A stretch of 64,000 nucleotides of DNA from Heteronotia binoei. Lineage: Eukaryota. Of this stretch, positions 1 through 64,000 are shown in pieces. The DNA lies in assembly GCF_032191835.1 (NCBI RefSeq), contig NC_083239.1, positions 24,800,001 through 24,864,000 on the forward strand, in the 5' to 3' direction. Every line of letters begins with the position of its first letter. Position 1 is the first letter of the stretch. Below the pieces are notes generated by a model. That model did not search any database and was not told where the DNA came from. It was given only the letters and a program-made list of their open reading frames with translations. Made by a program: the position numbers and the translations under genes.

Positions 1-27
1 CTCACCAGGGGAGCGAAGAGGAAGAAG

Positions 28-290
28 ACTGCAGATTTATACCCTGCGCTTCTCTCTGAATCAGAGCTACCGTAATAACAATCTCCTTTATCTTCTCCCC
101 CCACAACAGACGCCCTGTAAGGTGGGTGGGGCTGAGAGGGCTCTCACAGCAGCTGCCCTTTCAAGAACAACTCCTGAGACAGCTATGGCTAACCCAAGGC
201 CATTCCAGCAGCTGTAAGAGGAGGAGTGGGGAATCAAACCCGATTCTCCCAGATAAGAGTCCGCACACTTAACTGGGACACCAAACTGGC
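28..290 (-). mobile_element. tRNA-derived SINE with MIR/L2-like tail
   Basis: Head GCCAGTTTGGTG..GTTAAGTGTGCGGACTCTTATCTGGGAGAA.CGGGTTTGATTCCCC; related copies at 1254-1521 (-), 18016-18235 (+), 30083-30332 (-). Confidence 0.8.
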
Positions 291-591
291 CCACTGCCAC
301 TCTGGCCACAGTGCAGCCCTCACCCTACATCTGGTGCTTGGCTTTCAGTCAAGTGGTGGCCCCGGTTCTAGGGCAGCGTAGAGCTGTCAGCGTCGCCCTG
401 CTTCTAGGGCTGAATCGGGCTAAGGCACTGCGGCCTGCAGAAAGCCCGACAAGGGAGGCAGCTCCTTTGCTCCAACGGGCATCCTTCCTGCCACCGCCCA
501 CCTCCCCTCGTCCGCGCCCACAAAGGCCTGTTTGGCCACGGCTTGACAAGCCGAGGGCCGCGGCCAAGCCACCGGGGAAAGCAGCAGGTAC

Positions 592-861
592 CTTCTGGAT
601 GGACGACTTCCCACTGCGCCGCAGCCCCATGAGCAAGATGCGAGGCTGCTTGGAAGAGTCGCCGCCGGGGCCCAGCCCGCAGCCGCCGCCCGGCCCGCCC
701 CCGCCGCCCCCCAGCTCGGCCGCCTCGTCGTCATCCTCGTCCTCGTCGTCCTCGGCGCCGTAGCCGAAATCTTTGGGGAACGAGTCCGCCGCCCCGAAGC
801 TCCCGCCAGGCAAGACCGGCTCCTCAGCGCCGCTCGCCGCCCCGAACTGCAGCGCCGCCAT
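592..861 (-). CDS. RRAGC: Ras-related GTP-binding protein C, coding exon 1 (90 codons; rest of gene is left of the window)
   Basis: MAALQFG...GAADSFPKDFGYG...PRILLMGLRRSGKSSIQK (G1/P-loop) followed by donor AAG|GTACCT at 591; matches RagC N-terminus and its exon-1 boundary. Confidence 0.95.
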
Positions 862-1060
862 GCCCAGCCCCGCACAGCCCAGCCCCGGAGCCCACCTGCC
901 CGGACTGCGCGCGTTGATTGGCCCAGCACCTCGTGACCGGAAGGGGCGCTACATCCTCGCGGAAGAGGCTGGAGGCTCCCTAGCAACGGAGCCTACCGTC
1001 AAGGCTACCTTGTCCCCCCAGGGAGTCCGCCGCGCATGAGCCTCCCCCCTCCCCTTCCAC
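862..1060 (-). promoter_or_regulatory. RRAGC CpG-island promoter/5' UTR
   Basis: CpG-rich; CCAAT box (gattgg about 915-920); ETS-like CCGGAAG about 938; GTCACGAG E-box-like site about 931-938 on minus strand. Confidence 0.6.
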
Positions 1061-1099
1061 CGCCGCTCTGAGCCTTCTTTTAAAACTGCCTGCCGGGCC

Positions 1100-1230
1100 A
1101 GCTAGATGTAGCTCTGGTCACTGTACCTGATTCCTTGTCTGATGGAGTATGCGTAGAGCACACGGAAGCTTACATTCTGAATAAAACTTTGTTGGTCGTA
1201 AAGGTGCAACTTGACTCTTACTTTGTTTTA
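1100..1230 (+). mobile_element. Penelope-like element terminal fragment
   Basis: GAAGCTTACATTCTGAATAAAACTTTGTTGGTCGTAAAGGTGC motif; related copies at about 18567-18655 (-) and 51303-51450 (-); another Penelope-type end at 18237-18495. Confidence 0.55.
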
Positions 1231-1633
1231 AAATGATGATGATGAAGATGATATTGGATTTATATCCCGCCCTATACTCTGAATCTCAGAGTGGTAATCT
1301 CTTTTACTTCCCCCCCCCCCCACACACACACACTACAGATACCCTGTGAGGTAGATGGGGCTGAGAGAGCTCTTGCAGCAGCTGCCCTTTCAAAGACAAC
1401 GCCTGCGAGAGCTATGGCTGGCCCAAGGCCATTCCAGCAGCTGCAAGTGGAGGAGTGGGGAATCAAACTCAGTTCTGCCAGATAAGAGTCCATGCACTTA
1501 ACCACTACACCAAACTGACTCTCCGCCCTGGAACAGAAGGGGCCAGCTCGCAATGCTGAATCTCGTGAGGGCTCCAAGGAGGGTTGCTGGCTTCCAGGAG
1601 GGAGGATGACCCAAAATAAACCATGAATTAATA

Positions 1634-1753
1634 CAGGGCACTTTTTTTGTAGAAAAAGCCCTGAATGAACTCATTTGCATATTAGGCCACACCCCCTCGT
1701 GCCATGCCAGCCAGAACTTTGTTCCTGTGTGTTCCTATTAAAAAAGAGCCCTG
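1634..1753. mobile_element. hAT-type MITE (CAGGGC..TTTT TIR family), short form
   Basis: TIRs CAGGGCACTTTTTT / AAAAGAGCCCTG; same family as 30368, 36234, 45504, 46817 copies; TSD not clean. Confidence 0.65.
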
Positions 1754-1760
1754 ATTAGTA

Positions 1761-2080
1761 ACATCAAAATTGTAAGAATTTCATTGAAGTTCAAATTCAA
1801 CATACATAACAATATGAATGTCTAGTTCAATAGGAAGCTGAATTTGTTTTTCCCTTCTCTAATTGCGATGCAATACAATAAAGTGCTTGTGCAAAAATAG
1901 CAATGCAGTCCAACAAATGTAGCAGCACTGACTATATTGCTGTTTTCGCACAAGCACTTTATTGAGGCCATTCTGAGACATTCATCATTGAGTTCAACTT
2001 CATATTGAAATAGATATTGTTATGTATATTGAATTTGAATTTCAATTAAATTCTTACAATTTTGATACAAATTTTGATGT
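1761..2080. repeat. AT-rich imperfect palindrome (foldback MITE-like)
   Basis: ATCAAAATTGTAAGAATTTCATTGAAGTTCAAATTCAACATACATAACAATAT (about 1764-1816) pairs with about 2015-2067; inner stem AATAAAGTGCTTGTGC..AATAGCAAT / ATTGCTGTTTTCGCACAAGCACTTTATT. Confidence 0.75.
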
Positions 2081-3149
2081 AAGTAATTAATTCAAAGTTT
2101 ACTTTTGGGTATCTTTTTGCTGCCATGACTTCCAGGAGGGACCTGGCGTTCTGAAATTATAGCTGATCTCCATACCACAGAGATGTTTTTCCTTGGACCT
2201 CATGATCTATGGCATTACATTTCTGCTGAGCAGCATCTTTCCTTTCCCAAATTCTGCCCTCCTCCGACACCACCCCAAGTCCTCCAGGAATTTTTCATGC
2301 CAGTTGGCAACCCTAGCTCCAAGGCAGGTCCTCGCCAGGCTCTACAATGCTGCAGGCCATGATCCACACAGTCCTGCCTTCAATTGTTGCTTTTTCTCCT
2401 CCTCCCCTTATTTTTTTGTAATGAGCCTGATGAAGAAGCAAACATTTTATGTGTTGATAATTGGTCCTGAGGAAAACTGAGTTACTCAGGAGGTTAATTT
2501 TTAGATCCTTCTACCAACCAGCACAGCCAGAGACCCTGGTTGCCAGTTTGTCTTCCTTTGTCAACCAGCTCCCTCCAAACTGATATGAAGGACTTGCATT
2601 TTTGGCTGAGATCCTATGACAGCCTCTTACTGCCTCCTGGAAGCTGCTGAACTCCACTAATTTTATCGGCAAATTTCAGACAGCTGGCCAGGCCTTGCTC
2701 CAGCTTAGAACTGCTTATGAAAGCTCATTTATGTGCTGGATCAGGACCCACAGCAGCAGCATCCCACTGGCAGCACTCACTGCTACTTTCAAATGGACTC
2801 CCTTGAAGAAATAGTAGATACATGGATTAAAGCAGAGGTGTCAAACATAGAGCCCGCGGGCCAGAACCAGCCCACCAAGGTCTTTAATGTGGCTCACGGT
2901 AGAGCACTCCCCCCCCCCAAAAAAAATCCCACTCCCACAGTTAAAAAATTTGTTGCCAATTATTACTGGGGTCGGCAGTAAGATTGGCAGTTCCATGTGA
3001 CTGGCTTTTTCCTGACTGCTGAGATCAGCTACTTCCTCTTCCCAGCAAATCCCACCCCCTCATTTATTGGGTCCGCCTTCCCCTTGCTTGCTATGGCAGG
3101 TCCTGTGTGTGCAAGCCAAGTTTGAGTGCAGTAGCACTGAAGACCTACA

Positions 3150-3860
3150 AAGGTATGAGTAGGGTCTGTTTCCTTCTTTCTCCCCCCTCCCTCCACACCA
3201 GTGTGCTTGCAAAGAAAAGTTTTACTCCAGTGGCATGTAAGACACAAAGTTTCCTTCACGCCAGGAGCTGGGTCTCTTTCTTCTTCCCTCCCCCCCCACC
3301 CCCCACCCCCATGTCTCTGTATTTGCAAATAAAAGTTTTACTCCAGTGGCACTTAAGATGCAAAGTTTCCTTCAAGCCAGGAGCTGGGTCTGTTCCTTCT
3401 TCCCTCCCCAACCCCCCCCTCTCTGTATTTGCAAATAAAAGTTTTACTCCAGTGGCACTTAAGATGCAAAGTTTCCTTCAAGCCAGGAGCTGGGTCTGTT
3501 CCTTCTTCCCTCCCCAACCCCCCCCTCTCTGTATTTGCAAATAAAAGTTTTACTCCAGTGGCACTTAAGATGCAAAGTTTCCTTCAAGCTAGGAGCTGCA
3601 TCTGTTTCCTTCTCCCCTTCCCCATGTTTCTGTGTTTACAAAGAAGTTTTACTGCAGTGGCACTGAAGTCACAGTTTCTTTCAAGCCAGAAGCCAGATCT
3701 TTTCCTTCTCTGCCCCCCCCCCCCCCCGTGTTTGCAAAGAAGTTTTATTGCAGTAGCTGGATCTGTTTCCTTCTTCCCTCCCCCCACCCCTCACGTTTGT
3801 GTTCGCAAAACTTCGTTTGAATCCAGTGGTACTTAAAACGAAGAAAGTTTTCTTCAAGGT
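3150..3860. repeat. 106-bp minisatellite, about 6-7 copies
   Basis: TTTGCAAATAAAAGTTTTACTCCAGTGGCACTTAAGATGC recurs at 3322, 3428, 3534 (period 106), with degenerate copies on both sides. Confidence 0.85.
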
Positions 3861-5321
3861 ATGATGTTTCCTGTGCCTTGCCACTCTCTGTATGTTTGCA
3901 TGTTCTGTTGTGCTCATTATGCTGCAGTTTTCCCAGGTGCAACTGGGTCCTCCCTCTTTCCCTAGCCCGGTTGCCAAGCAGCTGTGTGTGTGCAAAGCAA
4001 GCCAGTGAGGTGGACATTAGGCTGAGAGTGTTTGTCCAGATCACGTTCACCCAGCATATTTCGTTTTATAAACTAGGGGGTTTTAATCTAAGCCTCCCAA
4101 ATGGTAGGCTTACACTGATCATGATACATGGCTGTCTATTATTGTCGGGGGTGAGGCTGCTTCTGCAGCTCAAGGAAGAATTTGCAACATTGAATCTGGA
4201 GCAAACTGGATACTATTTCTTACTAGTGTCACTGAAGTGGATTTCCCTCCAGACCTACACTTACAACACTTTCAAGTTGGACTGGAATTCTGAACTGTGA
4301 AACAGGACCTAGGGGAATGTGTCTTTATATACACAGTGATTTATGTTGAGTGCTGGATGTGTATGAGTGATGTGTGCAGTGTGTGGAACATATGGTGTGA
4401 ATTTCCACTTCTGTATTGTATGAATTTTTATGGTAGTTTGCAATCATATTTTGACTATTTGGCTACTATATAGTGTGCAGTTATTTTGTTCTACTTCAGT
4501 TGTATCTGTGCATTCCTTACTCCTATGCAATCCCCAGGTGGGGGCAGGGGATCCGACAATTTGGAAGCCCTCCTCCCACTTCAGGGTCATCAGAAAGTGG
4601 GGGGGAGGGAAATATCTGCTGAGCACTCCATTATTCCCTATGGCGACTGATCACCATAGGACATAATGGAGAATTGATCTGTGGGTATCTGGGGCTCTGT
4701 TTATTCAGGTAGAGGCACCAATTTGCCGCATAGCATCCAATGCTGCTCCTCAAAACATCCTCCAAGTTTCAAAAAGATTGGACTAGGGGGTCCAATTCTA
4801 TGAGCCCCCAAAGAAGGTGCCCCATCCTTCATTATTTCTAAAAGATGTGCGGTCCCTTTAAATGTGACGGCCAGAACTCCCTTTGGAGTTCAGTTATGCT
4901 TGTCTCAACCTTGTTCCTGGCTCCACCCCCAAAGTCCCCAGATATTTCTTGAATTGGACATGGCAACCTTATTTGGACCCTAACAGTACAATCCTAAGAA
5001 CAGTTACACCCTTCTCAGTCCACTGATTTCAGTGGATTTAAATGACTTAAGGATTGCACTATAAATGGCTGTGGTTTGTTTGCTTTTAAAGCCCTACAAT
5101 GGCTTTCTCATTTCCCATGAGCATGCTCAGTCTTCACCAGAAAGCATTTCACAAGAATTCTTGTACATATATAGAAACTCTTCTCTTATCCTGAGAAACA
5201 CTCAGTTATAAATTTCAATAACTGAAGGTGGGAAAGAAAGCAGAGGAAAAATATCACAGGGAAAGGTCTGTCCCAGTTTCTGTAAACTGTTAAGAGTTCA
5301 AGGAAGTATCTCCTTACCATC

Positions 5322-5858
5322 TGTCACGATCCTGGGCCTAGTGAAGCCTATAGGCTCCAGAGAAGCCTGCCTAAAAGTTACTACAGAAAGTCTACATCTC
5401 CCAGGATCCCCTCTCATTGGATGGCAAGGTTCTGGAGGAAAACTAGCCCAGAGAGGGGGTGGGACCTGGGAGGAGAGCATAAAAGGGTCAAGCAGGCAGG
5501 GAGGTTCTCTCTGGAAAAGGCTGCAGGAGAGGAGGCAGCAGGGGAGATCCCTCACCCAAGGTGGTGAGTTCTGGTATTAGAGGAAGGGAATGTCTAGTTA
5601 GTTGCGTCAGGGCTTCTGTTTATTTGCACCCACCTTTACCGTATATATATTTCACTGGTTTTACCCACTTATTATTTGAGTACTGTAAATAAACTGTTGT
5701 TATACTGCTTAGGTCCTCGCATCTCCTTGGTCTCAGTTAAGAGGTATTTACTAATAAGGAAGACAAAGGTGGTTGGGTGCTCTGGGCCCTCCCATGCAGA
5801 CCCTTACCAGAGTGGTGGCAGCCAGTAGAAAGCCTTCGTAGGCCCCTGCTGTGTGACA
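5322..5858 (+). mobile_element. Solo LTR (537 bp)
   Basis: TGTCAC...GTGACA termini, 5-bp TSD CCATC at 5317-5321 and 5859-5863, TATA-like CATAAAAG about 5478, AATAAA about 5688. Confidence 0.85.
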
Positions 5859-7015
5859 CCATCTTTTTTTCTCTTTAACAGATGCTCATCTGTCCTCTCT
5901 ATTTCATGGCTCCAATATCATGCATAGCACTTTTAGTTTACAAAGTAATTAAATTGGCACATCTGAGGGATGCCCCCACTGTACATCAGCCTCTATTCTG
6001 TTTTTCATGACCTGGGTTAATTTCCCTACTATAAGCAAACTTGATGGCTGTGTCTATCAGGACTTAAGACTCTCATCCCATTTATACTCTCAATTCTTAA
6101 AAGGTTACATTTACTACCATTAACTAAGGAAGCATAAGAAATCTGCTATTTATCCAAAAGCAAGATTCAGACCTATTATTGCATTCTAAAATCCTCCCCC
6201 ACTGCCTATTATTTGCAATCAGTGGGCCCAAGATGGAAGTTTGTCAGTGCACTGTTTGCTTCCACATATCAGCTGTTCCTGAGGCGCTTGAGGAGCCAAT
6301 GTACTCAAAACATTTTGTTTGCTACACTTAAAGGCAAAGACACTGTAAAAGGATTTTGTTCTAGATGGTTTATTGCCAACTAGAAAAAGCGTCCTGGACA
6401 CTGGGAAAGGTAGCCCACCAGGAAGCAGTACAATCCTTGAAAACTGTCACCGTTGGGGAATGGTGTAACCAGACTTTTTGCATGTCAGCCTCAAATCTTC
6501 CGTAAGAAATGCAGATTACAAATGAATGACTAATGCCACTCCCAACAAGGATGCTAAATTCTAACTAAACCATTCACATTCTTTTTTTGCATTGCTGCAG
6601 CAACTTTGAGAGCCAGTTTAAGCTGAAAAGTGGGATAGAAATATAATAGTCATGTGGGAGGTGGTAGATGCATTACAAAAGTCAGGGGGTAGAGGAAGAT
6701 GCATCACAAAAATTAGCATTATCTTGACAACCTCCAGGACATTTTCCTAAATGTTCCTCAGTAAAAGAATCACTCATTAATCCAATGCTTCATCATATCC
6801 AAGCTTCTCCAGCCTTACACAGCGTTATGAACAGAGTACAACAGTCCTCTCCTACTGTAAACTCTACTCCTAAAGTGCCTGTGTTTCAAAACACTTCCTA
6901 GGGAGGACAACAATCATCTTGTTCACCATGGAATAAAAAGAGGTTTATCATTAAAAGAGCAATACTACATTAGTTGTGCTTCGAAATGCTTTATTTAAGT
7001 CACATGCAAAGGACC

Positions 7016-7060
7016 TTATTCTCCCCGTTTCTCTTCCTGAGGTGGTTCATACTGATTCAG
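7016..7060 (-). CDS. MYCBP: MYCBP exon 5 (LNQYEPPQEEKRGE*)
   Basis: Acceptor CTCTTTGCAG at 7061; TAA at 7016-7018; AATAAA at 6990-6995 and 6369-6374 downstream. Confidence 0.93.
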   Translation of the reverse strand: MNQYEPPQEEKRGE

Positions 7061-7267
7061 CTGCAAAGAGGAAAGGGGGCAAAGTCATTTTACAAAAATA
7101 AAGAACAACCCCTACAAAGATGCTTTTGGACAGAAATCAGAACTTTTTCTTTCACTGCCTCCCTGACCTGCCCCAACCTAAAATTTGGTTGGAAATCAGG
7201 CCAGGTGCACAGAATTGCCCCTCACAGTCTCTCCTGAAAGGAAAGCTGGGGGTGGGGGGAGTATTAC

Positions 7268-7400
7268 CTTTGCCTTAAGCCTCTTGTTCTCTTCCAGTAC
7301 CGCTTCGTACTTCTCTTTCGCCTCGGCCACTTCCAGCCGCAGGGCCTCGACTTCCGGGTTCTCCGGCGCAGCAGCTGCCCCCAAGTGGTGCTTCAGGAAG
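7268..7400 (-). CDS. MYCBP: MYCBP exon 4
   Basis: (D)FLKHHLGAAAAPENPEVEALRLEVAEAKEKYEAVLEENKRLKAK; AG at 7401-7402, GT at 7266-7267. Confidence 0.95.
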
Positions 7401-7451
7401 CTGGCAGCAAAAGTTAAGGCCAAAACCACAAGAAACCAGGTGGCACTCACA

Positions 7452-8725
7452 TGGTGCATTCACACAACACTAAATACTACGCTTTACATCCAGATTTTTA
7501 CTGTGTAAGGCCGAGGTCAAACGCACATAAACTGACGAGATGGGCATGGATGAAAGCCAGATGCATGTCGGATTTTATGCGGTTGTCCAAACATCAGCAT
7601 CTGGCAATGGTCGTTGGCTCATTTGTGTCCCGAACTGCCACGACTGAGACGCAGACTTTTTTTATAGTACATTAAATCCGGAATAAGAATGCTTCCGACG
7701 ACTCCTGTGTGTACTTTCTATGTTTGAACGCTCCACTGTAGCCGACTCGTTGCAAGCGCACATCCGCTTCCCTGCGAGAGCCCACTCCAAATGATATCAT
7801 TGCGCCAGCAATTGTTGACTCAGCCTTCCAACCTTCCGAGGTCGGTAAAATATGTACCCAGCTTGCTGGGGGAGTGGGGAAGTATAGATGACTGGGAAAG
7901 GCAATGGCAAACCACCCCATAAAAGGTCTGCCATGAAAACTTTGTGAAAGCAGCATCACCCCAGAGTCGAAAATGACTGGTGCTTGCACAGGGGACCTTT
8001 CCTAAATGGGGGGGGGGAGGCAGATTTCCCACCTTTGCTGTCTCCCTGCCAGGGGAGGAAGATGACCCACCTTTGCCGTCTCCCCGCCAGGCGGAGAGAC
8101 AGCAAAGAGAGTTGCCGTACCCCCCCCCATTTAAACACCACAGCGGGGTGCTTAAAGGGGGGGAGAAAGATCACCCACCTTTTCTGTCTCCCTGCCAGGC
8201 AGAGAGACAGCAAAGAGAGCTGCCATGCTCCCCCCCCCCCATTTAAACACCACGGTGGGGTGTTTAAATGGAGGGGGGAGGAAGATCACCCACCTTTGCT
8301 GTCTCCCTGCCAGACAGAGAGACAGCAAAGAGAGTTGCCGTGCTCCCCCACCCATTTAAACACCACGGTGGGGTGTTTAAATGGGGTGGGGAGGAAGATC
8401 TCCCATCTTTGCTGCCCACCTTTTCTGGCACCTTTTAAAAAAAAAGCCATGCAAAATATCCCACGTACTGCGCTTGCGCAGGTGTGGAATGCCATCTCAA
8501 AAAATGAGGTCCGGTTGAGACCTCTGATCAACCAGCGACGGGACCAACACTGCTTAGAACTGAAGGATGGAGAATGTCTGATGAGGAAATTCATTGTAAA
8601 AAAACTGCAGGGTATAATAGTGACGGGTTAGGGATGGATTTAATGGTGAGTGTGACCTCGGCCTAAGAATAGCAAAAAAAAATCCGTATGAAAAACGCAT
8701 TATTTAGTGTAGTGTGGATGCACCA
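7452..8725. mobile_element. Non-autonomous PIF/Harbinger-type DNA transposon in MYCBP intron 3, containing a Sauria SINE segment and tandem hairpin repeats
   Basis: About 70-bp imperfect TIRs TGGTGCATTCACACAACACTAAATA.. / ..TATTTAGTGTAGTGTGGATGCACCA; 3-bp TSD ACA (7449-7451, 8726-8728); related ends at about 32216-32540 and 51960-52065. Confidence 0.75.
7813..8000 (+). mobile_element. Sauria SINE (3' part)
   Basis: GTTGACTCAGCCTTCCA..GGCAATGGCAAACCACCCC..ACTGGTGCTTGCACAGGGGAC; other copies at 11808-12032 (-), 18712-18945 (+), 49094-49390 (-). Confidence 0.85.
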
Positions 8726-8787
8726 ACAGCTGCCCAGCCCGCTCCCGTGCGGGAAGCAGAAATGCAAGACGAGCAAGCAAAGGATAC

Positions 8788-8836
8788 TCGAGGGCGCAGT
8801 TGGGCTTCTCGGGTTCTTCGTACAGGGCGACCAAGA
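8788..8836 (-). CDS. MYCBP: MYCBP exon 3
   Basis: (V)LVALYEEPEKPNCAL(D), 49 nt, AG/GT flanked. Confidence 0.95.
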
Positions 8837-8937
8837 CTAAGAAGCGAGGGGAGTGGGGCGAGTTAGCGAGCGGGCAAGTCAAGGTGTTCCCCTCAGCGCG
8901 CCTCCCTTCCCTTCCCACCCGGCAGGTGCCTGCCTAC

Positions 8938-9010
8938 CTTTGGTGAGCGTGTCCATCACCCCCGACTTTTCCAAGTAGCGCCGGAACTGTTCCCGCTTGG
9001 AGTCGGCGGC
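8938..9010 (-). CDS. MYCBP: MYCBP exon 2
   Basis: AADSKREQFRRYLEKSGVMDTLTK, 73 nt, AG/GT flanked. Confidence 0.96.
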
Positions 9011-9094
9011 CTGCGGAGAGGAAACGGGAAAGAAGTGAGGGGCGGGGGCGGGGGAGCATGCAATCCAACCCCGGTCCCAATTCGGGCAACGAAC

Positions 9095-9109
9095 CTTGCT
9101 GTTCGCCAT
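9095..9109 (-). CDS. MYCBP: MYCBP exon 1 (MANSK)
   Basis: ATG GCG AAC AGC AAG|GTTCG; 15-nt coding exon equivalent to human MAHYK; total protein 104 aa. Confidence 0.85.
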
Positions 9110-9355
9110 TGGCGCTTCCCTATCGGCGGCCTCGACTGCGCCTGTGCCGGAAAGATGGCTGCGCCGCTGGGGCTTTTTTGAAGGCGACACGGCGTTCCCC
9201 CGTCGCCACGGTGACTGCAGCGAGGGAGGGGCTGCCGCTCCGCAGGGAGAGCCCGGCGCGCTCCTTGCGCCTGCGCAGAAGGGGAGATAGGCCTCGCCGC
9301 TCGCTGGAGGAGGTAGCCTGAGGGCGGTTTCCGTCAGCCCTCGCGCGACGGTTCC
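9110..9355 (-). promoter_or_regulatory. MYCBP CpG-island promoter
   Basis: YY1-like AAGATGGC about 9152-9159; NRF1-like TGCGCCTGCGCA about 9266-9277; CpG-dense. Confidence 0.6.
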
Positions 9356-10423
9356 TCAGATGCAGAGGTCTGGAGCGGCGCGCTTGCTGCTGGCGGCCGG
9401 TGGAGTGTGGGGCGGCCTGCTCTGCTCTTCCTTGGCTCCCTGAAGCGCCGCCTCGTTGTTGTTGGAGCTGCTGCTGTTCTGAGGAGGCGGCGATGCAGGC
9501 CCCCGGTGCTCTTGGCGGTCCTCTGAATGGCAGAGCGCCGCCAGCTCCGTTTGGTTTCCCAGGAGCCAGCTGAATCCGCTCGGGGCGGAAGGCAGGGGCC
9601 TCTGCGGCGCCCCGGCACGTAGTTGCAGCTCCGCGCCATTTCTGGCAGCGGCGGTGTGAGCCTCGTCCGCCTCGTCTTTCTTTTTGTCCTGGCCGCAGAT
9701 TCCCTTTCGAGTCTTCTTGAAGACGAGGTGCAGGAGCTCCAGGATGTTCAAACACAAGGAAACGGTTGCTATGGCTTGCATAAAAACAAGGAAGACGGTC
9801 TTTTCCGTCGGTCTGGAGACAAAGCACTCCACAGTGTTTGGGCAAGGAGCTGTTTGACATTTATACAGAGGGTCTAGCTGAAATCCATACAAAAGGTATT
9901 GGCCAATCATAAATCCAGTTTCAAGAATAGATCTAATAACGATATGGATCACGTAAGTACAGAGCAGTGAGCCCCGGAGGGGTGCCTTGTTGAGCTTCCT
10001 TTGCTCCAGTTGCCGGAGTTCCCTCTCTATTTTTTTACGATCCTCAATCATTTCAAATTCAGCTCCCTCCAGTTCAGCCCTCAGCTTTGCTTTTTTCTTT
10101 TGCCGTTCTTTTTCTAATGTCCTTAGTCTGTATAAGGCATGGCCCATGTACACCAAGGAAGGTGAGGATACAAAGATGACTTGCAAAACCCAGTATCTTA
10201 TTAGAGAAATGGGGAAGGCATGATCATAACACACATTTCTGCATCCAGGTTGCTGTGTGTTGCAAATGAATTCAGTCTGCTCATCATTCCAGACATCTTC
10301 GGCTGCCACACCAAGAACGAGCATCCGGAATATGAAGAGGATGGTTAGCCAGACCTTGCCAATGGTGGTGGAGTGAATATGGACTTCTTCTAAAATTCCT
10401 CCCAGGAAACTCCAGTCTCCCAT
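9356..10423 (-). CDS. GJA9: Gap junction alpha-9 (Cx59 orthologue), single coding exon, 355 aa
   Basis: [19 protein letters not shown]...[14 protein letters not shown]...[16 protein letters not shown] connexin signatures; cytoplasmic loop [22 protein letters not shown] typical of GJA9/GJA10; position between MYCBP and RHBDL2. Confidence 0.93.
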
Positions 10424-12229
10424 GGCTACTTTGCCATTCTAGCCATGTTGAGGCAGAGGGAACAAAAGAGATGGTTATGTGGCTAAATAAACTGTACATG
10501 GCGCAAGAAGGAGAAACTTCAGAACAATATGACTAGCTCAGAATAACTCTGCTGACTAGAAGCTTGGTATGCTTCTAGCATTCAAACACAAAGTATATTT
10601 TAAAGGTATTTTTCAAGTGTTGCCTCAAGCTAGGCCTTTTGTTCTCCAGCCTTGCTTCCATTGCCTCAAGGAAAGCATGGACTAAAGTCACTGCTAAGAG
10701 AAAAAGTTTCTTCTGTACAATACTAACATGTAGGGTTAGAGGTTGACCATGCATAACATGCATTGCTTAGCTTGATCTGTGACTTTTTGCCATAAAAGTG
10801 CTATTCCCCAGCTGTACCAGAAACAGGTCAGCAGTGTTGGGAGAAGAAAGATACTTTTCCCATCTGAATGGTCCTTGTGAAAGCAATGGTTTACTTTTTT
10901 CCATTTCTGTACTAGTGGAAGTAAAGAGCTCCTCTTGGGGGCAGCACTAAGATACACAGCATCCCTTGACACTGTGGCCTGCATTATGTGCAGGGGATCA
11001 TGTTTCTGCCTTTCAGTGATCCTGATTCTAGTTACTTTCTTATGTACATTGGCTACCCCATTTTTGACTAGTTCCTGTGGGAGAAAGTATACTGGCTGGA
11101 ACAAAGTTTGCACCAGAAACTTGTAGTACCTTGTAATTATCCCCATATTGTAGTATCTCCATTGTGAAACTTTGCATGCAGGAGGATCTGGAGGGGAAAG
11201 GTTTAAAAGAATTCTCTAACTCAGGTACCTTTGGCAGTTGGCCCCACCCTCTCATTGGTTAGATGTTGAGCCTCTTTGGCTGTTAATTGCCTTCTTTTTT
11301 ATCTTATACAGGATCTCTCATGTCCATTCTCTTACATGGGCTTGGGGCTGTAGCAAGTTAGCCTTTTTGAAGTTAATATGTTCGCAAAAAATTAAATGTA
11401 CCTTTATGGATATGTCATGTAAGATGTGTTCCTATTTTTGTAACTAAAATTTTCTTTCTCGTATTACCATTGAAGTCAGATCATCTTTGTAATTTGTTTG
11501 AATAATATTTTCCCTTAACTGGGAAATGTGAAGGACTGGGGATACTGCACAAAGCTTCTGTGTTTACAAGTCAAATGATTTTTTTTAACATCTAACCCAG
11601 TAGGTTATGAGCCCAGAGGTTATCAGAAGCTAATGTTTTAAAATGATTTAAAGTTTTTGCATAGCGGATCCCCTTGTTCTTTTTGATTTAGAAATTCTCC
11701 ATTGTCTTTCTCCACATTGCTGTGATAAAGATGGCTGAATCAAGCTAATATTTGGAGACCTCAAAACTTACTGCGCAGGGTGTCATGGTGCCTTGGGCCA
11801 GTTCTGAAGGTAAAAGTCCCCTGTGCAAGCACCAGTTGTTTCTGACACTTGGGTGACGTCGCATCATGTTTTCACAACAGACTTTTTACAGGGTGGTTTG
11901 CCGTTGCCTTCCCAGTCATCTACACTTTACCCCCAGCAAACTGGGTACTCATTTTACCAAACTCAGAAGGACGGAAGGCTGAGTCAACCTTGAACTGGCT
12001 ACCTGAACCCAGCTTCTGCCAGGATCGAACTCTACAAGCAATTTTTCTTAGACACACAGAAACAGCACACAAGCTATAAACAGGTGATTTTAAAAATCAA
12101 AAGCATAATGGTCCTAATGCAGCATACAAGGAAAAGGGTTTTTTTTAACTAATTGACCTGAAAAGCCTTATTTATGATTATGCTGAATGAAAAGATAATA
12201 AGTGGCTAATTTATATTTATTTATATTGG

Positions 12230-15015
12230 GATTTAATTGGCAGTGGAGCATCTAGTCACAGCACACACTGCAAGGATTTCTTTGATGAACTTAATGAAAG
12301 TGAAAGAAATAAAAATTGCTAATGGTCAATGCATACAAATTCAAGGCATAGGTACTGGCACTTTATGTTGTAGTATGACTCACAAAAATTTCCTAATGAA
12401 TACGGAGATGTCCTGTGCATACTTGAAGCTCTAATTTATTGAGTGTGTCTATATTAGACAACAAATGCTTTGACATATGTTGTATATGCACAAGGTAACC
12501 TAAAGGGAAAAGTGTATGAATTGCGGCTTTGCAGGTGAAAAGGTACACCTGTCACACGAAAGGATAGACTTAAGAGAGCCCGGATCTGGCAAGGTACCTA
12601 GGACATAGTAAATCCAAAGGTAATCCTAGACTTTCAGAACAAGAACCTTGCCAAAGGCATTAACGTAGAGCCATGTGACATCAATAACATAAGCAAATGT
12701 ACATGTTGTACAAGAGCAAAAGGAGTTAGATCTTCATTTCCACTGAGAATCATAGTAGTTAGCCATTAGAATTAATTCATAGTGATGTCTTTGGACCAGT
12801 ACACATAGCATCAAATGGTGGAAATAGGTAACTTTCAATCTTTTTGGATGATTTCTCAAGGTACTCAGTTGCATATTTGATAAGGTAGTTCATAAATTCC
12901 TCAAGAGATACGTTGCTGTGGTTTGTGACAAGTTTGGAGGAAAGTCTCAAATGCTACAGCTGGATAATGGTGGTGAGTTTATATCACATCACACACAAAC
13001 CTTGGCAGAGGAAGGCACCTTGCACAGGAGGATGGTGAGTTTTACACCGGAGCAGAATGGCACCGCTGAAAAAAAATTGAGATCTTAACTGGAGATGAGC
13101 AAATGTATGTTCATGGATGTAGGCCTACCCAATAAATGGTGGGACAAAGCAATCCTGACTGCAAACTATCTCCAGAACAAACTGCCCCAAAGAAACTGCA
13201 CATACACCTTACCAAATATGGAATGGCAAGGTCTCATTAGAGTATTTGGCAGCAAGGGCTTCATGTTTGAACCCAGAGAAAATACTAGATTCCAGAACCA
13301 GAGAAAAAGTTTTTGTAGGATATGATTCTGGAATTAAGGATTATAGAGTGCTGGACCCAGAAACAGGTGAAGTCTATGTCAGACATGTGATTCACTTTGA
13401 CAAAAGCAGAGCCAGTAGAGAAGAAACTGCATCATGTGACTCAGAAAAGGCAGATGACCAGTACCAGCTCTTGAACCAGCATGCGATGATGAAACATCAG
13501 AACAAGATACTTAGGCAGATTCCAAAATAATTGTGTCACTCAGAGCCGTACAACACAGGAAGAAGCAAGTGGGAATGAGAAGACAGCTAGACTGATAGCA
13601 GATGAAAATCCAGGACCATACCTCCAATGTTCATCACAACTAAACAAAGCTGTACCAGTCTTGACTTATCTCACAAGGTTGGTGTTACTGTCTGAACCTT
13701 CAATCTGGAAGGAAGTAGAATAGATGCCAGCAATCAAAGCCAGTAGGTGGAAGAAGGCAGCACAAGAGGAAATTGATGCTCTACACAAAAATAAAATGTG
13801 GACTTTGACAAAGCTACCACCAGGAAAGAATCTTGTTGGGTGTAAGTGGGTGTTTCAGGTCAAACAGAAATGTGGAGCATCACAAAGCAAGATTAGTTGC
13901 TAAAGGCTTTTCACAAAAATGTGGTCAAGGCTAGGGATGGGCACAGACTAAATTATGAACTGAAATTCATCACAAACCAGGCCCAGTTTGTGGTTCACAA
14001 ACCTCAGTTCATGCCCTCCACCCCTACAGACTGTCCAGGTGCCTTTGGGAGACTCATGTGGTTCATGTCAGTAATTGTGCTGGTGCCTATGGCAGGACTT
14101 GGAGAAGGCATTTAAATAGACAGCAGTGGCCTGACTTGGCGAGTGAACTTGCCATTCAATGGTTTTTGCAAGTTGCACCACATCAGAAACTTCAAACCGA
14201 TTCATTACATGGAAAGGTTAGTAGGTTTGTGGTTCATGAGACCCCACAAACTTAAATTTTCCCAGTCTGTGCCCATCCCTAGTCAGGACTTTGGTTAAAC
14301 TTTTGCACCGCTGGAGAAACAGTACAATTGGATTAGTTTTGAGCATAGTAGCGTCCAAGAAAATGCAGGTCAAAGATCTAGATGTGAAGACAGCACTTCT
14401 TCATGGGGAGGTTCAGGAAGGTCTGTACATGGACCAGGCAGAAGGTTTTATAGACCCCCAAACCAAATTTAGTCTGCAAACTGCAGAAGGGGCTGTATGA
14501 ACTAGAACAGACAGCATGTGCCTGGAATAAAAAATTACACAGAATGTTCATAGCGTAAGGCTTCGATCAAGGAGAAGTGAATTCATGTCTGTAGACTAAG
14601 CACAAAATCATACTTTTATTCTTGTGTGTTGATTACTTGATTCTGGGTTATGACAGGCAAATTGACTATAACAGTGTGGTAAAGTGCTTAAGCAGAAAAT
14701 TAGAAATTAAGGCACCAGGAGATATTTCTTACTACCTGGGCACACAAATTGAAAGGGAGGAAGATTATTCATTGATCCTAAACCAGAGACAGAAAATAAT
14801 TGAACTCTTGCAGATCTTAGGTCTAGAAAATGCCAACACCTATGGGAAATTGGGGGCAAGAGGATGAGACTAGCAGTGAACATATGGCGGATGTGTGGTT
14901 TGAGCCAGGGGGCCTTTGAGTTCACAGTTCAGCTCTGGGTCGTCACATTGCATTGGCTGCTCTCTGTCTGTTCCAGGATGTAGTAAAATGCTTCTATTAA
15001 AAGCATTCCCTAACA
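12230..15015 (+). mobile_element. Decayed Ty1/Copia LTR retrotransposon (PR-IN-RT remnants, candidate 3' LTR)
   Basis: GSGASSH (protease), LELIHSDVFGP, DNGGEF, TPEQNGTAE (integrase), CKWVFQVK, KARLVAKGFSQK, DVKTALLHG (RT) in Copia order; many stops and frameshifts; PPT-like tract then TG at 14865 ... AACA at 15015. Confidence 0.85.
13932..14281. mobile_element. hAT MITE nested in the Copia RT
   Basis: Perfect TIRs TAGGGATGGGCACAGACT / AGTCTGTGCCCATCCCTA; 8-bp TSD GTCAAGGC / GTCAGGAC. Confidence 0.85.
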
Positions 15016-15016
15016 G

Positions 15017-15365
15017 CCCAGACTAGCCCAATCTCATCACATCTCAGAAGAAGGGTCAGCCAGGCCTTGGATTCAGCAGGAGCTCACAGGAGCACAGCTC
15101 CTGAACCTTTCTGAGGGTTCCCCCTCCTCCTTCCCACCTTGTCCATTGAATAGTAGGTGCAGCTGCATAACAATCCCTGGATGAGCTCCACCACCTATTT
15201 TTCTACAAAATGACCCCTGGGTCAGCCCTGTTTAATACTTGGATGGAATACCACCAAGGAAGACCAGGGATGCTGTGCTGAGGAAGGCAATGGCAAACCA
15301 CCTCTGTTTGCCTTGAAAACCCCTTGGTCCTGTAGCTACCATGAGTCAGTTGTGACTTGATAACA
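15017..15365 (+). mobile_element. 5S rRNA-headed SINE (5S-Sauria-like), here split by an insertion
   Basis: 5S-like GATCTCAGAAGCTAAGCAGGGTCAGCCCTGGTTAGTACTTGGATGGGAGACC plus Sauria tail GGCAATGGCAAACCACC; copies at about 24952, 27080, 29836, 35941, 36628, 43001 (+) and 48880-49060 (-). Confidence 0.75.
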
Positions 15366-16327
15366 TACAATTATTATAACTATGCTTGGTACATAGGCAG
15401 TGGACAAACTGCTCCCTCTTCCACAATACCATCATGTCACCTTTTTTCTATATTCAGAAGCCTAATATGCTTTAACCTTGCCTCACAAATACAGGCAATC
15501 TAATCCCATCAGAATTTGGTATGCCCTTTACTGCTGAAGCATTAGATATGGAATTTCATCAATACAACTAATTTGCAAAGAGAACTCAGCTACCACAGTG
15601 AACCCATTTCAGTTGCTTCTCTTACTTTAATAACATACATTCTGACTATATTGTTTATTTAATAGTGTAAGAGTCATGCAACAGTGACACATACCTTCTT
15701 GCAGGAAAAGAAATCCTATAAGAGCCCCATGGGATCCAGCAGCAGGCTCTTCCTCCTATCCAGCAGGCTTCACAGAACAGCAAGGAAAGAACTTCCCCTA
15801 ACAGCAGGGGCGTTCAATGGAATGCAAGCACAAAAATCAATATGCCATTCTATTTGTAGCTGCAGCTTGTTTTCAGAATTTTATTATGAGCCAAACCACA
15901 ACAAAAACAACAAAACTGAAGAGACTAGCCAATTCTTCTGTACTTACTCAGCATGCTAAATCTTTGTTTGTAATCTTCCAGCCTTCCTTTCAGTTCATTA
16001 TTTACACACAAATATTATGGACATTTCTCCATATTTTCACTGGGATTGGAGATGGAGAATTTCCTCAGAACCAGGTTTAGAAAAGCTACCATTTTTCAAA
16101 TCTTACTTTGGACTAAGAGACATCGAAGTGCATATCTCCCATTCTGTCTCTAAAGAAGTCTCCTTGTCTATTCATCTCAATCATAGCTATTTGTTATTGT
16201 TTCTACTCCAGAGACAAATGTGGTAAAATCCCCCGTCACAGTCTCGTAGTATGGTGTGGCAGAACATGCCTGCTTTGGCCTTCAGGCCCCATTTCTGCCC
16301 TGCCCTCCTGGGTTTTTCACAACTCCT

Positions 16328-17002
<675 letters not shown>

Positions 17003-20000
17003 TTTCACTCTTGGGTAGCTCACCACCACCACCTGACCCTAGTACAGAATTGTCCACTGGGAGGGTCAGGACCCCAGCTTCCCTTCCAAGTTCTGAGGCC
17101 TTGCCTTGGTGTATCCTGCTGCCAAGCACCTGGTCACCATGGGGACAGTTTACTGCCTTGCACAACCCTGGAAGAATGGCCATGCCAATTGCCTGCCTTC
17201 CCCCAGTGCTCCTTTTTAAATAGTGTATATGAGATGGTGGAAGTCTATGTTGTAAAAAGAACCACTACCAGTATCAAAAGTTATAAAGTATTTATTAACA
17301 AGAAAATGATTACAAACAAGGAATTCCAAAATAACAGTAAAACACAAATCCTCTGTCCCTTCTTTTATACATGCCCTATTAGATGTCAAAATAGGACAGG
17401 TCCCTTTTGCTTAGGATGTTATAAATCCCTATACAGTGATCATTACCTTGAAGCTTGCTCTAGCTCTTGAGGCAAGCATGTGGTCAATAGTTGCCAGTGG
17501 AGAGGTCTGTGTGTATTCATGGATACAGCACCTAAGCAAAAAGAGCTCCTTCTTACTGCAAGGACTTTTTATCATATCTTTTTCTCCACCCGCTGACCAG
17601 GTCACACCAAGTCAAAGAAGCGTTTCCTGGGCTTCTTCCTGGAAATTATTCCTGGATCTATTCTAGCCTGAAGTCTTCCATATCGCTATTCCTTGCTAGG
17701 AGAAGGGGAAGAAACTAACCCACCCATTTTCGCTTCTGCTAGATCTATTAGCATTTGTATGAAGGTGAGCTGAGGTAATCTGGGAAGCAATTGAACTGTC
17801 CCTCCTCCTGCTGCCTGTTCTCTGCCTGGAGACAAAAAAAAAGTGAAATAAAATCCACAGTGGAGGTTTGGCTCAGTTTGAAAAAGATGCATTTCTTCAA
17901 AAATGGTTTGTAATATGATGGTGAGACTTGGAAAAGGATTTAAAAACGTGATTGGGACCCGGGGGGAGATGTTCCAGTAGAACAGTTGGGTTAGGACAAT
18001 GCCTTCAGTACTTTGAGAGTCAGTTTGCTGTGGTGGTGAAATGTGTGGAGTCTTATCTGGAAGAACCAGGTTTGATTCCCCACTCCTCCACATACACCTG
18101 CTGATGACATCTTGGATCAGCCATAGGTTCTCTCAGGGCTATTCTGCTCAAGAGCAGTTCTGGAAGAGTTTTCTCATCCCCACCTCACAGGGTGTCTGTT
18201 GTGGGGAGGGGAAGGGAAAGTTTCCTTATCACTACCCTTCCAGGAAGCCCCAGCAAACAATGGGCACATCCACAAACCAATTGCCCTTTCATCACACCCC
18301 CTCCAGCCTAGAAATAGCAGCTCTCCAGCAGCCCTGGCCTCACTCAATGCACAGCAGCCAAGAAGGTCTGAGCGCCTGCTCCGGCTGCAACGCCACTGAG
18401 GATGTTCTCCGCAGCTGAGAACGAAACATCTGGAAGGAAAACTTTCTCCAGTAGAACACGGCACTTGATCCCGAAAGATTCTACAAACCCCAATTAGGAA
18501 TGTTTTTACTGAGTTTAAAAATCCTGAGAAATCTCGCGTTAAATGGGGATAGTCATATTTTCAGGGGGTAGCTATGTTGGTCTGCAGTAGAACAGTTAGA
18601 TTTGAGTCCAGTAGCCCCTTAGAGACCAACAAGAGTGTCAGGGTATAAGCTTTGACAGGTAGGAATGGAGATCTCTAAGTCTTTACAAGTACCACAGTCC
18701 AAGTTCTGTTCACACCCTGAGTTTGATCCTGGCAGAAGCTGGGTTTAGGTAGCTGGCTCAAGGTTGACTCAGCCTTCCATCCTTCTGAGGTTGGTAAAAT
18801 GAGTACTCAGCTTGCTGGGGGTAAAGTGTAGATGACTGGGGAAGGCAATGGCAAACCACCCCTTAAAAAGTCTGTGAAAATGTTGTGATGCGACATCACC
18901 CGAGTCAGAAACAACTGGTGCTTGCACAGGGGACTACCTTTATCTTCAGAACAGGCCCTAGGGTGCATAGCGCCCTAGGCAGACTCAGGGCCCACTGTCC
19001 CCCATCACAAAACATTGTGATGTGATGTCACCCCTTGCATCAGTAATGATTGGGTGCTTTACCTTTTGAAAGATGGGAGCGGCATTGTAAAGAAGGAATT
19101 TTTGATATTGTGATCAGCAGAGGGGGAAAGCTCTGGGGCAGAAAATTAGCATCTCTAGTCATGTTATAACTAGTAAACCACAGCTTGAATCACCTTGGCA
19201 GGGGCATTTTTGTATGCCACCATCCCCAACATGAACAGTACAAAGAAATGCATGCTCTGAAAGTGAGTCGCAAATCAATCGGTCATGTCCCATTTCATAG
19301 TTAAATGAAACCTGAGGCCAGTGTAATTAAATCAGCTGTACAAGCAGCGGTGCCTGCTTTCCCATAGGCATGGCAGTAAATGATTTCTGTTTCAGTGGGA
19401 TTTTACTACTGCCTGAAAGCATTCAATGGCCAGTTAAAATCTCTCTCTTCTCTACCCCCCATCCTACCCCATTAGTATTTGAAGGAGCTGGATTAGTTTA
19501 TCAATACATTCACCCTTTGCCAAAACATTTGATTGTATCTTGATATCATTACAGGAAAATCAGTATCAGAAATCTTCAGCTTTTAAAAAGAATTCATTAA
19601 CCCGTTAATAGTTATTTAACTATTAACTATTTAGCATCAGGATGAGGTGGAGATATCAGAGCAGGGAACCATGCAAACTTGCTGGATATCTACAAGGCCA
19701 CTACACCTCTTAGGCTCACTGTCCAGTCATGTGGTCTCCCCAACCACACAAACCTAACGGCACAATGGAAAAAGAAATATAGTACTGATTAGGTTTAGTG
19801 TTGCATGTGTTATAAATTGTCCTTTAACTGATTTATATTTTTTTCCAGTATTATGGAGGTTGGGAGAAGTGGTTGAATATTCTAAACTCTATTTTGAATT
19901 CTTGAAGTTTCTTTTATTCACTTCATTTCATATAGAGTGCCCTCTGCAGTTGTTCTAAGATTAATGGTTTCAAGGGTAACACTCACGCCAGTGAGTCATA

Positions 20001-21026
20001 ATTAACAAAGGGAAGTGGGGATGTAATTGAGTGAGAGAATCCAGAGTGATCCCAGTGGCAGAGCAGTTTGTTGATACTGAGGAACTTAATGAATCTGGGA
20101 TACAGCCCTTTAGGTAGACAGAGTGCAGGTATAGGCTTCACTGGTGGCGGGGGAAGGAATCATGGAAAAAACTGCGTGCCAGCAGACTATTACTATGTTT
20201 TAGAATTTCCTAAATACCAAAGAGCTTTCACCTTGGTCCGCTTTAATGGTTTACCTGAAAGGGAGATACACACTTACTCTCAACATGTTTGCCTCCATCA
20301 ACTGGACATGGCTGAAACAGCCAACCATGCGTCATTATATTTGGTCTCTATGGGTGGTTACAGACAGCTGGGCTCAGGGCATCATCAAGCTGTCCCAAAG
20401 AGAACTGGCCAGAAAAGGAGCAGACTGGAAGCCTCGAGACAGCCCATAGCCTGCCCCTGGAACAGGGACAGGCTGCGTGCACCCTGGAGGAGCTTCCAAA
20501 GTGCTTGTGCGCCTCTTGGGCACTCCCCATGACTTCCAGCCTGCCAGGAAGCACCTCAAAGCCACCTCTGAAATTAGGCACCACTTTGTAAGTGGTGTCT
20601 TCGATGCGACTCTGGGCGGGCTGTGGTCGGGACAGGCTTAAAATGTCCCATCTGTTATCACCCTAAATGTAACTCCAATCTTAACACATTTTCAGGAGAC
20701 CCATTGAATTCTACATTTCCGTCCCCCTCTCAGCTGGTTCTAATGAAACCACCTTAAAGGCGGCCAATTTTTGCTCCTCAGTATGTTCAACAAGATAGCA
20801 GCTGGTTTTATTAACTATTTCTGCATTTTGAAATCAGCCTATTATATGGGTCTGAAATGTTACTGTATGTAGATATGCTGATGACAGTGTGTGACAATCC
20901 TGGCTGATCTAGGATTGTAGTAAAGATTGATTGGAATCAAGGAAAACAGAATTCACTTCACAAATAAAAAATCCAGGAAGTCCCAGGAGGGAATTACAGA
21001 TCTGAAATGATACAAAGAAGAGGTGT

Positions 21027-21237
21027 ATGGAGGGACGGTGGCTTAGTGGTAGAGCATCTGCTTGGGCAGCAGAAGGTCCCAGGTTCAATCCCTGGCATCT
21101 CCAAAAAAGGGTCCAGGCAAATAGGTGTGAAAAACCTCAGCTTGAGACCCTGGAGAGCCGCTGCCAGTCTGAGAAGACAATACTGACTTTGATGGACCAA
21201 AGGTCTGATTCAGTATAAGGCAGCTTCATATGTTCAT
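21027..21237 (+). mobile_element. Squam3-like tRNA-derived SINE
   Basis: A box GGTGGCTTAGTGG, B box GGTTCAATCCC, tail GACAATACTGACTTTGATGGACC..CAGTATAAGGCAGCTTCATATGTTC; copies at 42446-42775, 42813-42975, 43170-43640 (-), 50723-50925 (+). Confidence 0.8.
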
Positions 21238-21839
21238 AAATAAGAGAGTAAAGGGAGCACTGCACTTAGCCACAGTCACAAAATCTGAATTTTCAACATT
21301 CAGTGGAATGCCACAGTTAGCTATTCTCTACTGATGCAGAACAGACTCAACAGTCTTTTCTCTCTCCTCCCTTTACTGAAATTTTGTGCATTAGAAAAAT
21401 GAAAGTAACCAAGATGTCTGCAGTAGCCTCACCCCCTGATCAAGCAGCCATTAATTCTGCAGGCCTTTATTTGCCACCCCCACCTTGTTTTTGGAGACAG
21501 AGAAGTAGGATACAGCAGAACCAATGGCTGACCCAGCTGAGTGCGATGCAGCCTTCCAAAAAGTTGAAATCTAGCACTGGGTGCCACAGCCTCACCTCTG
21601 CAGTGCTAATGAACTACTGAACTAAATTATAAAAGCTGCAAATAATTCCAAGAAACAACAATTGTGAGAAATCATTGCTGTTTAATATGTAAAAAGTACA
21701 AAAGGCATTTCCAGATAAATGAAATCAGTTTAAAAATAACATTTTAAAAGTAAAACCTTTAATTACAAATATGCAATACATTTAAAAATACTGTATGATC
21801 TTCAGAAGGTCGGTGTATTGTTCAGTTAGGCAATGTGCC

Positions 21840-22022
21840 CTACTGGTTTGCAGGTGAGAAAAACACATTGAAGAATACTGCAAACACCACAAAGACCAAG
21901 TAAGCAATGATGGAGGCCCAGAATCTTGGATCTTTAATAAAATTGTGATCAAAAGAGCTGAATATGACATAACCTATTGACATCCCAGCAAAGCCACCTG
22001 CAATGTGAGCCACAAAGGAAAC
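21840..22022 (-). CDS. RHBDL2: RHBDL2 last coding exon
   Basis: VSFVAHIAGGFAGMSIGY...DPRFW...FFSPANQ*; catalytic His in AHIAGG; TAG at 21840-21842. Confidence 0.96.
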   Translation of the reverse strand, partial: VSFVAHIAGGFAGMSIGYVIFSSFDHNFIKDPRFWASIIAYLVFVVFAVFFNVFFSPANQ

Positions 22023-22992
22023 CTTAAGAGGGAGAAAAAAAGAGAGGGAAATTCAGAAGAGTAGGACACATATCCCAAAGTTATTTACAAGCACTGTTGT
22101 TGCAGCAGTGTTAACGAACCTGCCTGCTAGAACACATGCATCAAAGACTTGAGGGCAGCTGGGCCTCTTCCTATCCAAAGGAGCTATGTTCTGGAATCCA
22201 CCAGTCATGAACATTTGTGCAGACAGAAGGAAGAGGAACTCCCAAGAAAGACTTCAAAGCCAAAAAGGAAAACAAATCTGAGCACAGAAAAGATCAGGAA
22301 GTCAAGCAAAGGTGTGTCCCCTCCAGCATCTCTTCTAATTCCCTTTCCCCCAAGTCAGCTGATGCCATCAATGGCCAGGATAAGGTCCAAACCCCTCTGC
22401 ATTATAATTTCTTCAGGGCTGCACCTTTAAATTCTGCTGTCTGCCTCACCTAAAATATGGCCATTTTGCACAAAGCAGGGACCCCTTGTTCTGTATACTC
22501 CCGTGGCAGTTAAAGAATCCAGAGATTTCCTGTCTACATTACAACCAATGGAGGAAACCAATGAGTAGGCAACGTTCTCCCTTTCTGCACTTTTACCATC
22601 TGTAACCAAAAAGCAGCTGTCCAAAAAATCCATTTGTACATTTCCACCCCCCCACACACACCTCTGCCCACAGCTTGTACACTGAGAAATTGCCCTTTGG
22701 TTCTCCTTGCAGATTTCACCTACCTGTCTGTTAGTTTTCAACACCAAACTGACCTTTCACTCTGACTTAAGGTGCCAAAAGGAAAAGCATGCTGTAGGAG
22801 AGAATGTTGCAGAGTGCATAGGAATAGTCTCGACCATGAAAAAAACATGCAATGCTTCAGTATCGTAGTGATGAAGATACTGTGCCAGTCTGGATGCAAG
22901 GAAAGCAGAACAGCCAATTATTTATCAGCACCAAGAGAAGAATGTTCTAAGAGAATAAAGCTGAAATTCTGTCATGGGAAGGCATTACTTAC

Positions 22993-23054
22993 TGAAGGTG
23001 CACCCGTAGGAGAAAAAAATCTTCTGTACAAAGCAAATCCTACATCCGTCCCAA
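22993..23054 (-). CDS. RHBDL2: RHBDL2 coding exon 6
   Basis: (V)GTDVGFALYRRFFSPTGAPS, 62 nt, AG/GT. Confidence 0.93.
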
Positions 23055-24571
23055 CTAGGAAATCAATACAAATAATTACCAGCCAATATTTCAATCCCCT
23101 AACATTTCAGAGCCCACCCTCTGGCTGCTTACCAGCTAAATGATGCTGAAACTCCAAGTGGGGCAGAAAGTTATTTAGAAATAATACAGGAAGCAAAAGA
23201 CACAAGCAAGCAGAGGAACACCCCTTAATGCTGGAACTAGAGTCTTAAATCTTGAAATGATACATGTCAAATAATCTGTGGAACTATGAGTTAAGCCAGG
23301 ACCAGTTTCTGGGATGGAAGGAAAAAATGCATTTTATCCAGCAGACTCTTTATTGTGAAAAACTGTGTCTTTTGAAAAAAAAAATGGACTCCGTGTTCTA
23401 TTGCATTGGGGGGAGGGGGGAGAACATGAAATGAGACTAAAGATACAAAATTTCCAGCCATGGGGGGGAAAACATTTTTCCCAGGAAAAACATTTTTTGG
23501 GTGAAAACTTAAATATATGCAATATTTTTTTTTTTTATCAAATCTAAGCCTATGAACAACATAAAATACATAATTTATACATTAGCTAGCATGTAAAACT
23601 GGATTAATACACATACTCATAAAATTTAAGAGTATTAATGCCTTAGAAAGCAATCATAGGCAAGTGAACTCAGAATCCTACTTAGGACAGTTCAATGGTC
23701 AATGGTGTTCTTGAGATGGCACTGTTAATTTTCTACATGCAAGGCTGCAAATACACCCAATATTAAAGCAAGAGAGTGCTAAAAACTGCTGCATCCAATG
23801 CTGTCATATCACATTTCAATCTTTTTTTTTAAAGGCAAGATTTTATAGTTTTTTCACGCTCCTCCAAATAACTCCATTGGAAAACTTGAAAAAGTAGTGC
23901 TCAGACTTCCTCATGTTATACATGTTAAAGCCTTGTTTTAATAAGCATTTCACTAACTTATTCTCACAGGGTTTTTTCCCCCCCAGTGGTGCCCCAAATT
24001 TTCCAATTTTCCCAAACAACCCAGTTTTTCCAAAGCAAAACCTGAATGCTATATTATTGGAGTAAAACTCTGGCTTAGAAGCCATTTCACTCATTGCAGA
24101 GGGACTTTTTTTCCAGTGCTTCCTCACCATTTTCCATTTTTTCCCCACTGGAAAAATTGATGGTGTTGTCCTCGAATATTTTCATGCTATACGTTTTAAG
24201 TAAATAAAGGCTTGTCTGAAAAGCATCTAACTCATTCCAAAAGAAAGAAAAAATATTTCACAAGAATTTTTCAGTGTTCCCCCACTTTTCCTATTGAATA
24301 TTTTTTCTTCATCTCCATGAGACATTTTCTCTCAACAACCAAACTAAAATGTCTTCTTATGGCTAATTATACAAAGGCAGAGAGACGACCTGTCAGTATG
24401 TTCTGAGAAAAGAGTACAGTGGAGGAACAGAGGCAAGCATTTCCTCCCAATTAAGTCAGTTGAGGGTACAAGATTAGCTATTTTGACACTTGAGACTTTT
24501 TCTGAATTGAAAAACCATTAGAAAAATGGCTCTTAGACAAACTATATATATAATGCAAGAAGGAAGCTTAC

Positions 24572-24632
24572 CTATTAGGAAGATTGTTAATAATCTGAAA
24601 ACTCCAAACAGTGGAATCATTTCGCGGAAATT
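24572..24632 (-). CDS. RHBDL2: RHBDL2 coding exon 5
   Basis: NFREMIPLFGVFRLLTIFLI, 61 nt, AG/GT. Confidence 0.93.
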
Positions 24633-25164
24633 CTGTAAGGATCAAAGGCAAACTTTCTCAGCACTGCTCCAGGTGTTACCCCATACCAACATGTATCTTA
24701 TGTAAGCAAGGGTAAAGACATTTTTATAATGTCACCTTGCAAACCAGTATGAGGGTTTGTGGGGGGAATGTCAACTTGAATACATTATTCTCACATAGTA
24801 AGGAGAGTCACCATAAGATTTTGAATCTAGGAATTGTTCTGCCATGTTTGTGATATTTTCCCCAACACTGCTACTTTGCAAATAAATCACAAGAGAAGAC
24901 CATCTCAAACCCCCTCCAAATTTCCTGGGAGCTAAATCCCTTTTAGAAGCCTGATTAGCTCAGGCTAGCCCAATCTTGTCAGAACTTGGCAACTAAGGAG
25001 GATTGGCCATAGTACTTGGATAGAACATGGGAGATCACTAGGGTTGCTATGCAGAGGAAGATAATGGTGAATCACCTGTGTTAATCTTTTGCTTTGAAGC
25101 CCCCTGGTCCTGGGGTCACCATGAGTCAGCTGCAAATTCATATCATTAAGTCCCTTTTCCTTAC

Positions 25165-25265
25165 CACTAGAACATTCATGAAGTATCCTCCAATAAGAGC
25201 ATAAACTCCTCCAGATGCTCCTACCAGGCCATGGTGTGGATCACAGACTGAGCTTGCCAAGGAAC
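25165..25265 (-). CDS. RHBDL2: RHBDL2 coding exon 4
   Basis: SLASSVCDPHHGLVGASGGVYALIGGYFMNVLV with catalytic GASGG, 101 nt. Confidence 0.96.
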
Positions 25266-25610
25266 CTGGAATGAGGAGAGGGAGAGAAGGATTATAGTAC
25301 ATTAATGGGACAATGCTGCCCCCTAGCACTTGTCATAAATCAAGATATTCTATGACTATTCAGGTAATGACATCGCTGGGTTCAGGCTAAGGTAACAACA
25401 CTTAGTACCACGTAGTCACTAGCAACAAACAAGCATGGGTAACAATAACAAAAGTTTAAAAATTCCTGCAAATCGCTACCCCTTATAGTCCTAATACGTT
25501 ATACAATATGTCTCAATTCAACCACAAACACTCAAGTTGGACATTTAAACTGGTCTTAGCAGACACTCCATTTTCTATCACTCTTCTCAGTTGCTTACTG
25601 CAGTGCCTAC

Positions 25611-25723
25611 CTGCAATCACTCCAGCCATATACACCAGGCCGACTCTGTGTCCTTTGTGAACCAACTCAAGGGGGATTCCCAAAAAAAGCTGAAGGAAAA
25701 GGTTTCCCAAGATATGCTCAATG
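25611..25723 (-). CDS. RHBDL2: RHBDL2 coding exon 3
   Basis: IEHILGNLFLQLFLGIPLELVHKGHRVGLVYMAGVIA, 113 nt. Confidence 0.96.
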
Positions 25724-26476
25724 CTGCCAAGAGAAGACAAAATTTACAAGGATGAACTAGCAAGTGATTTCTCCAGAGCATTTATGTCTGCCTTCACTGG
25801 ATGAAGAACCATAATCAGCATTCAGAATACCTGTTTTCTACCTTTACATTTCAGAAGTCTTAGCATATTTAATATTGTTGCAGAATTAGGGCTGGATAGA
25901 GTCTCAGTCTCAGTTGTCTGCCCATGCTAGCCCAGTCCTATTTCAATTTCCATAGTATTTAGCCTCTATTAGTTAAAACTCTGGTTCTGTTTCCCAAGAG
26001 GCTTTAGGATGCTTCGAATGATGTGACCTTCCTGGTTCCCATAACAGCTGTCCTTTAGCCTCATGTGACTTTTGTATTTTGTAATTTTTATATCTTATCA
26101 AATTCTACATAAAGCATCAGAGCCTAAGCTTTCTGAGACTGTTTTAGGTAACCTTGACTGTTTGAGTAAAACCAACTTAACACAGCTTTCCCGGATTCAC
26201 GTGACTCTGAAGCACAGAGAGAAAGGGCTGAGCTTTGGTGTGTACGTTACTATATGACAGATAGTCGTCACAGGGTTGATTGGCAGTTACATTGGCTCCT
26301 ATGGATGGTGAAAGGTACTTAATGTATGAATGTATTCTTGTTGCTTGTTGTTCTTGCCAACAACCCATTGTATCTGGATCTTGATGAGAGCATCCAAGGA
26401 TATCCTTTATACAATTACTGTGCACAATTATTAAGGATGAATTTGGATTAATGCATGATTCTTATATGCTTTAATG

Positions 26477-26896
26477 CAGCAGTCCCCAACCTTTTTGGCC
26501 CCAGGGACCGGCCTCAGGGCTGGCAGGGTGGAGGCACCCAATTCAGTCTCCCCTTGCCCCCCCCACAGCGCCTTTTCCTCCTTCACCGCCTTCCCTTGCT
26601 GCCTCACAACCTCCTCCCTGTTTTCCTCCTTCACCACCTCCCTCACGCAGCCTCGTAGCCTCCCCCCCCCCACCCGTTTTCACCATTTTAAGGCCAGGGA
26701 AGCACCTCCCAAGCTGACCCCCCAGCCAACCAGCTGATTGGCAGGGAAACCGTTGCAGCAGTGGCGAGCGATGCTGCCCTTGCCTCCTTCCCTTCCCTTA
26801 AAATGGTGAAAAGGGGTGGGAGGCGCCATGGGGAAGGGTGGCGAGGCTGCGCGGCCCATTGCAAACAGGCTGCGGCCTACTGGCTGGGGACCCCTG
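26477..26896. mobile_element. hAT MITE
   Basis: CAGCAGTCCCCAACC / GGCTGGGGACCCCTG ends; perfect 8-bp TSD CTTTAATG. Confidence 0.8.
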
Positions 26897-27789
26897 CTTT
26901 AATGAATTTACATTTGGGATTGAAGTTAAGTTAGAGGCTTTTCAGAATGGTCTCTTTCTTGATGCAATTGGGAAACCAGCTTCTCTCCCTCCCCAAATGA
27001 ACACAATGGAAATGGGATTGTAAGAAAGGTTTTTTGCATCCCTCATTTCCGCAGCAAATATTAACTATGGTTATTACACCCTGACCTGGATGGCCCAGGC
27101 TAGCTACATTTCTTCAGATCTCAGAAGCTAAGCAGGGTCAGCATTGGTTAGTAGTTGGATGGGAAATCAACAAGGAAGTCCAGGGTTGCTAGGCAGAGGC
27201 AAGCAATGGCAAACCACCTCTGAATATCTCGTTTTGAAAACCCTATGGGATCACCATCTGTCCACTTCAACTTGACAGCATTTTCCACCACCCCATAGTT
27301 ATTATTCCCTCTTCCTGCTCTCTGAGCTGAGGTCCAGACAGGAATCTAAAGCAAGTTCTCCAAAAGAGCAGAAGATGTGAAGAACCTACCACTCTTTCAA
27401 CTGTGTGTTAAAGACTAACACTTTTTATTCCAGCATGATGAATCAGAACTCATTTCTTCAGATACATATTGGAAGGAAATGTATGACCCATCCTATTCAA
27501 AGTGGCAGATGAAGGATCATTTATTAACTGTAATGGATCCAGGTTGCACACCTTAAAACATAGCATCACAAATCAAAGTCACGCCCTCTCGTCTTCAAGA
27601 CAGAAATAGTTTTTTCAGTCCGTGATACCCTATGGATAAATTTAATAAACTAACAAAACTAAACTATGGTCTTATCAACAGTAGACTGTTCCATCAGACT
27701 CCACTACATTTATGTTTCCCAGTAAATCCAAATTTGGCAAAAGGCACTCAAAATGACCATCAGCAGCTTCAATGTAATTAGTGGCTCAC

Positions 27790-27938
27790 CCAGCATGCAC
27801 AAGCATGTAAGACAAGAACCTCCAAGCTTCTTTCCTCTTGTCGGGCCTGTACGTAAAAGGACTGTCCCAGATGCTGGAATCTAGGGTCATCCACTGTTCC
27901 TGGGGTTTCCAAACAGCATAATAGATGAAGGTAGTCAG
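27790..27938 (-). CDS. RHBDL2: RHBDL2 coding exon 2
   Basis: LTTFIYYAVWKPQEQWMTLDSSIWDSPFTYRPDKRKEAWRFLSYMLVHAG (WR motif), 149 nt. Confidence 0.96.
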
Positions 27939-28119
27939 CTAGACATAAAGAAGTCACAAAGAAGTCAGGTAGATAGTGGTGGTGGTGGGTTTTAACTCCC
28001 CAGGATGGGGCACACAATCATTTGGAAAGAGCAAACATATCTGTTAACTCTAAAACTCATGTCGATAAATTCATAAACTGTACAAGACACTGTATTCAAT
28101 ACAGGAAATGAAGCCTGGA

Positions 28120-28395
28120 ATCTCCTTAGAAGTTAAAATGACTAAATTGAGACTATAGTGCTTTGGTCACATGACTGGAAGACAGGCTTCACTGGAAAAG
28201 GCAATCATGCTAGGAGAAGCTGAAGGTAGCAGGAAAAGAGGAAAGACCCAACAGTGGATGGATTGACTCAATAAAGGAAGTCACAACCCTCAGTTTGCAA
28301 GACTAAAGCAAGGCTGTTAACCACAGGATTATTTTGGTCATTAATTCATGGGGTCACATAAGTTGGAAGTGACTTGAGATGACACTTACACACAC
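28120..28395 (+). mobile_element. RTE/BovB-like LINE 3' fragment
   Basis: CTGGAAAAGGCAATCATGCTAGGAGAAGCTGAAGGTAGCAGGAAAAGAGGAA..GATGGATTGAC, ending in a (CA)n tail. Confidence 0.7.
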
Positions 28396-28567
28396 ACAAA
28401 TAGTATTTACTGAATGAGAGGAGTGAAATAATGAGCTGAAACAAACGGAAGGTACTTCCAAAGAAAAAACCAAGTGTAATGTCTTAGTGATTGTAAAAAC
28501 ACAAGAAGCAGAACCAGGTATGCAAAGCACAAATGCTTAGTAACCATAGAACAGGTGTATTAGCCAT

Positions 28568-29018
28568 TGTTAAAATGAAGAAGCAGAACGACTGTAGTAA
28601 AAGAAATGACACGGTTGAACAGGCCATGACAACAGTAGAGATTTATAGCAATAGAGACTAATAAGTAGCAAGTACGCAGGCATAATCAAGTAATGAATAT
28701 TAACTGACACACCCTACTTCGGAGAAAAGTACATTTAAATGCACATGCAAAGTATGTAACGGGAGGGGTACATATCAAGGAGGGAGTATGAAGTAGGTGG
28801 CCAGATAGGCTGTACCTTCCGGGTACCTCAGCCTATGGGGAAAGGAGGAAGGACTCATTGGCCAGGAGTAGAGGATAAAAGGGCATATATGGAACTGATC
28901 AGGGAGCTTTGCGACTCCCCTCTTTCTTGATATCAATAAAGTTGTATATTTTAAAGGAGACTCCCGACTGACAGCTCTTTTTCTTTGAATCTCCTGGAGG
29001 GGCCAGGAGAGGCGAACA
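28568..29018 (+). mobile_element. Probable solo LTR
   Basis: TGTT...AACA termini, GATAAAAG about 28884, AATAAA about 28935; flanks CCAT/CATT only partly match as a TSD. Confidence 0.45.
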
Positions 29019-30367
29019 CATTGTCTCTAACACTGAACACATCTATCAATGTTATAAATTGCAACAGCAAATAAATGTGTTTTATAAACAAAATATTTAT
29101 TTTGCTCTGGAGATCTGAAGACTGAGAAAAGAGTTCTAGTATAGGAACCTAACTGTTAGTTTATTATTGTAAGCAGTGGGTCCCAACCTTTGAGGCATGT
29201 TGACCCACAAGTTCAAATTTATTTAGTGTGGTAAAACCCCAGTGATTTATTGTCACATGAATTTTGGACCATAGGTCTTTGGTAGCCATAGGTCTGGTGT
29301 ATTTAACTGCAAGTTTACCTATTTTACAACAGTTACTTGAAGAATCCAAACACAATTTACTTAACACCCTTTTTAATGTGGCATTTGTTCAAATATTTAT
29401 CGCACGTAAGTTGTTCACAGTTCTGAGAAAATGCTAACAAAAAGAAAGCATTCAGAAGGAGTTTTGCATTTTATATATATTCATTATCAGCAGTTTGTAT
29501 GGTAAAGGTATTATATTGGCAGAGATGAGGACACAGTGGAAGGGGAAAATAGCAAAAGGATCTTTTTGATTCTTGAATACTTCCTATTCATTGAATAGAC
29601 CTATTCATTCTTTGGCTGTTTATAATTCAATTAAAATATTTTACACCAAAAATAAATACATAAGGAGAGACTCTGAAAGTACACGTAGCAAGGAGTAGTT
29701 CTTTTACCTCAAAACATTCATATGCTGAGTATTTTAACTTGTACAAGCAGACAACAGTAATTAACTAAATATAACTTGAACAAAGAGTTCATGAAGTACA
29801 TTTCTGGCATTAATCACTATGATTATGTAGAATCCCTGGCCCAGGCTAGCTTCAATTTGTTAGAACTCAGAAGCTAGGCAGGCTTGGTCCTGGTAAGTAC
29901 TTGGATGGGAGATCACCAGGGAAGTCCAGGGTTGCTATGTAGGGGCAGGCAATGGCACAGAGCCTCTGTGCCAGATAACTGTGCCAGTTATCTCTCACCT
30001 TGATAACTGTACAATGTTGCTAAAATAAATCAGCTAAAACTTCACAATACCATCACCGCCGTCCACATTTAGTAGAAGAAAAGATTGGATTTATACCCCG
30101 CCCTTCATTCAGAGTGGTTTAGTCTGCTTTCCCATCCCCTCCCCACAACAGACACCCAGTGAGGTAGGTGGGGCTGAGAGAGCTTTGACAGAAACTGCTC
30201 TTGAGCAGAACAGCTCTGAGAGAACTTGTGACTTACCCCAAGGTAGCACAGCAGCTGCATGTGGAAGAGTGGGGAACCAAACCCAGTTCTCCCAGATTAG
30301 AGTCTGCACACTTAACCACTACACCAAACTGGCTATCTGAACACTGGTGTTGGGGAGTAGAAGTAGC

Positions 30368-30483
30368 CAGGGCCTTTTTTGAGCAGGAACACCCAGGAAT
30401 GCAGTTCCGGCTGGCTTGGTGGCAGGGGCGTGGCCTAATATGCAAATGAGTTCCTGCTGGGCTTTTTCTACAAAAAAGCCCTG
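30368..30483. mobile_element. hAT MITE
   Basis: CAGGGCCTTTTTT / AAAAAAGCCCTG TIRs; perfect TSD GAAGTAGC. Confidence 0.85.
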
Positions 30484-31074
30484 GAAGTAGCCCTGGGATG
30501 AAAGGATGCTACTAGTTGGACTACTGGTCTAATCCAGCAGAGCTGCTCTTATTTAATTGTTCCTGCATGGAGAAAAGGAAACAAGAATCTCTACATGCTG
30601 AATGAGAAAATTAAGGAGAAGGTCTTCTCCTTAAAATGGCAGATTCCCATGGCTGGCAGTTTAACATGGTAGAGCCTTCAATCCTATAATCAGCAATGTG
30701 GATTCTGAAGTGATGCAACCCCATAATCTAAGTTTTATTTTACAAAATTCTGTATCTTATTTTACAAAATTCTGTATCTCACTTTTCTACCCCCACAAGG
30801 GCTACCAAAGCAGCTTGCAAACTAAAACATACATAGTAAAATCACATTTTAAAACTAACCTCCCCCCCAAAAAAACCCACACATCATCAAAACAAGTAAA
30901 CACAGAGTTAAAACAAATAAAAAGTAATAAAAACAACCGAATTTTCACAACTATAGGGTTCCCAACACCCTGAATATTAATACATTCCATCACATTCAGA
31001 GAACTTTCCAAAATTAAATATGCAATCATTAGAGAACTAGAAATAAGAAAGCATGTTTCAGATATTTCTCTTAC

Positions 31075-31305
31075 TTCAGCAACACTGATTGCAAGGATGA
31101 AAATGGGAGGTGGAATGCAGTTGGCTCTTTCAAGGTAGGTCCCTCTGGTATCTTCTGGAAGCATCCATTTGGAAATGGTTTCATGGAAGCTGTCGCAGTT
31201 GAAGCTGTCACAGTTGACACAAACACAACAATTTCTTCCATCCTCACTCTTTTCTTCCTCTGATGCATCAGCAACCCTGTCAGGATTCATTCTCTCAAGC
31301 TCCAT
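31075..31305 (-). CDS. RHBDL2: RHBDL2 first coding exon
   Basis: MELERMNPD...ISKWMLPEDTRGTYLERANCIPPPIFILAISVAE|GT; in-frame TAA just upstream of the ATG fixes the start. Confidence 0.92.
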
Positions 31306-33829
31306 ATTTGAGGGAAGTTACAAGTCCATATTTGAGGGAAGTCAGAAATCAGCCTGCTTCTGACACAAAAAGACATGAACAGCACATTTGTCCTGGAACC
31401 AAGACCACTGCCTTTTCCTCTCATCCACCCTCTGTCTCAATATGTAAGCATTCAGAAGGGGTCTCCATCCTTTTTATGCTTATGGGCACTTTTGGAATTC
31501 TGACAAAGGGCAGGGGTGGACACAATCACAAAATGGCTGCCACAGGAGGCAGAGCCAATCACAAAATGGCTGCCACAGGAGGTAACCTAAGCACAAAGTA
31601 TCAGGGATCTAGATTATATCTAACTCTAATAGTAACTCTGCAACAGAACAAAATTTGTTCTGTTGCTTCAGACCAACACAGCTGCCCATATGGAAGTAAC
31701 TGCAGTATTTCAGACAGAAGCTCAGTTTAACAAGATTCTTTTTAATCTGCACAGCCAATCAGAAGTCCTACTGGGGAAATGCCCCACCTAGTCCTGCCCA
31801 CTTTCTGAAATCACTTGACAGGTGCCAGGAAAGGTGTCGAGAAGATACCATGGTACTAGAGTTGCCAATCCTGGGTTCCAAAATTCCTGGAAACTTGAGG
31901 GAGGAGCCTGGGAGAGTGGGGTTTAAGGAGGGGAGAGACCTTGGTAGGGTATAATGCCATACAGTCCAACTTCCAAAGCAGCCGTTTTCTCAGGTGAAGT
32001 GGAATAAATGTTTTAAATAAAATTATTTATATAGTCTAGAGATCAGTTGTAATTCCAGGAGATCAAGTCCCACCTGGAGGCTAACAACTCTACACAGCAC
32101 CCACAGGCACCACCACTGGGGACCCCTGGGATTCCATCTAGTGAAAGTATGTTGCCTTTGTTGCTGGGCATCCTAGAATCAGCATAAGACTTCTTTTCAC
32201 TTGATGCTTAAATTGGGTGCATTCACACTATACTAAATAATGCATTTTACAACTGGATTTTTGCTATTCTTAAGCTGCTATCACACAAACTTAAATAATG
32301 CACTTTCAATGAACTTTCAGTGCACTTTCCAACTGGATTTTACTGTGTGAACTCGTAAAATCCAGTTGGAAAGTGGTTTGAAAGTGCATTATTACCAGCG
32401 AGCCTGCAGCAGACGTGGACTACTGCACCCTTCTTAAATCTTCGTTCGCGAAGTCAAGCCGAGAGAGAGAGATATTACAGCCCTCCACAGTAAAAATCCA
32501 GTTGCAAAACGCATTATTTAGTGTAGTGTGAACGAACCCTTTGAATTTCCAATTTCCCCCCCTGAACAATTCTGAACATCAACACCGTGTGGCATTTGAA
32601 TTAGACCCTACGAGATCTTTTGTTTTTCCCCACTAGTCAGTTTTAATTCCAGATATGCAGCCATGTTGAGCTGTGGCAGTAAAATAAACCACAGCGGCAT
32701 TTTATAGCCTAGCAAAATTCAGTCTGAGTTCAAGTTTTCATAAGTCAAAGCAAATACCTCACTCACTCGGCTCAGGCAAGCTGCTGCTCAGAATAAATTC
32801 TATCCGTCCTTGAAGCACCACTGAACTCAGATTACTCTGATTCATATTAGTACTCTTATAACTGTTTGACTCCTTCCCACTCCTAGTAGAAGAGAACAGC
32901 TGTCTCTCTCCTGCCCCAGCTCTCAATGTGCCGGGGGAAATCAACCACACCCAAGATGTGGCTTTGCACCACAACCAGGAAGTGAAGCTGGGTACAAATA
33001 GAATTTGGAATGATTCCCAGTGAAATTTACTCCCCAAGCAGATCATTTTGACTACTGTTCCGCTTCCTGGGGCCTGTCATTACTCCACTTGCCAAGCTCC
33101 AGATGGGGCCTGGAGATCCCCCATAATTACAACTTATCTCCAAGCTACACAGATCAGTTTCCCTGGAAGAAGTCCCTGCTTTGGCAGGTGGACTCAATGG
33201 CATTATGCTCCACTGAAGTCCCTCCCCTCCACAGGCTGCTCCCAAATTTCCAGGAATTTCACTCCCAAATTTCCAACCTCCAGGTGTTCACTGAAGATTT
33301 CCTGGGATTCCATGTGACAGAGATCGGTCCACCTGAAGATCATGATACCTTTGGAAGGTGGGCTTTGTAGCATTATGCCTCAAGGGTCCTTCCCCTCCTC
33401 AAACCCCGTCCTTTTCAGGCTCCATCCTTCCAGATCTCTGGGTATTTCCCAACCCACAACTGGCTACCATGGAAGAGAATTACCTGTGCAGCGTTTTACC
33501 CATCTGTGACCTTTCCCCTCACCAACCCCACCTTCTCCAAACTCCACCCCACAAAACCAGAGCTTGACAACCACAAAAGACTGCGAGCTTCCAATTCTAC
33601 TCCCAGGAGCCCACACCACACAGGTACCCCAACCAATACTCCCTCTAAAATGCCGGGTCTTGTGAGCAAAAATTCTACTCTCTGAGCTACTAGCGTTAAA
33701 AGTCGTGAGCTACTGCTCTGGGACCATTTTTCCTGAGCTAAGACAAAAATGTGTGAGCCAGAGGCTAAAAATTGTGAGCTAGCTCACACTAACTCAGCTT
33801 AGAGGGAACACCGACCCCAGCCCAGTTTG

Positions 33830-34650
33830 CCCTTTGGGGGCTTGCGAACTCTCCAGCAAAGCGAGCCGAGGGAGGACCACTCCCGACGGGGCCGGTGTGC
33901 CAGCAGCAGCAGCAGCCCAGGGAAATGCGCCCTCCCCTTAAGAGCGCGGGACTGGCCCAAGGACATTCGCGGGAGCTCCGGCGGCGCGTCAAGGCACTCG
34001 CTGCTTTTCATCGTCTTAGCACCGACCGATTTAGCCGGCGGATGGCAGCCCGACGCCCTTCCCGGCGCGATACATCGCCGCCGCCTGCTCAAAGGCAGGC
34101 AGGCAGGCGGCAACAAGCTCTCCTGCTCGGTGGGCCAAGAGAGAAGTGGCGGCGGAGGCAACGTGGCGCGGGCAAACCCACCTGCGCTCGGGGCTCGGCG
34201 TGGCAGCCGGACGCGGGGAGCCAGCAGGGCACGGCGAGAGCGCGACGCCCAGCTCCGCCTCCACTTCCCAAGCCCAGCCAAAGCAGAGGAGCAGGAAGGG
34301 GTGGCAGCTTCCCCCGAGGTCTGCCTGCGCCTTCCAGCCGCATGGTGGCCATTCAAGCGCGCCGCCTCCTGGGCGTGTGTCGCGGTTGGCTGGCGCTCTT
34401 GGCGTGGCCACAACTGCGATTGGGCCGGGGAAGCCCCGGGTTATAGTTGCCTGGGCGCCAGTGCAGGGCCTGGAGGAACCCAATAGCGGGAGTTTAAAAA
34501 CTGTCCTACCGCAGTTGTTGGCGAGCAAACGCCGCGGAGCTCGGCAAGGCTTTACTTCGAAGGCTGCAGGCTCAGGCTTTGACGAACATGCGTCCGGGAA
34601 TCAACCCAGCAAAGGGCCAAAGGCGACGAAATAAACCCCGTTCGGAAAAA
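33830..34650 (-). promoter_or_regulatory. CpG island; probable RHBDL2 promoter and non-coding first exon (donor CAG|GTGGGT at 34181)
   Basis: CpG-dense, no recognisable protein in any frame; strong minus-strand donor; candidate intermediate UTR exon about 32758/32767-32882. Confidence 0.45.
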
Positions 34651-34905
34651 CCTATTAACTCCTCCATTTTATACGCAGTGTTGTTAAGGGTGTTACTGGC
34701 ATTGGCGGGGTTTGGGTTTACCAACTGATTGGTGTGTCTGGTGTTGAGGGGAGGACCCAATGGTAATATAGGAACTATGGTTTTTGTGCACAGGAAGGAT
34801 TAATAAAGAGCCAAAATGAGGCCGGGATGGATTAAAATTATGCTGGGAGTGTGTGTGTAAGTGCCGCCAAGCCGCTTCCAATTTATGGCGGCCTTATGAA
34901 TTAAT

Positions 34906-35070
34906 GACCAATTTCGCACTAGACTTTTAATTCTGGTTTAGCCCTGTCCTCAAACTGACATTCTACACTAGAATAATAGAATCAGAGAAACCAACTCTAT
35001 GATTTTAGTGTAGAATGTCAGTTTAGAGACAGGGCTAAACCAGGATTAAAGGTCTAGTGCGAAATTGGGC
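34906..35070. mobile_element. Foldback MITE (Harbinger-like)
   Basis: GACCAATTTCGCACTAGAC...GTCTAGTGCGAAATTGGGC; near-complete palindrome; left-half relative at 58620-58835. Confidence 0.75.
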
Positions 35071-36233
35071 TATGACTTCCAAGATCGTTAACAGCCTTGC
35101 AAACCTAAGGTCCTGAGGCAGGGGCAGCTAAACTGCAGCTTGGGAGCCGCAAGTGGCTCTTTCACACTTATTGTGTGGCTCACGAAGCCCCCATCACCCT
35201 GTTGGCATGCTTGGGGGGGGGGGGGTTGCATTTAAAGTTGCTTTCTTTCCACCTCACCCTCCCCATATATCTTCCTTCAAACATCTGACATTCATGTTTT
35301 GCAGCTTTCAAACATCTGACATTTATTCTATGTGGCTCATATTAACGAGATTGGCCATCCATGCCCTGTGTCATCTATCTCATGTTGGATAAGGTGCTAA
35401 TTTTTCCCCTTAGCATTTTACTTCCCTCTTCCCGACTTGCATAGCAAAATCCAGCATACTTGAGAGCAGAATTTTTTATTGGCTGTTTAATGATAGGGGG
35501 AGTGTGGTCTTCTGAACCCAGGTCATCCCAGTCCTACCCTACAATGGCTCTTTGATTTAGTACTGATGGTCTTTCCTCCCAGAGATTTACCAAGCTTATA
35601 ACCTATTAGAATGAGTTTCTGGAAGTCTTTGTGTTGGTTTCAAAAATGTGTTGATCCAAAATTCCACTAGGTCAGCACAGCACATATGCTCTTTCATAGA
35701 CAGTAGGCCTTTATTCGCAACATGTTTTAAGAACCTTTCCCCCCACCAAGCAGAGCAAATGTACGAGGTGAGATTTAACAGCTGCATCCAAGTAAAAGAC
35801 TGCTGCAAGCAGAGACAGCTGGATTTGTGAATCAGGAACCCTGTTGAAATACATTTTGTGACAACTGCTTAGATCTGAAAGTTCATCACACACACACACA
35901 AATCTCTATCAGCCTGTCTCCTACAACACAACAATGTGAGAAGCCCAGACCAGCCTGACCTCGTCAGGTTATAAGTTAAGCAAAGTTAGCCATGGTTAAT
36001 ATTTAGATGAGAGACCAGCAGGAAGACCAGGATTGCTAGGTTAGAGTGAAGGCAAGCCGTAAAACTTCTCATATCTTGCCTTGGAAGCCCTAGCAGGTGT
36101 TCCCATCAATCAGTTCCAACTTGAAGCCACTTAATACGCAGTTCATCCAATAAAATGGCATTTCCATTTGCAGAAAAGGGGGCAGCAACTTCCACCTACC
36201 AATGAATTATCTTACTTTGCTCACTATTGTTCC

Positions 36234-36430
36234 CAGAGCTTTTTCTGAGCAGGAATGCACAGGAACACCCTTCCAGATAGCTTAGCGTGGGGTGTGTGGT
36301 CTAATATGCAAATGAGTTCCCGATGGGCTTTTCCTACAAAAAAGCCGTGTGAAACAATGGTGCTGTCAGGGGGGTGTGGCCTAATATGCAAATAAGTTCC
36401 TGCTGGGCTTTTTGCTACCAAAATGCCCTG
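36234..36430. mobile_element. hAT MITE
   Basis: CAGAGCTTTTT / AAAATGCCCTG ends; perfect TSD ATTGTTCC. Confidence 0.85.
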
Positions 36431-36889
36431 ATTGTTCCTAAGGCTCTTCTCCCAACCCCACACAAAAAAAGAAAGTTTTGGAGGACTGTATCCTGTTTGG
36501 GGGCCCCCTTTGAGGAGAAAAGGGTATACATATTTAAATGAATAAAAATATTACTCTTTGATCTTATGTCTTGGTGTTAATCCATTCGCTGCAGCCTTCC
36601 ATCTGTGTTGTTCTGTATGCTCATCCCTGTCCCAACCAGGATGGCTCAGGCGAGCCCGATCTTGTCAGATCTCAGAAGTTAAGCGGGGGTCAGCCCTGGT
36701 TAGTGCTTGGACAGGCAACCATCAAGGAAATCCAGGGTCACTATGCAGAGACAAACAATGGCAAACCACCTTTGAAAGTCTCTTGCACTGAAAACCCTAC
36801 AGGGTCATCATCAGTGCGACTTGATGGCACTCCCCCCCCCTTAATTATACCCCACCCCAAAGAATTTTTCTTTAAAGGACACTGGCCTT

Positions 36890-36926
36890 CCAGAAAACAC
36901 ACAGCTCTATCAAAACTCAATTTATT
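36890..36926 (-). terminator. Probable RCC1 polyadenylation site
   Basis: AATAAA at 36921-36926 (minus) followed by GU-rich GCTGTGTGTTTT; implies about 1.7-kb 3' UTR. Confidence 0.55.
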
Positions 36927-38600
36927 CCAAACGTTAAGAGTTGTACAGATTTGCTTCCCTTCCACAAATTCTGCCAAAATGTTTTTCAGATCTTTGCCTC
37001 TACCACTCCCCCCTCCCCAGAATATTGCTGAAACTCAGCATTTTAAAAAAACAGCCCTTTGAGGTACTGCTGCTCATCTCTTAGATCTTTTGAATGTGCC
37101 TACCAGAAGAGGAACACTAGGGAAAGTAGGAAGGCTGACTAATTTCTCTGCCCTGGTCCAGCTGTTGCACATAAATGGTACAGAAACAGCACCAGGCTGT
37201 GAGTTCACGCCTCCTTTCCTTCCTTAATGTAGCTTGGGGCCAAATTAGAGGTGAGATCAGTCTTAAAAATGTGTAGTCCCAACAGGAAAGGCAAACAACC
37301 AAGAAGCAAGGCTGCTCTGTCCAGTTCTGATCCACACCCAATATAAGGAAGTCGGCCAAAGGTTTAAAAACACACCAGCCGCTTACTGAAAACACCAGGC
37401 GGATGGTAGCAGCAGATGGCTGGAGATGAGGTTTTAATATTGATAAAAATACAACCGCCTCTGTCTTGTTTAAAAGGGAACAAATGGGTCAAGGAGATCC
37501 CAGTGTATGCTGACATCAGAAAATGAAAAAAGTGAGAGTGCCCAAGTGCACGTGTCAATTCCACGGTCCAGTAATCCATGCAGTAGTTAGATGACAGCAC
37601 AACAGAAGGCATCACGTTTGAGTATCCTGGCTGAAGTTCTGAAAAGGCCATCCAGAAAACATATCCAAAGGGGGCAGCCTCTTGGCCCTCCCAATCCCTT
37701 TAAGGACTCTGAAGCAGGGACAGCTCCCACCTCCCACCCTGCCCCCTAAGAAGCCACCCCAGAGGAACTGTGCATAGGCAAAGCTTTCAAAAGAATGGAA
37801 GAACTGTTCTTTAGAAGCAATTTTCCCCCACACAAGCTGATGAATCCCAACTCTGGCCAACCAGATGAAGGAACATAAGGCCGGTTCACACCCCAGTTGC
37901 ACCTTCTCAAAGCAATGTTTGAGAAGCAACAAAGCCTTATTTCACACACACCCCTTTTTTCCTCACGCCTTTCTTCTCCAAATGCAGTATATTCTCCTGT
38001 CTCCCTTAGACACCAACATCCTGTTTTGTCCTGGGTGACCTGCCACACTTTCTTCTCTTTTTAATTTGGGTGTGGCTCAGGATGATGGCAATTTCCACCT
38101 ACTCTGCCATCTTCACCAAACAAGAAACAGAGGAAGGTGCAAGAAAGCAGAGCATGGCAAGCCACCCAGGACAAACCTGGGTGTCAGGGTCAAAGAACGA
38201 CATGAGAACTCCCTGAGTTTTGAGAAGCGGAAAGATCTGAAGGAAAAAAATAAGTCTAGCAGATGAAGGCTGGAAGACACATATTTGATAGCAAGAGATT
38301 GAAATTTCAGCTGACCTTCTAAGGCTGATGGCAGACGCAGGGAAAAGAACCCCCAAGGAGGTGAAGGGGGCTAGGAAAAACAAGACTCGTTCCAGCCACC
38401 AAGGAAACCTGATTTTTTAGATTTAAACAAATTCCAGCCTCTGAGAGAACACTTTATATAATTATCCTCTCCAGGGGAAAATATCAGAAGGTATGACAGG
38501 ATGCCATCAAAAGCTAGTCTTCTGAGCCCGAAAGACTTGGGAAGATGGAACTGTCCCCCCCACCCCGAGTTCTTGCTGGGGGGTTGCCCGTGCCAGTTTG

Positions 38601-38773
38601 TCAACTCTGCTGGTCCTTGACTAGCAACACTGTGTGTTGACCACCACCCTTCACTGAGAGGACAGTGCGGTTCTCCAGCTGTTGGCCCGACATCTGGACA
38701 GGGCTCCAGGCGTCCTCTTCGTCTCCTGATGCCAGCTGGAGATTTGAACCCATACCCCAAGCAAAAGCTTGCC
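38601..38773 (-). CDS. RCC1: RCC1 last coding exon
   Basis: [56 protein letters not shown]; acceptor TTTCTTTGCAG. Confidence 0.95.
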
Positions 38774-39960
38774 CTGCAAAGAAAGAGGTGGGTGTGGATC
38801 AGTGTTAACAAAAAAAGCTCCATGATACGTCCCAATGGCTGGCTGCAAAATTTTAAGTGTTTTTAGTGCTCTGTCCATGGTACATGTGCTGTTGTGGTCT
38901 CCCTATTTGTTCAGGAGGGCCTTTTTGTAAAAGAAACAGAGTATAGGCTAACGGATCTGTGAAAGCTTAGATGATTTTATTCATTGCCCTCCCTAGATGT
39001 GCCCTGAGTGGGGCTACATCTGCTCTTCTAAAGCCCCATCAGCACTGGGCACAAACCCCAGCATGGAACAACACACTGGACTGGGGGTACAGCCAGAACT
39101 GGGTAAGGTTATATGAGCTGGCACAGCCCTTACCCATTTCCCTGGCAGAATTTCCAGTTCATGACAAAAGGCTACCATGAGCTTTAGGCCACCACAGTGC
39201 TTGATTTCAGCCATTTACATAATTGTGAGGTTGACAAATGTAAGAACTTTTACTCCCTCTCCCTCAAGACTAGAGCTCAAGGGTATCCAATTAAGTTGGT
39301 GGGCTATAGTTGGTAAATGATAGGAGACAAAACCCTGACAGAAAATTCCACCCCTTAGAGTTTGTCATGGATATGCCTACCCACACATCCTGTCTCTGAC
39401 AGCAAAGATGACACAGCAGACTCTTAATAAGCAAATTCATTTCCCAGAAAGCTTCAGGAGAGCTCCTTATGGAGGATAAGTCAATATACGGCAATTTAGC
39501 CATGACAACTGACTGGAACTTCCATTTTCAGGGACAGTAGCACGCTTAAGAATGGTACGGGGGAGACAATGGGAGGATTTGGCCTCTGTGATCTGCTTCT
39601 GGGCCTTTTGAGGATATTTGGTGAGCCACTGGGTAAGACAGGACACTGGACTGATCCTGCACAGCTGCTCTAACATTCACACTATGCATATCTGGAGATT
39701 TAAAAGCTGCTTTTTACAGAACTTATATCTCACTTACTTCCAGAACAGACATTCAATGTATGTTACAAGGCTCTGCTAGAATACAGGACATCTCAGTGTC
39801 CTGAATATCAGACTTAACCATTTCTGGCATTTCTACCTTCCAAATATTTATCTGGCCTTTTCTCAAATAAACATGGGGACAAGAAACTTAGGTCTTTTTA
39901 AAAAAAAAATGCAGCTATATTCCTGGTGGCAATCTGATTATCTTGAAGCAGTTCACAGAA

Positions 39961-40505
39961 CCTAGAATCATAGAGTTGGAAGGGACCTCCAGGGCCATCT
40001 TGTCCAGTCCCCTGCACAATGCAGGAAACCCACAAATACCTACCCCAAATTCACAGGATCTTCATTGCTGTCAGATGGCCATCTAGCCTCTGTTTAAAAA
40101 CCTCCAAAGGAGAGCCCACCACCTCCCGAGGAAGCCTGTTCCACTGAGGAATCGCTCTAACAGTCAGGAAGTGCTTCCTAATGTTGGGCCGGAAACTCTT
40201 CTGATTTCATTTCAACCCACTGGTTCTGGTCCTATGTCCGGGGCCACAGAAAACAATTCCATACCATTCTCTATATGACAGCCCTTCAAGTACTTGAAGA
40301 TGGTGATCATATCACCTCTCAGCTGCCTCCTCTCCAGGCTAAACATCCCCAGCTCCTTCAACCTTTCCTCATAGGACTTGGTCTCCAGACCCCTCACCAT
40401 CTTCGTCGCCCTCCTCTGGACCTGTTCCAGCTTGTCTATATCCTTCTTAAAATGTGGTGCCCATAACTGAACACAATACTCCAGCTGAGGTCTTACCAGA
40501 GCAAA
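39961..40505 (-). mobile_element. CR1 LINE 3' fragment
   Basis: [40 protein letters not shown]-terminus and ATTCTATGATTCT 3' end; another CR1 at 45790-46245 (+). Confidence 0.9.
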
Positions 40506-40556
40506 GTAAACCTGCAGAAAAGGTGCCCTGAGGCCCAGGCCTCTTTTTGGACTCAC

Positions 40557-40709
40557 CATCTTCAGTAACTGCAAAGCCAACCCGTTCTCCGCAGGCGACG
40601 GAGGATGCCTTTGCCAGTCCAGAGATGGCAGTGGGAGTGCTCTTATCTTCAACACCTTCTCCCAGGCCCAACATGCCGTAGTTTGCTCTGCCAAGGCTAT
40701 GCACTGTGC
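40557..40709 (-). CDS. RCC1: RCC1 coding exon 8
   Basis: [50 protein letters not shown], 153 nt. Confidence 0.95.
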
Positions 40710-41695
40710 CTGTTCGAAATGAAGAGGCAGAATAAGAAAGAGGGACAGGAATATGTTTTGCTCAGAAGAGAAGGAAATGGGAACACGAAGTATGAATTCG
40801 AAAACATGTTTGAATGAAAGACATCTTACATTTAGAAAGCAAGCATGCTATCTCCACACCGCCCCCCAAATCAAGCAAGTGTCCTAAATGCATGACCTGA
40901 TAAGGTCAGGAAAGATCCCACACATGATCATTCCACAGAATATGTCAAATCAGTGGTGGTCAAACTGTGGCTTGGGAGCCATATGTGGCTCTTTCACACA
41001 TATTGTGTGGCTCTCAAAGCCCCCACTGCCCCTAGCTTGGAGAATGCATTTCAAGTTAAAGTTGCTTTCTTTTCACCTCTCCCTCCCTGCTTCCTCTTTC
41101 TATCTATTTGCTTTCTTTCCACCTTTCAATCCTTCCTTCCTTCCTTGTCTTGCGGCTCTCAGACATCTGACATTCATGTCTTGAGGCTCTCAAACATCTG
41201 ACATTAATTCTATGTAGCTCTTACATTAAGCAAGTTTGGCCATCCCTGTGTCAAATGATTCCAGAGGGCTTTTGAAAAAATGGTAAGTGTTATATTTTTT
41301 AATGCCTGCGACAAATTTTAGACAGCCCCCTCCATAACTCTCCATATCTTGGATGGGCGGGGGGCGGGGGCAGGGGAGAGGAAGAGAGAGAGAGAAGAAT
41401 CATAGAAGAACATAAAATTGCAAATCAACTAAACAAGTCTGGGTAAACAGAAAGTTCAGACAAACAGGTAGTCTCTTGATACCAGATGCTTAGAATAATC
41501 ATGTCACTTAGTAAAGTCATATGACTCTTCTTAGCTTCACATGATTCTGGAAGCTTAGTGGAATCGTCATCAAGCAGATGTCTGAGGGCATATCTCCATA
41601 TCTGGGTTGCCAAATAAAAGGCTAGCAAACAGTCAATCCTCTGCTATCAGAGACACCACCAGTTATTTCTCCCTACTCCACTCTGGGCTGCTCAC

Positions 41696-41815
41696 CTTCT
41701 GAATCCAGGCACACGGTATGGTGTTGCCCAGCAGAGAATTCCACCCAGGATCTGGTGGAGTTCTTGAACGCTGTCAGAATCTTTGGAGAATAGTAAGTGT
41801 CAATACTTTGCGAAC
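41696..41815 (-). CDS. RCC1: RCC1 coding exon 7
   Basis: SQSIDTYYSPKILTAFKNSTRSWVEFSAGQHHTVCLDSE, 120 nt. Confidence 0.95.
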
Positions 41816-42245
41816 CTGGAGGAGTAAGCCAAGGAAACCCCAGTTAGAGCCAGTGACAAATCAGAGTGGTCAGGTTGATCTACCCACAGTTCAGAGCAGT
41901 TCAACTCTAGTGAAGCCACAACTGACACCCCTCCACCCTATGCATACAGGAGCAACCCATCTAGGAGGCCACCACCTAGCCTAGTACACAAACCATGAAA
42001 GTTATGGCAAACAAGATCAGACAGACACAGCTGTCTTTCCACCCTCTTGAGCATGATTCAGCTTGCAGGAATTGCATCCTCGTTCTTCTCCAATAGAGAC
42101 AAGGAAGAAATAATACTTCCTCATTCTTCCCCACCCCTCCGGATGACTCAGAAGTTGTAAGAACCTCGGCAACATGTTCTTCTTGCAACACCTGATGGCC
42201 TACACTCCCCCCCCCCCCATCCTTGGCACACAGACAGTGACTTAC

Positions 42246-42401
42246 CCAGCTGGTAGTAATTGGAGAGGCCAAACCCAATGACATGGCCCTCCTGGGTGAG
42301 GGCTATGGTGGAATAGGAGCCACAGAAGACATCACAGATGTGCCCTTTGTTCTTACTGCCTCTCTGCTTGAGGGGGACGGGTTGGGGGAGCAGCAGCCGT
42401 T
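42246..42401 (-). CDS. RCC1: RCC1 coding exon 6
   Basis: [51 protein letters not shown], 156 nt. Confidence 0.95.
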
Positions 42402-43738
42402 CTGGAGGTGAGAGAGAGGGCTTAGGGGAATCAGCACAGAACACATGATACTGCTTATACTGAATCAGAACACTGGCCATCAAAGTTAGTATTGTCTACT
42501 CAGACTGACAACAGGGTCTCCAGGTCTTTCATATCATCTGCTACTTGTTCCTTTTAACTGGAGATGCCTGGGATTGAACCTGGGACCTTCTGCATGCCAA
42601 GAATTTTATTGATTTTAGTGTATATTTTGTTTTTAAATATTTTATGTTGCTTTTATTTGTTGGTAGCCACCCTGAGCCCATCAGGGGAGGGTGGGATATA
42701 AATCTGATTAAATAAATAAATAAGATAAACCAAGATGCTCTACCAGTGAGCCACAGCCCCTCCGCTGACATAACTGAGTGCCTGAAGCTACCTCATCCTC
42801 AGACAGATCCTTGGTCTCTCAAGACCAATACTGTCTATTCAGACTGGCAGCTGCTCTCCAGGGTTTCAAAGAGAGGTCTTTCCTATCACCTACTTCCCTG
42901 ATCCTTTTTCAATTGGAGATGCCAGGGACTGAACCTGGGACCTTCTGCAGGCAAAGCACGAGCTCTGCCACCAAGTTCTCTTATACTAATTTAGGTCCTG
43001 CCCTGACCTGGATGGCCCAGGCTAGTCTAATCTCAGCAGATCTTGAAAACTAAGCAGGGTCAACCCTGGTTAGGACTTGGATGGAAGACCACCAAGGAAA
43101 ACCAGGGTCACAATGACACAGGTGTAGCCAATGGCAAACCACCTTTGAATGTCTTCTGCCTTGAAAACCACCCAAGTTAAGTCTTTGGCCTATCCAGCTC
43201 AGCAAGCTCTGTGCTAACTGGCAGCAGCCCTCTGGGATCTCAGGAAGAGAAACTGAGACCTTCTGCATGCAAAACATATGCTCTGCCTTGGCCCCTCCCT
43301 CGATGAAGCTGCCTTATACACAGGGCTTTTTTTTTTTAGCAGGAACTCCTTTGCATATTAGGTCACCCACACCTGATGTAGCCAATCCTCCTGGAGCTTA
43401 CAATAGACCCTGTAAGAAGAGCCCTGTAAGCTCTTGGAGGATTGGCTATATCAAGGGCGTGTGGCCTAATATGCAAAGGAGTTCCTGGTCTATTTTCGCC
43501 AACATTGTCTATTCTGACTGGCAACAGCTCTCCAGAGCATCATGGAGAAGTCTCTCATTACTGAATCTCAGACCCTTTTCAGGGGAGATTGAACCTAGGA
43601 CTTTCTGCACGCAAAGGAGCTGCTCTGCTACTAAGCCATGGGCCCCTCCTCCTTGAAAGTCCCTGTATTTACATTAGCCAATTCACCACCCCAAGCTGTT
43701 CACATACAGTTTCCCCCAAAACAACAAAATCAACTCAC

Positions 43739-43861
43739 CCAATCCTCGTCTTCCTCCTCGGGCACTGAAGATTTGGGGCACTCGACCCAACTGGCCATTG
43801 TCTCCACAACCACAGGTATAAAGGTTCCCCTCTGTGGACACTAATGCCAAGTGATGGCTCC
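43739..43861 (-). CDS. RCC1: RCC1 coding exon 5
   Basis: SHHLALVSTEGNLYTCGCGDNGQLGRVPQIFSARGGRRGL, 123 nt. Confidence 0.95.
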
Positions 43862-44574
43862 CTGGGAAAGTGAAGGCAAAGTAAGTGAAGATCTAGAGAA
43901 GTCCTATCTGCAACTCAGAGAGCAGGCTGCAATACTGAAACCATACACCTACAATACTGCAATCCATGACATTCAGAGGCAAAGTGAATTGCAAGTAATT
44001 TTTGTGTAAATAATTTAGGGTTTGCAAGCATGGTGCTGGTTGGTTGGGACAGGAGGAAGGAGAAACTGAAGAGCTAAATATGAAAATTCTACCTCCATAG
44101 TGATGGCAATCATGGGAACGCAGGGCTCTCATGGAAGATGAGGGAAAGTCTTATTCAACAGGGGGAGGGGGGAAGGCTACTGTGAAAAATAATTCAAAGC
44201 AAGTACATTTTCAGGGCTCCTTCTGTCTTCTGGAAGTGTTCAGTGAAAATAAGTTATGCTTATGAGCATAACCAGTTTGTGACAAGCTGGCAAACCACAA
44301 GAGTAAGTTTCGAACCATTCTGAGTTCTTTCTGCTAAGATTTCGGGGGGTCTTGATAGAAGGAGGAGAGATTTTTCCCATCTCTCCATTCATGATTCTTG
44401 GTAATGCAGTACAATTGCAATGTTCAACAAATTGAATATATAAATAAAAGCAAACACAAATACACAATCCAAATATGAAGCCAAATCTGCCAGAACAAGG
44501 ACATTACACCAAGAGGAAAACCACAGCAACGGAAGCTGGTCGCAGAACAGAAGCTCCACATCACAGTTGCTCAC

Positions 44575-44698
44575 CTGAAGCAATTTTTACGATTGGCACT
44601 TCCAGCTGTAGCTCCACAGGGACAGAACTGCCGCTCGAGGATTCAAGCCCCTCTCCACCCTTTGTGGGAGCCAGTAAGCCGATGACACCGTTCTCATC
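44575..44698 (-). CDS. RCC1: RCC1 coding exon 4
   Basis: [41 protein letters not shown], 124 nt, frame preserved. Confidence 0.93.
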
Positions 44699-44786
44699 CT
44701 GAATAGACATGCCAGCAGAGAAAGGCTGTTAGCAAGCATGAAGAAAAAAGCCCAAGAAAAAGCACCACCGAGAAAAACAAACATAC

Positions 44787-44966
44787 CCGGAAAGCTCCCC
44801 AGATGAACACACGTCCATCCTCCGTCAACGCTGCAGTGTGGCTGTCACCAGCAGAAACCTGAACCACTTTCTCCTTCAGCTCCACAAGCCCCGGCACAGA
44901 GTCAGACCCTTCCTCTGAAGTGTCGCGCCCCAAGGCTCCTTCGTCGTTGCATCCAAAAGTGTAGAT
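44787..44966 (-). CDS. RCC1: RCC1 coding exon 3
   Basis: [20 protein letters not shown]...[24 protein letters not shown], 180 nt. Confidence 0.97.
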
Positions 44967-45503
44967 CTGGGAACAGAAAAGCCACCTGATGGCCAAGAAA
45001 TCCAGACGGAACCCCAGCACTGAGACAGGCCATCCTCTGTCTACCTTATGTATCCTTCCCTGTCTCTATGGAATTCAGAGAAGGACACTAGATTCTCTCT
45101 TCACAACAGCCCTGTGAGGTGAGTCAGGCAGAGAGAATGCTACTGGCCCAAGGCCCTCCAGAGTGTTGCTTGGGGATATGAACGCAGGCTGGCTGGGGTG
45201 CTAGCCCTATCCAGCAAGAAAGCACCTATGAAAGCTTTTAGAGGGGCAGATCCATAAACTGCTCATACAGCAAAAGGGACAGCTGAAAGCCTGCAACTGG
45301 AGCAGGTGCAGCTGTGCTTGCTTTTGGCAGGAAAACAGCCATACATCAGGGAGCTAGCTACCTGCAATGACTGCCAGCCCAGGCTCATGTGATCTTCAGG
45401 CACCCAGAAGACTCAGACAGTGTGAACTGGTTCTATATCAGGAAGCAGCACAGACAAAGGCACGGCTAGGCTACTACATAAACTCTGCCCTACCAACGAC
45501 TAT

Positions 45504-45701
45504 CAGGGGTTTTTTGGTAGCAGGAACTCCTTTGCATATTAGGCCACACCTCCCTGATGTAGCCAATCCTCCAAGAGCTTACAAGGTTCTTAGTACAGGG
45601 TCTACTGTAAGCTCCAGGAGGATGGCTACATCAGGGGGGTGCGGCCTAATATGCAAAGGATTGGCTACATTAGGGGAGTGCGGCAACAACAAAAAGCCCT
45701 G
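45504..45701. mobile_element. Foldback hAT MITE
   Basis: Palindromic; TSD ACGACTAT / ACAGCTAT. Confidence 0.75.
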
Positions 45702-46816
45702 ACAGCTATTAACCATCAGAGACAGCAGGGTGCAGCAGTTAAGAGCAAGGGATTAGCAGACCACACTCCACCACAGAAGCTTGCCAGGTGACCATGGGCC
45801 ACTCGTGGAGCAGGTGCAGAGGACAGCGACAAGGATGATCAGCGGCCTGGAGACCAAGCCCTCTGAGGAAAGGCTGAGAAACTTGGGAATGTTCAGTCTG
45901 GAGAAGAGGAGGTTGAGGGGGGACATGATTGCTCTCTATAAGTATCTGAAGGGCTCACTTAGAGAAGGGGAGGGAGCTGTTCCTGTTGGCAACAGAGGAG
46001 ATGACTTGTAATAATGGGTTTAAAATAAGGGTGGGAAGGTACTGGCTGGCTATTAGGAAATACTTGTTTACAGTAAGAGTTGTTCAACAGTGGAATCAGT
46101 TGCCTAGGTAGGTGGTGTTCCCCCTCAATGGCAGTCTTTAAGCAGCAACTGAACAAAGACTTATTAGGGATGATCTAGGCTGATCCTGCATTGAGAAGGA
46201 ATTAGACTAGATGGCCTGTAGGGCCCTTTCTAATTCTGTGATTCTATTATTCATTCTCTCTTTCAGCCTAACCTGCCTCACAGGGTCGATGTTGTGCAGA
46301 TACAACACAGGCAGAAAGAAGAGCTTCACTCCACACTGTGGGTAAAACATCTAATTTCATTTTTTTTTTCATTCTCTTTTTCCTTGTTGTGAACTCTGGC
46401 TTACTTCTCCTTCTTCCTCTGCTTTCCTGACCAATTAAGACTGGAAGCCCACAAACCCAGCTACTTTAAACAGAATGTTATGATTTATAACCTAATGGTA
46501 AGTAACAAATGGCTGAATCTTTCCACTACTGTGGCCAACCTTTCCAAACTTGGGACTCACTTTTAACCCCAGGCATGGGGACCATCCAGTTGCAAGCCAC
46601 ACAGCCACATGACAGGAAGGAGGAGGAGCCAAAGGTACTGAATCCTAAAAAGTAATCCTGGCCACCACTGACTGACCTCAGCTTTGTAGAGCCCATGACA
46701 GGCTACCAGCTTGAACCCAGACGGCACAGCTGTATCTTAGGCCACCCTCATCTGCTGCACCACACAAAGCACCCTCAGAGGGCACCTCTCCAGTATCCAT
46801 GAAACAGAGTGTTAAC

Positions 46817-46997
46817 CAGGGCTTTTTTTGTAGCAGGAATTCCTTTGCATATTAGGCCACTCCCCCCTAATGTAGCCAGTCCTCCTGGAGCTTACAGTAG
46901 GCTCTATACTAAGAGCCCTGTAAGCTCTTGGAGGATTGGCTACATCAGGGGGTGTGGCCTAATATGCAAAGGAGTTCCTGTTACAAAAAAAGCCCTG
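46817..46997. mobile_element. Foldback hAT MITE
   Basis: Near-perfect 181-bp palindrome; TSD GTGTTAAC / ATGTTAAC. Confidence 0.88.
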
Positions 46998-48066
46998 ATG
47001 TTAACCATATTGCAGACATGAGGCAGCCCAACACAGGGGCCCTGAATACTGTGACAGACAAAAAAGCACATCTGCCTGGGTCTAGGGGCAATCTATACCA
47101 AACACCTCTGTCCCCCCCACCCCCACAGTATAATCTTCTCAGATCTTCTGAACTCATCAAGTATGTAAAATAGCTTACTCAGAAGATCTAGCTCCAAAGT
47201 CTTGCCTTTGTTTCTAAAAGGGTGGGCGTCCTTACTGCTCTTACTCAAGGACTTCCTGCTTTACATAATCTTGTCAGTGTTACAAAGACATCTTACTATC
47301 TAAACCACAGCTCTGCATGCCGCCCTTTTGTATGTCATCTTTCCCAATTCTTATTCTAGGAACCAAGACAATATTATTGAATATTTATCACTAATGGGAC
47401 CACCACCCTGCAAAAAGCCCTTTATCATTCCAACCTATTTTTCTACATATTGCTTGTACTTACATTTACTATGTGTGTTAGCTTAACTACTACATTTCTC
47501 TTAATAAAGCCCTTATATTAAAATTGTCACCTGGTTTCTGTTAGAAGTTTTTTTCCCTTTGAAACTGACCCTGTTATACATAGGTAGAGATTCCCGCCTG
47601 TTATTCCTGTTTGCTATATTGGGTCTCATGATAATTCCCCTATCTAAATTTGAGACGAGGCAGTTTAGGTAACACCTTGCCCACCTGCAATTCCTGTTTG
47701 CATGCAAAGAAAGGCAAAAGGTATGCTGCCCCTGCTCTCTACACCTGTACACTAGCAGCACATCCTTCAAAAAAGCAGGCAGCTCCAAAAAAGCTCATGG
47801 CTCCAGGGTCAGTCTCTTTGACCTGCTCGATAGTCCCCAGCCATGAGCTGAAGAACACAGATCTACATTTTGATCCCAAAGGAGCTCAGAGTGGTGTACA
47901 TGATTCTCCCCCCATCAGTGCTCACAACCACCCTGCAAGGTAGGCAAGGCAGAGCAAGTCTGAGATTGCCTAATGAGCTTCATGGGTAGGGTGGCTTTGA
48001 ATCCTCATCCCTAGACAGACACACTACTCATGCTATACTGGACATGGAGGGGTGTTGCAGACTCAC

Positions 48067-48254
48067 TTTGCCTGTCTCACTGAGGCACACTGTGTGAACC
48101 CCTCCTGCTTCGGCTTGGATGATCTTCTCAGGGAGCTTCACCAAGGCAGGTCTCTTCCTCGCCAGGATGTCAGGCCCGAGGCCCAGCTGCCCGAGATCAC
48201 CCTGCCCCAAGGTCAATACCAGACCCGCTTCCGTTTGATGCGACCGATGGCTGA
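48067..48254 (-). CDS. RCC1: RCC1 coding exon 2
   Basis: (V)[38 protein letters not shown]...[16 protein letters not shown], 188 nt. Confidence 0.96.
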
Positions 48255-50450
48255 CTGAACAAGGGTGGAAGGAAAAATCGCCAACAGAAGTTAGAGAGAC
48301 ACAAGAACAACCTTCACACATGTTAATACAGGTGTGATCTGCCCCATAAAGGAGCACAAGAACTCAAAGCTTCACTGAAAAACAAGTTAAACATGATTCA
48401 GATGAACACACAAACAATGTACTAGAATATAAAGCAAAACCAGGACAAAGATGCAGCTAAAACAATGAAACAAGAGCCCAATTTTTCTGAACTGCCTTCC
48501 AGTCAGCTGTTCATCAGCTGCTTCTCAAAGACATGGGCCGATTCTGCATTAGCCTTTGTCCTGGTCTTGTTCTCAGTTCTCAAGTTTGTGTGGGGCAGGG
48601 AGGAAGCAGGGAACACATGGCCTTGCTCCAGAGATGCCAATGCAGGATCCTGAAAAAAGAGCCACGCTGAGCAGCCCCGCACAGTAGGGAGGGAAGTGCT
48701 AAATGTGGAGACTGGATCCTTGTTCCCCATCAAGGTCCAAGAGGGCTGACCAACAACAGACCAAACTGGGGGGTTTGCACAACTGCATTCCCAACAGACT
48801 CCCCCAAATGCCTTCTGAAAGACTGGAAGGAGAAACAGTTTAGCCTTCTGGACACTGGTGGTGGAAAGTCACGGCTGACTTATGGGAACCGCAAAGACTT
48901 TTCAAGGCAAGAGATGAAGAGAGGTGGTTGGCCATTGCCTGCCTCTGCATTGTGACCCTGGACTTCCTCAGGGGTCTCCATCCAAATACAAGCCAGAGCC
49001 AGCCCTGCTTAGCTTCCGAGATCTGATGAGATCAGGCTAACCTGGACCCTCCAGATCAGGGCCTCTGGACATGAAGCACATGTTTTTAGGCAGTAAAGGT
49101 GAAAAAGGTAGTCCCTGTGCAAGCACCAGTCGTTTCCGACTCTGGAGTGACGTTGCTTTCACAACGTTTTCACGGCAGACTTTTTATGGGGTGGTTTGCC
49201 ATTGCCTTCCCCAGTCATCTACACTTCCCCTCCCAGCAAACTGGGTACTCATTTTGCCAACCTCGGAAGGATGGAAGGCTGAGTCAACCTTGAGTCGGCT
49301 ACCTGAACCCAGCTTCCGCCAGGATCAAACTCAGGTCGTGCGCAGAGCTTGGATTGCAGTACTGCAGCTGACCACTCTGTGCCACAGGGCTCCTTTTTAG
49401 GCAGTACCCCTAGGCAATACTGAATCAATGCAACCAATTCCTTCAGCCAATCCTAGAGTTATACCCTTCCAAGTCAACAGTCTTAGAACAGTGTAACAGT
49501 CAAGGGAATATCAGAAAGTATAGCATTCAACTTTTTAAAAAACTTACTACAGAAATCATATATGTAGTAGTAGTAATAAAATGTAACGCATAAATCCATT
49601 AGCCATTACAATTACAGCAGCTTACAAGTTAAAAGCAAAGACTCTAAAATGAAAACGTTCAAATTTAGATTATTTACAGTCTTAATTACATACAGCGTCC
49701 CCATATATGAAGAAATAAATATGGAGAATTATCTGTAGAACAGGGATATAACATTGTTATTCTTTGTACTCATATTCTGTACTACCCGGTTTGTGTTCAT
49801 AATAAAAAGGCTGTTAAAAATAGAAAGGAAGAATATAATTCTGCTTCGGATGGCACTACTTGGCACCAACGTTTTAGACAAATGGATGAGATGGTTCCCA
49901 GTAAGCGTAGACTGTGTCTTGTCAGTGTGACATTGTTAGCTGAAAGAAAATGAGGTGAATTCTCATGTTACTAATATTCTCTCAGCTAGAATGTTACTGA
50001 CTTGAGAGTTCTTTTGTTGTTGTTGTGTGTGTGGTTGTGTGTGTGCCCGTGCACATTTGGAAGTCATGGCGACCTCCAGTGATTCACCCCTACTGGAAGC
50101 CTGGAGGATATTCCAGGGATGTGGCTGAATACAGTCTGCCTCCACCTCCCGACTGCTGGCCAACCACCTCTGCCTTGAAAGCATTCGTCAGTTCTGGCCT
50201 GACAGCACTTACATACATATCACTCAGGATTAACTAGGGGCCAGCCATTATTATAGGGTCAAGGAAGGAAGCAGGTAGGCCTGAATCTTACTCCATTCAT
50301 GCCCCTGTTTTCTTACGTTTTCATTTTGGGAAACCACTTTGTGTTCAAAAGCATTTCTACAACTGCAGGAAAACAAACAACTGCTGAAGTCTTCCTGCAT
50401 GCTGGAAGTAAGTTGTGAATGGCAATGCAAAGGAACAGATGACCTCTTAC

Positions 50451-50508
50451 CTTTTGTCCGTTTTGCTTTGAGTACGTCGTCTTTTTCCAGCACACGTTTC
50501 CTGGGCAT
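50451..50508 (-). CDS. RCC1: RCC1 first coding exon (NLS tail MPRKRVLEKDDVLKAKRTK)
   Basis: Acceptor CTCTCAG at 50521, ATG at 50508, phase-1 donor G|GTAAGA matching exon 2 phase; basic bipartite NLS. Confidence 0.85.
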
Positions 50509-53049
50509 GTTTCCTTAACACTGAGAGGTGTGGGAGGAAAAAAGGTAAAGGGTTCTTTTTAAAAGAGTGGATTGGCCAAAGTTGATTTAGGAGACGTAAA
50601 CCTCACTATGCCACTGAAAAACAGATCACTCAAGATCCCTCAACTATGAAACTACTGGGTTATAGTGTTAAATTAGGATCCCCGCAGTCATGATGCTTGC
50701 ATGGGGACCTAGTTTACATAAGGAGGAAAGGGCTGTGGCTCAGTGGCAAACCCTCTGCTTTGCATGCAAAAGCTTCCAGGTTCAGCCTCTGGCATTTCCA
50801 GTTAAAAGGATCAAGTAGAAGGTGATGGGAAAGATTTCTCCCTGAGACCCTGGACAGCCACTGCCAGTCCAAGTAGACAATACTGACCTTGATGGACTGA
50901 TTCAGTATAAAGATGCTTCATGTTTTCAAGATTTTTTTAAAATAAAAAAAACCAGCATCAAAACAGTAATCCAAAAAAGAAGAGAGTTCTAGACAAACGT
51001 CAAACAGTAACAAAAAACTTCATTCAATCAAGGGATCAACAGGGAAAACTCAACAGAATAAAACATGGTCTCTGGGGACATGAAAGCTACAAGAACCCAA
51101 GCTCCAAATGTGAGGATAGAGCATCCATCCAATTTTTATCTCCCCTTTCCACCAAAAAGTTCAAGACGACTGCATATGCAGTCCTCCTCTCTTCCATTTT
51201 ATGATCACAACTCTGCAAGGTAGGCAAGGCTGAGAGTGACTGGCCTAAAGTCCACTACCTATTCTAATTGATCCTAATTCAGCACAATAACCCAATAGAT
51301 CCAGGTGGGTAGCCATGTTGGTCTGAAACAACAGAACAAAATTTGAGTCCTGTGTCACCTTTAAGACCAACAAAGTTTAATTCAGGGTATAAACTTCTGT
51401 GTGCACACACACTTCTTCAGATACAGTGAAACGGAAGTTACCAGTCCAAACATATAGAGGGTGAACACCAAATTAGCATGAAACATAATGATGGTGTTTA
51501 ACAGACGCAAGGACCAAACAGGAATAACAAGCTTAGTTTATATGGTTACTACTTATTTGTATTCTTTTGGGGGGGGCAGTGGATAAAGTGAAGCAAAATA
51601 TATATATAACATATTGGAGACTGGAGTGTAAATGTACCCTTAATTGTGGAAGTAATTAACTGAGACCCTGTTGTTCCACTCCACTGTCTCCTCTCAAGCA
51701 CGGAGAGAATTAACAGCATCCTTTTCTTTAAGGTAGGGTGACTGTCAATATTATGTCTCCTCTGTCACCAGACCAGAGAAATACGTTTCAGTCTGCCATT
51801 CCAAATTACATTACATTCTACTATTCATTACATTACAATCACTATTCCAATCTACTATTCTAACCACTCTGCTAACTGCTCTGAAAAGGGTGTTTTTGGC
51901 TAAAGGGAACTATCAAAATGTATTTTGCTCATGAACAATCATTGCAAAAATAAAAGTCAAAGGGTGTTTTTGCACACCTCGACTATTTGCAAGTGGATTT
52001 TGCTATTCTTCCACAGTAAAAATCCAGTTGCAAAGCACATTATTTTGTGGGTGTGAACGCACCCAAAATCTGGTGCTTCCACATGCTTATTTATTGTAAA
52101 CCAAATGTTTTTGGCTTCTCATTTTGAGAGTCTAAATGAGGACGTTTTAAAAGTGTAATGCACCACATCATTTCTTAGGCAGTTTGCCATAGCATCTGCC
52201 AAAAGAGGAGCATTGTTATACATTATATTCATCGCTATTCCCAGGACCAGCTGTTCAGTCATCTCAGCAACTTGGTGGCATTTGGAAAAACAGAGCATAA
52301 GAGGAATATGAGAAACTGTTAAAACAAGGAGAAAAGAAAAATGCTCCACATTGTTCAATCAAGGGATCACCAGCCTGGGAAGACATTCAAATCCCTCTAT
52401 CCATCCGGTCCACTCACTATAGCTTACCTCACTAAGGCTGTTGTAAAAATTAAATAGGAAAAGGACATATGTACCACCCCCAGCTCCACTGAACAAAGGT
52501 GTGATTTAAAATATTTGTGTGTGATGACTGAGAGAGATATACAGATATAGATATATAATGGCAGGCCTCCCCAGATACACAGAAAAATATTACTTTGTAA
52601 GTTAACCCAAAGAAAAAGAAAGGAAATCCTGGTCTGCTGAGGCTAAAAAATGATCCAGAAGGGCATGCTGATAGTGCTCAGCCACAGTAGTTAAATGGAA
52701 CCTCCAAGTTCAGAAGCAGCATATCTCTGAATCCTAAATGCTGCATACAAGCAAATGGAGGTTTCTTGCCTTCACACCTGGTTTCTGAGATAACTAAAAC
52801 AAGTTGTCCTACAGAGTAAAGCCACTTTGATTTGTCTTCTCCAGCTGGCAGCTGCCCTTTAAATCTAAGAGAGGGATTTCTTCCCCTCTCCCCATTCCGA
52901 GACCTTTTCAGCTGGAAACTGATTAGATTTTGTCCCACAGCAAAAAAAAAAAAAAAAATCACAGGAACCCTCCCGGCTCTGGGACGATCATGACTAATGT
53001 TACTGTTTGCATTTATACAAATAATCTAGATAGCTAATAGCACTCCATC

Positions 53050-54050
53050 CGGTTTACATGAGAAGGCTCCCGTGCAGAGCGCTACCCGATCCGGATCTGC
53101 AAATGTCTTCAAGCCCTTCCTCGGGGTTCCATTACCGGGGGGGGGGGGGAATTCCCGTTCCTCTCCAATCATGCTTTCACCCCTTCCCGGTTATTTTTTT
53201 TACCCTGCAAGAAACACATACCATGCGCCGCGCGGCATCACCGCCCCGGCAGCTGAGCACTGCAACCCCCCGCCCCAAATACCACCCCCATTTCCATCGC
53301 ACTCCCAAGGAAAATCGCCCGGATTTGAATTTCCCGCGCTGGCGCCGTAGCGCTCATCCTCCCTTTCCCCACCGCGGCGAGAGTTACCCGGACAGGGAGA
53401 ACAGGCAGAGCCGGCGGACCGGGCGCGACGGACGGGCCAGCCTCTGCCCACCGAACGCTCGGAGCCCGCACTTGCTCTGCTCGCCCCGCCCACTTGGAAC
53501 CCGAACTGGTTACTCCGCGTTCGACCCCTGGAACGTCCAGAGGCCACAGTTCCAAACCACGTGGGGGACTACTCGGCCGAGGCCCTCAAGCAACTTAGAT
53601 CGATCTACGGAATCCGCCCCGCGCCTCCCTTTACGAACAGCTAAATCCCTCCGGTCTATCCCTGCCCCCAACCACACCACACCACATCCAGTGTAAAACA
53701 GCGGGGGGCACGTACCTTGCTTTATTCAACCCCCTTCCCTCAAAGTCTGGCAAGTCTTCTCCCAATGCCCCCTGGAGTCTGGATTTCTTAGGAGCATGCG
53801 CACTAGCAGCCCCGGCGCGGACACCATTGGCTGTCGGAAGAGGAAAAAAATTAATCCTCTGTCGCACGCCTACTAGCGGCCGCTCAGAAAACTACTCTTC
53901 CCTACCACTGTTATAAGGTTTGAAATTCAATCCCGCCCCTTGCGGAAGGCGTGTAAGAGTCACCCCAAGGCAATTGGAGGCCGCTGCCTGGCTTGTATAC
54001 TTTTTTCAGGGGCTGCTTCCTTATTGGCCCTGCTCTACTCCTCCTGTCAT
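53050..54050 (-). promoter_or_regulatory. RCC1 CpG-island promoter with non-coding exon 1 ending at 53716
   Basis: Donor AAG|GTACGT at 53715; NRF1-like TGCGCATGC about 53794-53802; ATTGG/CCAAT boxes about 53826, 53973, 54023. Confidence 0.65.
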
Positions 54051-54319
54051 TAACCTACCGAGCATCAATAAACTAGGAACCAAGGATACCGAGAGCTCCG
54101 CTGCGGTTTTTCTTCCCCCACTGCACATTGCAGACCTTCCTTCCTTTCTTTGATAGACTCAGGCTCCTCGTTCAGAATCTTTCTTTATACATGCTTCCAC
54201 GAAAAGAAAGACCCATTGTGCTTAACTCGGGGAGGGGGGAGGCCATTCCAAAGCAAGAACATGTGTGATTGGCGTTGCACCGTTATCTAATTAAAACTTT
54301 TAGGGTCTGGGTAAAAGTC

Positions 54320-57300
54320 GGATCTACACGGATCTTCATGAATTCATATGATTTTTACATTGAAATGAAATCAAACCACTTTAATCCTGTAGATTCTGTT
54401 TTAGACTATAGGCAGGACCACAAAAATCATGCCTCCACGAATTCGTGGCGCCTCAGCAGTGCAAAAACTGGCTTCCAAAGCACGGATCCTCATGAATTCA
54501 TATGATTTTTATGGTGAAATGAAATCAAACCACCATCATGTTGTAGATCCTCTCTTAGACTATAGGCAGCACCAGAAAAATCATGCCTCCACGAATTGGT
54601 GGCGCCACAGCACTGAAAAAACATGTTTCCAAACCACGGATCCTCATGGATCCTCATGATTTTTGCTTTGGGCCACCACAAGATAACCAGCCAATCACAT
54701 ATCATGTCCATGGGCAGATGTTGGACCACAGAAATCGTGGATCCACGGCTTCGTGGCAGCACCAGGGACCAAAAACTTACTTTTGGACCACGGATCCTCA
54801 TGGATCCATGTGATTTTTGCTTCGGATCCCCCCAAGCCATCCATCCAGTCACATATCATGTCCATGGGCACAGTTTACACCACAGAAATCATGGATCCAC
54901 GGCTTCGTGGCAGCGCCAGGGACCAAAAACTTGCTTTTGGACCACGGATCCTCATGGATCCACGTGATTTTTGCCTTGGATCCCCCCAAGACGTCCATCC
55001 AGTCATATATCATGTCCATGGGCACAGTTTACATCACAGAAATCATGGATCCACGGCTTCGTGGCAGCGCCAGGGACCAAAAACTTGCTTTTGGACCACG
55101 GATCCTCATGGATCCACATGATTTTTGCCTTGGATCCCCCCAAGCCATCCATCCAGTCATATATTATGTCCATGGGCACAGTTTACACCACAGAAATCAT
55201 GGATCCACGGCTTCGTGGCAGCGCCAGGGACCAAAAACTTGCTTTTGGACCACGGATCCTCATGGATACACATGATTTTTGCCTTGGATCCCCCCAAGCC
55301 ATCCATCCAGTCATATATTATGTTCATGGGCACAGTTTACACCACAGAAATCATGGATCCACGGCTTCGTGGCAGCGCCAGGGACCAAAAACTTGCTTTT
55401 GGACCACGGATCCTCATGGATCCACATGATTTTTGCCTTGGATCCCCCCAAGCCGTCCATCCAGTCATATATAATGTCCATGGGCACAGTTTACACCACA
55501 GAAATAATGGATCCACGGCTTCGTGGCAGCGCCAGGGACCAAAAACTTGCTTTTGGACCACGGATCCTCATGGATCCACATGATTTTTGCCTTGGATCCC
55601 CCCAAACCGTCCATCCAGTCATGTATCATGTCCATGGGCACAGCTTACACCACAGAAATCATGGATCCACGGCTTCGTGGCAGCGCCAGGGACCAAAAAC
55701 TTGCTTTTGGACCACGGATCCTCATGGATCCACATGATTTTTGCCTTGGATCCCCCCAAGCCATCCATCCAGTCATATATCATGTCCATGGGCACAGTTT
55801 ACACCACAGAAATCATGGATCCACGGCTTCGTGGCAGCGCCAAAGACCAAAAACTTGCTTTTGGACAACGGATCCTCATGGATCCACATGATTTTTGCCT
55901 TGGATCCCCCCAAGCCATCCATCCAGTCATATATCATGTCCATGGGCACAGCTTACACCACAGAAATCATGGATCCACGGCTTCGTGGCAGCGCCAGGGA
56001 CCAAAAACTTGCTTTTGGACCACGGATCCTCATGGATCCACATGATTTTTACCTTGGATCCCCCCAAGCCATCCATCCAGTCATATATCATGTCCATGGG
56101 CACAGTTTACACCACAGAAATCATGGATCCACGGCTTCGTGGCAGCGCCAGGGACCAAAAACTTGCTTTTGGACCACAGATCCTCATGGATCCACATGAT
56201 TTTTGCCTTGGATCCCCCCAAGCCATCCATCCAGTCATATATTATGTCCATGGGCACAGCTTACACCACAGAAATCATGGATCCACGGCTTCGTGGCAGC
56301 GCCAGGGACCAAAAGCTTGCTTTGGACCACGGATCCTCATGGATCCACATGATTTTTGCCTTGGATCCCCCCAAGCCATCCATCCAGTCATATATCATGT
56401 CCATGGGCACAGTTTACACCACAGAAATCATGGATCCACGGCTTCGTGGCAGCGCCAGGGACCAAAAACTTGCTTTTGGACCACGGATCCTCATGGATAC
56501 ACATGATTTTTGCCTTGGATCCCCCCAAGCCATCCATCCAGTCATATATCATGTCCATGGGCACAGTTTACACCACAGAAATCATGGATCCACGGCTTTG
56601 TGGCAGCGCCAGGGACCAAAAACTTGCTTTTGGACCACAGATCCTCATGGATCCATGTGATTTCTGCTTCGGATCCCCCCAAGCCCTCCACACAGCCACA
56701 TATCATGTCCATGGGCAGAGTTTACACCACAGAAATCATGGCTCCATGGTTTCATGGCAGCGTCAGGGACCAAAAACTTGGTTTTGAATCACGGATCCTC
56801 ATGGATCCACATGATTTCTGCTTCAGATCCTCCCAAGCCCTCAATCGAATCACGTATCACGTCTATTAGCAGAGTCTAGAACACAGAAATCATAGATCCA
56901 CGGCTTCGTGGCAGTTCCAGAAATAAAAAACTTGGTTATAAACCATGGATCCTCATGGATCCACGTGATTTCTGCTTCGGAACCCCGCAAGCCCTCCATA
57001 CAGCCACATATCATGTCCATGGGGACAGTTTACACCACAGAAATTGTGGATCCACGGCTTTGTGGCAGCACCAGGGACCAAAAGCTTGCTTTTGGACCAC
57101 GGATCCTCATGGATCCATGTGATTTTTGCTTCGGATCCCCCCAAGCTCTCCACACAGCCACATATCATGTCCATGGGCACAGTTTAAACCACAGAAATCA
57201 TGGATCCACGGTTTCGTGGCAGCTTCAGGGACCAAAAACCTGCTTTTGGACCACGGATCCTCATGGATCCATGTGATTTCTGCTTCGGATCCCCCCAAGC

Positions 57301-58590
57301 CCTCCATACAGCCACATATCATGTCCATGGGCACAGTTTACACCACAGAAATCATGGCTCCATGGTTTCATGGCAGCGCCAGGGACCAAAAACTTGGTTT
57401 TGAATCACGGATCCTCACGGATCCACATGATTTCTGCTTCAGATCCTCCCAAGCCCTCAATGGAATCACGTACCATGTCCATGAGCAGAGTCTACAACAC
57501 AGAAATCATGGATCCACGGCTTCGTGGCAGCTCCAGAAATCAAAAACTTGGTTATAAACCACGGATCCTCATGAATCCACGTGATTTCTGCTTCGTAACC
57601 CCCCAAGCCCTCCATACAGTCACATATCATGTCCATGGCCAGAGTTTCCACCACAGAAATCATGGATCCACGGCTTCGTGGCAGCACCAGGGACCAAAAA
57701 CGTGCTTTTGGACCACGGATCCTCATGGATCCATGTGATTTCTGCTTCGGATCCCCCCAAGCCCTCCATACAGCCACATATCATGTCCATGGGCACAGTT
57801 TACACTACAGAAATCATGGATCCACGGTTTCGTGGCAGCACCAGGGACCAAAAACTTGCTTTTGGACCACGGATCCTCATGGATCCACATGATTTTTGCT
57901 TTGGAGCCCCCCAAGCCCTCCATCCAGTCGCATATCATGCCCATGGACAGAGTTTGCAGCACAGATATTGTGGATTCACAACTTCATGGCAGCGCCAGGG
58001 ACCAAAAACTTGCTTTTGGAACACAGATCCTCATGAATCCTCATGATTTTTACTTTGGGCCACCCCAAGCTCTCTATCCAATCACATATCATGTCCATGG
58101 GTAAAGCTTGCACCACAGAAATCATAGATACACAGCTTCGTGGCAGTGCCAGAGACCAAAAACTTGGTATTGGACCATGGATCCTCATGAATCCTCATGA
58201 TTTTTGCCTTGGATTCCCCCAACCTCACCATCCAATCGCATATCATGTCTATGGGCGGAGCTTCCACCACAAAAATCATGGATCCACGGCTTCGTGGCAG
58301 CACCATGGAAGAAGAACTTGGTTTTGCACCATGGATCCTCATGAGTTTACACCCTGGAAATCATGGATCCTTGGCATTGTGGCAACATCATGGAGCGAAA
58401 ACATGGCTTTGAAGCACATATCCTCATGGATCCTCATGATATCTGCATTGGCTCATCCCAAGCTCACCATCCAATCTCATGTTGTGTCCATGGAAAGAGC
58501 TTGCTCCACAGATATAATGGATCCATGGCTTCGTGGCAGCACCATGGATCCAGAACATGATTTTGAGGCACGGATCCTCATGGGTCCTCT
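54320..58590 (+). repeat. 154-bp satellite array, arm 1 (about 28 monomers)
   Basis: Consensus ACCACGGATCCTCATGGATCCACATGATTTTTGCCTTGGATCCCCCCAAGCCATCCATCCAGTCATATATCATGTCCATGGGCACAGTTTACACCACAGAAATCATGGATCCACGGCTTCGTGGCAGCGCCAGGGACCAAAAACTTGCTTTTGG; period 154 also seen in ORF starts 54817/54971/55125/55279. Confidence 0.97.
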
Positions 58591-58676
58591 TATGAAAAGA
58601 TAGGAGTCTTGGAAAACAATTTCACAGTTGACCTTTATTCCTGGTTTAGCAGTGTCCCCAAATTGACATTCTACAC

Positions 58677-58811
58677 CAGGGGTGGACAACGATAGCTCTC
58701 CAGAAGTTTTTTGCCTACAACTCCCATCAGCCCCAGCCATCAGCCATGCTTGCTGGGCTGATGGGAGTTGTAGGCAAAAAACTTCTGGAGAGCTACTGTT
58801 GGCCACCCCTG
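58677..58811. mobile_element. Foldback hAT MITE nested in a truncated Harbinger-like MITE (58620-58835)
   Basis: CAGGGGTGGACAAC / GTTGGCCACCCCTG; perfect TSD TTCTACAC. Confidence 0.88.
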
Positions 58812-58836
58812 TTCTACACTAAAATAATAGAATTGT

Positions 58837-59410
58837 ATAGAATCATAGAGTTGGAAGGGACCTCCAGGGTCATCTAGTCCAACTCCCTGCACAATGCAGG
58901 AAACTCACAAACACCTTCCCCAACATTCACAGGATCTTCATTGCTGTCAGATGCCCATCTAGCCTCTGTTGAAAAACCTCCAGGGAAGGAGAGCCCACCA
59001 CCTCCCGAGGAAGCCTGTTCCACTGAGGACCGCTCTAACGGTCAGGAAGTTCTTCCTCATGTTGAGCTGGAAACTCTTTTCATTTAATTTCAACCCATTG
59101 GTTCTGGTCCCACCTTCTGGGGCCACAGAAAACAATTCCACACCATCCGCTATATGACAGCCCTTGAAGTACTTGAAGATGGTGATCATATCACCCCTCA
59201 GTTGTCTCCTCTCCAAGCTAAACAGACCGAGCTCCTTCAATCTTTCCTCATAGGACTTGGTCTCCATGTCCCTCATCATCTCCATTGCCCTCCTCTGGAC
59301 ATATTTCGTTATTAACCTGTGGTGCCCCAAAATGAACGCAGTAGTCTGGTAGGGTCCTAACCACAGCAGAGTAAAGTGACACAATCACTGAACATGATGT
59401 GGACACTTGG
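58837..59410 (-). mobile_element. CR1 LINE 3' fragment
   Basis: [39 protein letters not shown]; same subfamily as 39961-40505. Confidence 0.9.
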
Positions 59411-59479
59411 TTTTTGGTGATAAATTGTGTTTGCCTTGTGTGGAATTGTTTCCTGTGGCCCTGGAAGGTAGGAGCAGAA

Positions 59480-59735
59480 GCGGTTGAGATCAAAAGTGGT
59501 TTCGGCTCAACATCAGGAAGAATTTCCTGATCATTAGCAATTTCTCAGTTGAACAGGCTTCCTCCTCGGGACGTGGTGGGCTCTCCTTCCTTGGACGTGT
59601 TTAAACAGAGGCTAGATGGCCATCTGACAGCAATGAAGATCCTGTGAGTTTAGGGGGAGATGTTTGTGAGTTTCCTGCATTGTGCAGGGGGTTGGACTAG
59701 ATGACCCTGGAGGTCCCTTCCAACTCTATGATTCC
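59480..59735 (+). mobile_element. CR1 LINE 3' end, opposite orientation to the 58837 copy
   Basis: ..GGACTAGATGACCCTGGAGGTCCCTTCCAACTCTATGATTCC 3' terminus. Confidence 0.88.
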
Positions 59736-60339
59736 ATTATTCTAATTTGGTGGCCTCTATCTAGTGAGCAAGATGTTTTGAAGTCAAAGATAAGACCATT
59801 ACAATATCTGCCTTGGATAGTTTGCAACTCAGTGGCATCAGAAAGTTCAGAATGCAGTTATTTACAGTGAAAGGTACGGACATGATTTTGATTTCTCATG
59901 TTACTGTGGTGTCCTTGATAAGGTAGAGACATTACAGATTTTTTTTGTTTGGTCATCCTGTAGACATTGGTGTGATGTCATAATGCACAAGCCTCAAAGT
60001 AGCTGAAGCAGTGTTTGGCATCTTGGCAGTGTTCTGAGGTTTTCGTGGGTTATTCTGTGGTCATGGACGTGCTGTGTGATGTGAAAGAAACCTCAGGGGG
60101 ACCATGCATGATGAGCCCAACTATTCAAAAATGAAAAGTCACAGAACTCATGAAGATTAAGTGTTTCAAAGTATGTAACCACACTGACATCATACAAGGT
60201 ACTCGAAATCCAATTTGTATTTTGCAAACGCTGGACATAGACGTGACATCTGGATGGATAATGAGTGTGGTGAACAATAAAATTGTGAATGTGTGATAGT
60301 TGTTCAGCAAGCTATGACCATGGATGTTACATGTGGTAT

Positions 60340-63300
60340 AATGTCGAGTTTTCCTTGATCCAACGCAAATAACTTTAAGATCAAGAAGGATCCGCATTTC
60401 AAAACCATATTTTGGCTCCTTGTTACCGGCACAAAGCCATGGACCTGTCATTCCTGTGGTGCAAGGTCTGCCAAAAATCATGGTGGAATCCAACGCAAAA
60501 ATCATGTGGATCCATGAAGATCCATGGTCCAAAAGCAAGTTTTGGTCCCTGGCGCTGCCACGAAGCTGTGGATCGACCAATTCTGTGGTGAAAACTCTGC
60601 CCATGGACATGATATATGACTGTATGGAGGGCTTGGGGGAATCCAAGGCAAAAATCAAGTGGATCCATGAGGATCGGTGGTTCATAACCAAGTTTTTGAT
60701 TTCTGGCGCTGCCACGAAACTGTGGATCCATGATTTCTGTGGTGGAAACTCTGCCCATGGACATGATATGTGATTGCATGGAGGGCTTGGGGGTTCCGAA
60801 GCAGAAATCACATGGATCCATGAGGATCCGTGGTCCAAAAGCAAGTATTTGGTCCCTGGCGCTGCCACGAAGCCACGGATCCACGATTTCTGTGGTGCAA
60901 ACTATGCCCATGGACATGACATGTGGCTGTATGGAGGGCTTGGGGGGGTCCAAAGCAAAAATCACGTGGATCCATGAGGATCCATGGTCCAAAAGCAAGT
61001 TTTTGGTCGCTGGCGCTGCCACGAAGACATGGATCCACGATTTCTGTGTTGCACACTCTGCTCATGGACATGATATGTGACTGGATGGAGGGTTTGGGGG
61101 GATCCAAAGCAGAAATCATGTGGATCCATGAGGATCCGTGGTCCAAAAGCAAGTTTTTGGTCCCTGGCGCTGCCACGAAACCGTGGATCCATGATTTCTG
61201 TGGTGTAAACTGTGCCCATGGACATTATATGTGACTGGATGGAGGGCTTGGAGGGATCCGAAGCGAAAATCACGTGGATCCATGAGGATCCGTGGTCCAA
61301 AAGCAAGTTTTTGGTCCGTGGCGCTGCCACGAAGCCGTGGATCCACGATTTCTGTGGTGCAAACACTGCCCATGGACAAGATAAGTGACTGGATGGAGGG
61401 TTTGAGGGATCCAAAGCAGAAATCTTGGATCCATGGTCCAAAATCATGTTTTTGGTCCCTGGTGCTGCCACGAAGATGTGGATCCACGATTTCTGTGGTG
61501 CAGACTCTGCTCAAGGACATGATATGTGACTGGATGGAGGGTTCGAGGGATCCAAAGCAGAAATCATGTGGATCCATGAGGATCCGTGGTCCAAAATCAA
61601 GTTTTTGGTCTCTGGCGCTGCCACGAAGACGTGGATCCATGATTTCTGTAGTGCAGACTCTGCTCATGGACATGATATGTGATGGGTTTGAGGGCTTGGG
61701 GAATCCAAAGCAGAAATCATGTGGATCCATGAGGATCCGTGGTCCAAAAGCAAGTTTTTGGTCCCTAGCGCTGCCACGAAGCCGTGGATCCATGATTTCT
61801 GTGGTGCAAACTCTGCCCATGGACATGATATGTGACTGAATGGAGGGTTGGAGGCATCCAAGGCAGAAATCATGCGGGTCAATGAGGATCCGAGGTCCAA
61901 AATCAAGTTTTTGGTCCCTGGCACTGCCACGAAGCTGTGGATCCACATTTTCTGTGGTGTAAACACTGCCTATGGACATGATAACTGCCTGGATGGAGGG
62001 TTTGGGGGGATCCGAAGCAGAAATCACATGGAACCATGAGGATCCGTGGTCCAAAAGCAAGTTTTTGGTCCCTGGCGCCGCCACGAAGCCATGGATCCAC
62101 GATTTCTGTGGTGCAAACACTGCCCATGGACATGATAAGTGACTGGATGGAGGGTTTGAGGGATCCGAAGCAGAAATCATGTGGATCCATGAGGATCCGT
62201 GGTCCAAAATCATGTTTTTGGTCCCTGATGCTGACACGAAGACGTGGAGCCATGATTTTTGTGGTGCAGACTCTGCTCATGGACATGATATGTGACTGGA
62301 TGGAGGGCTTGGGGGGATCCGAAGCAGAAATCATGTGGATCCATGAGGATCCGTGGTCCAAAATCATGTTTTTGGTCCCTGGCGCTGCCACGAAGAAAAG
62401 GATCTACGATTTCTGTGGCGCAGACTCTGCTCATGGACATGATATGTGACTGGATGGAGGGTTCGAGGGATCCGAAGCAGAAATCATGTGGGTCCAAGAG
62501 GATCCGTGCTCCGAAATCATGTTTTTGGTCCCTGGCGCTACACGAAGACGTGGATCCATGATTTCTGTGGTGCAGACTCTGCTCATGGACATGATATGTG
62601 ATGGGTTTGAGGGCTTGGGGGATCCAGAGCAGAAATCATGTGGATCCATGAGGATCCGTGGTCCAAAAGCAAGTTTTTGGTCCCTGGCGCTGCCACGAAG
62701 CCGTGGATCCATGATTTCTGTGGTGTAAACTGTGCCCATGGACATGATATATGACTGGATGGATGGCTTGGGGGGATCCAAGGCAAAAATCATGTGGATC
62801 CATGAGGATCCGTGGTCCAAAAGCAAGTTTTTGGTCCCTGGCGCTGCCACGAAGCCGTGGATCCATGATTTCTGTGGTGTAAACTGTGCCCATGGACATG
62901 ATATATGACTGGATGGATGGCTTGGGGGGATCCAAGGCAAAAATCATGTGGATCCATGAGGATCCGTGGTCCAAAGCAAGTTTTTGGTCCCTGGCGCTGC
63001 CACGAAGCCGTGGATCCATGATTTCTGTGGTGTAAACTGTGCCCATGGACATGACATATGACTGGATGGATGGCTTGGGGGGATCCAAGGCAAAAATCAT
63101 GTGGATCCATGAAGATCCGTGGTCCAAAAGCAAGTTTTTGGTCCCTGGCGCTGCCACGAAGCCGTGGATCCATGATTTCTGTGGTGTAAACTGTGCCCAT
63201 GGACATGATATATGACTGGATGGATGGCTTGGGGGGATCCAAGGAAAAAATCATGTGGATCCATGAGGATCCGTGGTCCAAAGCAAGCTTTTGGTCCCTG

Positions 63301-64000
63301 GCGCTGCCACGAAGCCGTGGATCCATGATTTCTGTGGTGTAAGCTGTGCCCATGGACATGATATATGACTGGATGGATGGCTTGGGGGGATCCAAGGCAA
63401 AAATCATGTGTATCCATGAGGATCCGTGGTCCAAAAGCAAGTTTTTGGTCCCTGGCGCTGCCACGAAGCCGTGGATCCATGATTTCTGTGGTGTAAACTG
63501 TGCCCATGGACATGATATATGACTGGATGGATGGCTTGGGGGGATCCAAGGCAAAAATCATGTGGATCCATGAGGATCCGTGGTCCAAAGCAAGCTTTCG
63601 GTCCCTGGCGCTGCCACGAAGCCGTGGATCCATGATTTCTGTGGTGTAAGCTGTGCCCATGGACATAATATATGACTGGATGGATGGCTTGGGGGGATCC
63701 AAGGCAAAAATCATGTGGATCCATGAGGATCCGTGGTCCAAAACCAAGTTTTTGGTCCCTGGTGCTGCCACGAAGCCGTGGATCCATGATTTCTGTGGTG
63801 TAAACTGTGCCCATGGACATGATATATGACTGGATGGATGGCTTGGGGGGGATCCAAGGCAAAAATCACGTGGATCCATGAGGATCCGTGGTCCAAAAGC
63901 AAGTTTTTGGTCCCTGGCGCTGCCACGAAGCCGTGGATCCATGATTCCTGTGGTGTAAGCTGTGCCCATGGACATGATATATGACTGGATGGATGGCTTG
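60340..64000 (-). repeat. 154-bp satellite array, arm 2 (inverted; runs off the window)
   Basis: Reverse complement of the arm-1 monomer; diverged near 60.3-62.6 kb, homogeneous from about 62.6 kb. Confidence 0.97.

Follow-up and report, generated by a model that had tools for sequence, protein, structure and literature searches.

Structure of the RCC1 gene

The window, meaning the whole 64,000-nucleotide stretch of DNA analysed here, carries a gene for RCC1, the exchange factor that activates the Ran GTPase. The gene lies on the minus strand, as do all features described below, and comprises nine coding exons running from position 50508 to 38601, with eight introns that are all GT..AG. Its coding sequence of 1275 nt specifies a product of 424 amino acids plus the stop codon. 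This re-derived exon model agrees with the nine-exon, GT-AG structure and 424-residue open reading frame proposed in an earlier note on this DNA. Human residue numbers for the substitutions come from phmmer alignments with chains of human RCC1, of which 5tbk_I gives the full-length numbering.

Exon 1 (50451-50508) begins with an ATG at 50508, encodes a basic NLS-like N-terminal tail (MPRKR...KAKRTK) and ends in phase 1 at a GTAAGA donor. Its start codon was assigned from sequence because this exon lies outside the coverage of the RNA contig described below; the bird-like RCC1 L018 has the same kind of beginning (MPGKR). Exon 2 (48067-48254; human residues 25-87, blade 1) retains D44 and carries E56A (48160-48162) and M77V (48097-48099); human RCC1 is its closest match in the PDB (E 9e-38). 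Exon 3 (44787-44966; human 88-147, blade 2) retains D95, D128 and R147 (44787-44789). Exon 4 (44575-44698) continues the beta-wedge with D148 and N149E (44693-44695), the F-R-D motif to which R147 and D148 belong is preserved, and a nine-residue Gly/Glu/Ser insertion, GGEGLESSS (44633-44659), sits just past the wedge. Exon 4 found nothing in a PDB search, owing to its shortness and to the insertion within it.

Exon 5 (43739-43861; human 180-220) contains N181S, D182H, L187V, E200D and Q201N while retaining H183, R206, R214 and R217. The S-H-H triplet is encoded by AGC CAT CAC at 43859-43851, with the D182H codon CAT at 43854-43856; the E200D and Q201N codons occupy 43797-43802, and the R-G-G-R motif corresponding to human R214/R217 lies at 43749-43760. 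Exon 6 (42246-42401; human 221-273) carries A249S, F251S and H270Y (42253-42255). Exon 7 (41696-41815; human 273-313) retains H304 (41721-41723) and carries G298E and G301A, both absent from the distant relative L009, from L018 and from human RCC1. Exon 8 (40557-40709; human 313-364) retains R320 and carries E322N (40681-40683), R325M (40672-40674) and A354E/S355R (40582-40587); the phmmer alignment to human chains also shows Y316H. Exon 9 (38601-38773; human 364-421) retains H410 and ends with the stop codon at 38601-38603. A predicted 3' UTR of about 1.5 kb (37100-38600, the lower end being approximate) is placed by RNA contig positions 1-1671, which lie 3' of exon 8; a look-up of ORFs in this UTR returned none on record.

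Compared with solved human RCC1, every substitution listed in the earlier note was found at its codon and human position, and the residues it described as retained (D44, D95, D128, R206, R214, R217, H304, R320 and H410) are all present. It had overlooked the nine-residue insertion, N149E in the wedge, and G298E/G301A.

Orthology and copy number

For each exon with a match among solved structures, the best was human RCC1 (E 1e-19 to 1e-37). The exons align secondarily to other RCC1 blades (six to seven stretches per chain), and the exon pieces align onto one repeat in MAFFT; the predicted protein fits a single propeller of about 400 residues built from seven tandem RCC1 repeats. In the tree, the window RCC1 is sister to L018, a complete vertebrate RCC1, with support of 100/99 and a terminal branch of 0.42 against 0.29 for L018 (1.45-fold). 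L018 shares the same nine exons and phases. Synteny with human RCC1 was not found, the adjoining genes differing from those in human. Grouping with vertebrate RCC1, the same exon layout and presence in single copy identify the locus as an RCC1 orthologue.

Other searches recovered few relatives. An exhaustive search of representatives with exon 3 returned giant multi-repeat proteins as its best 150 matches, none of them an RCC1 orthologue. The word-index search gave a single match, P0151, with the exon 6 frame and no candidate with the exon 5 frame, and with a two-row alignment of a 280-residue alsin frame from the same genome and exon 2, all 120 listed matches were alsin fragments. Scanning metagenomes for the exon 5 frame found nothing, and the same scan with exon 3 gave matches.

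Across the complete 2.63-Gb assembly, exons 3, 5, 8 and 9 each find a single match at 100%; the next-best matches, at no more than 52% identity over part of an exon, are other RCC1-repeat genes. Since each of the four exons matches only once, this is the sole RCC1 of the genome and not a duplicate or decoy; the exon searches across 2.63 Gb give a copy count of one. The earlier note had suggested, as one of two alternatives, a duplicate that still binds chromatin and whose RanGEF activity is altered or lost. The pattern on which that idea draws, retention of chromatin-binding residues alongside a changed D182, is its sole support, and it is opposed by the absence of a second copy of any of the four exons, by intron positions that match the nine-exon layout of L018, by the sister position to canonical vertebrate RCC1 and by a dN/dS of 0.10 (see below). 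We regard such a chromatin-bound decoy paralogue as scarcely credible, and the idea can be dropped; apart from the question of D182H, the locus is an ordinary orthologue.

Transcription and integrity of the coding sequence

A 2784-nt RNA contig, obtained in another study from a near-identical organism, splices exons 8 to 3 just as the gene model has them, with 0-4 differences from the window per exon among the pieces listed. The pieces correspond to 44786-44966 for exon 3, to 44574-44697 for exon 4 and to 40559-40708 for exon 8 (0 differences), and contig positions 2099-2221 fit exon 5 in length. The exon 4 piece is free of gaps, and the nine-residue insertion is therefore present in the mRNA. 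Read depth across the locus is dominated by the SINE/LINE repeats of the introns, and two related DNA runs (X5 and X10) cover exon 5.

The codon for H182 could in principle be a mistake of the assembly or its consensus, with G turned into C at 43856. Depth in the raw RNA run is at most 2x over the exons and about 0 over exon 5, and no independent read was seen across the codon. However, exon 5 differs from human in 17 of 40 residues and not in one base, and the RNA contig covers this exon at its exact length with the low per-exon divergence given above; we consider an error here very unlikely.

Divergence and selection

Columns were compared in a 25-sequence alignment of the window RCC1 and 24 other RCC1s. 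At position 182 the others have D in 22 cases and N in two, and H occurs in the window protein alone; in the assembly the D182H change is genuine, and it is the only His182 in the set of 25. The window residues at E56, M77, Q201, E322 and R325 are also unique in this set, while the D of E200D recurs in one of the 24 others. The columns of H270, A249, F251, A354, S355, N149, G298 and G301 are variable, and that of R147 holds R in 24 of 25 sequences. The clustering of substitutions on a remodelled Ran-binding face, as described in the earlier note, therefore holds in part, about half of its listed sites being variable columns in this alignment.

Most differences from human RCC1 most likely reflect the normal divergence of a lineage that evolves somewhat fast, and they fall at positions variable across eukaryotes. 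D182H foremost, together with L187V, E200D, Q201N, M77V, E56A, E322N and R325M, is unusual because these positions are otherwise conserved. Ultra-conserved columns are kept at 77 of 83 positions in the window RCC1 and at 80 of 83 in L018. Three of the four lineage-specific deviations at such columns fall in exon 5, a concentration that suggests more than drift at a single site. The occurrence of Asn at position 182 in two other RCC1 homologues indicates that a carboxylate there is not absolute in nature.

A distant relative (P0151/L009) already carries H270Y and the CGSYS motif (A249S, F251S), so that for these changes the condition under which the earlier note would give up its idea, the presence of the same residues in other squamates, holds. 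Of the 37 differences from human in exons 6 and 7, the relative has an identical residue at 26, and three are confined to the window (our own count, with human residues 284-300 supplied from outside the alignments); at least the differences in these exons are old and common to a distant relative. Between the window and L009, the same two exons give a dN/dS of 0.10 at a dS of 0.83. The gene is expressed, its transcript is spliced as the model predicts, and it evolves under purifying selection, which is strong where measured (exons 6-7). This selection, the 77 ultra-conserved columns kept and a branch only 1.45 times that of L018 speak against a neofunctionalised protein. A literature search for RCC1 selection in lizards found none.

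The Ran partner

A 49-residue Ran probe identified one locus, at C11:70.77 Mb; the next matches were other GTPases at 43% identity. The probe found four Ran exons, two of which were compared with PDB chains: over residues 83-145 there is no difference from human, and over residues 41-82, a span that takes in switch II, V51L and P58A are the only changes, both lying outside that switch. The exon with the P-loop has the sequence LVLVGDGGTGKTT..., which we take to be the same as human. A Pfam Ras scan of the genome returned too many GTPases to single out Ran, and a search for literature listing RCC1-Ran contacts found none.

With one Ran locus that is near-identical to human over residues 41-145, there is no divergent partner. 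The earlier note had offered, as its second reading, a sole RCC1 orthologue co-evolving with a divergent Ran or Ran paralogue. The sole orthologue stands; for the divergent Ran no supporting point was found, and the single locus, the distance to the next GTPases and the near-identity over both compared exons all count against it, making co-evolution of this kind extremely unlikely.

Position 182 and exchange activity

RCC1 is essential. In the human protein, Arg147 of the beta-wedge contacts the Ran P-loop, and alanine mutants define D44, D128, D182, H304 and H410 as catalytic-face residues; the window protein keeps four of these five, with D182 replaced by His. Asp182 of human RCC1 forms a hydrogen bond to Arg147 and makes no direct contact with Ran, and the D182A mutation lowers kcat (PMC2898669). 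D182A serves as the standard exchange-deficient form of RCC1, and it fails to re-establish the gradient of Ran in tsBN2 cells (PMC2174574).

Because the window RCC1 is essential, single-copy and faces an unchanged Ran, it most likely still catalyses exchange. With reasonable confidence we predict that the gene encodes a functional RanGEF, the orthologue of human RCC1, in which one substitution is truly unusual and is probably compensated. His182 may supply a hydrogen bond to the retained Arg147, and the acidic N149E, unique and two positions past Arg147, possibly assists it; compensation between E149 and H182 may operate. Since His differs from Asp and D182A is exchange-deficient, normal activity of the window RCC1 is an assumption. 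A more specific version, in which the sole RCC1 works with His182 either because the holding of Arg147 has been taken over by His182, Glu149 and L187V/E200D/Q201N, or because the lineage makes do with an exchange factor that is clearly slower, is possible, if on balance unlikely.

Exchange might instead be truly weakened, with D182H and E56A, Q201N, E322N and R325M lowering kcat or Ran affinity in the sole RCC1, and the lineage tolerating or offsetting the loss, for example through expression level or regulation by Nup50 or RanBP1. The strong effect of D182A on kcat (PMC2898669), its exchange deficiency (PMC2174574), the uniqueness of H182 and several neighbouring states at mostly conserved columns, and the lack of a matching change in Ran all favour this. 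Against it are the essential, single-copy nature of RCC1, an otherwise intact Ran face (R147, D128, H304, H410 and D44 included), strong purifying selection where measured and the natural occurrence of Asn182 in other RCC1s, and we judge it rather improbable.

Chromatin docking would be kept in the working orthologue that we favour, through the R214/R217 switchback loop and the basic tail. Makde and colleagues are said to have reported in 2010 that the switchback-loop arginines dock on the histone acidic patch. The alpha-N-methylation rule asks for an N-terminal X-P-K/R, as in human S2-P3-K4 (PMC6465133). This motif was not found in the window protein, whose predicted start M-P-R-K, on which the result hinges, is without Pro in second position after Met removal; L018 (M-P-G-K) also lacks it, so its absence is not peculiar to the window RCC1.

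The field uses RCC1-D182A as its standard "dead" exchange factor, and here His182 occurs in the only RCC1 of a living vertebrate. Either another residue can stand in for Asp182, or the Ran system can work with exchange that is much slower. If either reading is true, the locus is a natural experiment on the catalytic mechanism of RCC1, with Ran unchanged.

Comparison with known systems

Human RCC1 (PDB 1A12, 1I2M with Ran, 5TBK and 8UX1) resembles the window protein in its seven repeats, the R147/D148 wedge, D44, D95, D128, H304, R320, H410, R214/R217 and the basic N-terminal tail, with a length of 421 against 424 residues and about two-thirds identity (our own count from per-exon alignments). 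The window protein differs in D182H, N181S, N149E, E56A, M77V, L187V, E200D, Q201N, E322N, R325M and A354E/S355R, in its nine-residue post-wedge insertion and in a tail of P-R-K where human has S-P-K. The engineered human D182A mutant shares the loss of the Asp182 carboxylate; in the window protein, however, the replacing His can still hydrogen-bond, and the change is natural, lies in the only RCC1 gene and is accompanied by other nearby changes.

L018, found on a metagenome contig with 61% GC and short introns that is probably host DNA of a bird, is a complete vertebrate gene for RCC1. It is 68% identical to the window protein and has IYTFG, PGLVEL, TQEGH and ENRTVL in common with it, but is canonical at E56, M77, N149, N181, D182, E200, Q201, A249, F251, H270, E322, R325, A354 and S355 and lacks the insertion. 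In Drosophila RCC1/BJ1 (PDB 3MVD, nucleosome-bound), the D-H pair at the D182-H183 position and the E-Q within GC.EQGQLGR are the same as in the human protein, conserved between fly and human; the window protein keeps H183 and the arginine-rich loop, but has H-H and D-N in place of these pairs.

RCC1 gene model and substituted residues

Translation of the window shows RCC1-like blocks on the minus strand at 38.5–50.6 kb, and the gene model built there comprises nine coding exons (50508 to 38601), with boundaries set from phase and splice signals. All introns are GT..AG, the CDS of 1275 nt encodes a protein of 424 aa, and no N runs occur within the 64-kb window. In per-exon phmmer searches against solved structures, human RCC1 was the top match for every exon searched (exon 2, E 9e-38; exon 5, E 1e-20; exon 6, E 1.5e-19; exon 8, E 9e-20).

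Codon coordinates of the substituted sites were re-read from the window sequence, with full-length human numbering taken from chain 5tbk_I. The substitutions listed in the earlier note are all borne out: E56A, N181S, D182H, E200D, Q201N, H270Y, E322N, R325M, A354E and S355R, together with CGAYF to CGSYS and GGMH to GGVH; the residues it described as kept (D44, D95, D128, R206, R214, R217, H304, R320 and H410) are all present. It had passed over N149E, within the beta-wedge, as well as G298E, G301A and a 9-aa Gly/Glu/Ser insertion (GGEGLESSS; 44633–44659, minus strand) immediately past the beta-wedge.

Expression and splicing

A 2784-nt RNA contig from a metatranscriptome run (X4), belonging to an independent study with a differently labelled organism, matches the RCC1 exons, with no differences in the piece on exon 8, one on exon 6, one on exon 4 and four on exon 3. 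The exon 4 piece is gap-free, so the 9-aa insertion belongs to the mRNA. On the contig, the gaps between these pieces equal the modelled lengths of exon 7 (120 nt) and exon 5 (123 nt) to the base; the latter indicates that exon 5 is retained without indels. A raw RNA run carrying the same species label gave 1–2x depth on exons 6–8 and zero on exon 5. RCC1 is expressed and spliced as modelled, the H182 codon itself (CAT, 43854–43856, exon 5) being read from the assembly.

Genomic neighbourhood

Downstream of RCC1, also on the minus strand, lie three neighbours: the first exon of a RagC/D-like gene, associated with a CpG island (349–861); an intact single-exon connexin (9356–10423; Pfam Connexin, E 6e-96); and, at ~30.8–31.3 kb, an RHBDL2-like exon that has no Pfam match. 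Their human counterparts sit together at 1p34.3, ~10 Mb from human RCC1, and gene order around RCC1 would then be unlike that in human. The plus strand carries an intact, intron-less ribosomal protein L17/uL22 ORF of 184 aa (16385–16939; Pfam Ribosomal_L22, E 1e-36), probably a processed retrocopy whose frame is still open, and a tRNA-like sequence called as tRNA-Pro (21031–21103; Rfam tRNA, 49 bits), which may be a SINE head or pseudogene since a GGG anticodon is not usual in nuclear tRNA-Pro of animals.

A 154-bp satellite forms two arrays, each with ~90% matches, at 54327–58343 (plus strand, ~24 copies) and 60481–64000 (~23 copies, inverted relative to the first). The arrays are 4–13 kb upstream of where RCC1 starts and extend past the window end, and their units are open in several frames, giving long spurious ORFs. 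Within the gene, a CR1-like LINE 3' fragment (40215–40520, minus strand) adjoins the exon 8 donor and creates a 211-aa open frame that crosses exon 8 in a different frame. A very abundant repeat is present in several copies (42450–43650, 45400–45700 and 46800–47000) in introns 3–5 and upstream, and these attracted extreme read depth in each of the four runs.

Copy number and the Ran partner

One suggestion of the earlier note was that this RCC1 is a duplicate, possibly a decoy, that still binds chromatin but has altered or no RanGEF activity. Protein queries were run in six frames against the whole 2.63-Gb assembly (661 contigs, with the window at C17:24.80–24.864 Mb). Exons 3, 9, 5 and 8 each gave one 100% match, and the runner-up matches (E > 0.03, with identity no higher than 52% and confined to part of the exon) are other RCC1-repeat genes. 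A canonical second RCC1 exon is expected to be ~60–85% identical and would be readily detected. With these four exons single-copy in the genome, the paralogue reading is rejected. Among genes with RCC1-like repeats, alsin (ALS2) has a large exon of 341 aa, open throughout, at G000:C16:48537520–48538545 (1521–2546 of L011); its closest named protein in the protein collection is from turkey (76%), with Logan fragments at 86–88%, values consistent with the window coming from a non-avian reptile.

The alternative suggestion was a sole orthologue co-evolving with a divergent Ran. A 49-aa Ran sequence, serving as a probe only, placed Ran at one locus in the genome search (C11:70.77 Mb); the remaining matches were at most 51% identical, and the next by score was 43%. 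An identity of 85–87% first apparent at this locus was rejected as an artefact of intron flanks. Compared with PDB Ran chains, the exon covering residues 41–82 differs solely by V51L and P58A, with switch II identical, and the exon covering 83–145 is identical; the P-loop exon matches the human sequence. A single Ran locus with only V51L and P58A over residues 41–145 leads us to reject a divergent partner.

Conservation of the substituted positions

Scanning metagenomes with exon 3 yielded 80 RCC1 loci, many of them intron-less transcript contigs with full ORFs; many of the contigs other than L018 are full-length RCC1 transcripts from various eukaryotes. L018 (Ga0065711_1050146, 281–4723, plus strand) is a complete vertebrate RCC1 gene encoding 421 aa, with a GC content of 61%, short introns and an exon layout matching the nine of the window. 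The contig is evidently host or environmental animal DNA, and its composition and shared residues indicate that it is probably from an avian host. L018 is 68% identical to the window RCC1 and canonical at each flagged position.

In a MAFFT alignment of 25 sequences (the window, L018 and 23 further homologues), column 182 holds Asp in 22, Asn in two (L062 and L051) and His in the window only. Columns H270, A249, F251, A354, S355, N149, G298 and G301 are clearly variable, with Y at 270 in four other homologues and S-Y-S in one. Columns E56, M77, Q201, E322 and R325 are mostly conserved and the window's residue there is unique; its Asp at E200 is common to one other homologue. Across 83 ultra-conserved columns, in which 20 or more of the 22 outgroups agree, the window departs at six (M77V, V88I, D182H, L187V, E200D and N267S) and L018 at three. 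Because I88 and S267 are common to both, four deviations belong to the window's lineage alone; exon 5 holds three of these four, and all are conservative except D182H. A maximum-likelihood tree joins the window and L018 as sisters (support 100/99) with end branches of 0.42 and 0.29, so the acceleration on the window branch is modest, not runaway.

The age of part of the divergence is indicated by P0151, the one match to exon 6 in a word-index protein search, which is an ORF on Logan contigs assembled from genomic DNA in two runs (L009 and L010); exon 7 is carried on its contig as well. Over exons 6 and 7, dS between the window and this relative is 0.83 and dN 0.087 (ratio 0.10), hence the relative is distant and purifying selection strong. 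P0151 already carries SNYYQLG (H270Y) and CGSYS, so for exons 6–7 the substitutions are common to a relative, sharing with relatives being what the earlier note itself named as refuting its reading. By hand count, the window differs from human at 37 positions in these exons: 26 show the same residue in P0151, eight are altered in both to unlike residues, and just three (I255L, G298E and G301A) are confined to the window.

What the earlier note took for a remodelled Ran face is largely divergence at variable sites, part of it ancient. A single natural substitution, D182H, is striking, and a few unusual conservative changes lie around it. The locus holds the sole RCC1 of the genome, an ordinary orthologue in a lineage that evolves moderately fast.

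Predicted exchange activity and comparison with human RCC1

The exchange-deficient human mutant D182A has a strongly lowered kcat but still binds nucleotide-free Ran (PMC2898669), and in tsBN2 cells it does not re-establish the Ran gradient (PMC2174574). The earlier note's statement that the substituted loops contact Ran is backed in part; Asp182 itself makes no contact and instead stabilizes Arg147 on the Ran P-loop through an intramolecular hydrogen bond (PMC2898669). Arg147 and Asp148 are retained in the window RCC1. His182 could still serve as hydrogen-bond donor or acceptor, and we propose that the unique Glu149, two residues past Arg147, may assist. Natural Asn182 in two other lineages suggests that charge at 182 is dispensable. 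Given the D182A phenotype, a GEF with weakened exchange activity is a less likely alternative; the window RCC1 is single-copy, expressed and constrained, and faces an unchanged Ran, and we infer that it remains a working RanGEF.

Both human RCC1 and the vertebrate RCC1 of L018 are without the 9-aa insertion of the window protein. The predicted N-terminus is M-P-R-K in the window (50497–50508, minus strand) and M-P-G-K in L018 (281–292). If these start codons are correct, methylation of the RCC1 tail may not be conserved in the two lineages, whose termini depart from the X-P-K/R motif required for alpha-N-methylation, whereas the S-P-K of human RCC1 fits it.

What the first reader, a model, noticed from the sequence alone, without database searches (positions are those of the whole stretch)
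54320..64000. Satellite polarity switch: two convergent arms of one 154-bp satellite form a multi-kb inverted repeat around a 1.75-kb spacer
Seen: arm 1 (54.3-58.6 kb) is on the plus strand and arm 2 (60.3 kb to window end) is its reverse complement. Inference: an inversion or fold-back event inside the array; such a structure can recombine arm-to-arm, flip the spacer, or produce long dsRNA if transcribed through.
Basis: seen in the sequence. Interest (0 to 1): 0.7.

Follow-up and report, generated by a model that had tools for sequence, protein, structure and literature searches.

The report
Gecko satellite fold-back beside RCC1 promoter
Two runs of one 154-base gecko satellite really do face each other around a short, transposon-filled centre next to the RCC1 gene, and this is most likely an old, dead "foldback" jumping gene of a family this scan has already met elsewhere in the same genome, not a flip inside a large satellite array.

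Summary
Arm 1 (54327-58591, + strand, 28 monomers) and arm 2 (60040/60400-64000, - strand, at least 24 monomers, cut by the window end) are reverse complements built from one 154-bp satellite.

- This is not a polarity switch inside a big array. Arm 1 is a bounded 4.3-kb block that ends sharply in unique DNA about 0.2-0.3 kb from a CpG island upstream of RCC1.
- The 1.45-1.8-kb "spacer" is mostly later insertions: two MITE pieces and two CR1-like LINE tails. The arms were once no more than about 330 bp apart.
- Both arms carry the same two layers. An outer block differs 0-3% from one consensus. An inner block differs 6-25% and decays toward the centre. No monomer-by-monomer mirror register exists, so there is no sign of a recent inversion or copied palindrome.
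- Contigs from four other public runs cross both inner junctions, including samples 1-4% diverged. A mis-join at those junctions is unlikely and the layout is old.
- Transcription, dsRNA and spacer flipping are not shown.

The satellite is homologous to the published UhenSat05-153 of Uroplatus henkeli. Earlier notes of this scan describe the same 154-bp-armed foldback transposons, with 9-bp target duplications, on other DNA of this genome. I could not test the right end or a target duplication here.

The parts
54320..54327 (.). Outer (left) boundary of the structure. Unique flank ends here and satellite begins.
   Evidence: Sequence read. The 206 nt to the left show no significant satellite similarity on either strand (best z 3.4, within the shuffle maximum).
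54327..54632 (+). Two end-variant ('T') monomers, a distinct outer module.
   Evidence: About 85% alike to each other and 38-40% diverged from the main consensus. The divergence is patterned: columns 1-32 are 87-90% identical, the central 57 columns only 35-42%. They keep 3 and 2 of 4 CpGs.
54633..54786 (+). Intermediate monomer, 13% from the consensus.
54787..56633 (+). Arm 1 outer 'Y' block: 12 near-identical monomers.
   Evidence: 0-3.3% from the consensus, CpGs 46 of 48 intact, 96.8% identity within the block.
56635..58591 (+). Arm 1 inner 'O' block, decaying toward the centre. Includes a half monomer at 58343-58411 and a 23-nt stub at 58569-58591.
   Evidence: 7.8-18.8% diverged, then 22-25% for the last two. 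Shows CpG to TpG/CpA decay.
58592..60039 (.). Middle domain (spacer). About 1.12 kb is inserted TE sequence and about 0.33 kb is unassigned.
58617..58676 (.). Piece of a MITE whose full palindromic copy lies at 34909-35067.
   Evidence: blastn 83-85% over 60 nt to both arms of that copy.
58672..58816 (.). 145-bp palindromic MITE.
   Evidence: 62-nt arms 92% complementary with a 21-nt loop. Depth in reads is thousands of times the unique level.
58837..59420 (-). 5'-truncated CR1-like LINE 3' end.
   Evidence: ORF 58959-59384 (-) carries the ...[21 protein letters not shown]... motif, known to me from CR1 ORF2 C-termini. Pfam found nothing and the protein atlas gave only a weak lead. An 89% copy lies at 39963-40421. 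Loose read ends with many different flanks sit at 58837.
59438..59737 (+). Second CR1-like 3' end, inverted relative to the first.
   Evidence: Inverted repeat of 175 nt at 93%, continuing at 82-88% to about 300 nt. Loose read ends at 59734.
59738..60039 (.). Unassigned single-copy centre sequence.
   Evidence: No satellite similarity and no match elsewhere in the window. Unique-level depth, covered by one contig in each of three runs.
60040..60399 (-). Barely recognisable innermost monomers of arm 2.
   Evidence: nhmmer hits at 60040-60103 (E 8e-3), 60212-60265 (E 8e-3) and 60281-60394 (E 8e-7), all minus strand.
60400..62661 (-). Arm 2 inner 'O' block with a 307-bp dimer periodicity.
   Evidence: 24.8% diverged for the first monomer, then 5.8-15.2%. 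Shares derived bases with arm 1's O block.
62663..64000 (-). Arm 2 outer 'Y' block, at least 9 monomers, cut by the window end.
   Evidence: 0-2.6% from the same consensus as arm 1's Y block. Three monomers are identical to A56326. Between-arm identity is 97.2%.

Best explanation
This is an old, immobile foldback-type inverted-repeat element of roughly 10 kb. The window cuts it inside the right arm.

Shown:
- Two convergent arms of a gecko 154-bp satellite homologous to UhenSat05-153.
- A distinct end module of two variant monomers at the outer left edge.
- A short non-coding middle domain.

Inferred:
- It is a non-autonomous copy of the foldback DNA-transposon family with 154-bp-repeat arms that this scan has noted elsewhere in this genome, of the FB/Tetris kind and probably mobilised in trans by a Mutator-like enzyme.
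- It landed next to the CpG-island promoter region upstream of RCC1.
- The centre later collected MITE and CR1-like insertions. The arms stayed insertion-free and kept evolving together: an older subfamily now lies inside and a near-identical younger block outside in both arms. That pattern fits arm-to-arm gene conversion and unequal exchange rather than a single inversion.

Today it probably does nothing beyond being a large inverted repeat able to form hairpins or cruciforms or to recombine.
For: - Inverted arms are real and far beyond chance.
- The outer edge is sharp, with a patterned end module that is not random decay.
- Arm 1 is only 4.3 kb and sits about 0.2-0.3 kb from a CpG island (GC 0.60-0.63, CpG o/e about 0.95). 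The first RCC1 coding exon lies on the minus strand at about 50.25-50.5 kb. This is a euchromatic, gene-side setting.
- The middle domain has no transposase-like ORF and is about 77% later TE insertions, so the arms were once no more than about 330 bp apart.
- Both arms share the same Y and O layers and the same rare variants.
- Two sequence blocks are kept across subfamilies and across gecko genera. A 34-nt block has 2 mismatches and a 21-nt block 1-3 mismatches to UhenSat05-153, with the same 53-nt offset and a period of 153 versus 154.
- Contigs from other samples cross arm1->centre (X1 58519-662, X3 58268-605, X8 58492-651) and centre->arm2 (X1 59699-60393, X2 59746-60247, X3 59760-60432). 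Divergence is 0.6-4%.
- The domain layout (end domain, tandem-repeat domains, middle domain, no ORF) matches the published foldback element Tetris (PMC4079207).
- Earlier scan notes, which I could not check, report 154/155-bp-armed foldbacks with 9-bp target duplications, one of 10.9 kb, and several beside promoters.
Against: - The right end lies beyond the window, so matching termini and a target-site duplication were not seen.
- I could not retrieve any other copy. The existence of a dispersed family rests on unverified earlier notes (searches were blank).
- The arms are not mirror copies monomer by monomer.
- The inner part looks older than the outer part, which a simple one-step insertion of a symmetric element does not predict.
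- No transposase is present here.
Confidence: 0.55

Rival explanations
1. In-place origin without transposition. A small local array of the satellite next to RCC1 underwent an inverted duplication, by fold-back priming at a break or by a replication template switch. This made a near-loopless palindrome. Each arm was then reshuffled by unequal exchange, and the arms were homogenised against each other by gene conversion.
For: - The arms were originally no more than about 330 bp apart, the typical geometry of fold-back inversions.
- The monomer contains short dyads that could prime fold-back.
- The layered old-inside, young-outside pattern and the decayed inner edges look like ordinary array dynamics.
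- No target duplication or second terminus was seen here.
Against: - No mirror register survives.
- The outer edge carries a distinct, non-decayed end module.
- Earlier notes report many dispersed copies of the same architecture with target duplications, which a one-off local event does not explain.
Confidence: 0.27
2. Two independent arrays. The left and right arrays were seeded separately, for example by two insertions of satellite-bearing DNA, and happen to face each other. The shared young block reflects input from a genome-wide master sequence.
For: - Diverged monomers are each closest to the Y consensus rather than to each other, so the tree is star-like.
- There is no colinearity between the arms.
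Against: - Both arms show the same order of layers, with sharp steps at about 2.0 and 2.3-2.6 kb from the centre.
- Both share the derived O-subfamily bases and rare Y variants.
- Both decay toward one common centre. This is too symmetric for independent events.
Confidence: 0.1
3. Assembly artefact. The two arrays are mis-joined inside the repeat-rich centre.
For: No read or contig spans arm-centre-arm. The unbridged stretches (about 58722-59172 and 59425-59699) are high-copy TE sequence, and no DNA run of the source animal was available.
Against: - Independent contigs from four runs in two studies cross both arm/centre junctions, and also 59172-59425, with 0-4% differences.
- A 1-kb TE is short for a mis-join in a modern long-read assembly (my inference).
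- The symmetric decay of both arms toward this centre would be an odd coincidence.
Confidence: 0.04

Closest known systems
Tetris foldback transposon and its TIR-220 satellite (Drosophila virilis; PMC4079207)
   Same: Long inverted arms built in domains: an outer flanking or end domain, then tandem repeats of satellite size. A variable non-coding middle domain and no ORF. The same repeat also exists as satellite arrays. Tetris has 8-10-bp target duplications.
   Different: - The host is a vertebrate.
- The arms are far longer: 4.3 kb with 28 monomers, versus up to 1.7 kb.
- The outer module here is itself a monomer variant.
- Target duplication, second terminus and copy number were not seen at this locus.
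Drosophila FB (foldback) elements and Galileo (from my own knowledge and the discussion in PMC4079207)
   Same: Inverted arms made of tandem subrepeats, arms of unequal length, and mostly non-coding copies mobilised in trans. They are known to promote inversions and rearrangements.
   Different: FB subrepeats are 10-31 bp rather than a nucleosome-sized 154 bp. No enzyme link is shown here.
UhenSat05-153 satellite of Uroplatus henkeli (PMC11049218, Table 1 and supplementary file 4)
   Same: Period 153 versus 154 bp. A 34-nt block has 2 mismatches and a 21-nt block 1-3 mismatches, in the same order and at the same 53-nt offset.
   Different: In U. henkeli it is reported as centromeric on all chromosomes and amplified on the W. 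The probe gives scattered signals in U. guentheri and Phelsuma laticauda. Here it forms a short gene-side inverted pair.
Strand switches inside centromeric satellite arrays and large palindromes kept alike by arm-to-arm conversion (my own knowledge)
   Same: One satellite in both orientations. The arms are kept similar, seemingly by exchange between inverted copies.
   Different: Arm 1 is a bounded 4.3-kb array in gene-rich DNA, not part of a large homogeneous array. The arms are not colinear copies.

Membership tests
Foldback-type DNA transposon (FB/Tetris-like) | Long terminal inverted arms composed of tandem subrepeats | tested here: met
   28 plus-strand and at least 24 minus-strand monomers of one 154-bp unit.
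Foldback-type DNA transposon (FB/Tetris-like) | Two matching outer termini | not testable with these tools
   The left end is sharp at 54320-54327 with a distinct end module. The right end lies beyond base 64000.
Foldback-type DNA transposon (FB/Tetris-like) | Target-site duplication (8-10 bp) | not testable with these tools
   This needs the right end. Only earlier scan notes report 9-bp duplications for other copies.
Foldback-type DNA transposon (FB/Tetris-like) | Several dispersed copies with different flanks | not testable with these tools
   There is no second copy in the window. Findings-by-sequence, metagenome, viral and protein-word searches were all blank. The claim rests on unverified notes.
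Foldback-type DNA transposon (FB/Tetris-like) | Middle domain, non-coding in non-autonomous copies | tested here: met
   The 1.45-kb centre holds only MITE and CR1-like pieces plus about 330 bp of unassigned DNA, with no transposase-like ORF.
UhenSat05-153 gecko satellite family | Same unit length and sequence homology along the unit | tested here: met
   154 versus 153 bp. Two published blocks match in 26 and 43 monomers respectively, against 0 expected by chance, with the same 53-nt offset. Full-length identity was judged by eye only, at about 70%.
Centromeric satellite array with an internal strand switch | Switch lies inside a long homogeneous array | tested here: not met
   Arm 1 is 4.3 kb and ends in unique DNA beside a CpG island and RCC1. 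The length of arm 2 is unknown.
Palindrome from a recent inverted duplication or inversion | Arms colinear in mirror register, with symmetric breakpoints | tested here: not met
   Old-block pairs are 82-85% identical at every shift. The Y block shows only an even/odd (dimer) effect.

The most novel reading that the evidence does not exclude
The two sequence blocks conserved between this satellite's subfamilies and the Uroplatus centromeric satellite UhenSat05-153 are binding sites for a foldback (Mutator-like) transposase. On this reading, foldback elements are the vehicle that seeds this satellite across gecko genomes, including centromeres and W chromosomes. Repeated cutting and repair at both termini would renew the outer monomers of both arms together, giving the symmetric young-outside, old-inside layering seen here.
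Probability: 0.15. Interest if true: 0.7.

Novelty: new member of a known kind. Interest (0 to 1): 0.4.

Why it matters
If the foldback reading holds, this copy adds a vertebrate case to the link between foldback transposons and satellite DNA, so far described mainly in flies and beetles. The satellite's relative is centromeric and W-amplified in another gecko genus. It also places a roughly 10-kb hairpin-capable inverted repeat within a few hundred bases of the promoter island of an essential single-copy gene, RCC1. That makes a natural test bed for how such structures are tolerated, silenced or recombined. As a single locus it is an example, not a discovery: the scan had already met this family on other DNA of the same genome.

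Tried and rejected
- Mirror-register test of the arms, old blocks and young blocks separately. No register stands out, so a recently copied palindrome is rejected.
- Extended palindrome including the CR1-like pair. The sequences between arm and CR1-like copy on the two sides share no homology, so the inverted CR1-like pair is better read as two insertions.
- Hidden satellite in the left flank, in 58592-58672 or in 59738-60040. None is significant.
- Other copies or relatives:
  - Exact-pattern scans of metagenome and viral contigs were blank.
  - The satellite's near stop-free 152-aa ORF was used as bait in the protein word search and gave no hit.
  - Notes for DNA beyond base 64000 cannot be asked for.
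- Paper search for monomer sub-sequences gave nothing. The homologue was found through the Uroplatus satellitome supplement.
- SINE-derived satellite origin (PMC10702118). No link to this monomer was found.
- Rfam found no family in 50-64 kb.
- The monomer fold is not exceptional, z -1.7.
- Transcription and dsRNA. The locus is present in three RNA-labelled libraries, but depth is flat at the unique-copy level and scales with genomic copy number over the TEs.
Full report
**Observation**

- Tandem Repeats Finder reports a 154-bp array at 54633-58343 (24.1 copies, 90% matches) and another at 60481-64000 (23 copies). The second one's consensus is the reverse complement of the first. Two divergent 154-bp units lie at 54327-54664.
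- GC skew flips sign between the arms.
- In a 13-mer dot-plot the 1-kb bins of the two arms share hundreds to about 4300 reverse-complement words and at most one forward word. Neither arm matches anything else in the window.
- A profile search delimits 28 plus-strand monomers (54327-58565, plus a 23-nt stub to 58591) and 24 minus-strand monomers (60400-63999). Three barely recognisable minus-strand remnants reach back to 60040.

**Anatomy of the arms**

I aligned all 52 monomers and compared each to the consensus of the most uniform ones.

| Layer | Arm 1 | Arm 2 | Divergence from consensus |
|---|---|---|---|
| End-variant ('T') monomers | 54327-54632 (two) | beyond the window, if present | 38-40% |
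| Intermediate | 54633-54786 | not seen | 13% |
| Outer 'Y' block | 54787-56633 (12 monomers) | 62663-64000 (at least 9) | 0-3.3% |
| Inner 'O' block | 56635-58326 (11 monomers) | 60529-62661 (14 monomers) | 6-19% |
| Innermost | 58343-58565 (one half and one full monomer) | 60400-60528 (one monomer) | 22-25% |
| Remnants | none | 60040-60399 | barely recognisable |

- In the Y blocks nearly all CpGs are intact.
- The step from Y to O takes one monomer in each arm: 1.3% to 11.8% at 56634, and 12% to 0% at 62662.
- O monomers in both arms share derived bases (alignment columns 31, 35, 37, 54, 67) and show CpG decay.
- Y monomers are as alike between arms (97.2%) as within them (96.8% and 97.6%). 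Three arm 2 monomers are identical to one in arm 1, and rare variants are shared.
- There is no monomer-by-monomer mirror register. Old-block pairs are 82-85% identical at every shift. The Y block shows only an even/odd effect that reflects a dimer periodicity.
- So the arms were not copied from each other recently as a palindrome, but they have evolved together layer by layer.

**The outer edge**

- No satellite similarity is detectable in the 206 nt left of 54327.
- The two end monomers are not decayed copies. They keep columns 1-32 at 87-90% and retain 3 and 2 of 4 CpGs. Their central 57 columns are unrelated to the main unit, at 35-42%.
- This looks like a distinct end module, comparable to the flanking domain of the foldback element Tetris.

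**The centre**

- 58672-58816 is a 145-bp palindromic MITE.
- 58617-58676 is a piece of another MITE. Its full palindromic copy is at 34909-35067.
- 58837 to about 59420 (minus strand) and 59438-59737 (plus strand) are two 5'-truncated 3' ends of a CR1-like LINE.
  - An ORF there carries the [21 protein letters not shown]-type motif that I know from CR1 ORF2 C-termini. Pfam gave nothing and the protein atlas only a weak lead.
  - A third copy lies at 39963-40421.
  - Reads show loose ends with many different flanks exactly at 58837 and 59734.
  - Reads also show 'goes back' joints of about 160-190 nt. These agree with earlier scan notes that CR1 tails form tandem arrays in this genome.
- The stretches between arm and CR1-like copy on the two sides share no homology, so the inverted CR1-like pair is not part of a larger palindrome.
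- Without the insertions the arms were no more than about 330 bp apart.
- Four insertions lie in the centre and none in at least 7.9 kb of arms. This suggests that the arms are turned over or purged while the centre is not (my inference).

**Is the join real?**

- No DNA run of the source animal was on offer. The best holders were three RNA-labelled 'metatranscriptomic' runs from one study and one small DNA-type run from another study.
- Their contigs cross arm 1 into the centre:
  - X1, 58519-58662, 1 difference
  - X3, 58268-58605
  - X8, 58492-58651, 2 differences
- Their contigs cross the centre into arm 2:
  - X1, 59699-60393, 4 differences
  - X2, 59746-60247
  - X3, 59760-60324 and 60295-60432
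- X1 and X3 also cover parts of 59172-59425.
- The contigs differ from the window by about 0.6% to 4%. The layout is therefore shared by animals that have diverged, and it is old.
- The only unbridged parts are high-copy TE sequence. No single molecule spans everything, so a mis-join is unlikely but not excluded.
- Presence in RNA libraries does not show transcription. Depth over unique parts is flat, and over the TEs it scales with genomic copy number, as DNA would. I had no second call to lay a silent control.

**Context**

- The first coding exon of RCC1 lies on the minus strand at about 50251-50508.
- A CpG island (GC 0.60-0.63, CpG o/e about 0.95) lies at about 52.9-54.1 kb. The left end of the structure is only 0.2-0.3 kb beyond it.
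- This is a short, bounded block in gene-rich DNA, not a switch inside a large satellite array.

**What the satellite is**

- The Uroplatus henkeli satellitome paper lists UhenSat05-153. It is centromeric on all chromosomes and amplified on the W in that species. The same probe gives scattered signals in two other gecko species (PMC11049218).
- A 34-nt block of its consensus matches 26 monomers here with 2-3 mismatches. A 21-nt block matches 43 monomers with 1-3 mismatches. Zero matches are expected by chance, and the 53-nt offset is the same.
- These blocks are also the best conserved columns among this locus's own subfamilies.

**Interpretation**

- Earlier notes of this scan, which are AI notes that I could not verify, describe foldback-type DNA transposons elsewhere in this same gecko genome. 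Their arms are runs of a 154/155-bp repeat. The notes report 9-bp target duplications, one 10.9-kb copy, one copy with an intact Mutator-like enzyme gene, and several copies beside promoters.
- What I can test fits that reading:
  - tandem-repeat arms
  - a distinct end module with a sharp edge
  - a small non-coding middle domain
  - a gene-side location
  - an expected total length near 10 kb if the arms are symmetric
- What I cannot test are the defining features of mobility. The second terminus, the target duplication and other copies all lie outside the window, and every route to other copies was blank.
- I therefore rate the foldback-transposon reading at about 0.55, an in-place inverted duplication at about 0.27, two independent arrays at about 0.1 and an assembly artefact at about 0.04.
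- The symmetric two-layer structure without colinearity is not fully explained by any of them. Arm-to-arm conversion with unequal exchange is the simplest account. Repair of transposase cuts at both termini, or nested insertion, are alternatives.

**Novelty**

- Foldback elements with satellite-like arms are well known in insects (PMC4079207).
- I found no report of them in squamates in the searchable library.
- The scan has already noted this family on other DNA of this genome.
- This locus is a new member of a known kind, of moderate interest.

Noticed in passing
window 52900-54100: A CpG island (GC 0.60-0.63, CpG o/e about 0.95) lies upstream of the first RCC1 coding exon (minus strand, about 50251-50508). 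It is probably the RCC1 promoter or a 5' non-coding exon. The foldback's left end lies only 0.2-0.3 kb beyond it, so divergent transcription from the island would enter arm 1.
   Followed up: partly
window 58837-59737, and 39963-40421: Two 5'-truncated CR1-like LINE 3' ends lie head-to-head, with 175-nt arms 93% complementary. In public runs the last roughly 160-190 nt of this tail also occur as head-to-tail copies ('goes back' joints), which agrees with earlier notes on CR1-tail satellites in this genome.
   Followed up: partly
window 58672-58816, 58617-58676 and 34909-35067: Small palindromic MITEs. One is a 145-bp hairpin element in the centre. Next to it lies a fragment of a second family, whose complete 160-bp palindromic copy lies near 35 kb.
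   Followed up: partly
window 54800-58050 (+) and 60400-63980 (-): The satellite's sense strand is almost free of stop codons, about one per three monomers. This gives a ladder of overlapping 122-373-aa ORFs. A word search with one 152-aa ORF found no protein relatives, so I read this as a composition effect and not as coding.
   Followed up: partly
window 58150-60700 in runs X1-X3: The best public holders of this non-genic stretch are three libraries labelled metatranscriptomic RNA-Seq, from samples whose unique sequence differs from the window by about 0.6%, 2.4% and 4%. Depth looks like genomic copy number, so these libraries may contain host DNA.
   Followed up: no
window 3207-3624 and 8052-8414: Two other short tandem arrays: a 106/212-bp unit with about 3 copies, and a 115-bp unit with 3.2 copies in a GC-rich stretch. 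Both are unrelated to the 154-bp satellite.
   Followed up: no
window 11-12 kb, 18-19 kb, 49-50 kb; 43-47 kb: Dispersed repeats are shared between these 1-kb bins in direct and inverted orientation, with 36-56 shared 13-mers. They are presumably further interspersed elements in and around RCC1.
   Followed up: no
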